Positions 1 to 64,000 of a DNA stretch of 64,000 nt are shown here, piece by piece (position 1 is the first letter of the stretch; each line of letters starts with the position of its first letter). A program made the translations under genes and the position numbers. The DNA comes from Chloroflexota bacterium (GTDB taxonomy: Bacteria; Chloroflexota; UBA11872; VXOZ01). The notes below the pieces were generated by a model that ran no database searches, was not told the DNA's origin, and worked only from the letters and a program-made list of their open reading frames with translations. The stretch lies in NCBI GenBank assembly GCA_963663275.1, contig OY760183.1:2848001-2912000 (forward strand). Direction: 5' to 3'.

Positions 1-3
1 GAC

Positions 4-1581
4 GTGGTGTTCGAAGGCTGCACCGTGGTTGACGGTAGCGGAGGGCGGGGCTTCGTCTCCGACGTAGCCGTGCAGGACGGCGCGATCGCCGCCGTGGGCG
101 CGTTGGCGCACGCGGAGGCCCAGCGGCGCGTGCCCGCCGGCGGCAAGGTGCTCGCGCCGGGCTTCATCGACATGCACACCCACTCGGACCTGCCCTTGCT
201 CGTCAACCCGCGCGCCGAAAGCAAGATCCGGCAAGGCGTGACCACCGAAGTCATTGGCAACTGCGGGCTGGGTCCCGCGCCGCTTACCGCGCAGACCAGG
301 CCGGAAATCCGCGAAATGAGCACGTTCCTCGCCAAGGGCAGCGACGCGCTGGGCTGGGACTGGCTGACCTTCGGCGACTATCTCGGCGCCATCGAGCAGC
401 AGGGCGTGGCCCTGAACGTCGTGCCGCTCGTCGGCCACGTGCCGCTGCGCATGGCCGCCATGGGCAACGATCGCCGGCCGGCCGCGCCGGAAGAGATTGC
501 GGTGCAGCAACAGCATCTCCGCCAGTCGCTGGACGACGGCGCCTTTGGCATGTCCAGCGGCCTCATCTATCCGCCCAGTTCCTATGCGGACACGGAAGAG
601 CTTGTCAGCCTCGCCCACGTGTTGCGGGACTACGGCGCGCACTACTTCAGCCACATTCGCGGCGAGGGCGATACGCTCTTGCGCGCCGTGGCGGAAGCGA
701 TCGAGATTGGCGAACGCGCCGCCGTTTCCGTGGAGATCGCTCACCACAAGGCCACCGGCAAGAAGCACTGGGGCAAGGTGCGCGACGCCACCATGCAAAG
801 CGAACGCGCCCACGACCGCGGCGCGAACGTCCACTTCGACGTCTATCCCTACACGGCGGGCAGCGGCGGCCTGGACCAGGTGGTGCCCAATTGGGCCAAA
901 GAGGGCGGCACGGCGGCCATGCTGGCGCGCTTGAACGACCCCCAGACGTGCGCCCAACTGAAAGCGGAGGCGGCGGCGGGGTTCGGCACGTGGGAGAGTT
1001 TCTACCTGGTGTGGATCGACGATGATGCCTACAAACACTTCGAGGGGCAGGAGTTCACCGCCATCGGGGAGAGCCTGGAGATGGAACCCCTGGACGCCGC
1101 CTTCCATCTCATCATCGAGAGCGGAAACAAAGCCTCCATGCTGGCCTTCTCCATGAGCGAGGACGACGTTGAGTACATGCTGGCGCACCCGCTCGGCATG
1201 GTGGGTTCCGATGGGTCGAGCCTCGCCCCCTACGGCCCCCTGAGCCAGGGCGTGCCCCACCCGCGCAACTACGGCACATTCCCCCGCGTGCTGCAAGTCT
1301 ACGTCCGCGAGCGCAACGTGCTCACGCTGGAACAAGCGGTGCGCAAGATGACGGGCGCGTGCGCGGAGAAGCTGGGCCTGGCTGGAAAGGGCTTCGTCCA
1401 CAGCGGCCTGGACGCCGACCTCGTGCTCTTCGATCCGGAGACCGTAACGGAGAACGCCACGTTCGGGGATCCGCACCAGTACCCCACCGGCATCGATCTG
1501 GTCATGGTGAACGGCCAGATCGTGGTCGATAACGGCGAACACACCGGCAAACTGCCCGGCAAGGTGCTGCGCAGGAACTAG
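4..1581 (+). CDS. N-acyl-D-amino-acid deacylase (D-aminoacylase family amidohydrolase); probably 5'-truncated by the window edge
   Basis: APGFIDMHTHSD, GVTTEVIGNCG, HPRNYGTFPR and DADLVLFD motifs. Confidence 0.9.
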   Translation: MVFEGCTVVDGSGGRGFVSDVAVQDGAIAAVGALAHAEAQRRVPAGGKVLAPGFIDMHTHSDLPLLVNPRAESKIRQGVTTEVIGNCGLGPAPLTAQTRPEIREMSTFLAKGSDALGWDWLTFGDYLGAIEQQGVALNVVPLVGHVPLRMAAMGNDRRPAAPEEIAVQQQHLRQSLDDGAFGMSSGLIYPPSSYADTEELVSLAHVLRDYGAHYFSHIRGEGDTLLRAVAEAIEIGERAAVSVEIAHHKATGKKHWGKVRDATMQSERAHDRGANVHFDVYPYTAGSGGLDQVVPNWAKEGGTAAMLARLNDPQTCAQLKAEAAAGFGTWESFYLVWIDDDAYKHFEGQEFTAIGESLEMEPLDAAFHLIIESGNKASMLAFSMSEDDVEYMLAHPLGMVGSDGSSLAPYGPLSQGVPHPRNYGTFPRVLQVYVRERNVLTLEQAVRKMTGACAEKLGLAGKGFVHSGLDADLVLFDPETVTENATFGDPHQYPTGIDLVMVNGQIVVDNGEHTGKLPGKVLRRN

Positions 1582-1637
1582 CGAACGGCTCGCAGAGCGG
1601 CGGCGTGGATGCGGCCCTCAAGCGCCGCCGCATCCAC

Positions 1638-1916
1638 GTAGCGCGGGGGCTTGTCCCCCGCCTCTTCGCTCACGTGCCCTTGCCAACGTGTCCTAGCTTC
1701 TCGTTGCCTACCCGTTACCCGGGACAGTGTCTCCAAGGTCGTCGCACTAAAGGCGATGAGAATAGACTCTACGGTCGCGTCTCCGGTAGCGCAGGTTTGT
1801 AACCTGCGTCTCCCGTAGGGACAATTGTTTCCATTCTCACTTCATCTTGTGCCGGCGGGGGACAAGCCTCCGCGCTACGTTAACGCGACAGCATTGAGGA
1901 CAAGCCCCCGCGCTAC
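1638..1916. repeat. Cluster of GTAG-type REP-like palindromes (family A, GTAGCGCGGGGGCTTGTCCCCCGC)
   Basis: Copy on + at 1638-1662; inverted copies at 1854-1878 and 1898-1916; another at 61384-61407. A different GTAG hairpin (GTAGCGCAGGTTTGTAACCTGCG) lies at ~1786-1808. Confidence 0.75.
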
Positions 1917-2012
1917 GTTAAGACGACTGCCTTTGGCTTGGCCCCTCCCGCTTGGCACTACACGTTTACACCTTGGCATGCAACGCGCGTATGCGCGACG
2001 CGCCTTCACGGG

Positions 2013-2753
2013 TCACACCCCGTACGCGAGCCGCTCGATGAGGGATTCCGGCAGTTTTGCGTCGCGCATCTTCCGCTGGGTCGCCGCAACGTCATACGCC
2101 ACGCGGCGCAGGAGGAACTCGCGGCTGGCGGCGTCATAGACGGCAAAGGCGGCGCGCGGGTCCTGGTCGCGGGGTTGGCCGGCACTGCCAGGATTGATGA
2201 TCATCCGCAGCCTGCCGTCCAAGCGCAGCGGCTCATCCGGTTGCAAGACGACGCGGTAGACCTCCATCTCCGACGCATGTTCGGCGGCGATGAACGCGCA
2301 GGGCAGGTGGGTGTGCCCGACGAGGCAATAGCGCGTGGCAAAGTGGCCGAAATTCCTCCGCGCCTCGGCGGGCAGGAAGAGGTATTCTTGCGTCGGCGCG
2401 CGCGGGCTGCCGTGGCAAAGGGTAAATTCGCCTTGGCCGCGCGTTTCCGGCAGAGCGGAGAGGAAGTCTCGCGTTGCGGCAGTCAACCGCGCCGCCGTCC
2501 AACGCGCCGCGCCAGCGGCATGGGGATTGAAGCCGGCGGCGGCGCGCTTGCCGCAGGCAACCCAATCGTGATTGCCCGCCACGGCCGCGTGCGCATGGCG
2601 GCGGATCGCGTCCACGCACTCGTTCGGATTTGGGCCGTAGCCCACCAGATCACCCAGACACCAGATCTCATCGAACGGCGCCGCGGCCGCCAACACGGCT
2701 TCGAGCGCTTCGAGATTGGCGTGAACGTCGGCAATGATGAGATAGCGCGAAAC
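2013..2753 (-). CDS. Metallophosphoesterase (calcineurin-like); start uncertain
   Basis: In-frame ADVHAN (upstream of the ORF-track start at 2696), GDLVGYG, GNHD, HGSP, GHTH and NPGS motifs. Confidence 0.85.
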   Translation of the reverse strand, partial: VSRYLIIADVHANLEALEAVLAAAAPFDEIWCLGDLVGYGPNPNECVDAIRRHAHAAVAGNHDWVACGKRAAAGFNPHAAGAARWTAARLTAATRDFLSALPETRGQGEFTLCHGSPRAPTQEYLFLPAEARRNFGHFATRYCLVGHTHLPCAFIAAEHASEMEVYRVVLQPDEPLRLDGRLRMIINPGSAGQPRDQDPRAAFAVYDAASREFLLRRVAYDVAATQRKMRDAKLPESLIERLAYGV

Positions 2754-2799
2754 GACGTGCTCCCCAGGTGTTCAAGCCGCCCCCGGCACCGCCGCGGCC

Positions 2800-3093
2800 C
2801 TAGGAAAACGGTATGAAATCCAGTTCGCGGTCGATGATCTCCATCTCCAGCTTGAGGCCGGCAATGTGGTTCGTTACCTTGTCGAGCATCGCGTTGGCGT
2901 GGCGCGTACTCGTGCTCACGCAGGCGATGCCGATCACGCACGTTCCCCACACGTCCTGGTCGTCCACCTCGCCGATCGCCACGTTGAAGCGCGCCCGGGT
3001 GCGGTCGATGACGGCGCGCACGACGCGGCGTTTCTCTTTGAGCGAGTCGCTTGCGTAGAGTTGGAACGTTATCCGGCAGACGCCGACAATCAT
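2800..3093 (-). CDS. DUF503 / YlxP-like protein
   Basis: MIVG...SLKEKRRVV...RFNVAIGEVDDQD pattern. Confidence 0.85.
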   Translation of the reverse strand: MIVGVCRITFQLYASDSLKEKRRVVRAVIDRTRARFNVAIGEVDDQDVWGTCVIGIACVSTSTRHANAMLDKVTNHIAGLKLEMEIIDRELDFIPFS

Positions 3094-3163
3094 AGGATGG
3101 ACGAGACGAAACGACGCGCTCACGCGCCGGGCGCGGAGCGCCGGTTCAATGGATGAATAGGGG

Positions 3164-3237
3164 TCGGGGTGCCCGGATTTGAACCGGGGTCCTCATGGAC
3201 CCAAACCATGCGCGCTACCAGGCTGCGCCACACCCCG
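3164..3237 (-). tRNA. tRNA-Pro (TGG); CCA not encoded
   Basis: Reverse complement CGGGGTGTGGCGCAGCCTGGTAGCGCG-CATGG-TTTGGGT-CCATG-AGGAC-CCCGG-TTCAAAT-CCGGG-CACCCCG-A folds as a cloverleaf. Confidence 0.95.
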
Positions 3238-3300
3238 CGGGTGCTAATCTCGCACTCTCTTGGTGCAACAGACTACACGTGGGGGAATTCGCGGAACGCT

Positions 3301-3639
3301 CTACTCGAACTGGCCGGTGAACAGCGCCGACAGGAAGCCCAGTATCGTGACAATCCAGGCGGCCGCGATTGCCAGGTACGCGCCCACGTGCAACCGCAGG
3401 CGCAACTCAAATTCCCAAAAGTCCACTTTGGTCGCCTGCCTCAAAGCCTGAATGTCCGCTTTAGTCGCCTGCTCCAACGCACGCACATCGGCCTTCGTCG
3501 CCATGCCGGCAATGTCCTCCTTGGTCGCCAGCGCGCCGTAACCCTCGCTGCCAACGTCTATCAACGCCCGGGCCTGGAATTCCGAGAATCCTGCCGCCGT
3601 GAGCGACTGAAAAGCCCGGTAGGTATCGAATACTGCCAT
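3301..3639 (-). CDS. DUF1640/CCDC90-like small coiled-coil protein with C-terminal TM helix
   Basis: FDT...L.AAGFS..QA.AL...LATKEDI head; repeated ATKxD; hydrophobic C-terminus; GGGAG RBS. Confidence 0.7.
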   Translation of the reverse strand: MAVFDTYRAFQSLTAAGFSEFQARALIDVGSEGYGALATKEDIAGMATKADVRALEQATKADIQALRQATKVDFWEFELRLRLHVGAYLAIAAAWIVTILGFLSALFTGQFE

Positions 3640-3802
3640 CGTCCGCTCCCTCCACGCCCCCATTGTACGCAGGCGAAAAGCCGCCGGTCAACCATGACGG
3701 ATTCCCCATAGCGAAACTTGACGCTGCCTGCGTGGTTGCTCCAGCCTACCTCGCCATCAATCGGGCAACCGGCCGACGCTCACTCCGCTACGGCGAAACG
3801 AC

Positions 3803-3839
3803 AAAAAGAAGAGGCGCAGGCGGTACGCCTGCGCCTCTT
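3803..3839 (-). terminator. Intrinsic terminator of the solute-binding protein gene
   Basis: 14-bp perfect stem AAGAGGCGCAGGCG/CGCCTGCGCCTCTT followed by a T-run on the minus strand. Confidence 0.8.
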
Positions 3840-3856
3840 AGCAACAAGCAAAGAAA

Positions 3857-5257
3857 CTAGCCGCTCATTGCGCTATCGAGATGGGCTTGCTGAGTCTCCG
3901 CGAGGGTCTTCATTGCCTCTTCGGCAGTGATCGCCTCTTCGAGGACCTGCGTGGACGCCTCCATGAACGCACTGCGATAGTCACTCGCCGTCGCGATGGG
4001 CGGCCAGTAGGTCTCACCGTACTGAGCCAACTGCAGGAAGACGTCAACATACGGTACGATGCGGTTGTCCGCGCCGACCTTCTTGATATAGCCTTCCTTG
4101 AATTCGCCCAACTGGGCAATCACGCACGGGCCGTTGAGGGTCTCGTAGCCCATCTTGCCGGAGTTGTCGATGAACATCCACTTATCAAAAGCCCACGCCT
4201 CATCCGGATTTGCGGCGTTAACCGGGATGGCGTACATCCAGCCCTGCACCGAGTTGAAACGGATACCCGCTTCAGCGCCCTCGACCGTCGGCGGCAGGCC
4301 GATGCCATACGGCAGGCCGGGAGCATTGTCGTCGATACGCCTCTGGGCCCAGAAACCGGAAGCAAAGTACGCCAGGTTGCCCGTGTACCACGGGAAACCG
4401 GTCGCGCCATAGCCGCCGCGATCTTTGAAGAACTCATCGACGGCCACTTTACCGCCCTGCTTCTTGGTCAAGCTGACCAGCCAGTTGAGCGACTCGATAA
4501 TCGCGGGATCATCCGGCGTCACTTTACCGGCGTCGTAATCGAAGAACTCCCCACCAAAGAGGAATCCAAGACGCGTGCGGCCAAAGCTCCGGTAGTTCCA
4601 ACCCAAGTCGCTGATATTTTCACCACTGGTCTGATGGAACTTGAGCGAAATATCCTCTGTGTTCTGGAAATCAGTCAGCGGAACTTCCGGATCTTCACCG
4701 AACTTGACGTACATGTCCTTGTTCCAGAAGTAGACGATCCAGTCGGCGCCGCCCGGCACCGCGTAGAGTTGGCCGTTGAGGGAGCTATCGTCCCACATCG
4801 CCTTGGTAAACTCTTCGCGGGTGTGCCCCGCAGCCTTCATGTACTCATCCAGCGGGCGGATGAGTTCGTTGAACATGAACGGCCCCTGGAACACCCAGTT
4901 GGTGTAGTGCGTGTCCGGCGGCGTACCGGCGGCGATCGAGGCGATCAGCTTCGCTTCAATATCCTTGATGAACTGCCAGTCCAGCTTGATGCCGGTGTCG
5001 GCCTCGAAAGCCGGCCCGTACGCGCCCATGATAGTGGAGTACGGCTCGCCCCAGGCCGCGTTCCACGCCACCACCGTGACCTGTTCCTTCGGCTGCTCTT
5101 CCGCGGCAGGCTTGGCCTCTTCCTCAGGCGCCTCAGCCTCCCCTTCAGCGGCCGGCATCGCAGCCGCGCCGCACGCCGCCAGCACCACGGCGGCCGAGCC
5201 GCCCGCGGCCATAGCGAGGAAGCTGCGTCGTGTGACGTCAACATCTAGTTTCGGCAT
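3857..5257 (-). CDS. ABC transporter extracellular solute-binding lipoprotein (family 1, sugar-type), Tat-exported; no permease alongside
   Basis: TRRSFL twin-arginine motif, LAAC lipobox, AAGTPPD, NGQLYAVP, FWNKDMY. Confidence 0.85.
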   Translation of the reverse strand: MPKLDVDVTRRSFLAMAAGGSAAVVLAACGAAAMPAAEGEAEAPEEEAKPAAEEQPKEQVTVVAWNAAWGEPYSTIMGAYGPAFEADTGIKLDWQFIKDIEAKLIASIAAGTPPDTHYTNWVFQGPFMFNELIRPLDEYMKAAGHTREEFTKAMWDDSSLNGQLYAVPGGADWIVYFWNKDMYVKFGEDPEVPLTDFQNTEDISLKFHQTSGENISDLGWNYRSFGRTRLGFLFGGEFFDYDAGKVTPDDPAIIESLNWLVSLTKKQGGKVAVDEFFKDRGGYGATGFPWYTGNLAYFASGFWAQRRIDDNAPGLPYGIGLPPTVEGAEAGIRFNSVQGWMYAIPVNAANPDEAWAFDKWMFIDNSGKMGYETLNGPCVIAQLGEFKEGYIKKVGADNRIVPYVDVFLQLAQYGETYWPPIATASDYRSAFMEASTQVLEEAITAEEAMKTLAETQQAHLDSAMSG

Positions 5258-5345
5258 TAGGCTCTCTCCTTATCGAGATGCAATGCTCCTGAAACAACAC
5301 ACCAAGCCAAGCAGAGCCGTTGCAGTAACTGCTGGCCTGTGCGCT

Positions 5346-5375
5346 ATGTTAAGCCTTTGCCCCGAATTGTGTCAA
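5346..5375 (-). promoter_or_regulatory. Putative sigma70 promoter of the solute-binding protein gene
   Basis: TTGACA-18 bp-TAACAT on the minus strand. Confidence 0.55.
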
Positions 5376-5546
5376 ATCGCCTGGCCGACCGCAGACACTT
5401 CCCTCGGTTCCTGCGCAATCCCCTGCGCTCAAGACCCTCAACGGTGGAAAGCGGCCTGCGGACCAGCCATACAAATAGGAGATAGAGGGGCCTCCCGCAG
5501 GGGTCTACGGGCGCCGGGCGGCCGGCATAGGGCGCAGCCGTAGCCG

Positions 5547-5555
5547 TGCTATAAT
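5547..5555 (+). promoter_or_regulatory. Extended -10 promoter of ppdK
   Basis: TGcTATAAT about 110 bp upstream of the start. Confidence 0.55.
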
Positions 5556-5665
5556 GCCTTTGACTGTTGTTCCAGGCTGGACAACGCGGGCGGCGGGCAG
5601 CGCGCTTCACCGCTCGCGGGCACACCATGAGCGTCAATCACACCACAGGGAGGAATGCGCGAGCA

Positions 5666-8359
5666 ATGGCGAAAGAAGCGGTTGCGACTCAGGGAGCAGA
5701 GACCGGGCACAAATGGGTGTACCGCTTTGAAGAGGGCGACGCCACCATGCGCGACCTGCTGGGCGGCAAGGGCGCGAATTGCGCCGAGATGATGCGCGCC
5801 GGCCTGCCGGCCCCGCCGGGTTTCACCATCACCACGGCGGCCTGCAACGCCTTCTACGAGTCCGACGAGCAGTTTCCGATTGGCATGTGGGACCAGGCGC
5901 TGGCGGCCCTCGCCGATCTGGAAGCAAAGTCCGGCAAGCGGCTGGGGGACGCCGCTAGTCCGCTGCTGGTCTCGGTGCGTTCCGGCGCTAAGTTCAGCAT
6001 GCCCGGCATGATGGACACTATCCTCAATCTGGGCCTCAACGACGAGACGATCCAGGGCGTGATCGCGCAGACGGGCAACGAACGCTTTGCCTGGGATTCT
6101 TTCCGCCGCTTTGTGCAAATGTACGGCAACGTGGTGCTGGAGGTCGAGAAAGACCATTTCGAGCACGCCTTGGACGCCATCAAGGAAGAGGCGGGCATCG
6201 AGCAAGACGTAGACCTGACCGTCGCGCATCTCCAGGCCGCCGTGGGACGCTTCCAGGAGATTATCGCCCACGAGACCGACGCGGTCTTCCCCACTGAGCC
6301 TGTAGACCAACTGCGCGGCGCGATCGAGGCGGTCTTTGCCTCCTGGAACAACCGCCGCGCCATCGACTACCGCAACTTCCATAGGATTCCCCATTCTCTG
6401 GGCACCGCCGTGAACGTGCAGACGATGGTCTTCGGCAACATGGGCAGCGATTCCGGCACCGGCGTGGCCTTCACGCGCAATCCCTCCACCGGAGAACCGG
6501 CGCTCTTTGGCGAGTTCCTGGAAAACGCCCAGGGCGAGGACGTGGTGGCCGGCGTGCGCACGCCCCTGCCGATTGCCAAGCTGCAAGAAGTGTGGCCGGA
6601 CATCTATGAGGAGTTCGCGGCCATTGCCCAGCGGCTCGAGACCCACTACCGCGAGATGCAGGACATGGAGTTCACCATCGAACGCGGCACACTCTACATG
6701 CTCCAGACGCGCACGGGCAAGCGCACCGCCAGCGCCGCCGTGCGCATCGCGGTGGACATGTTCAACGAGGGCCTGATCAGCAAGGAAGAGGCGATTGCCC
6801 GGGTGGAGCCGGAGCAAATCGACCAACTCCTGCACCCGCGCATCGACCCGGAGGCCGAGGCGCAGGTCATCGCCAAGGGTCTCAACGCCTCGCCGGGGGC
6901 GGCGGTAGGCATGGCCTACTTCGACCCGGACGAGGCCGAGGCGGTGGCGCGCCAGGGCGCGAACGTGATTCTGGTGCGGCCTGAGACCAGCCCCGACGAC
7001 GTGCACGGCATGATTGCCTCCCAAGGCATCCTGACCGCCCGCGGCGGCGCCACGAGCCACGCGGCGGTAGTGGCGCGCGGCCTGGGCAAGCCCTGCGTCG
7101 CCGGCTGCGACGAAATTCGCATCGACATGGAACACGAACGCTTCACGGCCGGCGACGTGACCATTGAAAAGCGCGACTTCATCTCGCTCAACGGCAGCAC
7201 GGGCGAGGTGATCCTGGGAGAGGTGCCTCTAATCCAACCCGAAATCACGGCGGAGATGAGCGAGTTGCTCCGCTGGGCGGACGGCGTGCGCCGCCTGGAA
7301 GTCTGGGCCAATGCCGACTACCCCCGGGACGCCGCCCTGGCGCGCGAGTACGGCGCGCAAGGCATCGGCCTCTGCCGCACGGAGCACATGTTCTTCGAGG
7401 AAGAGCGGCTGCCCATCGTGCAGCAGATGATCCTGGCCAGCAGTTCCGGCGAGCGCCAGGCGGCCCTGGACAAACTCCTGCCCATCCAGCGCGACGACTT
7501 CAAGGGCATCTTGAGCGCCATGGACGGCTTGCCGGTGGTCATCCGCCTGCTCGACCCGCCGCTCCACGAGTTCTTGCCGGACTACGCCGAATTGTTGGAG
7601 GAAGTGGCCACGCTGCGCGCCACCGGCCAGGACCCGCAGCGGCTGGCGGAACGGCAGGGGCTCCTGGAGAGTGTCGCGTCGCTGCGGGAGGCGAATCCCA
7701 TGCTTGGCTTGCGCGGCTGCCGGCTGGGCCTGGAATACCCCGCCATCTACGAAATGCAGGTGCGCGCCATCCTGGAGGCGGCGCTGGCGGTGCAGGAAGA
7801 TGGCGGCAATCCCCATCCCGAAATCATGATCCCCCTCGTCAGCCACGCGAACGAACTGGGCGTGCTGCAAGAGCAACTCGAACGCACGGCGCAACAGGTG
7901 GCGGCGGAACGCGGGGCCGGCGTGGCCTACAAGTTCGGCACCATGATCGAGGTGCCCCGCGCTGCCCTCACTGCCGCGGAGATAGCGGAGCACGCCGAGT
8001 TTTTCAGCTTCGGCACCAACGACCTAACCCAGACCACCTACGGGTATTCCCGTGACGACGCCGAAGGCAAGTTCCTCCTGAACTACGTGGAGAACGCCAT
8101 TCTGCCGGAGAACCCGTTCCAGGTGCTCGACCGGGACGGCGTGGGCCGCCTGGTTTCGATCGCGGTGGCGGAAGGCAAGCGGACCCGCCCCGACCTGGAA
8201 GTCGGCATCTGCGGCGAGCACGGGGGCGACCCGGACTCGATCCACTTCTGCCACGGCGCGGGCTTGGACTACGTTTCGTGCTCGCCGTACCGGGTGCCGG
8301 TGGCGCGCCTCGCCGCGGCCCAGGTGACGCTGGCCGCGGCCGGGCCCCGTGATAGATAG
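5666..8359 (+). CDS. ppdK: Pyruvate, phosphate dikinase
   Basis: LLGGKGAN, PLLVSVRSGA, GGATSHAAVVAR (phospho-His), FFSFGTNDLTQ, GICGEHGG. Confidence 0.97.
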   Translation: MAKEAVATQGAETGHKWVYRFEEGDATMRDLLGGKGANCAEMMRAGLPAPPGFTITTAACNAFYESDEQFPIGMWDQALAALADLEAKSGKRLGDAASPLLVSVRSGAKFSMPGMMDTILNLGLNDETIQGVIAQTGNERFAWDSFRRFVQMYGNVVLEVEKDHFEHALDAIKEEAGIEQDVDLTVAHLQAAVGRFQEIIAHETDAVFPTEPVDQLRGAIEAVFASWNNRRAIDYRNFHRIPHSLGTAVNVQTMVFGNMGSDSGTGVAFTRNPSTGEPALFGEFLENAQGEDVVAGVRTPLPIAKLQEVWPDIYEEFAAIAQRLETHYREMQDMEFTIERGTLYMLQTRTGKRTASAAVRIAVDMFNEGLISKEEAIARVEPEQIDQLLHPRIDPEAEAQVIAKGLNASPGAAVGMAYFDPDEAEAVARQGANVILVRPETSPDDVHGMIASQGILTARGGATSHAAVVARGLGKPCVAGCDEIRIDMEHERFTAGDVTIEKRDFISLNGSTGEVILGEVPLIQPEITAEMSELLRWADGVRRLEVWANADYPRDAALAREYGAQGIGLCRTEHMFFEEERLPIVQQMILASSSGERQAALDKLLPIQRDDFKGILSAMDGLPVVIRLLDPPLHEFLPDYAELLEEVATLRATGQDPQRLAERQGLLESVASLREANPMLGLRGCRLGLEYPAIYEMQVRAILEAALAVQEDGGNPHPEIMIPLVSHANELGVLQEQLERTAQQVAAERGAGVAYKFGTMIEVPRAALTAAEIAEHAEFFSFGTNDLTQTTYGYSRDDAEGKFLLNYVENAILPENPFQVLDRDGVGRLVSIAVAEGKRTRPDLEVGICGEHGGDPDSIHFCHGAGLDYVSCSPYRVPVARLAAAQVTLAAAGPRDR

Positions 8360-8404
8360 CACGCTCGCGCGCGTCCACGCGCGGCATTCCCCTAGGAGGT
8401 CAAC

Positions 8405-9007
8405 GTGACATCGAGGACAGACGCGGATTCCGTCGCAGACGCGGACCCCGTTGCAGAGGCAGAACTCCTGCGGGCGCTGGAGGAGCAACCGGAGGAGTGG
8501 GGCCAGGTGCGCATCAGCGTGCCCCCGGACACCGGCAAGTTTCTCCACGTCCTGGTGCGCATGGCCAGACCGAAGCGCATTCTGGAAATCGGCATGTTTC
8601 ACGGGTACTCGACGCTCTGGATCGGGCTGGCCGCCCGGTCGGTCGGCGCGCGCATCACCACCCTGGAACTGGAAGCCGAGAAGGTTGCCGTGGCGCAAGC
8701 TAACTTTGCCAAGGCCGGTTTGGCGGACATCATTACCGTCATCCAAGGCGACGGCAAGCAGACGTTGGCTGGGCTGCCCGGCCCATACGACCTGGTCTTT
8801 CTCGACGCGGCCAAGGAAGATTACGCGGCCTACTTCGATCTCATCTACCCGCGGTTGGCGCCCGGCGGCGTCATCGTAGCCGATAACGCGGTCTCCCACG
8901 GGGAGTACATGGCGGACTACTTCGACAAGGCGCGCAACCACTCCAACTGCGTGAGCGTGCTAGTCCCGGTCGGCACCGGCGAAGAGGTGACCTACAAGAA
9001 GGGTTGA
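8405..9007 (+). CDS. SAM-dependent O-methyltransferase (Methyltransf_3 type)
   Basis: ILEIGMFHGYS, DLVFLDAAK, GGVIVADN. Confidence 0.88.
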   Translation: MTSRTDADSVADADPVAEAELLRALEEQPEEWGQVRISVPPDTGKFLHVLVRMARPKRILEIGMFHGYSTLWIGLAARSVGARITTLELEAEKVAVAQANFAKAGLADIITVIQGDGKQTLAGLPGPYDLVFLDAAKEDYAAYFDLIYPRLAPGGVIVADNAVSHGEYMADYFDKARNHSNCVSVLVPVGTGEEVTYKKG

Positions 9008-9010
9008 GCG

Positions 9011-9682
9011 GTGGGCGGGCGTGACGAATCGGAGAAATCCCTCACACTGCGGCGGATGCGCCTGGCATCCTCGTTGCGGCGCAAGGGAGTCAGCGACCCG
9101 CGCGTGCTCAACGCCATCGGCGAAGTCCCGCGCGAGCAGTTCGTAGACCAGGGGCTGCGCGACGAGGCCTACCGCGACAGCCCGTTGCCCATTGGCAAAG
9201 GCCAGACGATTTCGCAGCCCTACGTGGTGGCGCTCATGACCGAGGCGCTTGCCTTGACCGGCGCTGAGCGCGTGCTCGAAGTCGGCACCGGCTCAGGCTA
9301 CCAGACGGCAATCCTGTGCGCCCTGGCGCAATTCGTGGTGTCGATTGAACGTTTCGCCGGTCTCGCCCAGGCGGCGCGGGACCGCCTGCGCGCCCTGGGA
9401 CATGGAAACTTTGCCGTGCACGTCGCCGACGGCACCCAGGGATGGCCGGACGAAGCGCCCTACGACGCCATCGTCGTGGCGGCGGCGGCGCCCCGGCTGC
9501 CGGAGCCGCTTCTCGCCCAGCTTGCGGCGGGCGGGCGTTGCGTGATCCCCGTGGGCGATCGGCACAGCCAGGCGCTCCTCTGCGTTGAGCACCACGGCGA
9601 ACGGGCGCCGCAACGCAATCTGGGGTGCGTGCGCTTCGTGCCGCTGGTGGGCGCGCACGGCTGGTCGGACGAAGGGGAGTAG
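9011..9682 (+). CDS. pcm: Protein-L-isoaspartate O-methyltransferase
   Basis: GQTISQPY, VLEVGTGSGYQTA, APYDAI, RFVPL. Confidence 0.95.
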   Translation: MGGRDESEKSLTLRRMRLASSLRRKGVSDPRVLNAIGEVPREQFVDQGLRDEAYRDSPLPIGKGQTISQPYVVALMTEALALTGAERVLEVGTGSGYQTAILCALAQFVVSIERFAGLAQAARDRLRALGHGNFAVHVADGTQGWPDEAPYDAIVVAAAAPRLPEPLLAQLAAGGRCVIPVGDRHSQALLCVEHHGERAPQRNLGCVRFVPLVGAHGWSDEGE

Positions 9683-9829
9683 GGCCGTTCCGCACATGAT
9701 GAGGATGCATTAATGGCGGATGCGTTAGTATAGGACGTACGGACGGGACCCGTTCGCATTGAGTCCGCAAGTCTGCGGGCGCCTGACGGCAGCGACGGTA
9801 GGCCCGCCCAGCACTCATCGAACAAGAGG

Positions 9830-10714
9830 ATGCAGATGGAAGAGAGAGTCGCCGCTTTCCTGGACCACATTACCGAGCAGCGTGACCTATCGGCGAACAC
9901 GCGGGCGGCGTATCGAAACGACTTGTCCCAATTGACCCGTTTTCTCCAGGCCAGGGGCATGGACGACTGGCACGGGGATGCCGCGTGGGTGGAGGCGTAC
10001 AGCCAGGATCTCATGGAACGCGGCTACAGCGCCGCCACCCGGGCGCGCAAAGTTGCCGCCGTGCGCTCGTTCTACCGCTACCTTTCCGATGAAGGGGTCG
10101 TGGCCGAGGATCCGACGCAGGATCTGGCCGGCGGGCGCGTCGAGCGCGCCCCGCCCACGGTGCTCAGCCACGAGCAAGTCGCCGCTCTCTTTGCGGCGGC
10201 CCGGGAGCGCTCATCGCCGGAAGCCCTGCGCGACCAGAGCATCTTGAGCCTCTTGTACGCGACCGGCCTGCGCATTACCGAGGCGCTGGGCCTCGACCTG
10301 GACGACATCGACCGAGAGCAGCGGCGCCTTATCGTGCGCGGGCGCAAGCGCCAGGCGGAAGCGCCCCTGGACGAGGCGTGCCTGGACGCGCTCGACCGCT
10401 ACGTCACGCAGAGCCGCCCCCGGTTGCGTACTTCCCAGTCCGGCCAGGCGCTCTATCTCAACCATCGGGGGCAGCGCCTCACCCGCCAGGGTTTCTGGCT
10501 GGCGCTCAAGCGTTTTGCGCGGGCGGCGAACTTGCCCGAGGTCACCCCGCAGACGTTGCGCCATACCTTTGCCGCGCACGCCCTGGAAGGCCAAGCGCCG
10601 CTCGAGCGCGTGCGCTCGATGCTGGGCCACAGCAACGTGAGTTCGACCCGGCGCTACACCCAGCTTACGGATGACGGCGCGGGAACCGAATCGAGCGCAG
10701 GAAACGCCAAATAG
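9830..10714 (+). CDS. xerD: XerD-like tyrosine recombinase
   Basis: LSANT.AAYRNDL N-domain; LYATGLRITE, LTRQGFW, LRHTFA, LGH...TRRY. Confidence 0.8.
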   Translation: MQMEERVAAFLDHITEQRDLSANTRAAYRNDLSQLTRFLQARGMDDWHGDAAWVEAYSQDLMERGYSAATRARKVAAVRSFYRYLSDEGVVAEDPTQDLAGGRVERAPPTVLSHEQVAALFAAARERSSPEALRDQSILSLLYATGLRITEALGLDLDDIDREQRRLIVRGRKRQAEAPLDEACLDALDRYVTQSRPRLRTSQSGQALYLNHRGQRLTRQGFWLALKRFARAANLPEVTPQTLRHTFAAHALEGQAPLERVRSMLGHSNVSSTRRYTQLTDDGAGTESSAGNAK

Positions 10715-10725
10715 AAAGAACGTCG

Positions 10726-12729
10726 ATGCAGACCGTCCGCCGCCACCTATCCGCTCTACTCGTTTCGCTCCTTCTGCTGGCAGCGCTGCTCAGCGCCGCC
10801 TGCGGACAAAACGGTACGGAGCGCGAGACGCTCTACTCCGCGAGCGACGGCCCCGCCGGGATAGAAGCGTCAGGCCGGTTCAAGCCGCTGGCATCCCAGG
10901 AGGCGGCGGAAGAGACGCTCCAGCGGCTGCTGGCAACCGACAAGCCCGAACGCGACCTCTTCGACATCGGCAGACGCTACAAGGGCCTGACGGACGACGT
11001 CCCGCGCGTGGTGAACGCCGCGCGGCCCGACTACCCGCTGGAAACGGTGCAAACCTTCTGGCTTGCCGACGACGCCAACGGCACGTACTACCCGATCAAC
11101 GCGGTGCTGCTGGGGAAATCGGCGCACCTCTACATGTACGTCGAGGAAGGACTGGACGTGCCCCAGGCCGGGATCGACAAGACGCTCCGCGTCTTCGAGG
11201 CAACCATCTACCCCACAATCAGATGGTACTTCGGCGCGGAGCGGGAGCCAGGGATTGACAACGATCCTCGGATTACGGTGCTCAACGCGCATATCCCCGG
11301 CGTGGGCGGCTATTACTCCTCCGCGGACGGGTATCCAAGCGCGGTCAATCCCTACAGCAATGAACGGGAGATGTTCTACATCAACATTGGCGGCCGCGGC
11401 TACGGTCCCGGCACGGACAACTATCTGTCTACGCTCTGCCACGAGTTCCAGCACATGGTGCACTGGAACCAGAACCCGACCCAGGAGACCTGGCTCAACG
11501 AAGGCGCCGCCGTGGTCGCGTCGCGGCTCTGCGGCTACGGCGTCGGCGGGCTGGTCAATTGGTTCGCGGAGAACGCCGACGTGCAACTAACCTCCTGGAG
11601 CGACGATTCGAGCGCCGCCATACCGCATTACGCGGCGGCCTACCTCTTCACGGAGTACTTCGCCCAGCACTACGGCGGCCACGAGAAGCTGAAGGACTTG
11701 ATTGCCCTGCCGCTGCGCGGCCAGGCGTCCATCGACGCGTTCCTGGCGCAAGAGGGCTATGACGTGACGTTCTACGACGTGTTTGCGGATTGGACGGCGG
11801 CAAACTACGTTGACGATGGACGCCCGGACGACGGCGCTTATACCTACAACGTGCGCCTTCCCAACATGCGCTCCCAGCAAGTGGTGCGCAATGAGACCTT
11901 CGACAGCGACCTGACGGTCAACCAGTTTGGCACGCAGTACGTGGATCTGCGCCTGCCGCAAGGGGACTATACGCTGGAGTTCGAAGGCGCGCCGCAGGTG
12001 CGGCTCTTCGCCACCACCGCCCCCAGCGGCGCAAACGTGTGGTGGAGCAATCGCTCCGACATGGCGAGCACGTCGCTCACAGGCGCGTTCGACCTGCGCA
12101 ACGCGTCGGCCCCGGCGCTGCGGTTCCGCACGTGGTACGACATCGAACCGGACTTCGACTACGCCTACGTGGCGGTTTCGATTGACGGCGGCGAGACCTG
12201 GACGACGCTGCCGGGCGCCACCACCACCACTGAGGACCCGAACGGCAACAACCTCGGCCACGGCTTTACCGGCGCCAGCGGCGGCGGTGAGCGCCCCGAG
12301 TGGATCGAAGAAGAGATCGACCTTGCCGAGTACGCTGGCAAGCAGATACTGCTCCGCCTCGAGTACGTCACCGACGACGCGGTCAACGGCGTCGGCTTTC
12401 TGGTGGACGACCTTTCCATCAGCGAGATCGGCTTTAGCGACGACGCCGAGACCGACGGCGCGTGGGAAGCGCGGGGCTTCTTCCGCACGGACGGCATTCT
12501 GCCGCAGTACTTCATCGTCCAACTGGTGCGCTACGCGGACGGCCTGCCGGCGGTGGAACGCGCCATGCTCATCGGACGGGATGAGGTGGGTGTTTCGTTC
12601 TCCCTGGCCGGCTTTGGGGAAGAGGTGCAGCGCGCCGCGCTCATCGTCAGCGGCGCGACGCCGGTCACCACTGAGGACGCGCGCTTCAACGTGCGCCTCG
12701 CTCCGGTTGCCGGCGGCGACAGCGAATAG
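10726..12729 (+). CDS. Secreted/lipoprotein zinc metallopeptidase with immune-inhibitor-A-like C-terminal domain
   Basis: SAAC lipobox; HEFQH...WLNEG zincin motif; WYDIEPDFDYAYV...YVTDDAV..GF.VDD domain. Confidence 0.8.
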   Translation: MQTVRRHLSALLVSLLLLAALLSAACGQNGTERETLYSASDGPAGIEASGRFKPLASQEAAEETLQRLLATDKPERDLFDIGRRYKGLTDDVPRVVNAARPDYPLETVQTFWLADDANGTYYPINAVLLGKSAHLYMYVEEGLDVPQAGIDKTLRVFEATIYPTIRWYFGAEREPGIDNDPRITVLNAHIPGVGGYYSSADGYPSAVNPYSNEREMFYINIGGRGYGPGTDNYLSTLCHEFQHMVHWNQNPTQETWLNEGAAVVASRLCGYGVGGLVNWFAENADVQLTSWSDDSSAAIPHYAAAYLFTEYFAQHYGGHEKLKDLIALPLRGQASIDAFLAQEGYDVTFYDVFADWTAANYVDDGRPDDGAYTYNVRLPNMRSQQVVRNETFDSDLTVNQFGTQYVDLRLPQGDYTLEFEGAPQVRLFATTAPSGANVWWSNRSDMASTSLTGAFDLRNASAPALRFRTWYDIEPDFDYAYVAVSIDGGETWTTLPGATTTTEDPNGNNLGHGFTGASGGGERPEWIEEEIDLAEYAGKQILLRLEYVTDDAVNGVGFLVDDLSISEIGFSDDAETDGAWEARGFFRTDGILPQYFIVQLVRYADGLPAVERAMLIGRDEVGVSFSLAGFGEEVQRAALIVSGATPVTTEDARFNVRLAPVAGGDSE

Positions 12730-12776
12730 CCGCGTTCCCCGCCTAGCCGTCTGCGCCCTCTCGGAAGAAGCGAATG

Positions 12777-14756
12777 CTATTCCCCACCAGCTAACTCCTG
12801 GCGGCGTTGGACGTAGTCCTGCACCGCCAGCAGGAATTCGGCGTGGCTCCACGTGTACGGCGTTACCGAGAGCGGCGCGTGGGTGTAGGGGTGGACCTGC
12901 TCGGCAAACATGCCGGTAGCCACCGCGTGTCGGCGCGCCCATTGCAGCAGTTCCCCGGCCGGCTTCAGGTCCGCCAGAGTCCGCGCCCGTGCCACGTGCC
13001 AGCGGCAGAGCCACATAGTCGTCACCACCCAGGGATTGCCGGGCACGTTGCCCACGTCCGTGCTGACCTGGTGGAAGCGGTCGTTCTCGAAGCGGGCCAG
13101 GCCGCCGACTTCCGTATGGCACCACAGTTGCTGGCGCACGGCCGCCATGGTGCGTTCCATGCGCTCGTCCCCGGCCGGTACCATGCCAAAGAGGCCGACA
13201 CCGGCGATGCTGGCGTCCAGCGTGAGGTCCGGCACCGGCTCGCGGTTGCCGTAGAGGCGCAGGCGCGTGACGTAGCGCCCGGTTTCCGCATCGTAGAAGA
13301 GCGCGGCGAACGCCCGGCGGATTTGCTCCGCGGCCTCCCGCGCGGCCTCCGTCAGTTCCGGCTGGCCGAAGGCCGCCGTAAACGTGCACGCGGCCCGCAG
13401 CCCGGCCCACGTGGCCGCCAGCGTGTAGGCGTGCAACCCGTAGGTCTCTTCCCACAGATCGAAGGAAGGCAGCGGCAAGCCGGTCTCCGGTTCGCGATGG
13501 CTGAGGAGGAAGTCCAGCGCCGGTTGCACCAGGTCGGCGTAGAGCGAGCGCACGAAGTCGAAGTCCCGGTCCAGGCCGAAGTGCTCGCCCAGCGCCCAGA
13601 GCAGCGTCGCCGTATTGTCGGCGGCCACCGGCAGCGTTTCTTTGCCGTCCGGCGCCACCCACGCGTGATCCAAGCTGCCCACCGCGCCAAACGAGGTGTA
13701 CTTGGAAAAGAGGTAGCCGTCGGCGGTAGGCAGTTGGCGGCAGAACTCGAAGAAGTGGCGCGTGAGGTCCGTAAAGCCCGCCCGGTCCAGCGCCACCCCG
13801 GCCAGCGCCCCCACCCGCGGCAACAGATAGCTGTACGTGTCCCCCGTGCGGCGGGCAACGTCGGGATCGCTGCCGGCCATGATCGCCCCGGTGCTGTCCA
13901 CCTGCGTCCGCAGCGTGAGCAGGCTCCGGTGGTAGAGGTCCCAGATTTCTTGCGGAATGTCCGGCTTGGGCGTGCGGTGCTTGCGCACCCAGAACGACCA
14001 GTACTCCTGCGTGCGGTGGATGAAGCTATCCGGCGTGCGGAAGCGAATCAAGCGGTTGTCGTCCAGCACGGCGTCCAGGCCGGTATTGGCCGCTAGCCAG
14101 TGGTAGCCGGTGCGGGTCTCTCCCGCCGGCACGCGGCCCAGCGCCAACATGCCCACGCAGTCCACGTCGCCCCGCGAAACGGCGTTTTGCGAAAGCCAGC
14201 CGTCTTCGGCGTCCTGCCACGACCCCCGCGCGCCCTCGGCCGTGTAGACGCCCGTTGCCCAGTCCTGGATGCCGGGCTTGTCGCCGGCCATGACGTTCAT
14301 CAGAAAGAAGCGCTGCCCCTTGTAGGCAATCAGCGACTGCGTGGGCGGATGGTAGAATACCGTGTCGCCAATGTCCGGGCCCCAAAGTTCCCACTCGTAC
14401 TGGAAGTAGAGGCGAATCTCGCGGGCGTCGTCCGTCGTGTTCTTTACGTCAAGTTGCCGCAGCAGGAAGTCGCGCACGAAGTCCAGGCAGTCCGTAAACT
14501 CGATTTCGATGCCCAACCGCCGGTGGACGGCCCTGGCGCGGGAAACCAGAGAGTAGTCGCGATAGCCGGGCGTGATCTCCCAGGCCGGATCGCCCAGCCA
14601 GGAGAATTGGTCGTCCACCCAGACGCCGACGCGGGAAGGCCGCGCCGCCAGGTGATTGTCGGCGCCGACGTTCGGATAGTAGAGATCCCGAATGCGGTAG
14701 CGCTCATCGAAGTTGACGAGCATGCTGCCGTTGCCAATGGTAAGCGCGCGCGGCAC
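12777..14756 (-). CDS. Glycoside hydrolase family 15 (glucoamylase/trehalase-like)
   Basis: IGNGSMLVNFD N-terminus, SFDLWEE, GNPW, FAEQV, TWSHA. Confidence 0.85.
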   Translation of the reverse strand: MPRALTIGNGSMLVNFDERYRIRDLYYPNVGADNHLAARPSRVGVWVDDQFSWLGDPAWEITPGYRDYSLVSRARAVHRRLGIEIEFTDCLDFVRDFLLRQLDVKNTTDDAREIRLYFQYEWELWGPDIGDTVFYHPPTQSLIAYKGQRFFLMNVMAGDKPGIQDWATGVYTAEGARGSWQDAEDGWLSQNAVSRGDVDCVGMLALGRVPAGETRTGYHWLAANTGLDAVLDDNRLIRFRTPDSFIHRTQEYWSFWVRKHRTPKPDIPQEIWDLYHRSLLTLRTQVDSTGAIMAGSDPDVARRTGDTYSYLLPRVGALAGVALDRAGFTDLTRHFFEFCRQLPTADGYLFSKYTSFGAVGSLDHAWVAPDGKETLPVAADNTATLLWALGEHFGLDRDFDFVRSLYADLVQPALDFLLSHREPETGLPLPSFDLWEETYGLHAYTLAATWAGLRAACTFTAAFGQPELTEAAREAAEQIRRAFAALFYDAETGRYVTRLRLYGNREPVPDLTLDASIAGVGLFGMVPAGDERMERTMAAVRQQLWCHTEVGGLARFENDRFHQVSTDVGNVPGNPWVVTTMWLCRWHVARARTLADLKPAGELLQWARRHAVATGMFAEQVHPYTHAPLSVTPYTWSHAEFLLAVQDYVQRRQELAGGE

Positions 14757-14980
14757 AGTGCTCCCTCCTCAAGTCGTGGTGCGCCACTCGCTCTACTATA
14801 GCAGTCTTGCGCGCGCTGGGGACGGGGGCCAAGACGGCCGCTTCCCCGTTGGTCCTGAGCACGTCGAAGGGTGAACGGCTGCTCCGCGCGCAGTCTGCGC
14901 TCATGCTCCGGCCTGAGTTACTCCTGCGAACTCAAACCAGGAAATTGGAGGCGGTTTTCTTTCAGCTTCTCTAATAACGA

Positions 14981-15008
14981 TTGACTACCCAAGCCGGTGT
15001 GTTATCCT
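14981..15008 (+). promoter_or_regulatory. Putative sigma70 promoter of the CxxC paralogue cluster
   Basis: TTGACT-16 bp-TATCCT with a TGn extension. Confidence 0.55.
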
Positions 15009-15010
15009 AA

Positions 15011-15145
15011 CTGTGGAAGTTGGCGGCACCGGCGCGACCGGTGGGTATTTCCTCGACACATAGGGGTGTTGAAAGGCCACCAAGGGCGCGTCTCACGCTG
15101 CCAACGAGAATGAACTTGCGCGAAGTGTTGATGATTTCCGCAGGA
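15011..15145 (+). ncRNA. Candidate structured 5' leader RNA (no known family recognised)
   Basis: Nested stems CTGTGGAA/TTCCGCAG, GTTGGCGGC/GCTGCCAAC, CACCGG/CCGGTG, TCGACAC/GTGTTGA, lying between promoter and RBS. Confidence 0.45.
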
Positions 15146-15153
15146 AGGCGGCG

Positions 15154-15657
15154 ATGCCGGTTCATCGACCCACTACGTTACCGGTAGTCGGCACGGCCAG
15201 GGGATTGCTTGCGCATCCGGACATACCGGCCTTTCCGCTGGAGGCGTTCCGCGCCGCCCACCCTTCCGGCCAACTGCGGTGCGGGAGTTGCGGTGAATTG
15301 GTGCGGCACGACCCGTGCTCGGTCGTGGAATCATTGTTAGAGCACATGCCGGCGGCAGCGAAGCGCCTCTGGGGGCCTGAGACACCCATTGCGGTGAGTC
15401 TCGCCCACGACTTCTACCCATACCAGCCGCACGCCGCGACTCCGGACTGCGGTGGCGAGCCACCGGCCACGTTGCACGTGCTTGTGTATGAAGACGGCGC
15501 ACGGGAGAAGTGGCTCAGCAACGACGACGGGCAATGCGAGCGCTACTATGGCATCGTCTACCGCAACGCGGCGTCTCTGTCGATGCCGCTAGGACGTGCC
15601 CCCGCGCCCGTATTCCGTGAAGTCTGGTATCCCACCGGCGACTTTCGCGAACTCTGA
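15154..15657 (+). CDS. Hypothetical CxxC protein, type A copy 1 (frame continues to 15720 past a UGA)
   Basis: AGGAAGG RBS; clear paralogue of 16284-16781 (PSGQ.RCGSCGEL, WGP, DDG..E..YGIV.R, REVWYPTG.FR). Confidence 0.8.
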   Translation: MPVHRPTTLPVVGTARGLLAHPDIPAFPLEAFRAAHPSGQLRCGSCGELVRHDPCSVVESLLEHMPAAAKRLWGPETPIAVSLAHDFYPYQPHAATPDCGGEPPATLHVLVYEDGAREKWLSNDDGQCERYYGIVYRNAASLSMPLGRAPAPVFREVWYPTGDFREL

Positions 15658-15753
15658 CGCCCTACCGGCGGCTTACGGGAGAACCTGCACCCTACCGGAG
15701 GCATTCGCGAGGGCGTGTAACTTGGAAGCGAACTCCAATCCGTTTTGCCTGAG

Positions 15754-15893
15754 GAGACCCTTGCAAGAGTCCGTCATTCCGGTGAAAGCCGGAATCCAGG
15801 GTACCTTTACACTACCATCAACATGAAGTCAAGCCAATTCACCTTAATGCCAAACCTTGGCCCTTGATTGGGAAGGGGTTACGCAGAGGTCTC
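15754..15893. mobile_element. MITE-like element with GAGACC(T/C)TTGC...GCA(A/G)AGGTCTC terminal inverted repeats
   Basis: Imperfect TIRs; interior is homologous to 48153-48456 in reverse orientation. Confidence 0.7.
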
Positions 15894-15937
15894 CCCAGGC
15901 AGATGGCTAGAACGAAGGTTGACCGTGGAGGTCGGCA

Positions 15938-16246
15938 ATGCCGGCGCATGAGATCATCGTCACGCGTATTCCCCAGGAACGCGGGGAGGAACCGGCGGCG
16001 GGCGTAGCTCAACCGCAGACCGTAGGGGACTACCGCGCCCGCTACGGTAACCGCATAGTGTGCCGTACCTGCCGAGAGGAAATCAGCGTCAGCGGCTTGG
16101 AGCAGGTGTGGGAAGCGTACGGTCCTGACGCCGTAATCGATATTTCCCACCGGGGCTTGCGCCTGCCCGGCGATCCGGTCGATCTGCCGCTCGCGCCGGG
16201 CTGGCAGCCTCAGCCGCGCCGGCCCGCCGCCGCGTCCGACGAGTAA
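15938..16246 (+). CDS. Hypothetical CxxC protein, type B copy 1
   Basis: GGAGG RBS; paralogue of 17330-17620 (MP.HEIIV.RIP, TV..YRA, CxxC, GP(D/E)A, PG(D/E)P). Confidence 0.8.
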   Translation: MPAHEIIVTRIPQERGEEPAAGVAQPQTVGDYRARYGNRIVCRTCREEISVSGLEQVWEAYGPDAVIDISHRGLRLPGDPVDLPLAPGWQPQPRRPAAASDE

Positions 16247-16283
16247 CGCCCGAAAAGAGAACGGCAGCACAGGGAGGGCAGCA

Positions 16284-16781
16284 ATGCCACCACGGCAACA
16301 GCCAATCCATCGAACCCTCACGGGACTGGCCGTTTCCGAGCACGAGGGCCAGCCCGTGCATCTCCACATCCCGGCCTACACGGTGGCCGAGTTCCGCCGC
16401 GCCTATCCTTCAGGTCAGGTGCGCTGCGGCAGTTGCGGCGAACTGCTGGACTATCAGCGCGGCTTCGAACTAACGGAGGAGCGGTGGGGGCCGGATACGG
16501 TCATGACGTTCGCGCTCTCGCACGAGTACTTCCCGGCTGACTTCCTTGAGCAGGACTCCACGCCGGCCGCGGCAGGCCAGGCCCTTGGGCAATGCCCGGT
16601 GCTCTATTCCGATGACATCCGCGAGGAGTACGCCCGGCGCGACGACGGTCGCGACGAATGGCTCTACGGCATCGTGTTCCGCGACGCGCGCGCGCCGGAG
16701 CGCGTGTACCGTGAGGTCTGGTACCCCACCGGCGTGTTTCGTTCCCCTCTCCCCGATGAGACCTTTGCAAAACCTCGCTGA
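16284..16781 (+). CDS. Hypothetical CxxC protein, type A copy 2
   Basis: GGGAGG RBS; paralogue of 15154-15657. Confidence 0.8.
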   Translation: MPPRQQPIHRTLTGLAVSEHEGQPVHLHIPAYTVAEFRRAYPSGQVRCGSCGELLDYQRGFELTEERWGPDTVMTFALSHEYFPADFLEQDSTPAAAGQALGQCPVLYSDDIREEYARRDDGRDEWLYGIVFRDARAPERVYREVWYPTGVFRSPLPDETFAKPR

Positions 16782-17277
16782 GAGGCGAACAGTTCCCTCT
16801 CCTGGGGGAGAGGGTTAGGGTGAGGGGAGATTGTGCGGCAAGTCGTGCCTATATCTTGCGGAATGGGGGCCGAACCGACGAGGATTCCCCCTCAACGGAC
16901 AGGGGTAGGCATTCTACATTCGACTTCACGTGTCATTCCGAGCGGAGCGCAGCGGAGAGAGGAATCTAAGGTTTTCGCTGCAAAAACGTCGGTTCTAGAT
17001 TCCTCGCTCCGCTCGGAATGACACTTGCCTACCCCTGTCAGCCCCAGGGAGAGGGAGTCTCAATGCGCGCCGACCGTGGTTACGTAAAGGTCTCCGAGGG
17101 CTGACAGGGGCATTTGGCTGACTAGGGCACATAGACGAGAATCGAGTTCACCTGTCATTCCGAACGGAGCGCAGCGGAGAGAGGAATCTAGAGCGCCGGA
17201 CTTTTCTGACGCCGTGCGGCACGTACACTAGATTCCTCGCTGCGCTCGGAATGACGCTTACATACCCTTTCAGGCCC
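16758..17277. mobile_element. Composite of nested MITE-like elements
   Basis: Outer TIRs GAGACCTTTGCAAAACC (16758) / GGTTACGTAAAGGTCTC (17094); inner element 16897-17044 nearly identical to 48183-48334 reversed; a further GGGCTGACAGGGG-ended element at 17098-17277. Confidence 0.75.
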
Positions 17278-17329
17278 CGGGGGTTAGGGTGAGGGCGTTT
17301 GTCCCTGTCAAGGAGCAAGGAGTTCGCCA

Positions 17330-17620
17330 ATGCCGCGCCATGAAATCATCGTCGAGCGCATCCCCGATACGTTCCGGGGCAAGCCGGTGCGCCTGCCGCC
17401 GCCTGAGGCATTGCACACCTTCCACCCAGAGACGGTGGCGGCGTACCGCGCGCTCAACCCCGCGCTGCGGCATGAGTGCCCATCATGCGGTACCACCTTC
17501 GATATGAGCAGCCTGGCGCCGGTCCTGGACGCCTGGGGGCCGGAGGCCCGATTCACCGTCTCGCTGAAGTGCCTGTGGGTGCCGGGCGAGCCGCGCCTCG
17601 ACCCGGAGCAAAGACGGTAA
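17330..17620 (+). CDS. Hypothetical CxxC protein, type B copy 2
   Basis: AAGGAG RBS; paralogue of 15938-16246. Confidence 0.8.
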   Translation: MPRHEIIVERIPDTFRGKPVRLPPPEALHTFHPETVAAYRALNPALRHECPSCGTTFDMSSLAPVLDAWGPEARFTVSLKCLWVPGEPRLDPEQRR

Positions 17621-17857
17621 CGCACACGCGCCAACCTCAAACGACTCTCCACCGAACGCGGCCCGCCGCGGTGACGGCCTGACGCGCGCGCCGCAATTCA
17701 TGCGCGGGCTGTCTCTCACGCTTGCGGCATGGTACGATGAACGTGTCCGCGACGGCGGCGCTAGAGATCGGCGGCCTCTCCCCCGCGTTCTCAGCAGACG
17801 CCAGTGCCCAACTCACGCTCCGCCAGGCGGCCCGCGCCGCCGGAAACGGAAACGCCG

Positions 17858-18370
17858 GTGAACGCATTCCTCACGCAATTGAAGAGCAAGCGCATCATCT
17901 GGCCGCTCCTCCTGACGGCGCTGATCATCGTCTCCGACCAGGTTACCAAGGCCTTCATCGTGGACTGGCTCAAGCCCCAGGGCAGCGTCTCCATCATTGG
18001 CGACCTGCTGCGGCTCACGTTCGTCACGAACACCGGCGTGGCGTTCGGGATGCTCACCGGAATGCCCTACGTGCTCATGGTGCCCATCGTCATCCTCATT
18101 TGCGTCATCATCTTCTATCTGGTCAAGACGCTCGGCCAGTCGTTCGTGCTCACCTTGGCGCTCACCTTAGAACTTGGCGGCGCGCTGGGCAATCTGATCG
18201 ACCGCATTCGCCTGGGCTACGTGGTCGACTTCGTGAAGTTTCCCTACTGGCCGGCCTTCAACGTCGCCGACAGTTGCGTGGTCGTCGGCGCGATCGGCCT
18301 GGCATTCATCCTCTTCTGGCAAGACCGCCAGGAGACCGCGTCCAAACCGGAATCCCCGCCCGCGCCCTAG
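17858..18370 (+). CDS. lspA: Lipoprotein signal peptidase II
   Basis: DQVTK, NTGVAFG, GALGNLIDR, VVDF, FNVAD. Confidence 0.95.
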   Translation: MNAFLTQLKSKRIIWPLLLTALIIVSDQVTKAFIVDWLKPQGSVSIIGDLLRLTFVTNTGVAFGMLTGMPYVLMVPIVILICVIIFYLVKTLGQSFVLTLALTLELGGALGNLIDRIRLGYVVDFVKFPYWPAFNVADSCVVVGAIGLAFILFWQDRQETASKPESPPAP

Positions 18371-18397
18371 GCTGCCGCGCGCCGTTGGAGGCCGACG

Positions 18398-19399
18398 GTG
18401 AGTTCAACCAAGACGCCCACGCTTGCGCTGACCCCCACCGGCGGCGAGGCGGGACAACGGCTCGACGTGTTCGTGGCCGCGTCGTTGGCCGCGTCCGCGA
18501 ACGCGCCGGAGTCTGCCGCCGTTCCGCCGCTCAGCCGCTCGCAGGTGCAGCGTCTCATCGCCGGGCGCCGCGTCCGCATTGCCGGGCAACCGGCCACGCC
18601 GTCCACCAAAGTGCGCGCCGGGGACGTGGTTACGGTCGCCCTGCCTGAGACCGACCCGCCGGGACTCCGGCCGGAGCCGCTCACCGTGCCGCTGCTGCAC
18701 GTGGACGACGCGCTGATCGTGGTAAACAAACCGGCGGGGTTAGTCGTGCATCCCGGCGCGGGGCAGGCCGGCGGCACCCTGGTCAACCAGCTTCTCAGCC
18801 GCTTCCCGGAAATCGCGGCAGTAGGGCATCCGGCCCGTCCCGGCGTGGCGCACCGCCTGGATCGAGACACGTCCGGCGTGCTGGCGGCGGCCCGCGGCGT
18901 TGCCGCCTATGAGCGGCTCGCGGCGCAGTTCGCCGCGCGCGCCGTGCGCAAGACCTATCTGGCCCTGGCGGCCGGCGTTCCCACGGTTGAGCGGGGCGTG
19001 ATCGACGCGCCGGTGGGCAGGCATCCGGCGCGGCGCACGCACATGAGCGTCGTCCGCGGCGGCAAACCGGCGCGCACCCACTTTGCCGTGCTCGAAGCCC
19101 TGGGGCCGCTTACGCTGCTGCGCGTAACCCCTGAGACCGGACGCACCCACCAGATTCGCGTGCATCTTGCCGCCGCCGGCCTGCCCATCGTGGGCGACGC
19201 CCAGTACGGGCGGTGCGGGCCTGATGACGACCGCCTGGCGGGAACCGGACTGACCCGCATGTTCCTGCACGCGCTCAGCCTGGGCTTTACCCATCCGCTC
19301 ACGCGCGCGCCCGTGGAGTATTACGCGCCGCTGGCGGATGACCTGGCTCAGGCCCTGCGCGCGTGCGGCAGCGCCTGGCTTGAGCGCCAAGCGAGTTGA
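18398..19399 (+). CDS. RluA/RluD-family pseudouridine synthase
   Basis: S4-like N-domain; NKPAGLVVHP, HRLDRDTSG, TGRTHQIRVH. Confidence 0.93.
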   Translation: MSSTKTPTLALTPTGGEAGQRLDVFVAASLAASANAPESAAVPPLSRSQVQRLIAGRRVRIAGQPATPSTKVRAGDVVTVALPETDPPGLRPEPLTVPLLHVDDALIVVNKPAGLVVHPGAGQAGGTLVNQLLSRFPEIAAVGHPARPGVAHRLDRDTSGVLAAARGVAAYERLAAQFAARAVRKTYLALAAGVPTVERGVIDAPVGRHPARRTHMSVVRGGKPARTHFAVLEALGPLTLLRVTPETGRTHQIRVHLAAAGLPIVGDAQYGRCGPDDDRLAGTGLTRMFLHALSLGFTHPLTRAPVEYYAPLADDLAQALRACGSAWLERQAS

Positions 19400-19514
19400 C
19401 CCTGCGCGCCAAAGCGCCTACGATAGGGAGTTGCGGCCTGTACCTGCAAGACGCCTTCCTTCTAACCGGATAAAACCGCAGTCGGACTGTACCGGAACGC
19501 CCCCCCTCTCCCCC

Positions 19515-20564
19515 ATGAGCAACCAAACGACGTACGCCCACATCACCGGCTGGGGCAAGGCCCTGCCCGCGCGGCGTCTCACCAACGCCGACCTGGAAAA
19601 GATAGTGGACACCGCCGACGAGTGGATCGTCAGCCGCACCGGCATCCGCGAACGGCGTATCGTCTCCGATGATGAGACCACCGATTCCCTCGGCGCCGCC
19701 GCCGCCCGGGAGGCGCTGGCCACCGCCAACGTCGCGCCGGAAGCGGTGGACATGGTGATAGCCGCCAGTTGCACGCCGGAATCGCTCTTTCCCAGCATCG
19801 CGAACCGCATCCAGCAGCGGCTGGGGCTGGCGCGCGCCGCCGCGCTCGACATCAACCAAGCCTGCGCCGGTTTCATCCACGGGCTCGCCGTCGCGCAGGG
19901 GCTGATCGTTTCCGGTCAGTACCGAACCATCCTCATCGTCGGCGCCGAGGTGTTGACGCGGCACGTTGACTGGACGGACCGCGCCACCTGCGTGCTCTTT
20001 GGCGACGCCGCCGGGGCCGTGTTATTGCAGGCGTCGGCGCGCCCGGGCGGGCCGCTGGCGTTCGACCTGGGCTCGGACGGCGGCGGCGGCGACCTGCTCA
20101 CCTTGCCCACCGACGGCAAGCTATTCATGAACGGACGCGAAGTCTACCGCTTTGCCGTCACCGCTATGACCGCGTCACTGGCCGCCGCCATCGAGAAAGC
20201 GGACGTGCCGCTGGACGACATCGACCTGCTCATTCCGCACCAGGCGAACATCCGCATCATCCAATCCGCCGCCCAGACGCTGCAAATCCCGTTGGCAAAG
20301 GTGTTTACCAACGTGGAGAAGTACGGCAATACCTCCGCCGCGTCGATTCCGGTGGCGCTCTGCGAGGCCCTGGAAGAAGGGCGCATCCAGCCGGGGGACA
20401 CGCTCGCCATGGTCGCGTTCGGGGCCGGCCTGGCCTGGGGCGCAACCGTCATGCGCTGGACCAGCCCGCTGCCGCCTGCCGCGCGCTCGGCCTCTACCAC
20501 ACGCGAGACGCAAACCACGGCGCGGGTGAGAGAAAGAGCGGTGGTGGGCGAGACGGCGGGTTGA
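19515..20564 (+). CDS. fabH: 3-oxoacyl-ACP synthase III
   Basis: EWIVSRTGIRERR, AC.GF, PHQANIRII, GNTSAAS. Confidence 0.95.
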   Translation: MSNQTTYAHITGWGKALPARRLTNADLEKIVDTADEWIVSRTGIRERRIVSDDETTDSLGAAAAREALATANVAPEAVDMVIAASCTPESLFPSIANRIQQRLGLARAAALDINQACAGFIHGLAVAQGLIVSGQYRTILIVGAEVLTRHVDWTDRATCVLFGDAAGAVLLQASARPGGPLAFDLGSDGGGGDLLTLPTDGKLFMNGREVYRFAVTAMTASLAAAIEKADVPLDDIDLLIPHQANIRIIQSAAQTLQIPLAKVFTNVEKYGNTSAASIPVALCEALEEGRIQPGDTLAMVAFGAGLAWGATVMRWTSPLPPAARSASTTRETQTTARVRERAVVGETAG

Positions 20565-20657
20565 CGATTGTCTCCGCTCGCTGGCGCCGCGTGAAGGCGA
20601 GCCGGTTTCACTTCCGTTATTCCCGCTTGAGCGGGAATCTTCCACCCACGCATACGT

Positions 20658-21236
20658 CTAGCCGGGGCGGATTTCCCAGAACTCCTTGCCCAGCGCGTCG
20701 TAGGGCAGGCGGCGTTCATCCGGATCCTGGGCGTTGAACTGCTGATTCACGAAGTAGAAGAGCAAGACCTCGTCCGTCCCCAGGTTGGCCGCGCCGTGGG
20801 CCACGCCGCGCGGGATATAGAGCAGCTGGCTGCGGCCGCGGCCCAGGACCAACCGCAGCGAATTGCCCGTGGTGGGGGAGTCCCGCCGCGCGTCCCACAA
20901 GCCGACCAACAGCGCCTGCGACGGCGGCACGAACCACAGGTCTTCCTGGTTGAAGTGCAGGTGCCACGCCTTGATCGCCCCCGCCGCCACGAGCGAGCAG
21001 TTGATCTGGCGCGCCTCGAACCCGTCGAGCCCGGCGAGCACGCCTGCCGCCAAGCGGCCGACTTCGGTAAACGTCCCGCCGTCTTCCACGAAGGTTTCCA
21101 GAGGGAGTAGCTGCACCCCGTCTATCCGTTCCTTGGCCCCGTACTCCTGCCGCGAGAGGACCGGATGCAGGTCTTCCCGGATGTCGCCGGCGCTCAGCGC
21201 CGCGTCCGCGGCGGAATCGGCCGTCTCTTTCGTCAT
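20658..21236 (-). CDS. RmlC-like cupin (dTDP-4-dehydrorhamnose 3,5-epimerase family)
   Basis: IKAWHLH, DARRDSPT, IPRGVAHG. Confidence 0.8.
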   Translation of the reverse strand: MTKETADSAADAALSAGDIREDLHPVLSRQEYGAKERIDGVQLLPLETFVEDGGTFTEVGRLAAGVLAGLDGFEARQINCSLVAAGAIKAWHLHFNQEDLWFVPPSQALLVGLWDARRDSPTTGNSLRLVLGRGRSQLLYIPRGVAHGAANLGTDEVLLFYFVNQQFNAQDPDERRLPYDALGKEFWEIRPG

Positions 21237-21480
21237 CGTCACCTTCTCATCGTTGCCAGTTTCATAGCCGTCATGCAATTTTCGCCTGGCGGTCGCATTA
21301 TATGGATGTGCGGGCCGCAATGACCCAGCGCGCTCTTTGACCGCAGGCAGAGTGAATGATACGATGCGCCCCGCGCGCCGCGCAACCTACGAGTTGTGCG
21401 GATTCGTCTGCGGCTGCTGGCGGCATGCCGCTCAGCTACGACCTGCCCACCATGCCGGATGGGCATTTCGTGATTTTCTG

Positions 21481-21509
21481 TTGACACAGGTAGGGGCAGG
21501 TGATAAACT
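21481..21509 (+). promoter_or_regulatory. sigma70 promoter of the str/S10 superoperon
   Basis: TTGACA-17 bp-TAAACT with a TGn extension. Confidence 0.75.
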
Positions 21510-21562
21510 CTACTTTTGCGTGTGTTATCGCATTGGCAGCCAGGAACTGGTAGGTTTCACTC

Positions 21563-22021
21563 GTGCCGACAACCAATCAGCTTGTGAGACGGGGGCGCAA
21601 GTCCAAGTCCTATAAGGGCAAGTCTCCCGATCTCCATTGGAACTATAACGCGCTCAAGAACCGCTCGGTGCGCACCGAGGGTTCGCCGCAGAAGCGCGGA
21701 GTCTGCATCTCCGTGCGCACGCTGACGCCGCGCAAGCCGAATTCGGCCCTGCGCAAAGTGGCGCGCGTGCGGTTGACCAACGGGCGGGAAGTTACGGCGT
21801 ACATTCCGGGTGAAGGCCACAATTTGCAGGAGCACTCGGTGGTGCTCATCCGGGGCGGGCGCGTCAAGGACGTGCCGGGCGTGCGCTATCACATCGTGCG
21901 CGGCACTCTGGACGCGGAAGGCGTGTATCCGCACGCCGGCGCGCCGCAGGATCGTGCCAAGAGCCGCTCCAAGTACGGCACGCGGCGCACGCGGCCGGCG
22001 GCGAGCGCCAGCGCATCCTAA
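21563..22021 (+). CDS. rpsL: 30S ribosomal protein S12
   Basis: [19 protein letters not shown]; operon position. Confidence 0.98.
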
Positions 22022-22132
22022 GCACGCGGCCGCAGGAGCGGCGCAACGTACAATTCAGCGGTCATTCTTGCAGCAGTTGTTGGCCTCGACACCGAAGCTG
22101 ACAACGCTGCTGCGCGTAAGGGACAGTTTACA

Positions 22133-22603
22133 ATGCCACGGCGAGAACGAGTCGTAAAACGAAAGATACCGCCGGACCCGAAGCACCGCAGTGTGACGCT
22201 GCAGCAATTCATCAATAAGCTGATGCAGCGCGGCAAGAAGAGCACCACGGAACGGTTCGTCTACCGGGCGCTGGACATCGTCGAATCGCGCACGGGACGC
22301 TCCGGCCTGGACGTTTTCGATCAGGCGGTGCGCAACGTCACGCCCTTGCTGGAAGTGCGGCCGCGCCGCGTGGGCGGGGCCACTTATCAGGTGCCCATGG
22401 AGATTCCCAGCGGGCGGCGTCTCTCGCTCGCCTTGCGCTGGCTCGTGCGCTACACCCGCGAACGGCGCGGGCCCAGCATGGCCGTGAAGTTGGCGGAAGA
22501 ACTCATCGACGCCGCCGACGGCCAGGGCGCTTCGATCCGCCGCCGGGACGAAACCCACCGCATGGCAGAGGCAAATAAGGCATTCTCGCACTACCGCTGG
22601 TAG
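22133..22603 (+). CDS. rpsG: 30S ribosomal protein S7
   Basis: [21 protein letters not shown]. Confidence 0.98.
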
Positions 22604-22677
22604 GCGGGGCGAAGACGTACGTCAAGCAACGGTCTACGTATCACTGGCTAAGGCAGAGCCGACAAGAACCAGAGAAC

Positions 22678-24750
22678 ATGGAACGCCACTTTCCCATAGA
22701 ACGCTACCGCAATATCGGCATTATTGCGCACATCGACGCCGGCAAGACCACCACGACCGAGCGGGTGCTCTTCTACTCCGGGCGCATCCACCGCATGGGC
22801 GAGGTGCACGAAGGCACCACGGCCATGGACTACATGGTGCAGGAGCGCGAGCGCGGCATCACCATCACGGCGGCCGCCACTACCTCCATGTGGCGCGACC
22901 ACCGCGTCAACATCATCGATACGCCCGGTCACGTGGACTTTACCGCCGAGGTCGAGCGCTCGCTGCGGGTCCTGGACGGCGGCGTGGTAGTCTTCGACGC
23001 GGTTTCAGGTGTCGAGGCCCAATCGGAGACGGTGTGGCGTCAGGCGGACCGCTACGGCGTGCCGCGCATCTGCTTCGTCAACAAGATGGACCGCATCGGC
23101 GCCGACTTCTGGAACTGCATCGACATGATCCGCGAACGCTTGCAGGCGCAGCCGGTGCCGATCCAGATACCCCTGGGCGCGGAAGACTCTTTCACCGGCA
23201 TGATCGACCTCTTCACGATGGAGGCGGTCGTCTTCACGGACGAACTCGGCGCAAAGCCAACCATCGGCCCGATACCGGACGAGTTGCGCGCGGAGGCGGA
23301 ACTGCGCCGCCACGAGATGGTAGAAGCCATTGCCGAACACGACGAAGACCTGCTCCTCAAGTACCTGAACGATGAGGAGATTTCCAACGCGGAACTCAAG
23401 GCGGCGCTGCGGCGCGCGACCTGCGAGGTTACGCTGGTGCCCGTCCTGTGCGGCGCGGCCCTGCGCAACAAGGGCGTGCAGCCGTTGCTCGACGCGGTGG
23501 TGGACTTCCTGCCCTCTCCCACCGACGTGCCGCCCATCAAGGGCCTGGCGCCGGTGTCCGGCATGGAAGAGTCCCGGCCCTCCAGCGATTCCGCTCCGTT
23601 TGCGGCGCTGGCATTCAAAGTGGTCACGGATCCGTTCAGCGGCCGCCTGGTCTACTTGCGCGTCTACTCGGGCACGGCCGAGGCCGGTATGCAGATGCTC
23701 AACGCGAGCCGCAACCGGCGCGAACGGCTGGGACGCTTGCTCTTGATGCACGCCGACAAGCGGGAAGAGATTTCGAGCATCTTCGCCGGCGACATCGTGG
23801 CCGCGGTGGGCTTGAAAGACACGGTGACGGGGGATACCCTCTCCGCCGTGAACCATCCGATTGCGCTCGAGTCGATTAGCTTCCCGGACCCGGTGCTTCA
23901 CATGGCAATCGAACCGAAGAGCCGCCTGGAAGAAGACCGGCTGTCCGCGGCGCTGCGGCGTTTGTCCGAAGAGGATCCCACGTTCCGCGCCGGCCAGGAC
24001 CAGCAAACCGGCGAGACCATCATCGGCGGCATGGGCGAGTTGCACCTGGAGGTAATCGCCGACCGGCTGCTGCGCGAGTTCAACGTGGAAGCGTCCCTGG
24101 GCGCGCCGCAAGTAGCATACAAGGAGACGGTCCAGCACCCGGTGGAGCAGGAAGGCCGGTTCATCCGGCAGACCGGCGGCCGGGGACAGTACGGCCACGT
24201 CTGGCTGCGCATCGAGCCGTTGGAAAGCGGCGCCGGCAACGAAGTCGAGAACGCCATCATCGGCGGCACGATTCCCAGGGAGTACATCCCGGCGGTGCAA
24301 GCCGGCATCAGAGACAGCCTGCTGGCCGGCCCGCTCGGCTACCCGGTGGTGGACGTGCGCGTTACGGTATTCGACGGCTCGTTCCACCCGGTGGATTCAT
24401 CCGAACTCGCGTTCCACAACGCCGCGGTCGTGGCCATGCGCGAGGGCCTCAAGAAGGCGCGGCCCGTGACGCTGGAGCCGATCATGGAAGTGGAAGTGAT
24501 GATCCCGGAGGAGTTTCTCGGCGAAATCGCCGGCGCGCTCAACGCCCGGCGCGGCAGCATCGACGAAATCCAAACCCGGCTGGGCACGAAGGTGATCCAG
24601 GCCAAGGTGCCGCTGGCCGCGATGTTCGGCTATGTAAACACCCTGCGTTCCAGCACCCAGGGCCGCGGCACGTATTCAATGCAATTCTCGCACTACCAGC
24701 AAGTGGCGGAAAGCGCCCGGGAACTGGTAGCCAGAGCCGGCAGACACTAG
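22678..24750 (+). CDS. fusA: Elongation factor G
   Basis: [21 protein letters not shown]. Confidence 0.98.
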
Positions 24751-24804
24751 ACGGTACGAACACAGACCTCACTGTGCGCATGAGCAGAAGGAGAGAGCAG
24801 TAGG

Positions 24805-26007
<1,203 letters not shown>

Positions 26008-26010
26008 CTT

Positions 26011-26322
26011 ATGGCGCAACAGACCATTCGCATCCGGTTGAAGGCTTTCGACCACAGAGTGCTCGATCAGTCGGCGGGCCAGATCGTCAGCGCCGCCCAG
26101 GGCACCGGCGCGCGCATTGCGGGCCCGATTCCGCTGCCCACGGAGATAAACAAGTACACGGTCATTCGCTCGCCCTTCATCGATAAGGATTCGCGCGAGC
26201 AGTTCGAAGTGCGCACGCACAAACGGCTGATCGACGTGCTCGAACCCAACGCCAAGACGATGGATGCGCTCCTGCGGCTGGAATTGCCCGCGGGTGTGGA
26301 TATTGAAATGAAGTCCATGTAG
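26011..26322 (+). CDS. rpsJ: 30S ribosomal protein S10
   Basis: [17 protein letters not shown]. Confidence 0.98.
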
Positions 26323-26337
26323 AGGAATGCCGCACGC

Positions 26338-27003
26338 ATGTCAATCGGCTTAATCGGCAAGAAAATCGGAATGACGCAGGTCTTCGACGGCGCGGGCGCC
26401 GCCGTGCCGGTGACGGTTGTCCAGGCGGGGCCGTGCACCGTGGTGCAGGTCAAGACCGCCGCGGGCCCGGATGGCTATAATGCCGTGCAGCTTGGGCTGG
26501 GCGAACGCCTGAAGAACGTCACCAACCCGGCGCGGGGCCATGCCGCCAAGCATCTGGGCGACGATGCCGCCGTGCCCCGGGATCTGCGCGAGTTTCCGGT
26601 GGCGGACCCGAGCGCGTACGAAGCCGGGCAGACGCTCAACGTGGATCTCTTTGCCGCGGGCCAGGCGGTGGACGTGACCGGCATCTCCAAAGGCAAGGGC
26701 TTTGCCGGCGTGATGCGGCGGCATAACTTCAGCGGACAGCAGAAGACCCACGGTCAATCCGACCGCTGGCGCGCCCCGGGCGCGGTCGGCATGGGCACCA
26801 CCCCGGGCCGCGTGTGGAAAGGCCAGCCCATGGCGGGCAGAATGGGGCAAGACCGGGTAACGGTGCAGAATCTGGAAGTGGTAGACGTTGTGAGCGAGCA
26901 AGACATCCTGCTCATCAAGGGCGCGGTGCCCGGCGGGCCGGGCAGCCTGGTCACGGTGCGGCCCGCGGTGAAGGCGCCCGGTTCAGCGCAGGCAAGCGAG
27001 TAG
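26338..27003 (+). CDS. rplC: 50S ribosomal protein L3
   Basis: KIGMTQ, SKGKGFAG. Confidence 0.98.
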   Translation: MSIGLIGKKIGMTQVFDGAGAAVPVTVVQAGPCTVVQVKTAAGPDGYNAVQLGLGERLKNVTNPARGHAAKHLGDDAAVPRDLREFPVADPSAYEAGQTLNVDLFAAGQAVDVTGISKGKGFAGVMRRHNFSGQQKTHGQSDRWRAPGAVGMGTTPGRVWKGQPMAGRMGQDRVTVQNLEVVDVVSEQDILLIKGAVPGGPGSLVTVRPAVKAPGSAQASE

Positions 27004-27009
27004 AACGCA

Positions 27010-27636
27010 ATGGACGTGCAAATTATCGACACACAGGGCAATCCCGCCGGCAGCACGGCGCTGCCCCCGCACATCTTCGACATCGAGCCGCACGCGGCGT
27101 TGGTGCACCAGGCCGTAATCCGGGACGAAGCCGGGCAACGGCTGGGCAGCGCCAGCACCAAGACCCGCAGCGAGGTGCGCGGCGGCGGGCGCAAGCCCTG
27201 GCGCCAGAAGCACACCGGCCGCGCGCGCCACGGCAGCCGGCGCTCGCCCATTTGGCGCACCGGCGGCGTGACGTTCGGCCCCCACCCGCGCGACTATCAC
27301 CGCGCCATGCCGCGCAAGATGTGGCGCAAGGCGATGTTTTCCGCGCTATCCGATAAGGCGCGGTCCAACCGCCTGCTGGTTGTGAGCGCCTTTCCCCAGG
27401 AGAGGATCAGCACCAAAGAACAGGCGGCGTTCCTGGACCAGCTCGGCGCTACCGAAAGCGCGCTCTACGTAACGGTGTCGCCGCCGGAGGAACTCACCCT
27501 TTCCATCCGCAACCTGCCCGGCGTGGCGCTCTCGACCCCGCACACGCTCAGCGTCCGCGACGTGGTCGTCTTCGAGCACCTGATCTTCGATACGGAAGCC
27601 GTGGCCGCGTGCGAACGACTGTGGGGGCAAACATGA
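27010..27636 (+). CDS. rplD: 50S ribosomal protein L4
   Basis: GGGRKPWRQKHTGRAR. Confidence 0.98.
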   Translation: MDVQIIDTQGNPAGSTALPPHIFDIEPHAALVHQAVIRDEAGQRLGSASTKTRSEVRGGGRKPWRQKHTGRARHGSRRSPIWRTGGVTFGPHPRDYHRAMPRKMWRKAMFSALSDKARSNRLLVVSAFPQERISTKEQAAFLDQLGATESALYVTVSPPEELTLSIRNLPGVALSTPHTLSVRDVVVFEHLIFDTEAVAACERLWGQT

Positions 27637-27920
27637 AAACCGCCCAGGAAGTCCTCATCCGGCCGCTCATTACGGAGAAGGGCACCCTGCTCTCCGACCA
27701 GAATAAGTATCTCTTCGCCGTGGCGCCGGACGCCACCAAGATCGACGTGCGGCGCGCCGTGGAGCAGACGTTTGGCGTAACCGTGCTGTCCGTGAACGTC
27801 ATGAACGTGCCCGGCAAAGAAAAGCGCTTCGGCCGGCACCGCTACCGCACGCCCCGCTGGCGCAAGGCGATCGTATCGTTGCGGGCCGGCCAGACGATCG
27901 ACCTCTTCAGCGGAGTCTAG
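27633..27920 (+). CDS. rplW: 50S ribosomal protein L23
   Basis: PLITEK, KAIV; operon position. Confidence 0.97.
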
Positions 27921-27934
27921 GGAAGGATGAGCCG

Positions 27935-28765
27935 ATGCCAGTAAAATCCTACAAGCCCACCTCCGCCGGACGGCGCGGCATGACCGCGGTCGAGAACAGC
28001 GACATCACCAAGGCCAAGCCGGAGCGGCGGCTGACCAAAGGCCTGAAGCGCAAGGCCGGCCGCAACGTCTCGGGCAAACTCACCGTGCGCCACCGCGGCG
28101 GCGGCCACAAGCGCCGCTATAGGACGATAGACTTCAAACGTGATAAGATAGGGATTCCCGGTACTGTAAAGGCAATCGAGTACGACCCGAACCGGAGCGC
28201 CCGCATCGCGCTGGTCGCCTATCGCGACGGCGAAAAGCGCTACATTCTGGCGGCAGCCGGTTTGAACGTTGGCCATACGGTGGTGTCGGGGCCGGACGCG
28301 CCGATACGCCCCGGCAACTGCCTGCCGCTGCGCAACATTCCGGCCGGCACGGCGGTGCACAACCTGGAACTCCAGGCCGGGCGCGGCGGACAGCTTGCCC
28401 GCAGCGCGGGATCGTCGGTGCAACTTATGACGAAAGAGAGCGATTACGCGGTCATACGGCTGCCGTCGGGTGAAATTCGCCGCGTGCACCTGACGTGCAT
28501 GGCAACCGTCGGCCAGGCGAGCAACGTGGATCACGTCGGCGCGACGACCGGCAAGGCGGGCAGGGCCCGCTGGAAAGGGCGGCGGCCCACGGTGCGCGGC
28601 TCCGCCATGAATCCCCGGGACCATCCGCACGGCGGCGGCGAAGGCAAAGCGCCGATTGGCTTGCCGGGTCCCAAGACGCCCTGGGGGAAGCCGGCGCTGG
28701 GTTTGCGCACGCGCAAGCGAAAGCCGTCGGACAAGTTCATCTTGCGCCGCCGTTACGCGCGCTAG
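27935..28765 (+). CDS. rplB: 50S ribosomal protein L2
   Basis: [20 protein letters not shown]. Confidence 0.98.
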
Positions 28766-28780
28766 GAGGAATCGCACGCT

Positions 28781-29065
28781 ATGTCGCGGTCATTGAAAAA
28801 GGGACCGTTTGTCGACGAAAAGCTGCTGAAGCGCGTTCAGACGATGAACGACAGCGGCCAAAAGCGCGTGCTGCGCACGTGGTCCCGCGCCTCCACCATC
28901 TTTCCGGACATGGTGGGCCATACGATCGCCGTGCATGACGGCCGGCGCCACGTGCCGGTCTACGTCACGGAGAACATGGTGGGGCACAAACTGGGCGAAT
29001 TCGCGCCAACGCGCAACTTTCGCGGGCATTCCCGCGAAGACCGCACGACCCAAGTGCGCGCTTAA
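28781..29065 (+). CDS. rpsS: 30S ribosomal protein S19
   Basis: [18 protein letters not shown]. Confidence 0.98.
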
Positions 29066-29080
29066 CTGAGGATACTGCGG

Positions 29081-29452
29081 ATGCAAGTACAAGCGATCGG
29101 CAAATACCTGCGGGTGTCGCCGCGTAAAGCGCGCCGCGTCGCCGCTACCGTAACCGGGCGCTCTGCCGGGGAGGCGCTGGCAATCCTGCGCTTCCTGCCC
29201 AGCCCAACGGCGCGCATGTTGGCGAAAGTCGTGCGCTCCGCCATGGCCAACGCGGAGAACACGTACAACCTGGACCCGGCCGAACTGACGGTGGCCAGCG
29301 TGCGGGTAGACAAAGGCCCGGCAATGAAACGCTTAGACCCAAAGGCGCGCGGCCAGTGGGGCCTGCGCAAGAAGCGCACCAGCCACGTAACCGTAATCGT
29401 CGCGGACGAGGATAGTGCTGATGATGAGGAGATCCTGAGCAGTGGGGCGTAA
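29081..29452 (+). CDS. rplV: 50S ribosomal protein L22
   Basis: SPRKAR, SAMANAE, TSHVTV. Confidence 0.97.
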   Translation: MQVQAIGKYLRVSPRKARRVAATVTGRSAGEALAILRFLPSPTARMLAKVVRSAMANAENTYNLDPAELTVASVRVDKGPAMKRLDPKARGQWGLRKKRTSHVTVIVADEDSADDEEILSSGA

Positions 29453-30290
29453 AGTTCACCCGGTCGGCTTCCGCTTAGGCTTCAATCGGACGTGGAGCAG
29501 CCGCTGGTATGCCGGCAAAGAGTACGCGGCGCTCACCGAAGAAGACAGCAAGATACGGAAGATGGTTCTTGCTCAGTTCGAGCAGACCCGCGCCAGCCGC
29601 ACCGGCGGCCGGCGGGGCGGCATGGGCGCCGGCATCTCCCAGGTAGACATCGAGCGCGCCGGCACCACCATTAAAGTGGACATCCATACCGCGCGCCCCG
29701 GTATCGTCATTGGACGCGGCGGCGCCGCCCAGGCCCAATTGCGCAAGGACCTGCGCGAACTGACCGGCAAGAACGTGCGCACCAATATCATCGAAATCAA
29801 GCAGCCGGAGACCAACGCCTTCCTGGTGGCGCGGGCCGTGGCCGAGCAACTTGAGCGGCGGGTTTCGCCCCGCCGGGCGATCAAGATGGCGGCCGACCGC
29901 GTGATCCGCTCCGGCGCAATCGGCGTGAAGCTGATGGTCGGCGGCCGCCTCGGCGGCGCGGAGATGTCGCGCAGCGAGAAGGAAATTCGCGGCACGGTGC
30001 CGCTGCAAACGCTGCGCGCCAACGTCGATTACGGCTTCACCCAGGCCCAGACCACCTACGGCATTCTGGGCGTGAAGGCCTGGATATATACCGGCGACGT
30101 TACGCCGGAAGAGTTCTACGCCCGGCAGGAAGCGGCCGCGCCGGAAGAGACTCCGCCGCCACCGCCGCGCCGGCGGCGCAGACGCCCGCGGCGCAGCGCG
30201 GATCGCGCCGGGGGTGAGGGCGGCCAGGGCAGGCGCCGCGGCGGCGCCCAGCGCGACAGGAGTTCCGGCCCAAGAGAAGCGAGCGAGTAG
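29442..30290 (+). CDS. rpsC: 30S ribosomal protein S3
   Basis: [22 protein letters not shown]. Confidence 0.97.
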
Positions 30291-30298
30291 AGCCAGCC

Positions 30299-30721
30299 AT
30301 GTTGATGCCGAAACGCACCAAGCACCGCAAAGTCCACCGCGGCCACCGGCGAGGCAAAGCCTACCGGGGTTCCACCATCGCCTTTGGCGACTTTGCCCTC
30401 CAGGCCACCGCGGGCGGTTGGGTTGACAATCGACAGATCGAAGCGGCGCGCCGCGCGGTGACGCACCACATCCGGCGCGGCGGACAGATGTGGATTCGCA
30501 TCTTTCCCGATAAAGGACTGAGCAAGAAGCCCGTGGAGGTACGGATGGGCGGCGGCAAAGGCCCGCCGGAACAGTGGGTTGCCATCGTCAAGCCCGGCCG
30601 CATCCTCTTCGAACTGGCCGGCGTGCCCGAAGACGTGGCGGCGGAAGCCATGCTGCGCGCCGCCCACAAATTGTCGGTAAAGACCCGCTTCATCTCGCGG
30701 GAAACCCCGGAAATCGTGTAA
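30299..30721 (+). CDS. rplP: 50S ribosomal protein L16
   Basis: QIEAAR, WIRIFPD, RMGGGKG. Confidence 0.98.
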
Positions 30722-30749
30722 GCGAAGAGCGGCGAGGAAAGACTGCGAA

Positions 30750-30953
30750 ATGGCGAAACCGGCGGAACTGCGCGCCTTGAGCGCGGAAGACTTGCAGGAA
30801 CGGCTGGATGAGGCTCAGGAAGAGTTGTTCAACCTGCGCTCGCAACAGGCGACGGTGCAGCTTGAGAATCCCGCCCGCTTCGGCATTCTCTTCCGCGAAG
30901 TTGCCCGCATCAAGACGATCATGCGCGAACGAGAACTCGGCATCAATAGCTAA
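30750..30953 (+). CDS. rpmC: 50S ribosomal protein L29
   Basis: ELFNLR, VARIKT. Confidence 0.95.
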
Positions 30954-30976
30954 GAGCGAGAATAGAGATACACCTA

Positions 30977-31315
30977 ATGGCAGCAGAGGCAAAAGCAACC
31001 GGCCGCCGGAAGCAGCGCAAAGGCGTGGTGGTAAGCGACAAGATGGATAAGTCCGTCGTCGTCGCCGTCACCCGCGTGCGCCGCCATCCGTTGTACAAGA
31101 AGACCGTGCGCAGCACCAAGAAGTACCTGGCGCACAGTCCGCGCAACGACGTGCACACCGGCGACCGCGTGCTCATCGAGGAAACGCGGCCGCTCTCCAA
31201 ACGCAAGCATTGGCGGGTAGTGCACGTGATCGAGCGCGGCGAACAAGCGGCAGTGGACATTATCGATGATACGGCAGCCGCCCTGCCGCCGGAACCCGCA
31301 GAGGCGGCCCCATGA
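30977..31315 (+). CDS. rpsQ: 30S ribosomal protein S17
   Basis: [17 protein letters not shown]. Confidence 0.97.
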
Positions 31316-31680
31316 TTCGAGAGACGTCACGCCTGAAGGTCGCCGACAATTCCGGCGCCCGCGAGATCATGTGCATTCGCGTGCTCGGCGGCTCGCGCCG
31401 CAAGTACGGCGGCATCGGCAGCATCGTCGTCGCTTCCGTTAAGGAGGCCGTGCCCCTCAGCCAGGTGCGTGAAGGCGAAGTGGTGCGCGCGCTGATCGTG
31501 CGCACGGCCAAAGAATACCGGCGCACGGACGGTTCCAGCATTCGCTTCGACGATAACGCCGCCGTTATCCTGGGCCCGCAGAACATGCCGCGCGGCACCC
31601 GCATCTTCGGGCCGGTGGCGCGGGAACTGCGAGAGATGGGATTCATGCGCATCATTTCCCAAGCGCCGGAGGTGCTCTAG
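31312..31680 (+). CDS. rplN: 50S ribosomal protein L14
   Basis: [18 protein letters not shown]. Confidence 0.98.
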
Positions 31681-31682
31681 CC

Positions 31683-32003
31683 ATGCAGCGGATTCAATCC
31701 GGCGATCAAGTGGAAATAATGCGGGGCAAGGACCGGGGCAAGCGCGGTCGCGTAATGCGCGTGCTCCTGGCCGACCGGCGCGTGGTGGTGGAAGGCGTCA
31801 ACATCGTCAAGCGCCATCAGCGCCCTATGCCGCCCATGCAGCCCGGCGGCATCATCGAGATGCCGGCGCCGCTGGCGGAGTCGAACGTCAAGATCGTGTG
31901 CCCCAATTGCGACCAGCCGGCCCGCGTCGGCTACCGCATCCTGGAAGACGGCAGCAAGGCGCGCGTGTGCAAGCAATGCAAAGAGATTATCGGCCAAGAG
32001 TAA
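31683..32003 (+). CDS. rplX: 50S ribosomal protein L24
   Basis: GKDRGKRG KOW motif, VEGVN; two CxxC. Confidence 0.97.
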   Translation: MQRIQSGDQVEIMRGKDRGKRGRVMRVLLADRRVVVEGVNIVKRHQRPMPPMQPGGIIEMPAPLAESNVKIVCPNCDQPARVGYRILEDGSKARVCKQCKEIIGQE

Positions 32004-32012
32004 GGATTTCCC

Positions 32013-32600
32013 ATGGCGGCAACCTCGCCGAAGACGGCGAAACCACACATGCAAGAACAGTACGAGAGTGACGTACGCCAAGCCATGATCAGTGAGTTTG
32101 GCTATGCCAGCGTGATGCAGGTACCGAAGATTACCAAGGTGGTGATCAACATCGGCCTCGGCGAGGCTCTGGAAGACGCCCGCGCCCTGGATAACGCCGT
32201 GGGCGACCTGACCACCATTACCGGGCAGAAGCCCATCGTCACCCGCTCCAAGAAGAGCGTCGCGAACTTCAAGCTGCGGGAAAACCAGGCAATCGGCGCT
32301 AAGGTGACGCTGCGCCGCACCCGCATGTATCACTTTCTGGAAAAACTCTTCAACGTGGTGTTTCCGCGCATACGGGACTTTCGCGGCGTGTCTCCCAACG
32401 CGTTCGACGGCCGCGGCAACTACTCGGTGGGCCTGCGCGAGCAACTGGTGTTTCCGGAAATCAACTACGATGAGGTTGATCGAGTGCGCGGGCTGGAGGT
32501 TACGATCGTGACCTCGGCGCGGACCGATGAGGAAGCCCGCTTCCTGCTGCGCGCGCTCGGCATGCCGCTGGCGCAGGAAGCCGCCCAAATCGCAAGCTAG
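32013..32600 (+). CDS. rplE: 50S ribosomal protein L5
   Basis: [21 protein letters not shown]. Confidence 0.98.
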
Positions 32601-32613
32601 GAGAGCAATAGCC

Positions 32614-32823
32614 GTGGCGAAGAAGTCCAAGATTGCCAAGTGGCGCAAGCAGCGGAAATTGCTGCAAGAGGGGCGCATGCAGCATCCCGTGAAGTTTCGC
32701 AACCGCTGCTACCAGTGCGGCCGGCCGCGCGCTTACATGCGCAAATTCGGCCTCTGCCGCATCTGCTTCCGCAGCGCCGCTCTGCAGGGCTTGCTGCCCG
32801 GCGTGACAAAGTCTAGCTGGTAA
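32614..32823 (+). CDS. rpsN: 30S ribosomal protein S14, zinc-binding (C+) type
   Basis: RCYQCGRP...LCRICFR; GTG start. Confidence 0.96.
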
Positions 32824-32846
32824 TAACAGGCGAGAGAAAACCGACC

Positions 32847-33248
32847 ATGACCATGACCGATCCCATTGCCGACATGCTGACGCGGATACGCAACGCCATC
32901 CAGGCGCGCCATACCCACGTCACCATTCCCGCGTCCAAGATGAAGACCGCAATCCTCCGCATCCTCGAAAGAGAAGGCTACATCGGTCAATTCGAGACGG
33001 TGGACCAACAGACGCCCCAGGCCATGCTCAAGGTCAGCCTGAAGTACACCGACGAACGCGATCCCGTGCTGCTGGGGCTGCGCCGCGTGAGCAAGCCCGG
33101 CCTGCGCGTCTACGCGGGCAAAGACGAGATTCCACGGGTCATGGGCGGCATCGGCACCGTCATACTTTCCACCTCCTCCGGCGTGATGACCGGCCGCGAG
33201 GCCTGGCAACGCAAGATCGGCGGAGAGGTTCTCTGTTACGTTTGGTAA
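32847..33248 (+). CDS. rpsH: 30S ribosomal protein S8
   Basis: [20 protein letters not shown]. Confidence 0.98.
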
Positions 33249-33259
33249 GGTAATGCGCT

Positions 33260-33811
33260 ATGTCTCGTGTCGGTAGTCAACCGGTTCCCATTCCCAGCGG
33301 CGTTGACGTGAACGTGAACGCCGCGGACGTGCGCGTGAAAGGGCCGAAAGGCGAGTTGCATATCACCGCCGCGCCGGCGATCACGGTGACCGTGGCGGAG
33401 AGCGCCGTACACCTGGAGCGCGCCTCCGAAAGCCGCGAAACCCGCGCGCTGCACGGGCTCACGCGCGCCCTCGTCGCCAACATGGTGCAGGGCGTTACGC
33501 AGGGCTTCAGCAAGACGCTTGAACTGCACGGCACCGGCTACCGCGCGCAAATGGCCGGCAAGAGACTGGTGATGCAGTTGGGCCACTCGCATCCGGTGGA
33601 GTATGAGCCGCCCGCGGGCATTGCGATCGAGGTGGAAAACCCAACCACCATCCACGTTGCGGGCATCGATAAACGCTTGGTAGGCCAGGTGGCGGCGGAC
33701 ATCCGCAAGGCGCGGCCCGTAGAAATCTACCTGGGCAAGGGCATCCGCTACCGCGGCGAGTACGTGCGCCGCAAGGCCGGCAAAGCCGGCAAGATCGGCG
33801 CCGGCGAGTAA
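33260..33811 (+). CDS. rplF: 50S ribosomal protein L6
   Basis: VKGPKGEL, GKGIRY. Confidence 0.98.
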   Translation: MSRVGSQPVPIPSGVDVNVNAADVRVKGPKGELHITAAPAITVTVAESAVHLERASESRETRALHGLTRALVANMVQGVTQGFSKTLELHGTGYRAQMAGKRLVMQLGHSHPVEYEPPAGIAIEVENPTTIHVAGIDKRLVGQVAADIRKARPVEIYLGKGIRYRGEYVRRKAGKAGKIGAGE

Positions 33812-33952
33812 ACGCGCCGAGGCAAGAACAACCAAAGGCGAATTGGACGAAGAGGCGAGCAACAGTCCTAACGGTGCTTCTTGTCCCCTCTCCCCGATGG
33901 AGAGAAGCAGGAAGTTTGACCCCCTCCTGAGGGAGAGAGACAGGGGGTTTGT

Positions 33953-33986
33953 CCCCTCTCCCTGAGGGAGAGGGTTAGGGTGAGGG
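33953..33986 (+). repeat. BoxC-like dispersed repeat CCCTCTCCC-N2-3-GGGAGAGGG(T/C)(T/C)(A/G)GGGTGAGGG
   Basis: Copies at ~16795, 33953, 43858, 51334 and 55017, partial at ~17279. Confidence 0.8.
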
Positions 33987-34020
33987 CGAAAGAACGAGAG
34001 CGAAGAACTGGGAATACCAC

Positions 34021-34398
34021 ATGCGATTAATGCCGGGAAGAAAATCACTGAGCGCGCGGGCGCGCAGACAGCGCCGGGTGCGCGCCAAGATTAGCGGCGT
34101 GGCGGCACGGCCCCGCCTCAACGTCTATCGCAGCAGCCAGCACATCTACGCCCAATTGATAGACGATACCACGCATCACACGCTGGCGGCGGCGTCAACC
34201 CTCGATCCGGACGTGCGCGCGCTGCTGGATGAAAAGCAACCGAAGGCGGCGCAGGCGGCCATGGTCGGGCGGGTCGTGGCGGAGCGCGCCCAGGAACGAG
34301 GCATCGAAGCCGTCGTCTTCGACCGGGGCGGTTACCGTTATCACGGCCGGGTGCGCGCCCTCGCGGAAGCCGCCCGGGAAGCGGGCCTGAAGTTTTGA
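34021..34398 (+). CDS. rplR: 50S ribosomal protein L18
   Basis: [21 protein letters not shown]. Confidence 0.97.
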
Positions 34399-34404
34399 CC
34401 CCTG

Positions 34405-34520
34405 GTAGGGGCACGACATGTCGTGCCCCTACCAGGGGAAATCAACGTCGAGGCACGACGTGTCTTCCCCCTAGCGAAGATGATTGATGCGGAAGCGCGA
34501 CGTGTCGCGCCCCTACCAAG
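34405..34520. repeat. GTAG-type REP family B (GTAGGGGCACGACATGTCGTGCCCCTAC) plus two decayed copies
   Basis: 28-bp palindrome at 34405-34432; also at 48768-48795 and 59010-59037. Confidence 0.8.
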
Positions 34521-34568
34521 AGTGTGGACTTCCGCCTGAACCGAGAACGGCGGAATGGAAAGAGATAG

Positions 34569-35165
34569 GTGAACATGCCGGAACGGGTTTCCATCGACGC
34601 GGCGGCGTTGAATCTCGAAGAGCGCCTGGTGAGCGTCAACCGGGTGGCCAAGGTTGTGCGCGGCGGACGCACGTTCAGCTTCAACGCGGTGGTCGTGGTC
34701 GGCGACGGCGACGGACACGTCGGCATCGGCATCGGCAAAGCGCGCGAGGTGGCGGAAGCCATTCGCAAAGGCGGCGAGAAGGCGCGCAAGGCGCTGGTGC
34801 GCGTGCCCCTGGCCGGCACCACCATTCCGCATGAAATCACCGCCAAGTTCGGCGCTTCCCGCGTGCTGCTCAAACCGGCCGCGCCCGGCACCGGCGTCAT
34901 CGCCGGCGGCCCCGTGCGCGCCGTCGTTGAAATGGCCGGCGTACACGACATTCTCACCAAGTCGCTCGGCTCCAACAACGCCATCAACGTGGTGCGCGCC
35001 ACCATGGCGGCGCTCCAGCAATTGCAGAATCCCGATGAGGCGTACGCGCGCCTGGGTCGTCTCGTGCACCGGCGCAAACCGCCGGCGGAGCAGAGCGCGG
35101 TTCCGGCCGGCGCCGGAGAAGCCGCGCCGCAGGCCCAGGCGGAAGGCGGCGGCAATGACAACTGA
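34569..35165 (+). CDS. rpsE: 30S ribosomal protein S5
   Basis: [18 protein letters not shown]. Confidence 0.98.
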
Positions 35166-35358
35166 TTCGTCCTCAGCGAAGTCGCTGCGCATCACGCTGC
35201 GCAAGAGCCCGATCGGCTTTCCCAAAGACCAGAAGCAGACTGTGGCCGCCCTGGGGCTCAGGAAACGCGAACAGACCGTGGAACACAACGCAACACCGGC
35301 CGTGCGCGGGATGATCGAGAAAGTCTCTCATCTCGTGCGCGTCGAGGAAGTAGAATAA
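35155..35358 (+). CDS. rpmD: 50S ribosomal protein L30
   Basis: ITLRKSPIG...ALGLRK...[12 protein letters not shown]. Confidence 0.95.
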
Positions 35359-35371
35359 GGACCGCAGAGGC

Positions 35372-35833
35372 ATGAAACGACACGCGCTGCGCTCACCGGA
35401 CGGCGCCAAGCGGCCGCGCAAGCGGGTGGCGCGCGGACACGGCGGGCGCGGCCACAAAACCGCCGGGCGGGGCACCAAGGGACAGAAGTCCCGCTCCCAC
35501 GCCGGCGTTCCCGCCTGGTTCGAGGGCGGCCAGACGCCGTTCGTGCGGCGGCTGCCCCATCGGCGCGGCTTTAGCAACGCGCGCTTCCGCGTCGCCTACC
35601 AACCGGTCAACGTCGGCGACCTGGCCCGCGTCTTCGAGAGCGGCGCCACCGTCACACCGGCCGACGTCGTGGCGCGGGGACTCGCCCGCTCCACGCAACT
35701 CAAAGTGCTGGGCGACGGCGACGTCGGCCATCCGCTCACCGTGCACGCGCCCAAGTTTTCCCAGGCCGCCCGCGCCAAGCTGGAGGCGGCCGGCGGCGCT
35801 TGCCACGAAATCGGCAGCGCTGAGGAAGGATAG
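35372..35833 (+). CDS. rplO: 50S ribosomal protein L15
   Basis: GRGTKGQKSR, FEGGQTP. Confidence 0.97.
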   Translation: MKRHALRSPDGAKRPRKRVARGHGGRGHKTAGRGTKGQKSRSHAGVPAWFEGGQTPFVRRLPHRRGFSNARFRVAYQPVNVGDLARVFESGATVTPADVVARGLARSTQLKVLGDGDVGHPLTVHAPKFSQAARAKLEAAGGACHEIGSAEEG

Positions 35834-35839
35834 CGCCGC

Positions 35840-37177
35840 GTGGCCGTACAAACTCCCTCACAGAAGGCGCCGTCGCTCATCCAGGCCGCGTTCAACGCCT
35901 TCAAGCTGCCGGACATCCGGCGCAAATTGCTCTTCACCCTGGCCTTGCTGGCCGTCTTTCGCTTCGTCGCGCACGTCCCGGTGCCGGGCGTAGATCGCCA
36001 GGCACTCAGGGAACTCTTCCAACAGCAGCAGTTCCTCGGCCTGCTCGATATGTTCTCCGGCGGGGCGTTGGCCAACTTCTCCATCGTGGCGATGGGCGTC
36101 TACCCCTACATTACCGCCACCATCATCATGCAACTCATGACGCCGGTCATACCGGCGTTGCAGCAGATGTCGCGGGAAGGCGGTGATAGCGCCCGCCAGC
36201 GCATGAACCAGTACATGCGCATCGGCACCGTGCCCTTGGCCGTCCTGTCGGCGTTCGGGCAGGCGACGATCTTCACACAGATGGGGGTCATTCGCGGCTT
36301 CAATCTCTTCAACGGCGAGACTTTTCTCAGCAGCCTGGCGCTCATCATCAGCATGACCGCGGGCACGATGTTCCTGGTCTGGCTCGGCGAACTCATCACG
36401 GAGAACGGCATTGGGCAGGGCATCTCGCTCATCATCTTCGCCGGCATCGTCGCGCGGCTGCCCACCACCATCGGCCAGGCCGTGCTTGGCCAGACCGGCG
36501 GCGGCGCTACCCTCACGCTCTTGATCATCGGCGCGCTCGCCATTCTCATCGTGGTGGGCATCGTGGTGATGTACGAAGCCCAGCGGCGCATACCCGTCCA
36601 CTACGCCAAGCGCATGCACGGCCGCCGCCAATACGGCGGGCAGACCACGCACATTCCGCTCAAGATCAACTCCGCGGGCATGATTCCCCTCATCTTCGCC
36701 ATTTCGTTCCTGATCTTCCCCAGCACCGTCGCCAGCTACTTCCAGGCTGCCGACGCCGGCTGGATTCGCAGCGTCTCCAGCTTCATCATGGGCGCGTTCG
36801 ACCCGCAAGGCGGGCTCTACTGGTTGCTCTACTTCCTGCTGGTCGTCGCCTTCACCTACTTCTACACCGCCATCATCTTCCAGCAGCAGAATATCCCGGA
36901 GGTGCTGCAGAAGAACGGCGGCTTCATCCCCGGCATTCGACCGGGGCGGCCCACGTCGCAGTATCTCAATAGCGTCATCTTTCGCATCACCCTGGCCGGG
37001 GCGCTCTTCCTGGGGCTCATTGCGGTATCGCCCTTCATCATCCAGGGATTCACCGGCGTGCAGGCGCTCATGCTGAGCAGCACCGGCATGCTCATCGTCG
37101 TCGGCGTCGTGCAGGACACCATGAAGAACCTCGAGGCGCAGTTGCTCATGCGTCAATACGAAGGATTCTTGCGGTAG
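35840..37177 (+). CDS. secY: Preprotein translocase SecY
   Basis: PYITATIIMQL, WLGELITE.GIG, IPGIRPG. Confidence 0.98.
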   Translation: MAVQTPSQKAPSLIQAAFNAFKLPDIRRKLLFTLALLAVFRFVAHVPVPGVDRQALRELFQQQQFLGLLDMFSGGALANFSIVAMGVYPYITATIIMQLMTPVIPALQQMSREGGDSARQRMNQYMRIGTVPLAVLSAFGQATIFTQMGVIRGFNLFNGETFLSSLALIISMTAGTMFLVWLGELITENGIGQGISLIIFAGIVARLPTTIGQAVLGQTGGGATLTLLIIGALAILIVVGIVVMYEAQRRIPVHYAKRMHGRRQYGGQTTHIPLKINSAGMIPLIFAISFLIFPSTVASYFQAADAGWIRSVSSFIMGAFDPQGGLYWLLYFLLVVAFTYFYTAIIFQQQNIPEVLQKNGGFIPGIRPGRPTSQYLNSVIFRITLAGALFLGLIAVSPFIIQGFTGVQALMLSSTGMLIVVGVVQDTMKNLEAQLLMRQYEGFLR

Positions 37178-37902
37178 TGTCGAAGCCGACTTCGTCAACG
37201 ACCGCGGCGGCATCGTCGCAGACGACGGCTTCGGGCGCGCCGGGGCGGGCGAACCTCATCCTGCTCGGCCCGCCCGGCGCGGGCAAAGGCACCCAGGCGC
37301 AAGCCATCGCCGCCCACTTCGGGCTGCACCACCTCACCACCGGCGAACTCTTTCGCCAGCACATGCAGCGCCAGACCCCCCTCGGCGCCCAAGCCAAGGT
37401 CTACTACGATCGCGGCGAATACGTGCCGGACGACCTCGTGGTCGCCATGGTGCGCGAGGAACTCGCGCCGCTGGAGCCGGCGCGCGGCCTGGTGTTGGAC
37501 GGCTTTCCCCGGACCGTTGCGCAGGCCGAAGCGCTGCAAAAGATCCTGCGCGAGCGCGGCCAACGGATCGACGCGGTGATCGAGCTTGCCAGCGACACGG
37601 AGGCAATCGTGCGGCGCGCCCAGGGCCGGAGGATATGCCCCCAGGGGCATACGTATCACACGGATTTCCATCCGCCCCGCGCCGCCGGCCGCTGCGACGT
37701 GGACGACCTGCCGCTCCAGCAGCGGGTTGACGATCGACCGGAAACGGTGCGCCGCCGCATCGAGACCTACCACCAGGAAACGGAACCGCTCCTTGCCTTC
37801 TACACGGAGAAGGATCTCCTGCGCAGTGTGGACGGTACCCGTCCCATCGAGGAAGTAACCGAGCGTATCCAGGCAGTCCTATCCAGCGTCGGCGTGAGTT
37901 AA
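37177..37902 (+). CDS. adk: Adenylate kinase
   Basis: GPPGAGKGTQ, LDGFPRT. Confidence 0.97.
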   Translation: MSKPTSSTTAAASSQTTASGAPGRANLILLGPPGAGKGTQAQAIAAHFGLHHLTTGELFRQHMQRQTPLGAQAKVYYDRGEYVPDDLVVAMVREELAPLEPARGLVLDGFPRTVAQAEALQKILRERGQRIDAVIELASDTEAIVRRAQGRRICPQGHTYHTDFHPPRAAGRCDVDDLPLQQRVDDRPETVRRRIETYHQETEPLLAFYTEKDLLRSVDGTRPIEEVTERIQAVLSSVGVS

Positions 37903-37929
37903 CGACACCCGGCAGGAGAAACCGAGCGC

Positions 37930-38694
37930 GTGCAGATGACAAAAGCAATACGGCTCAAGACCCCGCGCCAGTTGCGCTTCATGCGCCAAGCGGGTAAGAT
38001 AGTAGCAGAAGTCCTTGCGCTTCTCGGCGAGCGCGTGGCGCCCGGTGCGACAACGGCGGAGTTGGACGCGCTGGCGGAAGCCGAGATAAAGAAGCGCGGG
38101 GCTGTGCCGTCTTTCAAGGGGTATCACGGCTTTCCGTGTACAATCTGCGCGTCTGTCAACGAGCAAGTCGTGCACGGCATTCCGGGTGAATACCGCCTGC
38201 GAGAGGGCGACATCCTTAGCATCGACGTCGGCGCCATCTACAAGGGATGGCATGGCGACGCGGCGGTTACCTACGCCGTCGGCCAGGCGAGCGCGGAGGC
38301 CGATAGCGTCATGGCGGCAACCCGCGAGGCGCTGCGGCGCGGCATCGCGGCGGCAACGCCGGGGAACCACCTGGGCGACATTGGCTTTGCCATCCAGTCC
38401 TGGGTAGAGGCGCAAGGATACGGCGTCGTCCGCGACTTTGTGGGACACGGAATCGGAAAGGTGATGCACGAGGCCCCCCAGGTGCCGAACTTTGGGGAAG
38501 CCGGCAATGGCGTAAAACTACGACCCGGCATGACGATTGCGATCGAGCCTATGGTCGCAGTCGGAGATAGTCGCGTTAAAGTGCTCGACGACGGCTGGAC
38601 CGCCGTTACCGTGGACGGCAGCCTCTCCGCCCATTACGAGCACTCCATCGTCATTACGCACAACGGACCGGAGATACTGACCCGCGTCGCCTAG
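37930..38694 (+). CDS. map: Methionine aminopeptidase type I
   Basis: [29 protein letters not shown]. Confidence 0.97.
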
Positions 38695-38716
38695 CCCTGT
38701 AATCTTGGAGTTTTGC

Positions 38717-38941
38717 GTGCCGAAGAAGAAGGACACAATCGAGATCGAAGGCGTGGTGCGGGACGTGCTGCCAAACGCCGTGTTCCGCGTGGAACTGGAC
38801 AACGGACATGAAGTCACGGCCCACCTATCGGGTAAGTTGCGGCTCAACTTCATTCGCGTCGGCGCGGGCGATCGGGTTACGGTGGAACTCTCGCCGTACG
38901 ACCTCACCCGCGGCCGGATTACGTGGCGGGGGAGGAGGTAA
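38717..38941 (+). CDS. infA: Translation initiation factor IF-1
   Basis: [24 protein letters not shown]. Confidence 0.97.
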
Positions 38942-38946
38942 GCCTC

Positions 38947-39060
38947 ATGAAAGTTCAGGCGTCTGTCAGGCGGCGCTGCGAAAAGTGCAAAGTGGTACGG
39001 CGCAAACGGGTGGTGCGCATCATCTGCACCAATCCCAAACACAAACAGCGCCAAGGGTAG
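38947..39060 (+). CDS. rpmJ: 50S ribosomal protein L36 (below the ORF-track cutoff)
   Basis: Translates to [37 protein letters not shown]. Confidence 0.97.
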
Positions 39061-39115
39061 AACCGGGGGAACGCGCGACCACAGCGGGCCGCGCGCTGTT
39101 CACAGGAGGAGCAGC

Positions 39116-39499
39116 ATGGCACGAATTGTAGGCGTTGACCTGCCGCGAGATAAGCATGTCTGGGTAGGGCTGACGTACATCTACGGCATCGGGCGCACCA
39201 CGGCCTACGACTTGCTCGAGAGAGCACAGGTGCCGTCCAACACGAAAGTGCAGGACCTCACGGAAGACGAGGTGAATCGCATCCGCGAGGCCATTACCGC
39301 CAACCTTACGGTGGAAGGCGACCTGCGCCGCGAAGTCCAGCAGAACATCGGGCGGCTCATCGAAATCGGCTGCTACCGCGGCATGCGCCACCGGCGCGGA
39401 CTGCCCACGCAGGGCCAGCGCACGCGCACCAACGCGCGCACCCGCAAGGGACGGCCCAAGACGGTTGCCGGCCGCAAGCGCGCGGTCGTGAAGAAGTAA
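39116..39499 (+). CDS. rpsM: 30S ribosomal protein S13
   Basis: [18 protein letters not shown]. Confidence 0.98.
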
Positions 39500-39522
39500 G
39501 TTCAACCAAAGGTTAACGATTC

Positions 39523-39912
39523 ATGCCGGAAACACGCTCTCGCCCACGGCGGCGCGAACGACGCACCGTGGCGCGCGGCAAGGCGTTCATTCAGTCCACG
39601 TTCAACAACACGCTCATTACCATTACGGACATGAACGGGAATACCCTGTGCTGGGCGAGTTCCGGCTCGGCCGGCTTCAAGGGTTCCCGCAAAGGCACGC
39701 CCTATGCCGCGCAGGTGGCGGCGGAAACGGTGGCGCGCAAAGCCACCGACTTTGGCATGGGGCAGGTGGAGATTTCGGTGAAAGGCCCGGGCTCCGGGCG
39801 CGAATCCGCCATCCGCTCGCTCCAGGCCGGCGGCCTGCAAGTGGTGAGCATTACCGACGTTACGCCCGTGCCGCACAACGGCCCGCGCCCGCCGCGGCGC
39901 AGGCGCGTGTAG
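39523..39912 (+). CDS. rpsK: 30S ribosomal protein S11
   Basis: [15 protein letters not shown]. Confidence 0.98.
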
Positions 39913-39974
39913 GCGGCGACCGCGACGACGTCCGCGACGAGTTTACAGCAGCAAGCTAGTTCTGAGGAGAATCT

Positions 39975-40604
39975 ATGGCACGATACGTTGGCCCCGTGTG
40001 TCGGCTGTGCCGCCGGGAAGGGCAGAAACTCTTCCTGAAAGGCGACAAGTGCTTCACGCCCAAGTGCCCGGTCGAAAAGCGGAAGAACCCGCCGGGAATG
40101 CACGGCCAAATGCGGCGCAGGCTTTCCGATTACGGCCTGCGTTTGCGGGAAAAGCAGAAGGCCCGGCGCATGTACGGCATATTCGAACGCCAGTTTCGCA
40201 AGTACTTCGCACTCGCGACGTCCCGGCCGGGCGTGACCGGCACGACTCTCCTGCAATTGCTCGAGAGCCGGCTGGATAACGTCGTCTATCGCCTGGGGTT
40301 CGCGTCGTCGCGCGCCGCGGCGCGGCAGATCGTGCGCCACGGCCACTTCACCCTCAACGGCCGCAAGTGCGACATTCCCTCGGCCCTGGTTGGCGAGGGC
40401 GACGTGGTAAGCGTGAAGTCCAACAGCCGCAACAATGAATACTTCAAGCTCCAAACCGCCAGGCTGGATTCGGTAGCAGTGCCGAATTGGCTGGCCACCG
40501 ACCGGGAGAATCTGGAAGGCAAAGTGCTCTCCTTGCCCACGCGGCAGGAGATCGACGCCGACCTCAACGAGCAACTGATCGTCGAGTACTACTCCCGTCG
40601 CTAA
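39975..40604 (+). CDS. rpsD: 30S ribosomal protein S4
   Basis: [19 protein letters not shown]. Confidence 0.98.
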
Positions 40605-40711
40605 GCTATCGGCCCGCTCTTCCCGCGCGCGGGAGCGGTGGGCCGCTTATTGCGTCATCGACGAAGCCAGCACATTCATGAGCAAATCCGTGTACTGGGA
40701 GGTAATTCCCT

Positions 40712-41695
40712 TTGGAACTGCAGGAAGTACAACCCGAAGTCAGAGTCGTTGAGAGCGAAGGCAACTACGGCCATTTCCGCATCGAGCCGCTGAAGCGCGG
40801 CTACGGCCACACGCTCGGAAATGCCCTGCGCCGCGTGCTCCTCTCGTCCCTGCCGGGCGCTGCCATTTCATCGATCCGCATTACCGGGGTACTCCACGAG
40901 TTTGCCGACGTTCTCGGCGTTACCGAAGACGTTACACAAATCATCCTCAATATCAAACGCATTCGCCTGACGTGCACCCTCGACCAGCCGGTGGAGCTCT
41001 ACCTCTCCGTCAAGAAGGAAGGCGTCGCCACCGCCGGGGACATCCAATGCCCGCCTGAGGTCAACATCGTCAATCCGGAGCAACCGCTCGCCACGCTGGA
41101 TTCCGACGACGCCGAACTGGAAATGTACCTGACGGTGGAACGGGGCATCGGCTTCACGCTCTCCGATACCCAGGAGGATACGCCCATCGGCGTTATCCCC
41201 GTAGACGCGATTTTCACCCCAATCCGCCGCGTGGAGTACCGCGTGGAGCACGCCCGCGTCGGCCAGGTGACCGACCTGGACTCCCTTATCCTGCGCGTGT
41301 GGACCGACGGCACGTTGACCCCCGAAACCGCGCTGAGCCAGAGCGGGCAGATCCTCTGCGATTACTTCACGCTCATCAGCGGCTTCCATCCGCTGGCGCA
41401 ACGCATCGAAGTGGGGATCGCCCGGCCGAATACGATTGCGTCAACACCCCTGGAGTCGCTGCAACTCCAGAACCGCGCTTACAACGCCCTGCGGCGCGGC
41501 GGCATCAGCACCGTGGAGCAACTCCTGGCAATGGACGAAGACAGCCTGCTGAAGATCCAGGGCTTGGGCGAAAAGACCCTCTCCGAGGTCAAGGAGAAAC
41601 TGGCGCAGAGCGACCTCTTCCTGACGGAATCGGACGGCGCGGAAGGCGCTGAGGGCGCGGAGGACGCTGAGGAAGTAGAGGAGGTGCCCGTGTGA
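40712..41695 (+). CDS. rpoA: RNA polymerase alpha subunit
   Basis: EPLKRGYGHTLGNALRRVLLSSLPG. Confidence 0.98.
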   Translation: MELQEVQPEVRVVESEGNYGHFRIEPLKRGYGHTLGNALRRVLLSSLPGAAISSIRITGVLHEFADVLGVTEDVTQIILNIKRIRLTCTLDQPVELYLSVKKEGVATAGDIQCPPEVNIVNPEQPLATLDSDDAELEMYLTVERGIGFTLSDTQEDTPIGVIPVDAIFTPIRRVEYRVEHARVGQVTDLDSLILRVWTDGTLTPETALSQSGQILCDYFTLISGFHPLAQRIEVGIARPNTIASTPLESLQLQNRAYNALRRGGISTVEQLLAMDEDSLLKIQGLGEKTLSEVKEKLAQSDLFLTESDGAEGAEGAEDAEEVEEVPV

Positions 41696-42045
41696 GAAAG
41701 CGAGTAACCGTACGCCGTCTCAACCGCGCGAAACACAAGCGCGAGGCCCTCTGCCGCGGCCTGCTCAGCACGCTGGTGCTGAACGGCGAGGTGCATACCA
41801 CCTCCGCCCGCGCCAAAGAGGTCCGCTCACGCGCGGAGCGGCTGATCACCCTGGCCAAGCGCGGCGACCTGCACGCCCGGCGGCTGGCGCTCTCACGCCT
41901 GCCCCACCAGGAGGCCGTGCGCCACCTGTTCGATGAACTCGGCCCCCGCTACGCCGAAAGGCCGGGCGGGTACACGCGCACCTACCGCCTGGGCACGCGC
42001 CGCGGCGACGGCGCGCCCCTGATGATGGTGCAGTTGGTGGAATAG
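41692..42045 (+). CDS. rplQ: 50S ribosomal protein L17
   Basis: ERLITLAK, RPGGYTR, RRGDGA. Confidence 0.97.
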   Translation: MRKRVTVRRLNRAKHKREALCRGLLSTLVLNGEVHTTSARAKEVRSRAERLITLAKRGDLHARRLALSRLPHQEAVRHLFDELGPRYAERPGGYTRTYRLGTRRGDGAPLMMVQLVE

Positions 42046-42143
42046 CCCGCGCCGGCGCGCGGGATGAACGCCCACCGGCGCGGCTTGATGTAGAATAGGA
42101 GCAGAACCAGAACGCCAAGAAGCGCACGCAAGAATCCGGGTAC

Positions 42144-42947
42144 ATGGCTCGCGCAGGAGACGGCGGCGCGCGAAAATTTCGTTGCCGCGTGGCCTACGAC
42201 GGCACGCCGTACAGCGGCTTTCAGGCGCAAGCCGGCCGGCCCACGGTGCAGCAGGCATTGGAAGCGGCGCTGGAGCGCGTAACGCGCCAGGCCACGCGCG
42301 TAGTGCCCGCCGGACGCACGGACGCCGGCGTGCACGCCGCCGGACAGGTGATTCACTTCCTCTCCGGTTGGCCGCATGAGCCGGACGACCTGGAGCGCGC
42401 GCTGAACGCCCTGCTGCCGGAAACGGTGGCCGTGGCCGCGCTGGAGGAAGCGGGCCCGGATTTTCACGCGCGCTACAGCGCGCTGAGCCGGCGCTACCGG
42501 TACGACATCTGGAACGGCCCGCTCCGCTCGCCCCTGCGGCAGCGGTTTACGCTTCACCGGGCCCGCCCGCTGGACGCCGACGCCATGCACCAGGCGTTGC
42601 AGTGCCTGCTGGGCACGCACGACTGCCGGGCGTTTGCGGCGGGAGAAGATCCGGAAGCATCCACGGTGCGCGAAATCTTGAACGCGGCCTGCCGGCGAGA
42701 CGGAGAGATGGTGCGCATAGGCGTTGAAGCAAACGCCTTCGTGCGCCACATGATGCGGCGGATCGTGGGAACCCTGTTGGAAATCGGGGAAGGACGCAAA
42801 CCCCCGGCTCACATGGAACGAGTATTGCACAGCGGAGACAAGGCGCTGGCCGGGCCTACGGTTCCGGCCAAAGGGCTGTTCCTTGTTCGGGTTGCGTACC
42901 CCGACGCGCCGGCCCCTAAGACGACGAAAGAGGACCAAGAAGCATGA
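42144..42947 (+). CDS. truA: tRNA pseudouridine(38-40) synthase
   Basis: [28 protein letters not shown]. Confidence 0.97.
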
Positions 42948-43408
42948 AAGCCCCGGTTACTTCCGTGACGCGGCCCGGCGCGGTCGCGCGCCGCTGGTAC
43001 GTGGTTGACGCCACCGGCCACACCCTCGGCAGGCTGGCGACCCACGTCGCCCACGTGCTGCGCGGCAAGCACAAACCGCAATTCTCCCCGAACATAGACG
43101 TCGGCGACTACGTGATTGTGGTCAACGCGGCCAAGGTCGCGGTTACCGGCCGCAAGCGCGAGCAGAAAGTCTACTACCGCCACTCCGGCTACCCCGGCGG
43201 CATTCGCGGGGTGCTGCTGGAAGACCAGTTGGAGCAGCGTCCGCACCGCGTCATCGAGCACGCCGTGCGCGGCATGTTGCCGCATAACCGCCTGGGACGC
43301 GCGATGTTCAAGAAGCTGAAAGTCTACGGCGGACCCGATCACCCGCACGAGGCCCAACGGCCCGAGCCACTCTTCGCAAGCCAGACAGGAGCGAACGCAG
43401 ATGAGTAG
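42944..43408 (+). CDS. rplM: 50S ribosomal protein L13
   Basis: LRGKHKP, HSGYPGG. Confidence 0.98.
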
Positions 43409-43799
43409 AGATGGCGACGCCCAATACTACGTCGGCGTGGGGCGGCGCAAAGAGGCCGTGGCCCGCATCCGCCTCTACAGCGGCGAGCGCGGCATCATCG
43501 TCAACGGCCGGCCCCTGGAAGACTATTTTCCCCGCATCCTGCACCAGAACGTGGTGCAGGAACCGCTCGACCTCGTCGGCGCTGGCTTTCGCGTCTCGGC
43601 GAAAGTAGTCGGCGGCGGCATCAGCGGCCAGGCGGACGCCATCCGCCACGGCGTGGCGCGGGCGCTGGTCAACGCCAATGAACAATACCGCTTTACCCTG
43701 CGCAAGGCCGGCCTGCTCACCCGCGACGCCCGCGTAAAAGAGCGGAAGAAATACGGCCTCAAACGCGCCCGCAAAGCCCCGCAGTACACCAAGCGCTAG
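43401..43799 (+). CDS. rpsI: 30S ribosomal protein S9
   Basis: [27 protein letters not shown]. Confidence 0.98.
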
Positions 43800-44013
43800 C
43801 CGCCAGGCACGCGGCCCAGCCGTAAGGCGCGCCGCTCGTATTCGGCTCTTAGAATCTCCCTCTCCCTCGAGGGAGAGGGCCGGGGTGAGGGTGAATCATC
43901 GCTCTTTGGCTCACTGCCGCCCACAGTCCCGCAAGCCCAATAGCAACCTCACGCTGTTCTCTTGAGCCGGTCGAAATACGCACGCCCCGCCACGACCCCA
44001 TTTACACGCCCGC

Positions 44014-44562
44014 CTACGCGCCCTCCTCAGGCTCAGCGTCCCCGCCGGTCAGCGCGGCCAGAAACCGCTCCCGTTCCGGCAGGTCTTCCAGGCTGGCCAG
44101 CCCAAAGCGCTTGAGAAACTCGAAAGTCGTGCGGTACTCGATTGGCCGTCCAGGCGTGGGCCGCCGCTCGCCGGCGGCAATCAGTTCGCGATTGAGCAGC
44201 ACGGCCAGCGTGTGATCCGAGTTTACGCCGCGAATGCGCTCGATCTCGGCGCGGGTAGCCGGCTGGTAATACGCAATCACGGCCAGCGTTTCCAGCGTGG
44301 CCCGCGAAAGTTTCTCGCGGCGGTGCACGCCCAACAGCGCGCGCACGTACGGCGCCGCGTCCGGGTGCGAGACGAAGAGATACGCCCCGTCCTGCTCCTG
44401 CAGCAGAATGCCCCGCTGGCGCGCCTCCGCCTTCAGTCCCGCCAAGGCCTCAGCCACGACCCGCGCCGGTTCCCCGGCGACCTGCGCCATTTCCCGCACC
44501 GTGAGCGGCCGCTCGGCGACGAAGAGGAGCGCCTCCAGCACAGCGGTCAGCGGCAGCGCCAT
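44014..44562 (-). CDS. scpB: Segregation and condensation protein B
   Basis: LEALLF, LETLAVIAY.QP.TRAEIERIRGV, FGL.SL.DLP. Confidence 0.95.
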   Translation of the reverse strand: MALPLTAVLEALLFVAERPLTVREMAQVAGEPARVVAEALAGLKAEARQRGILLQEQDGAYLFVSHPDAAPYVRALLGVHRREKLSRATLETLAVIAYYQPATRAEIERIRGVNSDHTLAVLLNRELIAAGERRPTPGRPIEYRTTFEFLKRFGLASLEDLPERERFLAALTGGDAEPEEGA

Positions 44563-44568
44563 GAGCAA

Positions 44569-45378
44569 TTACCTTCCCCGCGCCGGAGCGGGCGCAGGAG
44601 ATTCCAGATCGTGCGCGGAATCCGTCGTCGGCGCGGAATCCGCTGTTGGCCCACCCTCCACCGGCGGTGCGGCGGGACCGGAAGGCGCGGGGAAGATGTG
44701 GATGTCGGCGTAGAGCGCATTCTGCCGCACCGTGGCCTTGCCCAGCCGCAGAAACTCCAGCACGGCCAGGAACGCCACCACGATCTCCTCCAACGACTGC
44801 GCCGGCCGGATGATCTCGCGAAATCCGGCCTGGCCGTGCCGCGCCAGCAGCGTATCGATGCGTTCCAGATAGGTCTCGACGTGCACCGTGCGCCGGGCCA
44901 CGGTGGGCAGGTCGTCTTCCTTCTCCTCCAGCACCGCCGCCAGCGCGCTCACAAGGTCTTCGGGCGCATAGCCGACGAGCTCGGGCGCTGCGGGGGCTGG
45001 CGTTGGCGGCGGCGCCGTCCGCTGGTAGGAGCCGCCGCGTTCTTCCTGCCAGGCGGCGACGGTGGTCATCAACTGCGTGAACCGCTGGTAGCCGCGCAGT
45101 TGCTCCTCCAGAGACTCTTCCTCCTCGTCCGCTTCCCGGGGCTCGTGCAGCAGCGCCCGCGACTTGTAATGCATCAGTTGCGCCGCCGCGCGCAGAAACG
45201 CCGCCAGCAGCGGGCCGTCCCGCGCGCCCATGCTCTCCACGTGGGCCAGGAACTGCCCGGTCACCGCCACCAGCGAGAGTTCCGTTATGTCAAGTCTCTG
45301 CTCCTGAATTAGTCCCAGCAGGACGTCGAGCGGGCCTTCGAAGATCGCCAGGCGCACGGAAGGTAGCGGGGAAGCCAT
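44569..45378 (-). CDS. scpA: Segregation and condensation protein A (kleisin)
   Basis: FEGPLDVLL.LI, KSRALL, FLAVLE. Confidence 0.93.
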   Translation of the reverse strand: MASPLPSVRLAIFEGPLDVLLGLIQEQRLDITELSLVAVTGQFLAHVESMGARDGPLLAAFLRAAAQLMHYKSRALLHEPREADEEEESLEEQLRGYQRFTQLMTTVAAWQEERGGSYQRTAPPPTPAPAAPELVGYAPEDLVSALAAVLEEKEDDLPTVARRTVHVETYLERIDTLLARHGQAGFREIIRPAQSLEEIVVAFLAVLEFLRLGKATVRQNALYADIHIFPAPSGPAAPPVEGGPTADSAPTTDSAHDLESPAPAPARGR

Positions 45379-45379
45379 G

Positions 45380-46033
45380 TCAGAAGCCGAGGAAGAGATT
45401 TCTGAGATATTCAACCGGCGTGCCAAGGACAGCTTGGAAGATACCGAATCGCAAGAACCACATGTCCAAGAGCACGATCATGAACAGCACTAACGGCCCC
45501 TGCACCTCAAACCGGGTAATGGAGGGCACAAGGTGCGGCGGCAAGAAGCGCAGCAGCACCCGGTAGCCGTCCAGAGGCGGAATCGGAATGATGTTGAATA
45601 TGGCCAAGGCGATGTTTATGTGCACCACCCAGACCAGAACCTGTGCAATCGCGATGGTAGTTTCATCGGTAGTCGGATCGACTGATGAAAGGAAGTTGCG
45701 CAACAAGACTCCGATTACGGCCGCGGTCAGGATATTTGCGGCCGGACCCGCGATCGCCACCATTGCGCCCCCCGAAATCGGGCCGTTACGTAAGTTCGCC
45801 GGGTTATACGGCACCGGCTTGCCCCAGCCAAAGCCGATGAGGACAATCATCAGCGAGCCCATCAGGTCCAGGTGCGCCAGCGGATTGAGCGTGAGCCGTC
45901 CCAGATCCCGCGCCGTGGGATCGCCCAGCCGGTTCGCCATCCACGCATGACTGAATTCATGCACGGAAATGCCCACCACAAGCGCAATCAGGACGCCCAG
46001 GAATACCGCCGGATTTCCAAGTTGGGCAAGCAC
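45380..46033 (-). CDS. Site-2 protease (M50 family)
   Basis: HEFSH, GDPTAR..GRLTLNP, NIIPIPPLDG. Confidence 0.93.
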   Translation of the reverse strand: MLAQLGNPAVFLGVLIALVVGISVHEFSHAWMANRLGDPTARDLGRLTLNPLAHLDLMGSLMIVLIGFGWGKPVPYNPANLRNGPISGGAMVAIAGPAANILTAAVIGVLLRNFLSSVDPTTDETTIAIAQVLVWVVHINIALAIFNIIPIPPLDGYRVLLRFLPPHLVPSITRFEVQGPLVLFMIVLLDMWFLRFGIFQAVLGTPVEYLRNLFLGF

Positions 46034-46195
46034 CGTCGACCTCCCGGGAGGCGGGTTGAAAGGGTAAACGAACGGACAGACTCATCGTAGCACCGGCGCC
46101 TATGCAATGACAACCGAGACGAGCAGGTTCAGGCTGGCGCCCGCCGCTCATGCCACACGCGGCGGGCGCGCCCGCTCAAACCGATTCACACATCT

Positions 46196-46330
46196 GTCAT
46201 TCCGAGCGGAGCGAGGAATCTAGTGTCCTTGCAGCGGCAGTCTGAATGGCTCACCACTCTAGATTCCTCTCTCCGCTGCGCTCCGTTCGGAATGACAATT
46301 ACCGTGAACGCACCCGCTCGGAATGACACG
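46196..46330. repeat. Palindromic module GTCATTCCGAGCG...CGGAATGAC
   Basis: Same arms as copies at 16932-17022, 17154-17255 and 48205-48295, with a different central spacer. Confidence 0.8.
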
Positions 46331-46586
46331 CACCGTGAACGCTCTCGGCCGGAGTGGCAATAGCGCACACCATACACAAGACCGGAGACACATTCTGACA
46401 GGAGGCGTATCGCGACATGCAGACCGGCCCGGCACGGGCACGTGAGTAACGGTCCGCTATTCCCCAATGACAACGCCACTTGTCGCTAGAAAGCGGATTT
46501 GCTACGATGAAACGTGACCGCCCACGCCGGTGGGCTTGGGGGCGTTGTGTCTTGTAATGAACCCAGCGTGGGGATGCGAGAGGCTT

Positions 46587-46907
46587 ATGCGCGCGAATGC
46601 GGCTCACGTCGATCCGATCGAGATGTTTGCGGGCGTGCACCGCAAGACGCTCGCGTATGGCGCAAACTCCATGATTTGCCAGATCAGCTTTGCCCCCGGC
46701 GGCGACGTTCCTCTGCACCAGCATCCCAACGAGCAGACGGGATACGTCATCGAGGGCACGCTGAAGCTCACAATCGATACCGAACTGCTGGTGCTGAAAC
46801 CGGGCGAGACCTACGTAATCCCCGGCAATACGCCCCACGCCGCCACGGCGGACGAACCGACCGTCGTGCTGGACATCTTTTCGCCGCCGCGCGAGGACTA
46901 CAAGTAG
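46587..46907 (+). CDS. Cupin-domain protein
   Basis: [11 protein letters not shown]...IPGNTPH. Confidence 0.88.
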
Positions 46908-46959
46908 CGAGCGCCCACACGCGCGCTCAAGCGCAAACAACCGCAGAAGGAGTACCGAC

Positions 46960-47202
46960 TTGCTCAGGATCCGCCTTGTTCGCATTGGCAAACGCAAGCA
47001 GCCCCACTATCGAGTCGTCGTCGCCGACGCCAGGACGGCGCGCAACGGCCGCCACGTGGACGTGCTGGGGCACTACAATCCGCGCACTGAGCCATCCACC
47101 GTGCAGATCGACACTGAACGCGCGCAGGACTGGCTGCAGAAGGGCGCGCAACCAACGGACCGCGTGCGCAAACTGCTCACAATCGCCGGACTGGAGGCAT
47201 AG
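46960..47202 (+). CDS. rpsP: 30S ribosomal protein S16
   Basis: IRLVRIG...YRVVVAD, GAQPTDRV. Confidence 0.97.
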   Translation: MLRIRLVRIGKRKQPHYRVVVADARTARNGRHVDVLGHYNPRTEPSTVQIDTERAQDWLQKGAQPTDRVRKLLTIAGLEA

Positions 47203-47204
47203 CG

Positions 47205-47540
47205 ATGTACGAACGGCGGTCCGGCAGGCCGCGCGACGGCGGACGGCGCGGCCCCCGGCAACGGGGCGGCAGAGACCGCGACTACCGGGGTGACAGCGGC
47301 ACCGTGCCGGCGCTCACCGGCCTCATCGAATTCGTCGCCTACGGCCTGGTGCGCAACGTGGACGCCGTGCAAGTGCGCGAAATCGTGCGTTCCCAGGCAG
47401 TCGTCTACGAACTGCGCGTGGCCGATGAGGACAAGGGCCGCGTGATCGGCAAGGACGGTCGCATTGCCCAGGCCCTGCGCACGGTCATGCGCGCCGCGGC
47501 CGGCGAGTCGAGCCGCCGCGTGGCGCTCGACATCATTTAG
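47205..47540 (+). CDS. khpA: KH-domain RNA-binding protein (KhpA/YlqC)
   Basis: DKGRVIGKDGRIA.ALR; between rpsP and rimM. Confidence 0.88.
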   Translation: MYERRSGRPRDGGRRGPRQRGGRDRDYRGDSGTVPALTGLIEFVAYGLVRNVDAVQVREIVRSQAVVYELRVADEDKGRVIGKDGRIAQALRTVMRAAAGESSRRVALDII

Positions 47541-47542
47541 CC

Positions 47543-48091
47543 TTGAGCGGCACAAGCGCCCGTGACGGAGAGCGGCCCGACGCCTACGACGGCTGGATCA
47601 TCATCGGACGCATCCGCGCGCCGCACGGCATCCGGGGCGAGGTGCGCGTGGAACTGCTCACCGACTTTCCCGAACGCTACCGGACGCTCAAGCGCGTCTA
47701 CCTGGGCGAGCGGCACGAGCCTCACGCGGTTGAAGCGGCGCGCTTTACCCCCAAAGGCGTTCTGCTCAAACTCGCCGGCGTGAACGCGCGGGATGCCGCG
47801 GACGCCCTGCGCGGCGCGTACGTGGCGCTGCCTGAAGCGGACTTGCCCCCGCTTCCCACCGGCAATTTCCACCATCACCAGATCAGAGGTCTCGGCGTCT
47901 ACGCGGAAGACGGCCGGCACTTGGGTGCGGTGGCGGAGATACTCACCACCGGCAGCAACGACGTCTACGTCGTGCGCGGCGGGCCGTCCGGGGAGATTCT
48001 GCTGCCGGCCATCGCGGACGTAATCCTCAGCATCGACCTGAAAGCGGAACGCATCACCGTCCGCCTCATCCCCGGCCTCGTACCGGATTGA
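47543..48091 (+). CDS. rimM: Ribosome maturation factor RimM
   Basis: IGRI..PHGIRGEV, TGSNDVY. Confidence 0.95.
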   Translation: MSGTSARDGERPDAYDGWIIIGRIRAPHGIRGEVRVELLTDFPERYRTLKRVYLGERHEPHAVEAARFTPKGVLLKLAGVNARDAADALRGAYVALPEADLPPLPTGNFHHHQIRGLGVYAEDGRHLGAVAEILTTGSNDVYVVRGGPSGEILLPAIADVILSIDLKAERITVRLIPGLVPD

Positions 48092-48152
48092 AAGCATGGC
48101 GCGCATCTGCTCGAATCCACGTTGCCGAGACGATTCACCTCTCGTGCCAATG

Positions 48153-48456
48153 TAGACCTTTGCGTAACCCCTTCCCCATTGGGGGCTGACAGGGGTAGGC
48201 AAGTGTCATTCCGAGCGGAGCGAGGAATCTAGAACCGACGTTTTTGCAGCGAAAGCCTTAGATTCCTCTCTCCGCTGCGCTCCGCTCGGAATGACACGTG
48301 AAGTCGGATGTAGAATGCCTACCCCTGTCAGCCCATTGGGGGGGGGGGGAAGGTTGGGATGGGGGGGTGAAATGGCTTGACACCATGCACTTTTTAGTTG
48401 TAAAAGCACTCTGGATTCCGGTTTTCACCGGAATGACAGAGTTATGCAAAGGTCTC
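48153..48456. mobile_element. Nested MITE-like element with target-site duplications
   Basis: Outer TIRs flanked by CAATG/CAATG; inner element 48183-48334 with 19-bp TIR GGGCTGACAGGGGTAGGCA flanked by ATTGG/ATTGG. Confidence 0.85.
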
Positions 48457-48464
48457 CAATGGGG

Positions 48465-48805
48465 TAAGGGGCACGGCAAGTCGCAATGCTGTCTCATTAG
48501 CTCTTGAATTAGGCAACCACGGCGAATCCGCGCTGTAAGTGCGCTGAAAATGTCGCACCGCCGGTGTAGGGGCACGACATGTCGCAATGCTGTCTCATTA
48601 GCTTTTGAATTAGGCAACCACGGCGAATCGGCGCTGTAAATGCGCTGAACATGTCGTACCGCCGGTGTAGGGGCACGGCAAGTCGCAATGCTGTCTCATT
48701 AGCTTTTGAATCAGGCAACCATGGCGAATCCGCGCTGTAAGTGCGCTGAACATGTCGTACTGCCGGTGTAGGGGCACGACATGTCGTGCCCCTACACCGG
48801 CAGTA
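48465..48805. repeat. Tandem array of three 101-bp units ending in a complete REP-B palindrome (BIME-like)
   Basis: GCACG anchor recurs at 48471, 48572, 48673 and 48774. Confidence 0.9.
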
Positions 48806-48854
48806 CGAGCCGAATCGCGCGGCAAGAGAACACAGCCAACACCGAGCAATCGCC

Positions 48855-49595
48855 ATGATGCGCGTAGACATTCTCACGCTCTTTCCCGACTACTTTCGCG
48901 GCCCGCTCGCCCACGGCACGCTCAGCCGCGCCGTGCGGGGCGGCAATCTCACCGTGAGCGTGCACAATCTGCGCAATTGGGCCGAGGGCAGGCACCGGGT
49001 GACGGACGACTACACCTTTGGCGGCGGCACGGGCATGGTGATGAAGCCGGAGCCTCTCTTTCGCGCTGTCGCGGACCTCAGAACGCCGGGCGCGTACGTC
49101 ATTCTGCTAAGTCCCGCCGGCAGCCTGCTCACCCAACAGTCCGCCGCCGAGCTGGCCACGCGGGAGCATCTCATCCTGCTGTGCGGGCGCTACGAAGGCG
49201 TGGACGAGCGCGTGGCGGCGCATCTGGCCGATGCGGAAATCTCCATCGGCGACTACGTGGTCAGCGGCGGCGAGTTGCCCGCCCTGGTGCTGCTGGACGC
49301 GGCGGCGCGCCGCCTCCCCGGCGTGCTAGGCGGGGGAGAGGCGGCCGTGACCGAGGAATCCCACGCCGCCGGTATCCTGGAATATCCCCACTACACGCGC
49401 CCCGCATCATATCAAGGCATGGCGGTCCCTGAAGAATTGCTCTCCGGCAACCACCGGCAGATCGAACGGTGGCGGCGGCGGCAGTCGCTGGCGCGCACCC
49501 GCGCACGCCGCCCCGACCTGCTCGCGCAAGCCGACCTCAGCGAAGAGGACAGGAGCCTCCTGGAGAGAGAGGCAAATTGCGACATGCCCGAATAG
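48855..49595 (+). CDS. trmD: tRNA (guanine37-N1)-methyltransferase
   Basis: TLFP, GGG.GMV, CGRYEGVDER, SIGDYVVSGGE. Confidence 0.97.
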   Translation: MMRVDILTLFPDYFRGPLAHGTLSRAVRGGNLTVSVHNLRNWAEGRHRVTDDYTFGGGTGMVMKPEPLFRAVADLRTPGAYVILLSPAGSLLTQQSAAELATREHLILLCGRYEGVDERVAAHLADAEISIGDYVVSGGELPALVLLDAAARRLPGVLGGGEAAVTEESHAAGILEYPHYTRPASYQGMAVPEELLSGNHRQIERWRRRQSLARTRARRPDLLAQADLSEEDRSLLEREANCDMPE

Positions 49596-49660
49596 TGTGC
49601 TACTGTAGCAAGGTGACGATTAAAGGCGAAGGCAGCGTTTTCCAGTAACGAGAAGTGACA

Positions 49661-50005
49661 ATGGCAACCATCATCGACGACATTGTGCAGTCGCGTTTGA
49701 AGACCGAACTGCCGGAGTTTGCCCCGGGCGATACCGTGCGCGTAGATGTAAAGGTCGTGGAGAGCGGCCGCGAGCGCACGCAGGCTTTCGAGGGCGTGGT
49801 GCTGGCGCGCCGCGCCGCCGGCATCAACGAGAACTTCACCGTGCGCCGCACCACCCACGGCATCGGCGTGGAGCGCACGTTCCTCGTCCACTCGCCCCGC
49901 ATCGAGAGCGTCCGCGTGGTGCGGCGCGGCCGGGTGCGGCGCGCAAAACTCTACTATCTCCGCGACCGCGTCGGCAAGGCCGCCCGCATCAAGGAACGCC
50001 GGTAG
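49661..50005 (+). CDS. rplS: 50S ribosomal protein L19
   Basis: [22 protein letters not shown]. Confidence 0.98.
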
Positions 50006-50100
50006 CCGGCCCATCGTTGGAAAGGATGCCCGCTCGCTTTCGTTCAAGCGGGCATTATCGTGTCATGCGTCTTAGTCGAAGTATGCGCACACCCGTCCGC

Positions 50101-50832
50101 ATGGACTACCTGGCGATCGAGCGGTCTTGGCTGGATCGCGGCGCTACGGTGATTGCCGGTACGGACGAAGTCGGCCGCGGCGCTTGGGCCGGTCCCGTGG
50201 TGGCCGGCGTGGTGGCCGTTGGCGTCGGCGTCTACCGCGCGCCGCCCGCCGACCTGCGCGGCATCGACGATTCCAAGCGGCTCACCCCAAAGCGGCGCGA
50301 GGCGCTCGTGCCGGGCATCATGGCGCACGCCGCCGCCTGGGGCCTGGGCGCGGCGACCTCCCGCGAAATCGCCAGCGACGGCCTCAGCGCGGCGGTACGC
50401 CTGGCCATCCGGCGCGCCTACGGCGACGTTGCCGCCAAGCTCACGCAAGCGCCCGACGTCCTCCTGACCGACGCCGTCGCGCTCCCCGGCGCGCCCGTGC
50501 CGGTAGAAGCGCATACCAAAGCCGACCAGCGCTGCCTGGCGGTGGCAATGGCGTCGATCCTGGCCAAAGTGCACCGCGACCGGCTGATGCGCCGTTTCGA
50601 TCCGGTCTACCCGTTCTTCGACTTTGCCCGCAATAAAGGCTACGGCACCCGCAGCCACGCGCGGGCGTTGCTGCGCCTGGGGCCGTGCGCCATTCACCGC
50701 GCCACGTATCGCCCGGTCATGCGCGCCGCCTCCGCGCTCATGGGCGGGGAATCCGGCGGTTCGACTCCTGCGGTGACGCAGGCCAACGCCGCCTCAGTGC
50801 GACCACCCTGCCGCTGGGGAAGTGACGCATGA
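50101..50832 (+). CDS. rnhB: Ribonuclease HII
   Basis: DEVGRG..AGPV, DSKRL, ASILAKV.RD, NKGYGT. Confidence 0.93.
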   Translation: MDYLAIERSWLDRGATVIAGTDEVGRGAWAGPVVAGVVAVGVGVYRAPPADLRGIDDSKRLTPKRREALVPGIMAHAAAWGLGAATSREIASDGLSAAVRLAIRRAYGDVAAKLTQAPDVLLTDAVALPGAPVPVEAHTKADQRCLAVAMASILAKVHRDRLMRRFDPVYPFFDFARNKGYGTRSHARALLRLGPCAIHRATYRPVMRAASALMGGESGGSTPAVTQANAASVRPPCRWGSDA

Positions 50833-51239
50833 ACCCGACTCCAGCGCAAACTGGGCCCGCGTCCAGGACACCGAACCGCTACCGGCAAACCGTCGGCAAG
50901 TGGGGCGAAGACGCCGCGGCCCGCTATCTCGCGGCTCAGGGCTACACGATTCTTACTCGCAATTACCGGACACCCGCCGGCGAACTGGACATCATCGCGT
51001 CGGACGGTGAAGCGATAGTGTTCGTAGAGGTAAAGACCCGGCGCACCGCCGGCTTCGGTACGCCCCAGGAAGCGGTAACGCCGGCCAAAGCGTCCCACAT
51101 CATCGCCGCCGCGCAGCACTACCTGCAAGACACCGCCCAGAGCGACGCCGCCTGGCGCATCGACGTTGTCGCCGTTCTCGGCAGCCCCGGGTCGCGTCCG
51201 CAGATTACGCTGATTCGCAACGCGGTGGAGGGTGACTAG
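50829..51239 (+). CDS. YraN (UPF0102) family protein
   Basis: GEDAAARYL, GELDII, FVEVKTR, RIDVVA. Confidence 0.92.
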   Translation: MNPTPAQTGPASRTPNRYRQTVGKWGEDAAARYLAAQGYTILTRNYRTPAGELDIIASDGEAIVFVEVKTRRTAGFGTPQEAVTPAKASHIIAAAQHYLQDTAQSDAAWRIDVVAVLGSPGSRPQITLIRNAVEGD

Positions 51240-51249
51240 CGCCGCCGCC

Positions 51250-51309
51250 AAGTATATCGACAAGTGTATCGGGAAGCATACCGGGAAGCATACCGGCAAG
51301 CATATCGAG
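51250..51309. repeat. Five tandem 12-bp repeats (AAGYRTAYCGRS)
   Basis: aagtatatcgac aagtgtatcggg aagcataccggg aagcataccggc aagcatatcgag. Confidence 0.8.
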
Positions 51310-51421
51310 CTTAATGCCGGACTCCGCTCCAGTCCCCTCTCCCTCTGGGAGAGGGCTAGGGTGAGGGTAAAGAAAAGGCAAGTCTTCAGACTGGAACGAA
51401 GTTGAAAGAGCGCCAGAGCAC

Positions 51422-52513
51422 ATGCCCACGCTATGGAACACACCCTATACCCGCGAAGAGTTGCTCAACCGGGTCGGCAGCATGGACCAACTCGGCGGCG
51501 CGCGGCGTCTCCGTTGGGAAGAGGGGCCGGAAGACGCCATGCTGGCCGCGGAGATGCGCACCGGCTCCGGCTTGAACCTCTGGGTAACGCCGACGCGCGG
51601 CCTGGACGTGGCGCACGCCGAGTACAAGGGCATCCCACTCGCCTGGCGTTCCCGCACCGGCGACGTGCACAGCGCCTATTTCGAACCCGAGGGGATGGGT
51701 TGGTTGCGGGGTTTCTTTGGCGGCCTCATCACCACTTGCGGCCTCACCTATCTCGGCGCGCCGTGCGTGGACCAAGGCGAGGAACTCGGCATCCACGGCC
51801 GCATCTCCTACACCGCCGCCCGCAACGTCCTGGTGGATAACGACTGGGACGGCGACGACTACGTGATGCGCGTGCAGGGGCGGCTGACCGAGAGCGCCGT
51901 CTTCGGCAATACCCTCGTGCTCACCCGCTGCATCTGGGCGCGGCTCGGTGAGTCGCGCTTCTTCGTGCACGACCGGGTTGAGAATGTGGGGAGGGAGCAA
52001 AGCCCGTTCATGCTGCTCTACCACGTCAACGTCGGCTTCCCCCTCGTGCACCGGGACGCGCGGCTGCTTTCGCCCACGGAACGCGCCGAGCCCCGCGACG
52101 CGGACGCCGCAGTTGGGCGCGACGAATACGACCGTTTCGAAGACCCCACGCCCGATTATGCCGAGCGCGTGTACTTCCATACCATGCGGCCCAACACCGA
52201 GGGGCGCGTGCAGGCGGCAATCGTCAATCCGCTGCTGCCCGGCGGTTTCGCCGCACAGGGCGGCCTGGGCGTGTACCTGCGCTACGATCCGCTTGAGCTT
52301 CCCTGCTTCACCGAATGGAAGATGATGAACAGCGACGAGTACGTCGTTGGCCTGGAACCCGGCAACTGCCTGCCGCTGGGACGCGCCGCCGAACGCGCCG
52401 CCGGCCGGCTGCGCCACCTGGCCCCGGGCGAGGCGCGGGAGTTTCATCTGGAGTTCGGCGTCCTCGACGGTGCTGACGCAATCCGGTCTTTCGAGCAGGC
52501 AATGCGCGCATGA
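51422..52513 (+). CDS. DUF4432 / aldose-1-epimerase-like protein
   Basis: RGLDV, GGLITTCG, HGRIS, LYHVNVGFP, YVVGLEPG. Confidence 0.82.
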   Translation: MPTLWNTPYTREELLNRVGSMDQLGGARRLRWEEGPEDAMLAAEMRTGSGLNLWVTPTRGLDVAHAEYKGIPLAWRSRTGDVHSAYFEPEGMGWLRGFFGGLITTCGLTYLGAPCVDQGEELGIHGRISYTAARNVLVDNDWDGDDYVMRVQGRLTESAVFGNTLVLTRCIWARLGESRFFVHDRVENVGREQSPFMLLYHVNVGFPLVHRDARLLSPTERAEPRDADAAVGRDEYDRFEDPTPDYAERVYFHTMRPNTEGRVQAAIVNPLLPGGFAAQGGLGVYLRYDPLELPCFTEWKMMNSDEYVVGLEPGNCLPLGRAAERAAGRLRHLAPGEAREFHLEFGVLDGADAIRSFEQAMRA

Positions 52514-53262
52514 AGCCAATCTCCATCCTCTGGTCCGACGGCGTAAGCGAAGCGGAGGTCAAAGCGGCCGTTACCGCCCTGCGGGACTTTCTGCGCTACG
52601 TGCAAACCGTCGGCTTCGAGCAGGACATTTGCCTGGCCCCGATCACCGTGCGGCCCCTGGGCAACTGGATCATTCAAGGCGCCGGCGGCAGCGGCGCGTA
52701 CCATTCGTTCCGGTGGTACTGGCAGACCAGCCTCGATGAACGCTCCGGCCAGGTCTCCGCCGCCACGTTCATCGAAATCGTGCGTTACGAACCCTGGCAA
52801 CACGCCGAACCGCACTTCGACCTCGCCCTGCTGCACTCGGACTTGCGCGACGACGTGACCGACACGGACGAAGACGCGGCATCCGGGGGTGAATATCCGC
52901 TGGTATTCGCGTGCACCGAGCCCGGCCTGGTTACGGTGATTTCAACCTGCCACCTCGCCCACATCGCCGACCGGGATCTGCGGCTCAAGTGCCTGCGCAG
53001 CTTGGTGATGCACAACTTCGGCCGCCTGATCGGCCTGCCCGGCGGACTGCCGGAGACCAAGCGCGGGGCTCCGCAGCCAGCCGCGGCCAGGCACACGCCC
53101 GCGCGGACGTGCGCGCCGCCGTGCGCCATGCATGAAGCCCAGTCCATAGACGATCTGATGAGCGTCGCGGCGGCGGCGAAAGGCGAAAAGCCGGTTTTGT
53201 GCGACCTGTGTAAAGAAGACCTGCGCTCAATTGTCTTTCGCCTGCACTTTTCAGAGAATTAG
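52510..53262 (+). CDS. Archaemetzincin-like protein with degenerate catalytic motif
   Basis: HNFGRLIGL in place of HExGHxxGL, followed by C...CAM and CDLC; ATGA overlap with the upstream gene. Confidence 0.6.
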   Translation: MKPISILWSDGVSEAEVKAAVTALRDFLRYVQTVGFEQDICLAPITVRPLGNWIIQGAGGSGAYHSFRWYWQTSLDERSGQVSAATFIEIVRYEPWQHAEPHFDLALLHSDLRDDVTDTDEDAASGGEYPLVFACTEPGLVTVISTCHLAHIADRDLRLKCLRSLVMHNFGRLIGLPGGLPETKRGAPQPAAARHTPARTCAPPCAMHEAQSIDDLMSVAAAAKGEKPVLCDLCKEDLRSIVFRLHFSEN

Positions 53263-53325
53263 CCGCAGCGGCAGGCATCGCCGGAGCGTATTAAGCGGAA
53301 TAAAGACGGAGCAGCCTCAGTCACG

Positions 53326-54234
53326 ATGGAGAAAATCGATCGCTTTCGCGGCACGCTGGTCGGTCTCGCCACCGGCGAGTGCCTCGGCGCGGCCACCGAG
53401 GGCCTGACGCCCGCGGAGATCCGCGCCCGCTTCGGCGTCTTGCGCGGACTGCGCGGCCCCGCCAACGCCCGCGCCGGCGAGATCGCCAATCAAGCGCGCT
53501 GCCTGGCGGAGAGCCTGGTGGCCCACAAGCAGTACGATCCCGATGACGCTTTGCAGCGGCTGGTCGCGTGGTCGTTCAGTTCCCAGGGCGTGCTCTCCCA
53601 GGACGTAACCAAACAAGCCCTGGCCAAGGTGGCCAGCGGCATGATGTGGGAACACGCCTCGTCCCTCACCTACTGGGAAAGCGGCGGCAAGACCACCGGC
53701 AACCACGTTGTGGGCCGTTGCGCGCCCTTGGCGCTGCTGTACGCGCAGCATCCCGAGCAGAACATTGCCGCCACCTACAATAGCGCCCGGCTGACGCATT
53801 ACGACCGCATGTGGAGTTGGGCCGCCGTTACCCTCAACCTGATCATCTCCGCCCTCATCGCCGGCAACAGCATCAAGGACTCCCTCAAGCTCATCGTCGA
53901 CCACTTGGATGACTTCGACGTGCCGCTGCCGATCCTGGAGCGCCTCTCAGAGTTGGAACCGGGTTCGTACATCCAGCCGTCCACGATGGCGTTCGACGCC
54001 CTGGAAGCCGCCCTGGTCTGCCTGCTGCGCACGGAGACCGCCGAGTCCGCGCTGGTGGAAGCCGTAAACCTGGGCGGCGCCAGCCAGACTACGGGCGCGG
54101 TCTGCGGCGCGCTGGCCGGCGCGGCCTACGGGCTGGCTCGTATCCCGGACCGCTGGTGGCAGCGGCTCGAAGACGTAGAGGAGTTCGTAGAATTGGCCGA
54201 CCGCATCTGCGCGCTCGCCAGCGATAGCTCGTGA
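53326..54234 (+). CDS. ADP-ribosylglycohydrolase-fold protein (DraG/ARH family), metal ligands degenerate
   Basis: DRFRG.L.G.A.G..LG...E, CLAESL, GN....R.APL, LTH, AVNLGG...T.GAV.GALAGA.YG...IP..W. Confidence 0.85.
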   Translation: MEKIDRFRGTLVGLATGECLGAATEGLTPAEIRARFGVLRGLRGPANARAGEIANQARCLAESLVAHKQYDPDDALQRLVAWSFSSQGVLSQDVTKQALAKVASGMMWEHASSLTYWESGGKTTGNHVVGRCAPLALLYAQHPEQNIAATYNSARLTHYDRMWSWAAVTLNLIISALIAGNSIKDSLKLIVDHLDDFDVPLPILERLSELEPGSYIQPSTMAFDALEAALVCLLRTETAESALVEAVNLGGASQTTGAVCGALAGAAYGLARIPDRWWQRLEDVEEFVELADRICALASDSS

Positions 54235-54929
54235 AGTTTCCCGCCCCACTGCAAGCGGCGCGCTTCCTCTCCCGGCCGAACCGGTTCACGTGTCTCGTGC
54301 GGCTTTCCGGTCAAAGAGCGCCCGCCAGGGCCCACCTGCCCGACCCCGGACGCTTGCGCGAGTTGCTGCAACCCGGCGTGCGCGTGTGGGTGGAACCAAA
54401 GAGCGGAGCGGAGCGCAAGACGGCGTATCAGGTGTGGCTGGTAGAGCAAGCGGGCACGCTCGTCTCGCTGAACACCCAACTACCAAACCTGCTCGTGGGG
54501 GAAGCGATGGCTCGGGGTCGCCTGGCGGAGTTTGCGCGCTACACCGCCTGGGAGCGCGAACGCCGCAGCGGGGAAAGCCGCCTCGACTTCCGCCTCTCCA
54601 ATGAGGCTGAAACGTGCTGGGTGGAGGTCAAGTCGGTCACGCTGGTGGAGGATGGGCGCGGCCTCTTCCCGGACGCGCCTACGGCGCGCGGGCGCAGGCA
54701 CCTGGCGGAACTGACACGGCTCCGGCGCAACGGCTCGCGCGCCGTTGCGCTCTTCGTCGCGCAGCGCGCCGACGCGCACAGCGTTGCCGCCAATCGCGAC
54801 ACGGATCCCGCGTTCGCCGCCGCCCTGCGAGACGCCCACCGGCACGGCGTCGAATGCATCGCCTACACGTGCGCAATTACCACCGAGCGCGCCGCGCTGC
54901 ATGAGCGCATACCCGTGATCGTCCGGTAG
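54231..54929 (+). CDS. sfsA: SfsA-family nuclease
   Basis: RPNRF, GRL.ELL.PG, SRLDF, VEVKSVTL, FPDAPTARG.RHL. Confidence 0.93.
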   Translation: MKFPAPLQAARFLSRPNRFTCLVRLSGQRAPARAHLPDPGRLRELLQPGVRVWVEPKSGAERKTAYQVWLVEQAGTLVSLNTQLPNLLVGEAMARGRLAEFARYTAWERERRSGESRLDFRLSNEAETCWVEVKSVTLVEDGRGLFPDAPTARGRRHLAELTRLRRNGSRAVALFVAQRADAHSVAANRDTDPAFAAALRDAHRHGVECIAYTCAITTERAALHERIPVIVR

Positions 54930-55163
54930 CGCCTCATCACCAAGCGCACCGTCATCGGCCATCCGTCATCAATCATCCGTCTACCAACTCTTGCGCATGG
55001 CCGGACTCGCTCTTGTCCCCTCTCCCTGGGGGAGAGGGCTAGGGTGAGGGGATTCGCGTGGGCATTCACAAAGTCGAAGCAGCACGAGACTGCCCTCGCC
55101 TTCTCGCAGACATCCACCGCGATAAAGCGCACGCCACTGGACGCCAATTCCCACCAAAAGCCT

Positions 55164-55925
55164 CTACTCCGGCGCTACAATCGGATTGGCAAGCGTGCCG
55201 ATGTTCTCGATCACCACCTCCACCCGGTCGCCGACCTGCATCGGGCCGATGCCGCTGGGCGTGCCGGTAATGATCACGTCGCCGGGGAACAGCGTGAACG
55301 CCTGCGAGACGTAGTGGACGATGAAGTCCGGCTTGAACACCATGTCGGCCGTGTTGCTATCCTGCTTGACCTCGCCGTTGAGTATCGTCTGGATGCGCAA
55401 GCCCACGGGGTCGATCTCGTTCACCAGCACCGGCCCCAGGGGGCAGAACGTATCCATGCCCTTGGCCCGCGCCCATTGCCCGTCGGCGCGTTGCAGGTCG
55501 CGCGCGCTGACGTCGTTGGCGCAGGTGTAGCCGGCCACCACGCCCGGGGCGTCAGCCACCGAAATCCGGTGCGCCGCCTTGCCGATGACAATCGCCAACT
55601 CGCACTCGTAGTCCAACTGCGTCGTCAGGTGCGAATAGATCACGCCCTCTTCCGGGCCGATTATGGCCGTGGGCGGCTTCAGGAACAGCATCGGCTCCTT
55701 GGGCACCTCCATGCCGCTCTCCTCGGCGTGGAGCTTATAGTTCAGGCCGACGCAAATGACCTTCGTCGGCGACGCCGGCGGCAGAATGGAGAGGTCCGCC
55801 AGCGCGAGCGTCCGGTTCCGCTTCGTCCAACCGGTAATCGGATCGCCCAGCACCGCCGTGACACGATCCCCTTCGACGATTCCCCATCCGTCGCTAGAGC
55901 CGTCTTGATAACGAACGAACTTCAC
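55164..55925 (-). CDS. Fumarylacetoacetate hydrolase family protein
   Basis: VGLNY, DYECEL, NDVSARD, KGMDTFCPLGP, TGTPSG. Confidence 0.93.
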   Translation of the reverse strand: MKFVRYQDGSSDGWGIVEGDRVTAVLGDPITGWTKRNRTLALADLSILPPASPTKVICVGLNYKLHAEESGMEVPKEPMLFLKPPTAIIGPEEGVIYSHLTTQLDYECELAIVIGKAAHRISVADAPGVVAGYTCANDVSARDLQRADGQWARAKGMDTFCPLGPVLVNEIDPVGLRIQTILNGEVKQDSNTADMVFKPDFIVHYVSQAFTLFPGDVIITGTPSGIGPMQVGDRVEVVIENIGTLANPIVAPE

Positions 55926-56005
55926 GTGCTACACTCCTTTGCATTCGGGCATTCCTGCAACTAGGATAGTCATTCTCGTGCGCGGATGCAAAGCGCGCTA
56001 CCGGC

Positions 56006-56950
56006 TCAATGGCCCTGCGCCGCGAGTTCCTGGCGGAAGTAGGCAATCGTCTCGCGCAGTCCCGCTTCCAGCGACGTTTCCGGGCTCCATCCCAAGCGCG
56101 CCCGCGCCTTGGTAATGTCCGGGCGCCGCCGTTGCGGATCGTCGGCGGGCAGCGGCTTGTGCACGATCGGCGCGTTGGTGTCCGTCAGCCGCACGATCAT
56201 GTCGGCGAACTCGCGGATCGTGCGCTCGTCCGGGTTGCCGAGATTGAAGACGTCCCCTTGCGTCTCCGGCGTGAACATCGCCGCCGCGATGCCGCGCACC
56301 AGGTCACCCACGTAGCAAAACGAGCGCGTCTGCGCGCCCTCGCCGTAGATGGTGATGGGCCGCCCGGCCAGCGCCTGGGCGATGAAGTTCGGCACCACGC
56401 GGCCGTCGCGGGGATCGTTGCGCGGCCCGTAGGTATTGAAGATGCGGATGATGCGGGCGTCTACCCCGTACTGGCGCGCGTACTCCATCGTCAGAGCCTC
56501 GCCAAACCGCTTCCCCTCGTCGTAGCACGCCCGCGGCCCTATCGGATTCACGTTGCCCCAGTAGGTCTCCCGCTGCGGGTGCTCCAGCGGATCGCCGTAC
56601 ACCTCGGAAGTAGACGCATAGAGGAATTGCGCCCCGTTCGCGCGCGCCAGCGCCAGCAGGTTGTCCGTGCCCACGGAATTCACGCGCAACGTCTCGATGG
56701 GATGCCGCAGGTATCCCTCCGGGCTGGCCGGACTCGCCAGGTGAAACACCGCGCCGCCTTGCCAGACGAACGGCTCGACAACGTCGTGCTGAAGCAGCGT
56801 AAACCGGTCGCTTTCCGCCAGGTGAGCGACGTTCCGGGCCCGTCCGGTAATGACGTTATCGACCGCGGTGACGTGATGCCCCTGCGCAATCAGGTAATCA
56901 CAGAGATGCGAGCCGACGAAGCCCGCGCCGCCCGCGACCAAGACCCGCAC
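56006..56950 (-). CDS. UDP-glucuronate decarboxylase (UXS-like extended SDR)
   Basis: GGAGFVGSHL, HLASPASP, ASTSEVYGDP, YDEGKR, RIFNTYGP. Confidence 0.9.
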   Translation of the reverse strand: MRVLVAGGAGFVGSHLCDYLIAQGHHVTAVDNVITGRARNVAHLAESDRFTLLQHDVVEPFVWQGGAVFHLASPASPEGYLRHPIETLRVNSVGTDNLLALARANGAQFLYASTSEVYGDPLEHPQRETYWGNVNPIGPRACYDEGKRFGEALTMEYARQYGVDARIIRIFNTYGPRNDPRDGRVVPNFIAQALAGRPITIYGEGAQTRSFCYVGDLVRGIAAAMFTPETQGDVFNLGNPDERTIREFADMIVRLTDTNAPIVHKPLPADDPQRRRPDITKARARLGWSPETSLEAGLRETIAYFRQELAAQGH

Positions 56951-57072
56951 GCTATGCCCTCGTTTCTCGTTACCCACGCCGCCGCGCGCCCATTGTACCA
57001 CGCGGGGCTAGGCACACCGCGCCGCGTCCAGGCGGCCCCGCGCGCGGCCCGGCGCAATCCGGCGCGATAGGG

Positions 57073-57101
57073 TTGACGCGCGGGCAGTAAGGTGTTAGTG
57101 T
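57073..57101 (+). promoter_or_regulatory. Putative rRNA promoter
   Basis: TTGACG-17 bp-TAGTGT with a TGn extension, ~140 bp upstream of the 16S. Confidence 0.6.
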
Positions 57102-57243
57102 AGAAAGGCACTGCGCCGCAAGGCGTTGGTGGCACATTAACAGGAAAAGAGTGATGAAGGTAAGGGTGAGGGAAGAGGAGAGCCGGGGGGAGACTGGGTG
57201 GATGGGAGTGGTGGAGACAGAGCAACTGAGCATGAGATGTTTT

Positions 57244-58776
<1,533 letters not shown>

Positions 58777-59108
58777 CTAGGGTTTTTCCCAACACCTCTC
58801 CATACCCCACACATACCTCCCTAACCTCCTACTAACCACACCCCCCTTCATCACCCTCCTCCTGCTAATTAGCCACCAGACACCAACGCCCCGCCTCACC
58901 GGCAGGGCGTTCGCTCTTTCTCTTATCCCCCGGTCGCATTTCAACCAGACCGTGCCATTGCGCGACCGGCGGCGGCCATTTGAAAACTGCCCGGTGGACC
59001 CAAAACGACGTAGGGGCACGACGTGTCGTGCCCCTACGCATATGTGCTTCCGGCTACCGGGGACTGTGTTTGCGTCCCCGTCACAGGCCCGTTGAAGACC
59101 GGCGCGTA

Positions 59109-59876
59109 CTAGACCGGCACGCCGGCCAACGCTTCCATCAATTCCACGTTCTCGTCCACCTCGGCTTTGTTCTCCATGCCCAGCACCACCGCATCCACGC
59201 TGGAGAGATTCAGCACGAATTCCAGCGCCCGCCGGCGATCTTCCAGCAACTTGCCCGCGCCGTAGACCTTCATGCCGTAGATGCCCTGGCCCCGCGCCGA
59301 CATCTCGTCCATCACCGGGATGACTTCCGCGGGCGAAGCGTCCATCAAGACGCCGTCGTAGTTGATGCGCGCCAGCACCACCTCAACCCACGGCGTGGCG
59401 GCGGCCAGCTTGAAGGCGTCGAAATCATGGCAGGAAACGCCCACCGCGCGTATCATGCCCCGGTCCTGGCACACCGAGAGCGCCTCCATGCAGTCCTGGT
59501 AGCGCGTCGTCCAATCGTGCTCCGTGAGACAGTGCAGCAGCACGATGTCCGCGTAGTCCGTGCCCAATTCGCGCAGGAAGCGTTCCACGTCCTGGCGCAC
59601 GCCGGCGGCGGTACGGGACGTGGTCTTGGTGGTGACGACAACCTGGTCGCGGGGCAGCAGGCGCAGCGCCTCGCGCACGTGGGGATGGGAGCCGTACTGG
59701 TCCGCGGTGTCCCAGAAACGCACACCGGCGTCGTAGGCGTAGCAGAGCAGGTCGATCAGGCCCTGTTCGCCAAGCTGCCGCGTCTGGTTCGACGAGCCGT
59801 TCCAGCCGACCGTGCCGGTGCCGATGCACAGGCGGGAGACCTCGATGCCGGAGTTTCCAAGCGTTACCTGCTGCAT
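59109..59876 (-). CDS. Aldo/keto reductase
   Basis: LG.SG..VSRL.IGT, DTADQYG, TK, LGTDY.DI.LLH. Confidence 0.9.
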   Translation of the reverse strand: MQQVTLGNSGIEVSRLCIGTGTVGWNGSSNQTRQLGEQGLIDLLCYAYDAGVRFWDTADQYGSHPHVREALRLLPRDQVVVTTKTTSRTAAGVRQDVERFLRELGTDYADIVLLHCLTEHDWTTRYQDCMEALSVCQDRGMIRAVGVSCHDFDAFKLAAATPWVEVVLARINYDGVLMDASPAEVIPVMDEMSARGQGIYGMKVYGAGKLLEDRRRALEFVLNLSSVDAVVLGMENKAEVDENVELMEALAGVPV

Positions 59877-59957
59877 GTTCGCTGACTCCTTGCCGTTTCT
59901 TACGGTTTGCTGCTCATTCTATCACGCTATGCGCGGCCGCGCGCGCCGGGCAGTCGT

Positions 59958-61190
<1,233 letters not shown>

Positions 61191-61535
61191 TGGATGCCGC
61201 AACCTCGTGTCATCACGTCTACTCCGATTCCGGTTGAACGCCCGTTGTTTGAACAGGATGATAGTGACAAACCGCCCGCCGACCGTCAAGCGAACGCCAT
61301 CGCTTGCACCCGGCGCGTTACCTGAAAGATGTCTATCAATCGCCAGCCCTGCCCCGATGTTTGGTTGCAGTTCCAACTCGCTGGCGGGGGACAAGCCCCC
61401 GCGCTACGGCTTAGCGGCGAGAGCGACTTGGCCAGAAAACACACGCGACATCCACGCGCTTTGAATAGAAGGTGACAAGCGGCGCGCGCTCTTGTACTGT
61501 AGACTAATGCAGGAACTGTTTTCCAGGAGGTCTCG

Positions 61536-62471
61536 ATGGCGCGGAAAGTGCGAGTGGCCGTCTGTTCGACGCCGCTCCGCGTGCCCAAGGGTTCCGACGG
61601 CGAAATACATGCGTACAACCTGGACGTCGCGGAAGAACTCATCGTCCGCGCCGTGGAGCAGCGGGCCGACGTGGCCTGCCTGCCCGAGGTCTTCCACGTG
61701 AAAGGCATCGGGGGCGCGGGCAGAGCCGCGAATTGGTTCGAGGACGTGCCCGGCGGCCCAGCCTATATGCGCATGTCGCAGGTCGCGCGGCGCTACGGCA
61801 TCAACGTCATCGCGCCCATCTTTGCCCTGGAACACGGCGAGCGCCGCAATCTGGCGATGGTCTTCGACCGTAACGGCAGGTATCGCGGCGGTTATCAGAA
61901 GGTGCACCTTACCGAGGTCGAGCGCGATGCGTGGGGAATTGTCCCGGGTCGCGAGTGGCCCGTGTTCGACCTCGACTTTGGCAGGATCGGCATTACGATT
62001 TGCTACGACGTGAACTTCCCGGAGGGCTTTCGCATCCTCGCGCTGCAAGGCGCCGAGATCATCTTCCATCCCACCGTCTACAGCATGTACGGTGAGGTCG
62101 GATGGGAGGCCGTGATACAGGCCCGGGCCATTGACAATTGCGTCTACGTCTGCCCCGTGAACAATGGCATCGACGATGACGCGCCCTGGATGCCCGGCAT
62201 GTGCCTCAATCGCAGCAGCGTCATTGGGCCGGACGGCATTGCCCTGGCGGATCTGGGGCGCTACTGGGGCACGGCGGTGGCGGAACTGGACCTGGACCGC
62301 CCCCGCATCGTGCGGAGCATGGGCGCTTCCGGCGAGGCGAACTTCCGGCAGAAGATGTGGGAGCACCGCCGCCCTGAGACCTACGGTAAACTGACGGAAC
62401 ACGGCTACTGGGTAGAAAACGGCTACCCGCGTGAGACAGCCGCCGCAATCCAAGCTACGGACAAGGAGTAG
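61536..62471 (+). CDS. Carbon-nitrogen hydrolase (nitrilase superfamily)
   Basis: E-K-C triad in LPE, YQKVH and ICYD. Confidence 0.9.
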   Translation: MARKVRVAVCSTPLRVPKGSDGEIHAYNLDVAEELIVRAVEQRADVACLPEVFHVKGIGGAGRAANWFEDVPGGPAYMRMSQVARRYGINVIAPIFALEHGERRNLAMVFDRNGRYRGGYQKVHLTEVERDAWGIVPGREWPVFDLDFGRIGITICYDVNFPEGFRILALQGAEIIFHPTVYSMYGEVGWEAVIQARAIDNCVYVCPVNNGIDDDAPWMPGMCLNRSSVIGPDGIALADLGRYWGTAVAELDLDRPRIVRSMGASGEANFRQKMWEHRRPETYGKLTEHGYWVENGYPRETAAAIQATDKE

Positions 62472-62477
62472 TCGGTG

Positions 62478-63800
<1,323 letters not shown>

Positions 63801-63843
63801 GCAATCATGAACCACGCATACCACTGAACCCAAATACACCGCC

Positions 63844-64000
63844 ATGCTGCTACCCCTCGTCATAACCATCCACATGGACCCCGTGCTGGTGCAGATCGGC
63901 CCCATCGCGCTGCGCTGGTATGGACTCATGTACGTGCTGGGCATCATGGCCGGCGTGTGGACGATTCGCAAGTACGCCAACCGGTGCGGCATCGACGACG
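63844..64000 (+). CDS. lgt: Prolipoprotein diacylglyceryl transferase, N-terminal fragment (runs off the window)
   Basis: Translates to ...MDPVLVQIGPIALRWYGLMYVLG, the Lgt N-terminal RWYG motif. Confidence 0.85.
   Translation, partial: MLLPLVITIHMDPVLVQIGPIALRWYGLMYVLGIMAGVWTIRKYANRCGIDD

Follow-up and report, generated by a model that had tools for sequence, protein, structure and literature searches.

Four small genes stand in an A-B-A-B order on one strand of the window, the whole 64,000-nt stretch of Chloroflexota DNA analysed here. Do they form a two-gene module, and what might such a module make? The reading we favour, with a probability of about 0.6, is that they are two diverged copies of an autonomous accessory operon, read from A to B, that encodes an obligate heterodimeric zinc protein. 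The genes and a candidate promoter are the following.

14981 to 15008, + strand: candidate promoter of the array, TTGACT and TATCCT separated by 16 nt, with a TG extension, ~145 nt upstream of A1, from a consensus scan only
15154 to 15657, + strand: A1, predicted long subunit of 167 aa, from ORF calls; a deep, long-branched lineage of its family that retains all invariant residues
15938 to 16246, + strand: B1, predicted short subunit of 102 aa and putative partner of A1, from ORF calls, similarity to B2 and the tree
16284 to 16781, + strand: A2, predicted long subunit of 165 aa, whose sister in the tree is genome G007's copy at site I
17330 to 17620, + strand: B2, predicted short subunit of 96 aa and putative partner of A2, without most of the C-terminal tail present in its relatives

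As the preliminary description had claimed, the four open reading frames are co-oriented at these positions, and a purine-rich, Shine-Dalgarno-like stretch (GGAAGG, GGAGG, GGGAGGG or AAGGAG) lies 6-12 nt upstream of every start. The promoter-like site is a weak signal, with one found against 0.7 expected in shuffled sequences. The long genes are paralogues of one another (39% identity, BLASTP E 2e-35), as are the short ones (38% identity, E 1e-14), and the window's genome contains these two A and two B genes only. The two types are themselves related. Compared as single sequences, A2 and B2 share 26% identity (E 3e-7) and A1 and B1 show no significant similarity, and the B profile aligns with the N-terminal half of A over 85 columns with an hhalign probability of 99.1% (E 7e-19). 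The proposal of one ancestral domain common to both types is thereby borne out. The motif core said to be shared by A and B stands in its CxxC, which is invariant, but WGP is conserved only in part: B has an invariant G70, with W69 and P71 at 90% or above, and in A, P70 alone reaches 90%.

The linkage of A to B is strict within the one genus that carries them. B is the next gene downstream of all 15 A genes, found in nine genomes, and none of the 17 genomes of the genus contains a solo B, so the adjacency check proposed for related genomes came out in favour of a linked pair. Thirteen of the B partners are intact; of the other two, one carries a frameshift and the other is interrupted by an IS. 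A broken B thus occurs in 2/15 pairs and a broken A in 0/15, a very small sample. The frameshifted B, in genome G006, may be an assembly error. Among the 11 intact pairs outside the window, the spacing between A and B is -14 nt in nine, -8 in one and +183 in one; GGAG(G) lies 5-9 nt upstream of the B start in all 11, and the stop of A falls within a CATGA context in 8/11. The ancestral layout is therefore translationally coupled. In this layout, the Shine-Dalgarno sequence of B is GAGGAGG, the Glu-Glu codons of A's tail; the ATG of B lies 11 nt ahead of the stop of A; and the His4-Glu5 codons of B supply the TGA on which A ends.

In the window itself, A and B are separated by 280 nt in the first pair and 548 nt in the second, and repeats account for both gaps.

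15702 to 15911, no strand: dispersed repeat element or elements filling the A1-B1 gap
16745 to 16849, no strand: short dispersed repeat overlapping the 3' end of A2, with matches elsewhere and high depth
16920 to 17282, no strand: two palindromic MITE/REP-like copies of ~106-130 nt in the A2-B2 gap, with direct repeats D2 and D3 and inverted repeats I1-I7

DNA contig depth rises up to thousands across 15702-15873 in 4/4 runs, and positions 15748-15911 match many places in congeners. The two MITE/REP-like copies occupy 16920-17049 and 17142-17282, and of 222 candidates in this genome, the 40 that were scored are all copies of the element at 87-100% identity. A match to the Whalefall-1 RNA at 16793-16827 scores 25.2 bits, below the gathering score of 37. 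In the window, dispersed palindromic repeats have separated the two genes of either pair; the overlap was lost through their insertion, each B still having its own ribosome-binding site.

The unit is confined to one of 217 sampled Chloroflexota genera, an uncultured one, and within it to 9/17 genomes, counting G000, with 0-3 pairs per genome. It occupies at least five chromosomal sites with unrelated neighbours, and no conserved neighbour gene across these sites suggests a pathway. In three congeners the corresponding empty sites are clean, at ~100-150 bp against ~1.5 kb for filled ones; no terminal repeats and no direct repeats at the filled-versus-empty junctions were seen, and the upstream regions show no conservation between sites. 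Within the genus the unit behaves as a whole: it has been gained, lost, duplicated and relocated, and part of its patchiness could be explained by differential loss of old paralogues. Purifying selection acts on both genes, in line with the dN/dS check that had been suggested: the ratio is 0.16-0.55 in 8/8 A pairs and 0.18-0.53 in 9/9 B pairs with a dS under 0.7. The tree of A agrees with that of B in showing the same three groups, which indicates that the pairs diverged as pairs. The earlier idea that a pair arose and then duplicated survives in this joint divergence but not as a recent local tandem copy; judged from the trees, the duplication is old and A1B1 and A2B2 lie in deep lineages.

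The impression that the four proteins belong to no recognisable family also held up: searches of Pfam, NCBIfam, PADLOC, PHROGs, PDB sequences and folds returned no significant match. Nothing reached threshold in the four curated collections, and PADLOC gave no match of any kind. The A2 model has no Foldseek match at E <=0.001 in the PDB or BFVD. A wide VIA-align search gave best Z scores of 4.2 for A2 and 2.8 for B2, and in the ESM Atlas the best values were 0.76 for A2 and 0.91 for B2, the latter to unnamed small proteins that share few features. A full-text literature search with the family motifs found no paper.

Several known families were considered and set aside. A SnoaL/NTF2-like PDB profile match (E 0.014) was rejected because it rests partly on an expression tag, to which its first part aligns, and the VIA-align fold search with A2 lists no chain of this kind. 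The cytidine-deaminase signature combines H/C-x-E with P-C-x-x-C on two helices; in B, a His and a Glu adjoin on a predicted strand and the C-P-S-C lacks the preceding proline, and Pfam gives no match. The anti-sigma H-x3-C-x2-C and HNH motifs are unmatched in the A and B alignments, as is that of the N-terminal-proline tautomerases, Pro2 not being invariant. Nucleic-acid binding was considered less likely in view of the acidity of the two proteins (median pI 5.2 for A and 6.1 for B).

Conservation and structure prediction together suggest what the proteins may look like. H9, C48, C51 and H80 are invariant in all 31 A sequences, and H4, C50 and C53 in all 19 B sequences, which carry an additional His or Cys on the last strand, at either of two positions on the same face. 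In the models (A2, pLDDT 79.4 and pTM 0.72; B2, pLDDT 78.1 and pTM 0.62) short strands flank the CxxC, at 45-47 and 54-56 in A and at 47-49 and 56-58 in B, and the order of elements in B2 is that of A residues 8-81. A, at ~160-180 aa, would comprise an N-terminal domain of ~90 residues, ordered as a His-bearing strand, a helix, a CxxC β-hairpin knuckle, a second helix and a second His-bearing strand, followed by a three-stranded β-meander. B, at ~95-125 aa, is paralogous to this N-terminal domain only and would carry a disordered tail. On A's C-terminal sheet, E125, R133, R143 and W146 are invariant charged or aromatic residues.

From this residue conservation and secondary-structure order we infer that each chain may bind one zinc, through the His of strand 1, the two cysteines of the CxxC and the His or Cys of the last strand. 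The preliminary description had left two options for the metal: such an intrachain site, or one shared between two chains as in the Rad50 zinc hook, where the CxxC tops an antiparallel coiled coil and binds a zinc held jointly by two chains. A and B resemble the hook in having one CxxC each, which is what the shared option has in its favour. The intrachain site is preferred since the N-terminal His, the CxxC and the downstream His/Cys are conserved in each chain, giving two more candidate ligands per chain besides the CxxC. The predicted CxxC lies in a β-hairpin knuckle rather than at a coiled-coil apex, and no coiled coil is predicted for either protein. In the complex model the CxxC itself is absent from the list of confident interface residues; from its surroundings, residues 47 and 55 of B, which flank the motif, are the only ones listed. 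We consider a hook-like interchain site very improbable.

Do A and B act together? The predicted A2·B2 complex scores 0.78 on the model's own confidence against 0.34 for the best of three controls. Among 80 solved complexes 58 attain that mark, as do 2 among 110 mismatched pairs, counts to be read as a rough guide here, where custom alignments were used. At least 86% of contacts recur between its runs, the partner pLDDT is at least 77, and the complex modelling that had been proposed for this pair thus supports binding. Natural fusions exist as well: the metagenomic protein P0074 (286 aa) contains an A domain at 17-164 and a B domain at 200-280, and P0025 (174 aa, also metagenomic) joins the C-terminus of A to a B domain through a linker. 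We therefore infer, with the models as the basis, a heterodimer of A and B, which would be 1:1 and pseudo-symmetric, with the N-terminal strand of B (residues 3-12) adding onto the β-sheet of A at residues 101-109. The two could instead be mere neighbours, paralogues whose functions run in parallel or are redundant and which work singly or as homo-oligomers, given that they have a domain in common and that the products of adjoining genes often do not bind one another. The conserved 14-nt overlap, the 15/15 linkage without a solo B, the two fused forms, the congruent trees, and the margin and consistency of the complex prediction all argue against that alternative, which we regard as improbable.

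What the putative heterodimer does is a more tentative matter. One possible role is that of a self-contained module of the conflict or addiction type, resembling a toxin-antitoxin pair, in which the upstream partner A might serve to neutralise or scaffold, with B as an effector that can be dispensed with. More doubtful is the fuller version, in which A·B would represent a new fold and a new two-component conflict module serving addiction, defence or host interaction, the paralogous long subunit restraining or activating the zinc-bearing short one, and in which the ~1.3-kb cassette, specific to sponge- and invertebrate-associated Chloroflexota, would spread without a recombinase of its own. Tentatively, A·B may equally be an ordinary, non-selfish accessory protein: a zinc- or redox-dependent sensor, a small-molecule binder or a small enzyme with a ligand pocket between the β-sheet and the helices, its use tied to the host-associated lifestyle of the genus. 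The fusions and the homologous, pseudo-symmetric build are typical of obligate heteromers rather than antagonists, and the invariant residues of A's C-terminal sheet and the acidity of both proteins suit this alternative too. The best fold matches, weak ones to effector-binding UTRA domains, point the same way, but their top Z of 4.2 is below the typical level of unrelated models. Against an ordinary accessory function also stand the missing neighbour gene that would indicate a pathway, the absence of the unit from 8/17 genomes of the genus, its variable copy number, and the coexistence of diverged paralogous pairs in one genome.

A and B are real, selected and tightly coupled genes without detectable relatives in curated families or solved structures; among 1.84 billion cluster representatives, their relatives are limited to a dozen clusters. 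Should the heterodimer prove true, together with its two His-Cys-Cys-His/Cys sites, it would represent a new small zinc-binding architecture and a clear case of a domain duplicated into 'full' and 'partial' subunits that share one β-sheet. Symbiont genomes are known to be rich in conflict-type systems, and the unit, gained, lost and relocated like a cassette, is a candidate for a new one. Its scope is one uncultured genus.

Three known systems invite comparison with A and B. Zinc ribbons and knuckles (Zn_Ribbon_TF PF08271, Zn_ribbon_12 PF11331 and Zn_ribbon_5 PF13719) likewise carry a CxxC knuckle in a β-hairpin. The matches are weak and local, limited to ~15-25 residues around the CxxC: the best score of a window protein is 15 bits against a Pfam cut-off of 29, and any one family matches at most 8 of 31 A members (best E 0.0008) and at most 2 of 19 B members. 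In a zinc ribbon, two CxxC/CxxH knuckles supply four ligands, whereas the chains of A and B have one knuckle and their other candidate ligands, His or Cys, lie on two distant strands; the remainder of the domain is without counterpart, as is A's C-terminal sheet.

The UTRA or chorismate-lyase-like domains of GntR/HutC regulators (such as 2fa1 and 3hfi) resemble A in an antiparallel sheet packed on short helices. When the A2 model is searched with VIA-align they take ranks 1-13, all weakly (Z 3.1-4.2, rmsd 4-7 Å, identity 4-14%), the best, itself weak, aligning 86 residues at Z 4.2 and 4.2 Å. A has no Pfam match to UTRA, and UTRA domains differ in lacking a zinc knuckle and in being fused to a winged-helix DNA-binding domain.

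Type II toxin-antitoxin operons consist of two small, co-oriented genes that overlap at stop and start, one product arresting growth and the other neutralising it by binding. A and B differ from them in matching no toxin, antitoxin or defence family in Pfam, NCBIfam or PADLOC, in showing no DNA-binding domain, in being mutually homologous and both acidic, and in forming stable natural fusions. They resemble them as small, adjacent, co-oriented and translationally coupled genes whose products are predicted to bind tightly, in their patchy, multicopy presence at unrelated chromosomal sites with diverged pairs resident together, and in that the broken gene, where there is one, is the downstream one.

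The A and B genes constitute a two-gene family that is real, conserved and under selection, is limited to one uncultured genus and has no detectable relatives. A is the longer protein (~160-180 aa), and B is a shorter paralogue (~95-125 aa) that matches its N-terminal half. The four open reading frames lie exactly where the preliminary description placed them, all on the forward strand:

15154-15657, + strand, A1 (167 aa)
15938-16246, + strand, B1 (102 aa)
16284-16781, + strand, A2 (165 aa)
17330-17620, + strand, B2 (96 aa)

As described from the sequence, a Shine-Dalgarno-like stretch precedes each of the four starts. BLASTP bears out the claimed paralogy (A1 and A2, 39% identity, E 2e-35; B1 and B2, 38% identity, E 1e-14) and also pairs A2 with B2 (26% identity, E 3e-7); A1 and B1 give no significant pairwise BLASTP match. 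The single core proposed for A and B is recovered when family alignments built from 31 A and 19 B sequences are compared: the A N-terminal half aligns with B over 85 columns (hhalign probability 99.1%, E 7e-19), and the common core is therefore true homology. The host genome (G000), a single contig of 3.53 Mb, carries two A and two B genes and no more. The preliminary observation is thus confirmed, and the inferences drawn from it are largely supported.

The statement that no family could be recognised is borne out by searches of Pfam, NCBIfam, PADLOC and PHROGs, none of which identified a curated family. In Pfam and NCBIfam the matches are local, centre on the CxxC knuckle and stay below threshold (the highest, 15 bits, compares with a cut-off of 29); PHROGs gives only weak matches at knuckle level, and PADLOC gives none for the A and B proteins. 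One marginal SnoaL-like match (E 0.014) in a profile search of PDB sequences was rejected because part of the alignment falls on the chain's expression tag. The AlphaFold2 models of A2 (pLDDT 79.4, pTM 0.72) and B2 (pLDDT 78.1, pTM 0.62) are fair, and Foldseek returns no match at E <= 0.001 in the PDB or BFVD. The best exhaustive VIA-align scores (Z 4.2 for A2, 2.8 for B2) lie below the usual level of unrelated models, as do all of the first 13 rows for A2, which are UTRA effector-binding domains (Z 3.1-4.2). The ESM Atlas offers no usable neighbour, and neither sequence nor fold searches yield a confident match to a characterised family.

Among 5.8 billion proteins, a word-indexed search for A returned 22 relatives (55 candidates) and the B profile 46 (558 candidates); none carries a name other than "hypothetical protein", and only one source is named, a Chloroflexota MAG. 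When the A profile was run in full with HMMER against 1.84 billion cluster representatives, just 12 proteins reached E <= 0.001, one of them a B protein. Another, the internally repetitive metagenomic protein P0079, was judged a spurious match. The family occurs in G000 and in 8 of the 16 other species of the genus, and in none of 24 genomes from 10 other genera of the class. A phylum-wide sample places it in 7 of 401 genomes, all within one of 217 genera, while a pattern scan of 185,579 species (one genome each) recovers 12 loci in eight records, each titled "MAG: Chloroflexota bacterium". DNA contigs that match parts of the locus at ~95% identity are present in runs labelled sponge metagenome (X2, X4).

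Genomes of the genus (G000-G016) carry 0-3 A-B pairs, which occupy five chromosomal places:

Chromosomal sites of the A-B unit, with neighbouring genes and genomes
Site I: MocA-type oxidoreductase and RraA-like gene; G003, G006, G012, G007, G013
Site II: tgt and gcvP; G015, G007 (two tandem pairs), G005, G004
Site III: DUF4147/MOFRL gene and solute-binding proteins; G004, G015
Site IV: mgsA and crtC; G004
Window site: GH15 hydrolase (12777-14756) and lspA (17804-18370); G000

Site I spans ~1.5 kb in filled genomes and is empty and clean (~100-150 bp) in G008, G016 and G001. A2/B2 and the site-I copy carried by G007 are sisters in the trees (support 98/96) yet occupy different sites, which indicates that units move about. 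The unit was found to have neither a recombinase nor a terminal repeat to mark it, and no common upstream sequence. In all 15 congeners (of 16) with both genes matched, GH15 and lspA are separated by ~8-9 kb and have the reverse relative orientation, and this difference in spacing and orientation places the window array at an inversion or rearrangement junction. A tyrosine recombinase with Phage_integrase and SAM-like N-terminal domains, encoded 4.4 kb upstream of the array (9830-10711), may be housekeeping XerC/D. Elsewhere in the window, positions 24001-36000 show a sustained positive AT skew of 0.15-0.22 over ~12 kb.

The A-B adjacency first seen in the window holds throughout: B is directly downstream of all 15 A genes in nine genomes, and no solo B was found in the genomes searched. 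None of the 15 A genes is broken, and B is intact in 13 pairs; the B gene of G006 is split by a frameshift, possibly an assembly error, and that at site III of G004 has been disrupted by an insertion sequence that encodes a DDE_Tnp_1 transposase (8751-9716 of locus L034). The A gene next to this disrupted B remains intact and has the highest dN/dS among close pairs (0.55, against G015). At the 11 intact junctions outside the window, the A stop and B start overlap by 14 nt in nine and by 8 nt in one, and are 183 nt apart in one. All 11 have GGAG(G) 5-9 nt upstream of the B start, within the codons of A's Glu-Glu-Val tail, and in eight A's TGA is made of the B His4 and Glu5 codons (...CATGA...). 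Such a layout is a compact form of translational coupling and argues for co-production of A and B. A second tandem two-pair array, in G007 (9275-10943 of locus L037), consists of two site-II clade pairs with the ancestral 14-nt overlaps intact.

In the window, A1 and B1 are separated by 280 nt and A2 and B2 by 548 nt, with the following repeats:

15748-15911, short dispersed repeat in the A1-B1 gap; many matches in congeners, very high metagenomic depth
16745-16849, short dispersed repeat overlapping the 3' end of A2 and the sequence just after it; many matches in congeners, very high metagenomic depth
16920-17049 and 17142-17282, two copies of a palindromic MITE/REP-like element (~106-130 nt) between A2 and B2

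Contig depth in the two dispersed repeats is in the thousands in all four runs; a Whalefall-1 RNA match inside the second (16793-16827) is below threshold (it scores 25.2 bits, where the gathering score is 37). Of 222 candidates for the palindromic element, 40 were scored, and every one of these is a copy with 87-100% identity in the 3.5-Mb genome; congeners also hold related copies. A1 and A2 lack the usual tail, stopping soon past the conserved ...YPTG-x-FR motif, and B1 and B2 retain the ancestral GGAGG-ATG start. Together, the gap repeats, missing tails and kept starts indicate that repeat insertions uncoupled both window pairs. Despite these insertions, the conserved residues of all four proteins are unbroken.

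Both genes evolve fast under purifying selection, with dN/dS of 0.16-0.55 in all eight comparisons for A and 0.18-0.53 in all nine for B (pairs with dS < 0.7). Trees built from 15 A rows and, with both broken B genes set aside, 13 B rows contain the same three groups (the site-II clade, the long-branched A1/B1, and all others including A2/B2), and A and B have therefore diverged as a pair. Both pairs in the window represent old lineages rather than a recent tandem copy.

Complex modelling, a check proposed at the outset, supports A2-B2 binding: the predicted complex scores 0.78, and the best of three controls scores 0.34. Of 80 solved complexes, 58 reached the mark of the predicted complex, as did 2 of 110 mismatched pairs; these rates are only rough here because our own alignments were used. 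At least 86% of contacts recur between runs, with partner pLDDT of at least 77, and the predicted interface sets the B N-terminal strand (3-12) against A 101-109 and the B helix (55-65) against A 102-108 and 135. Independent support for A and B acting together comes from two natural metagenomic fusions: P0074, a single chain with A at 17-164 and B at 200-280, and P0025, in which the A C-terminus is followed by a linker and B. Median pI is 5.2 for A and 6.1 for B, and this shared acidity makes general nucleic-acid binding unlikely.

No pathway link was found for the A-B unit. Its patchy distribution, many sites and copies, diverged pairs within one genome and fairly high dN/dS, together with the coupled, antitoxin-like gene order and decay only in the downstream gene, are consistent with a conflict or addiction-type module; this reading is nevertheless a tentative one, since A and B are homologous to each other, are both acidic, match no known toxin or antitoxin family, and exist as stable fusions. 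Partner homology, acidity, the missing toxin or antitoxin match and the fusions are fitted equally well by an obligate heteromeric sensor, ligand-binder or enzyme, a role that we hold to be possible rather than probable.

For metal binding, the preliminary description offered a site within each chain or a Rad50-type hook shared between two. H9, C48, C51 and H80 are invariant in all 31 A sequences, and H4, C50 and C53 in all 19 B sequences; the last strand of B carries His or Cys at one of two positions that, being two residues apart, lie on the same face. In the A2 and B2 models, the first His lies where strand 1 begins, the CxxC forms part of a hairpin knuckle, and the last candidate ligand lies where the domain's final strand ends; if strand 1 and the final strand pair antiparallel, the four candidate ligands could meet. 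The conserved candidate ligands and their modelled placement favour one intrachain zinc per chain and argue against a shared hook of the Rad50 type.
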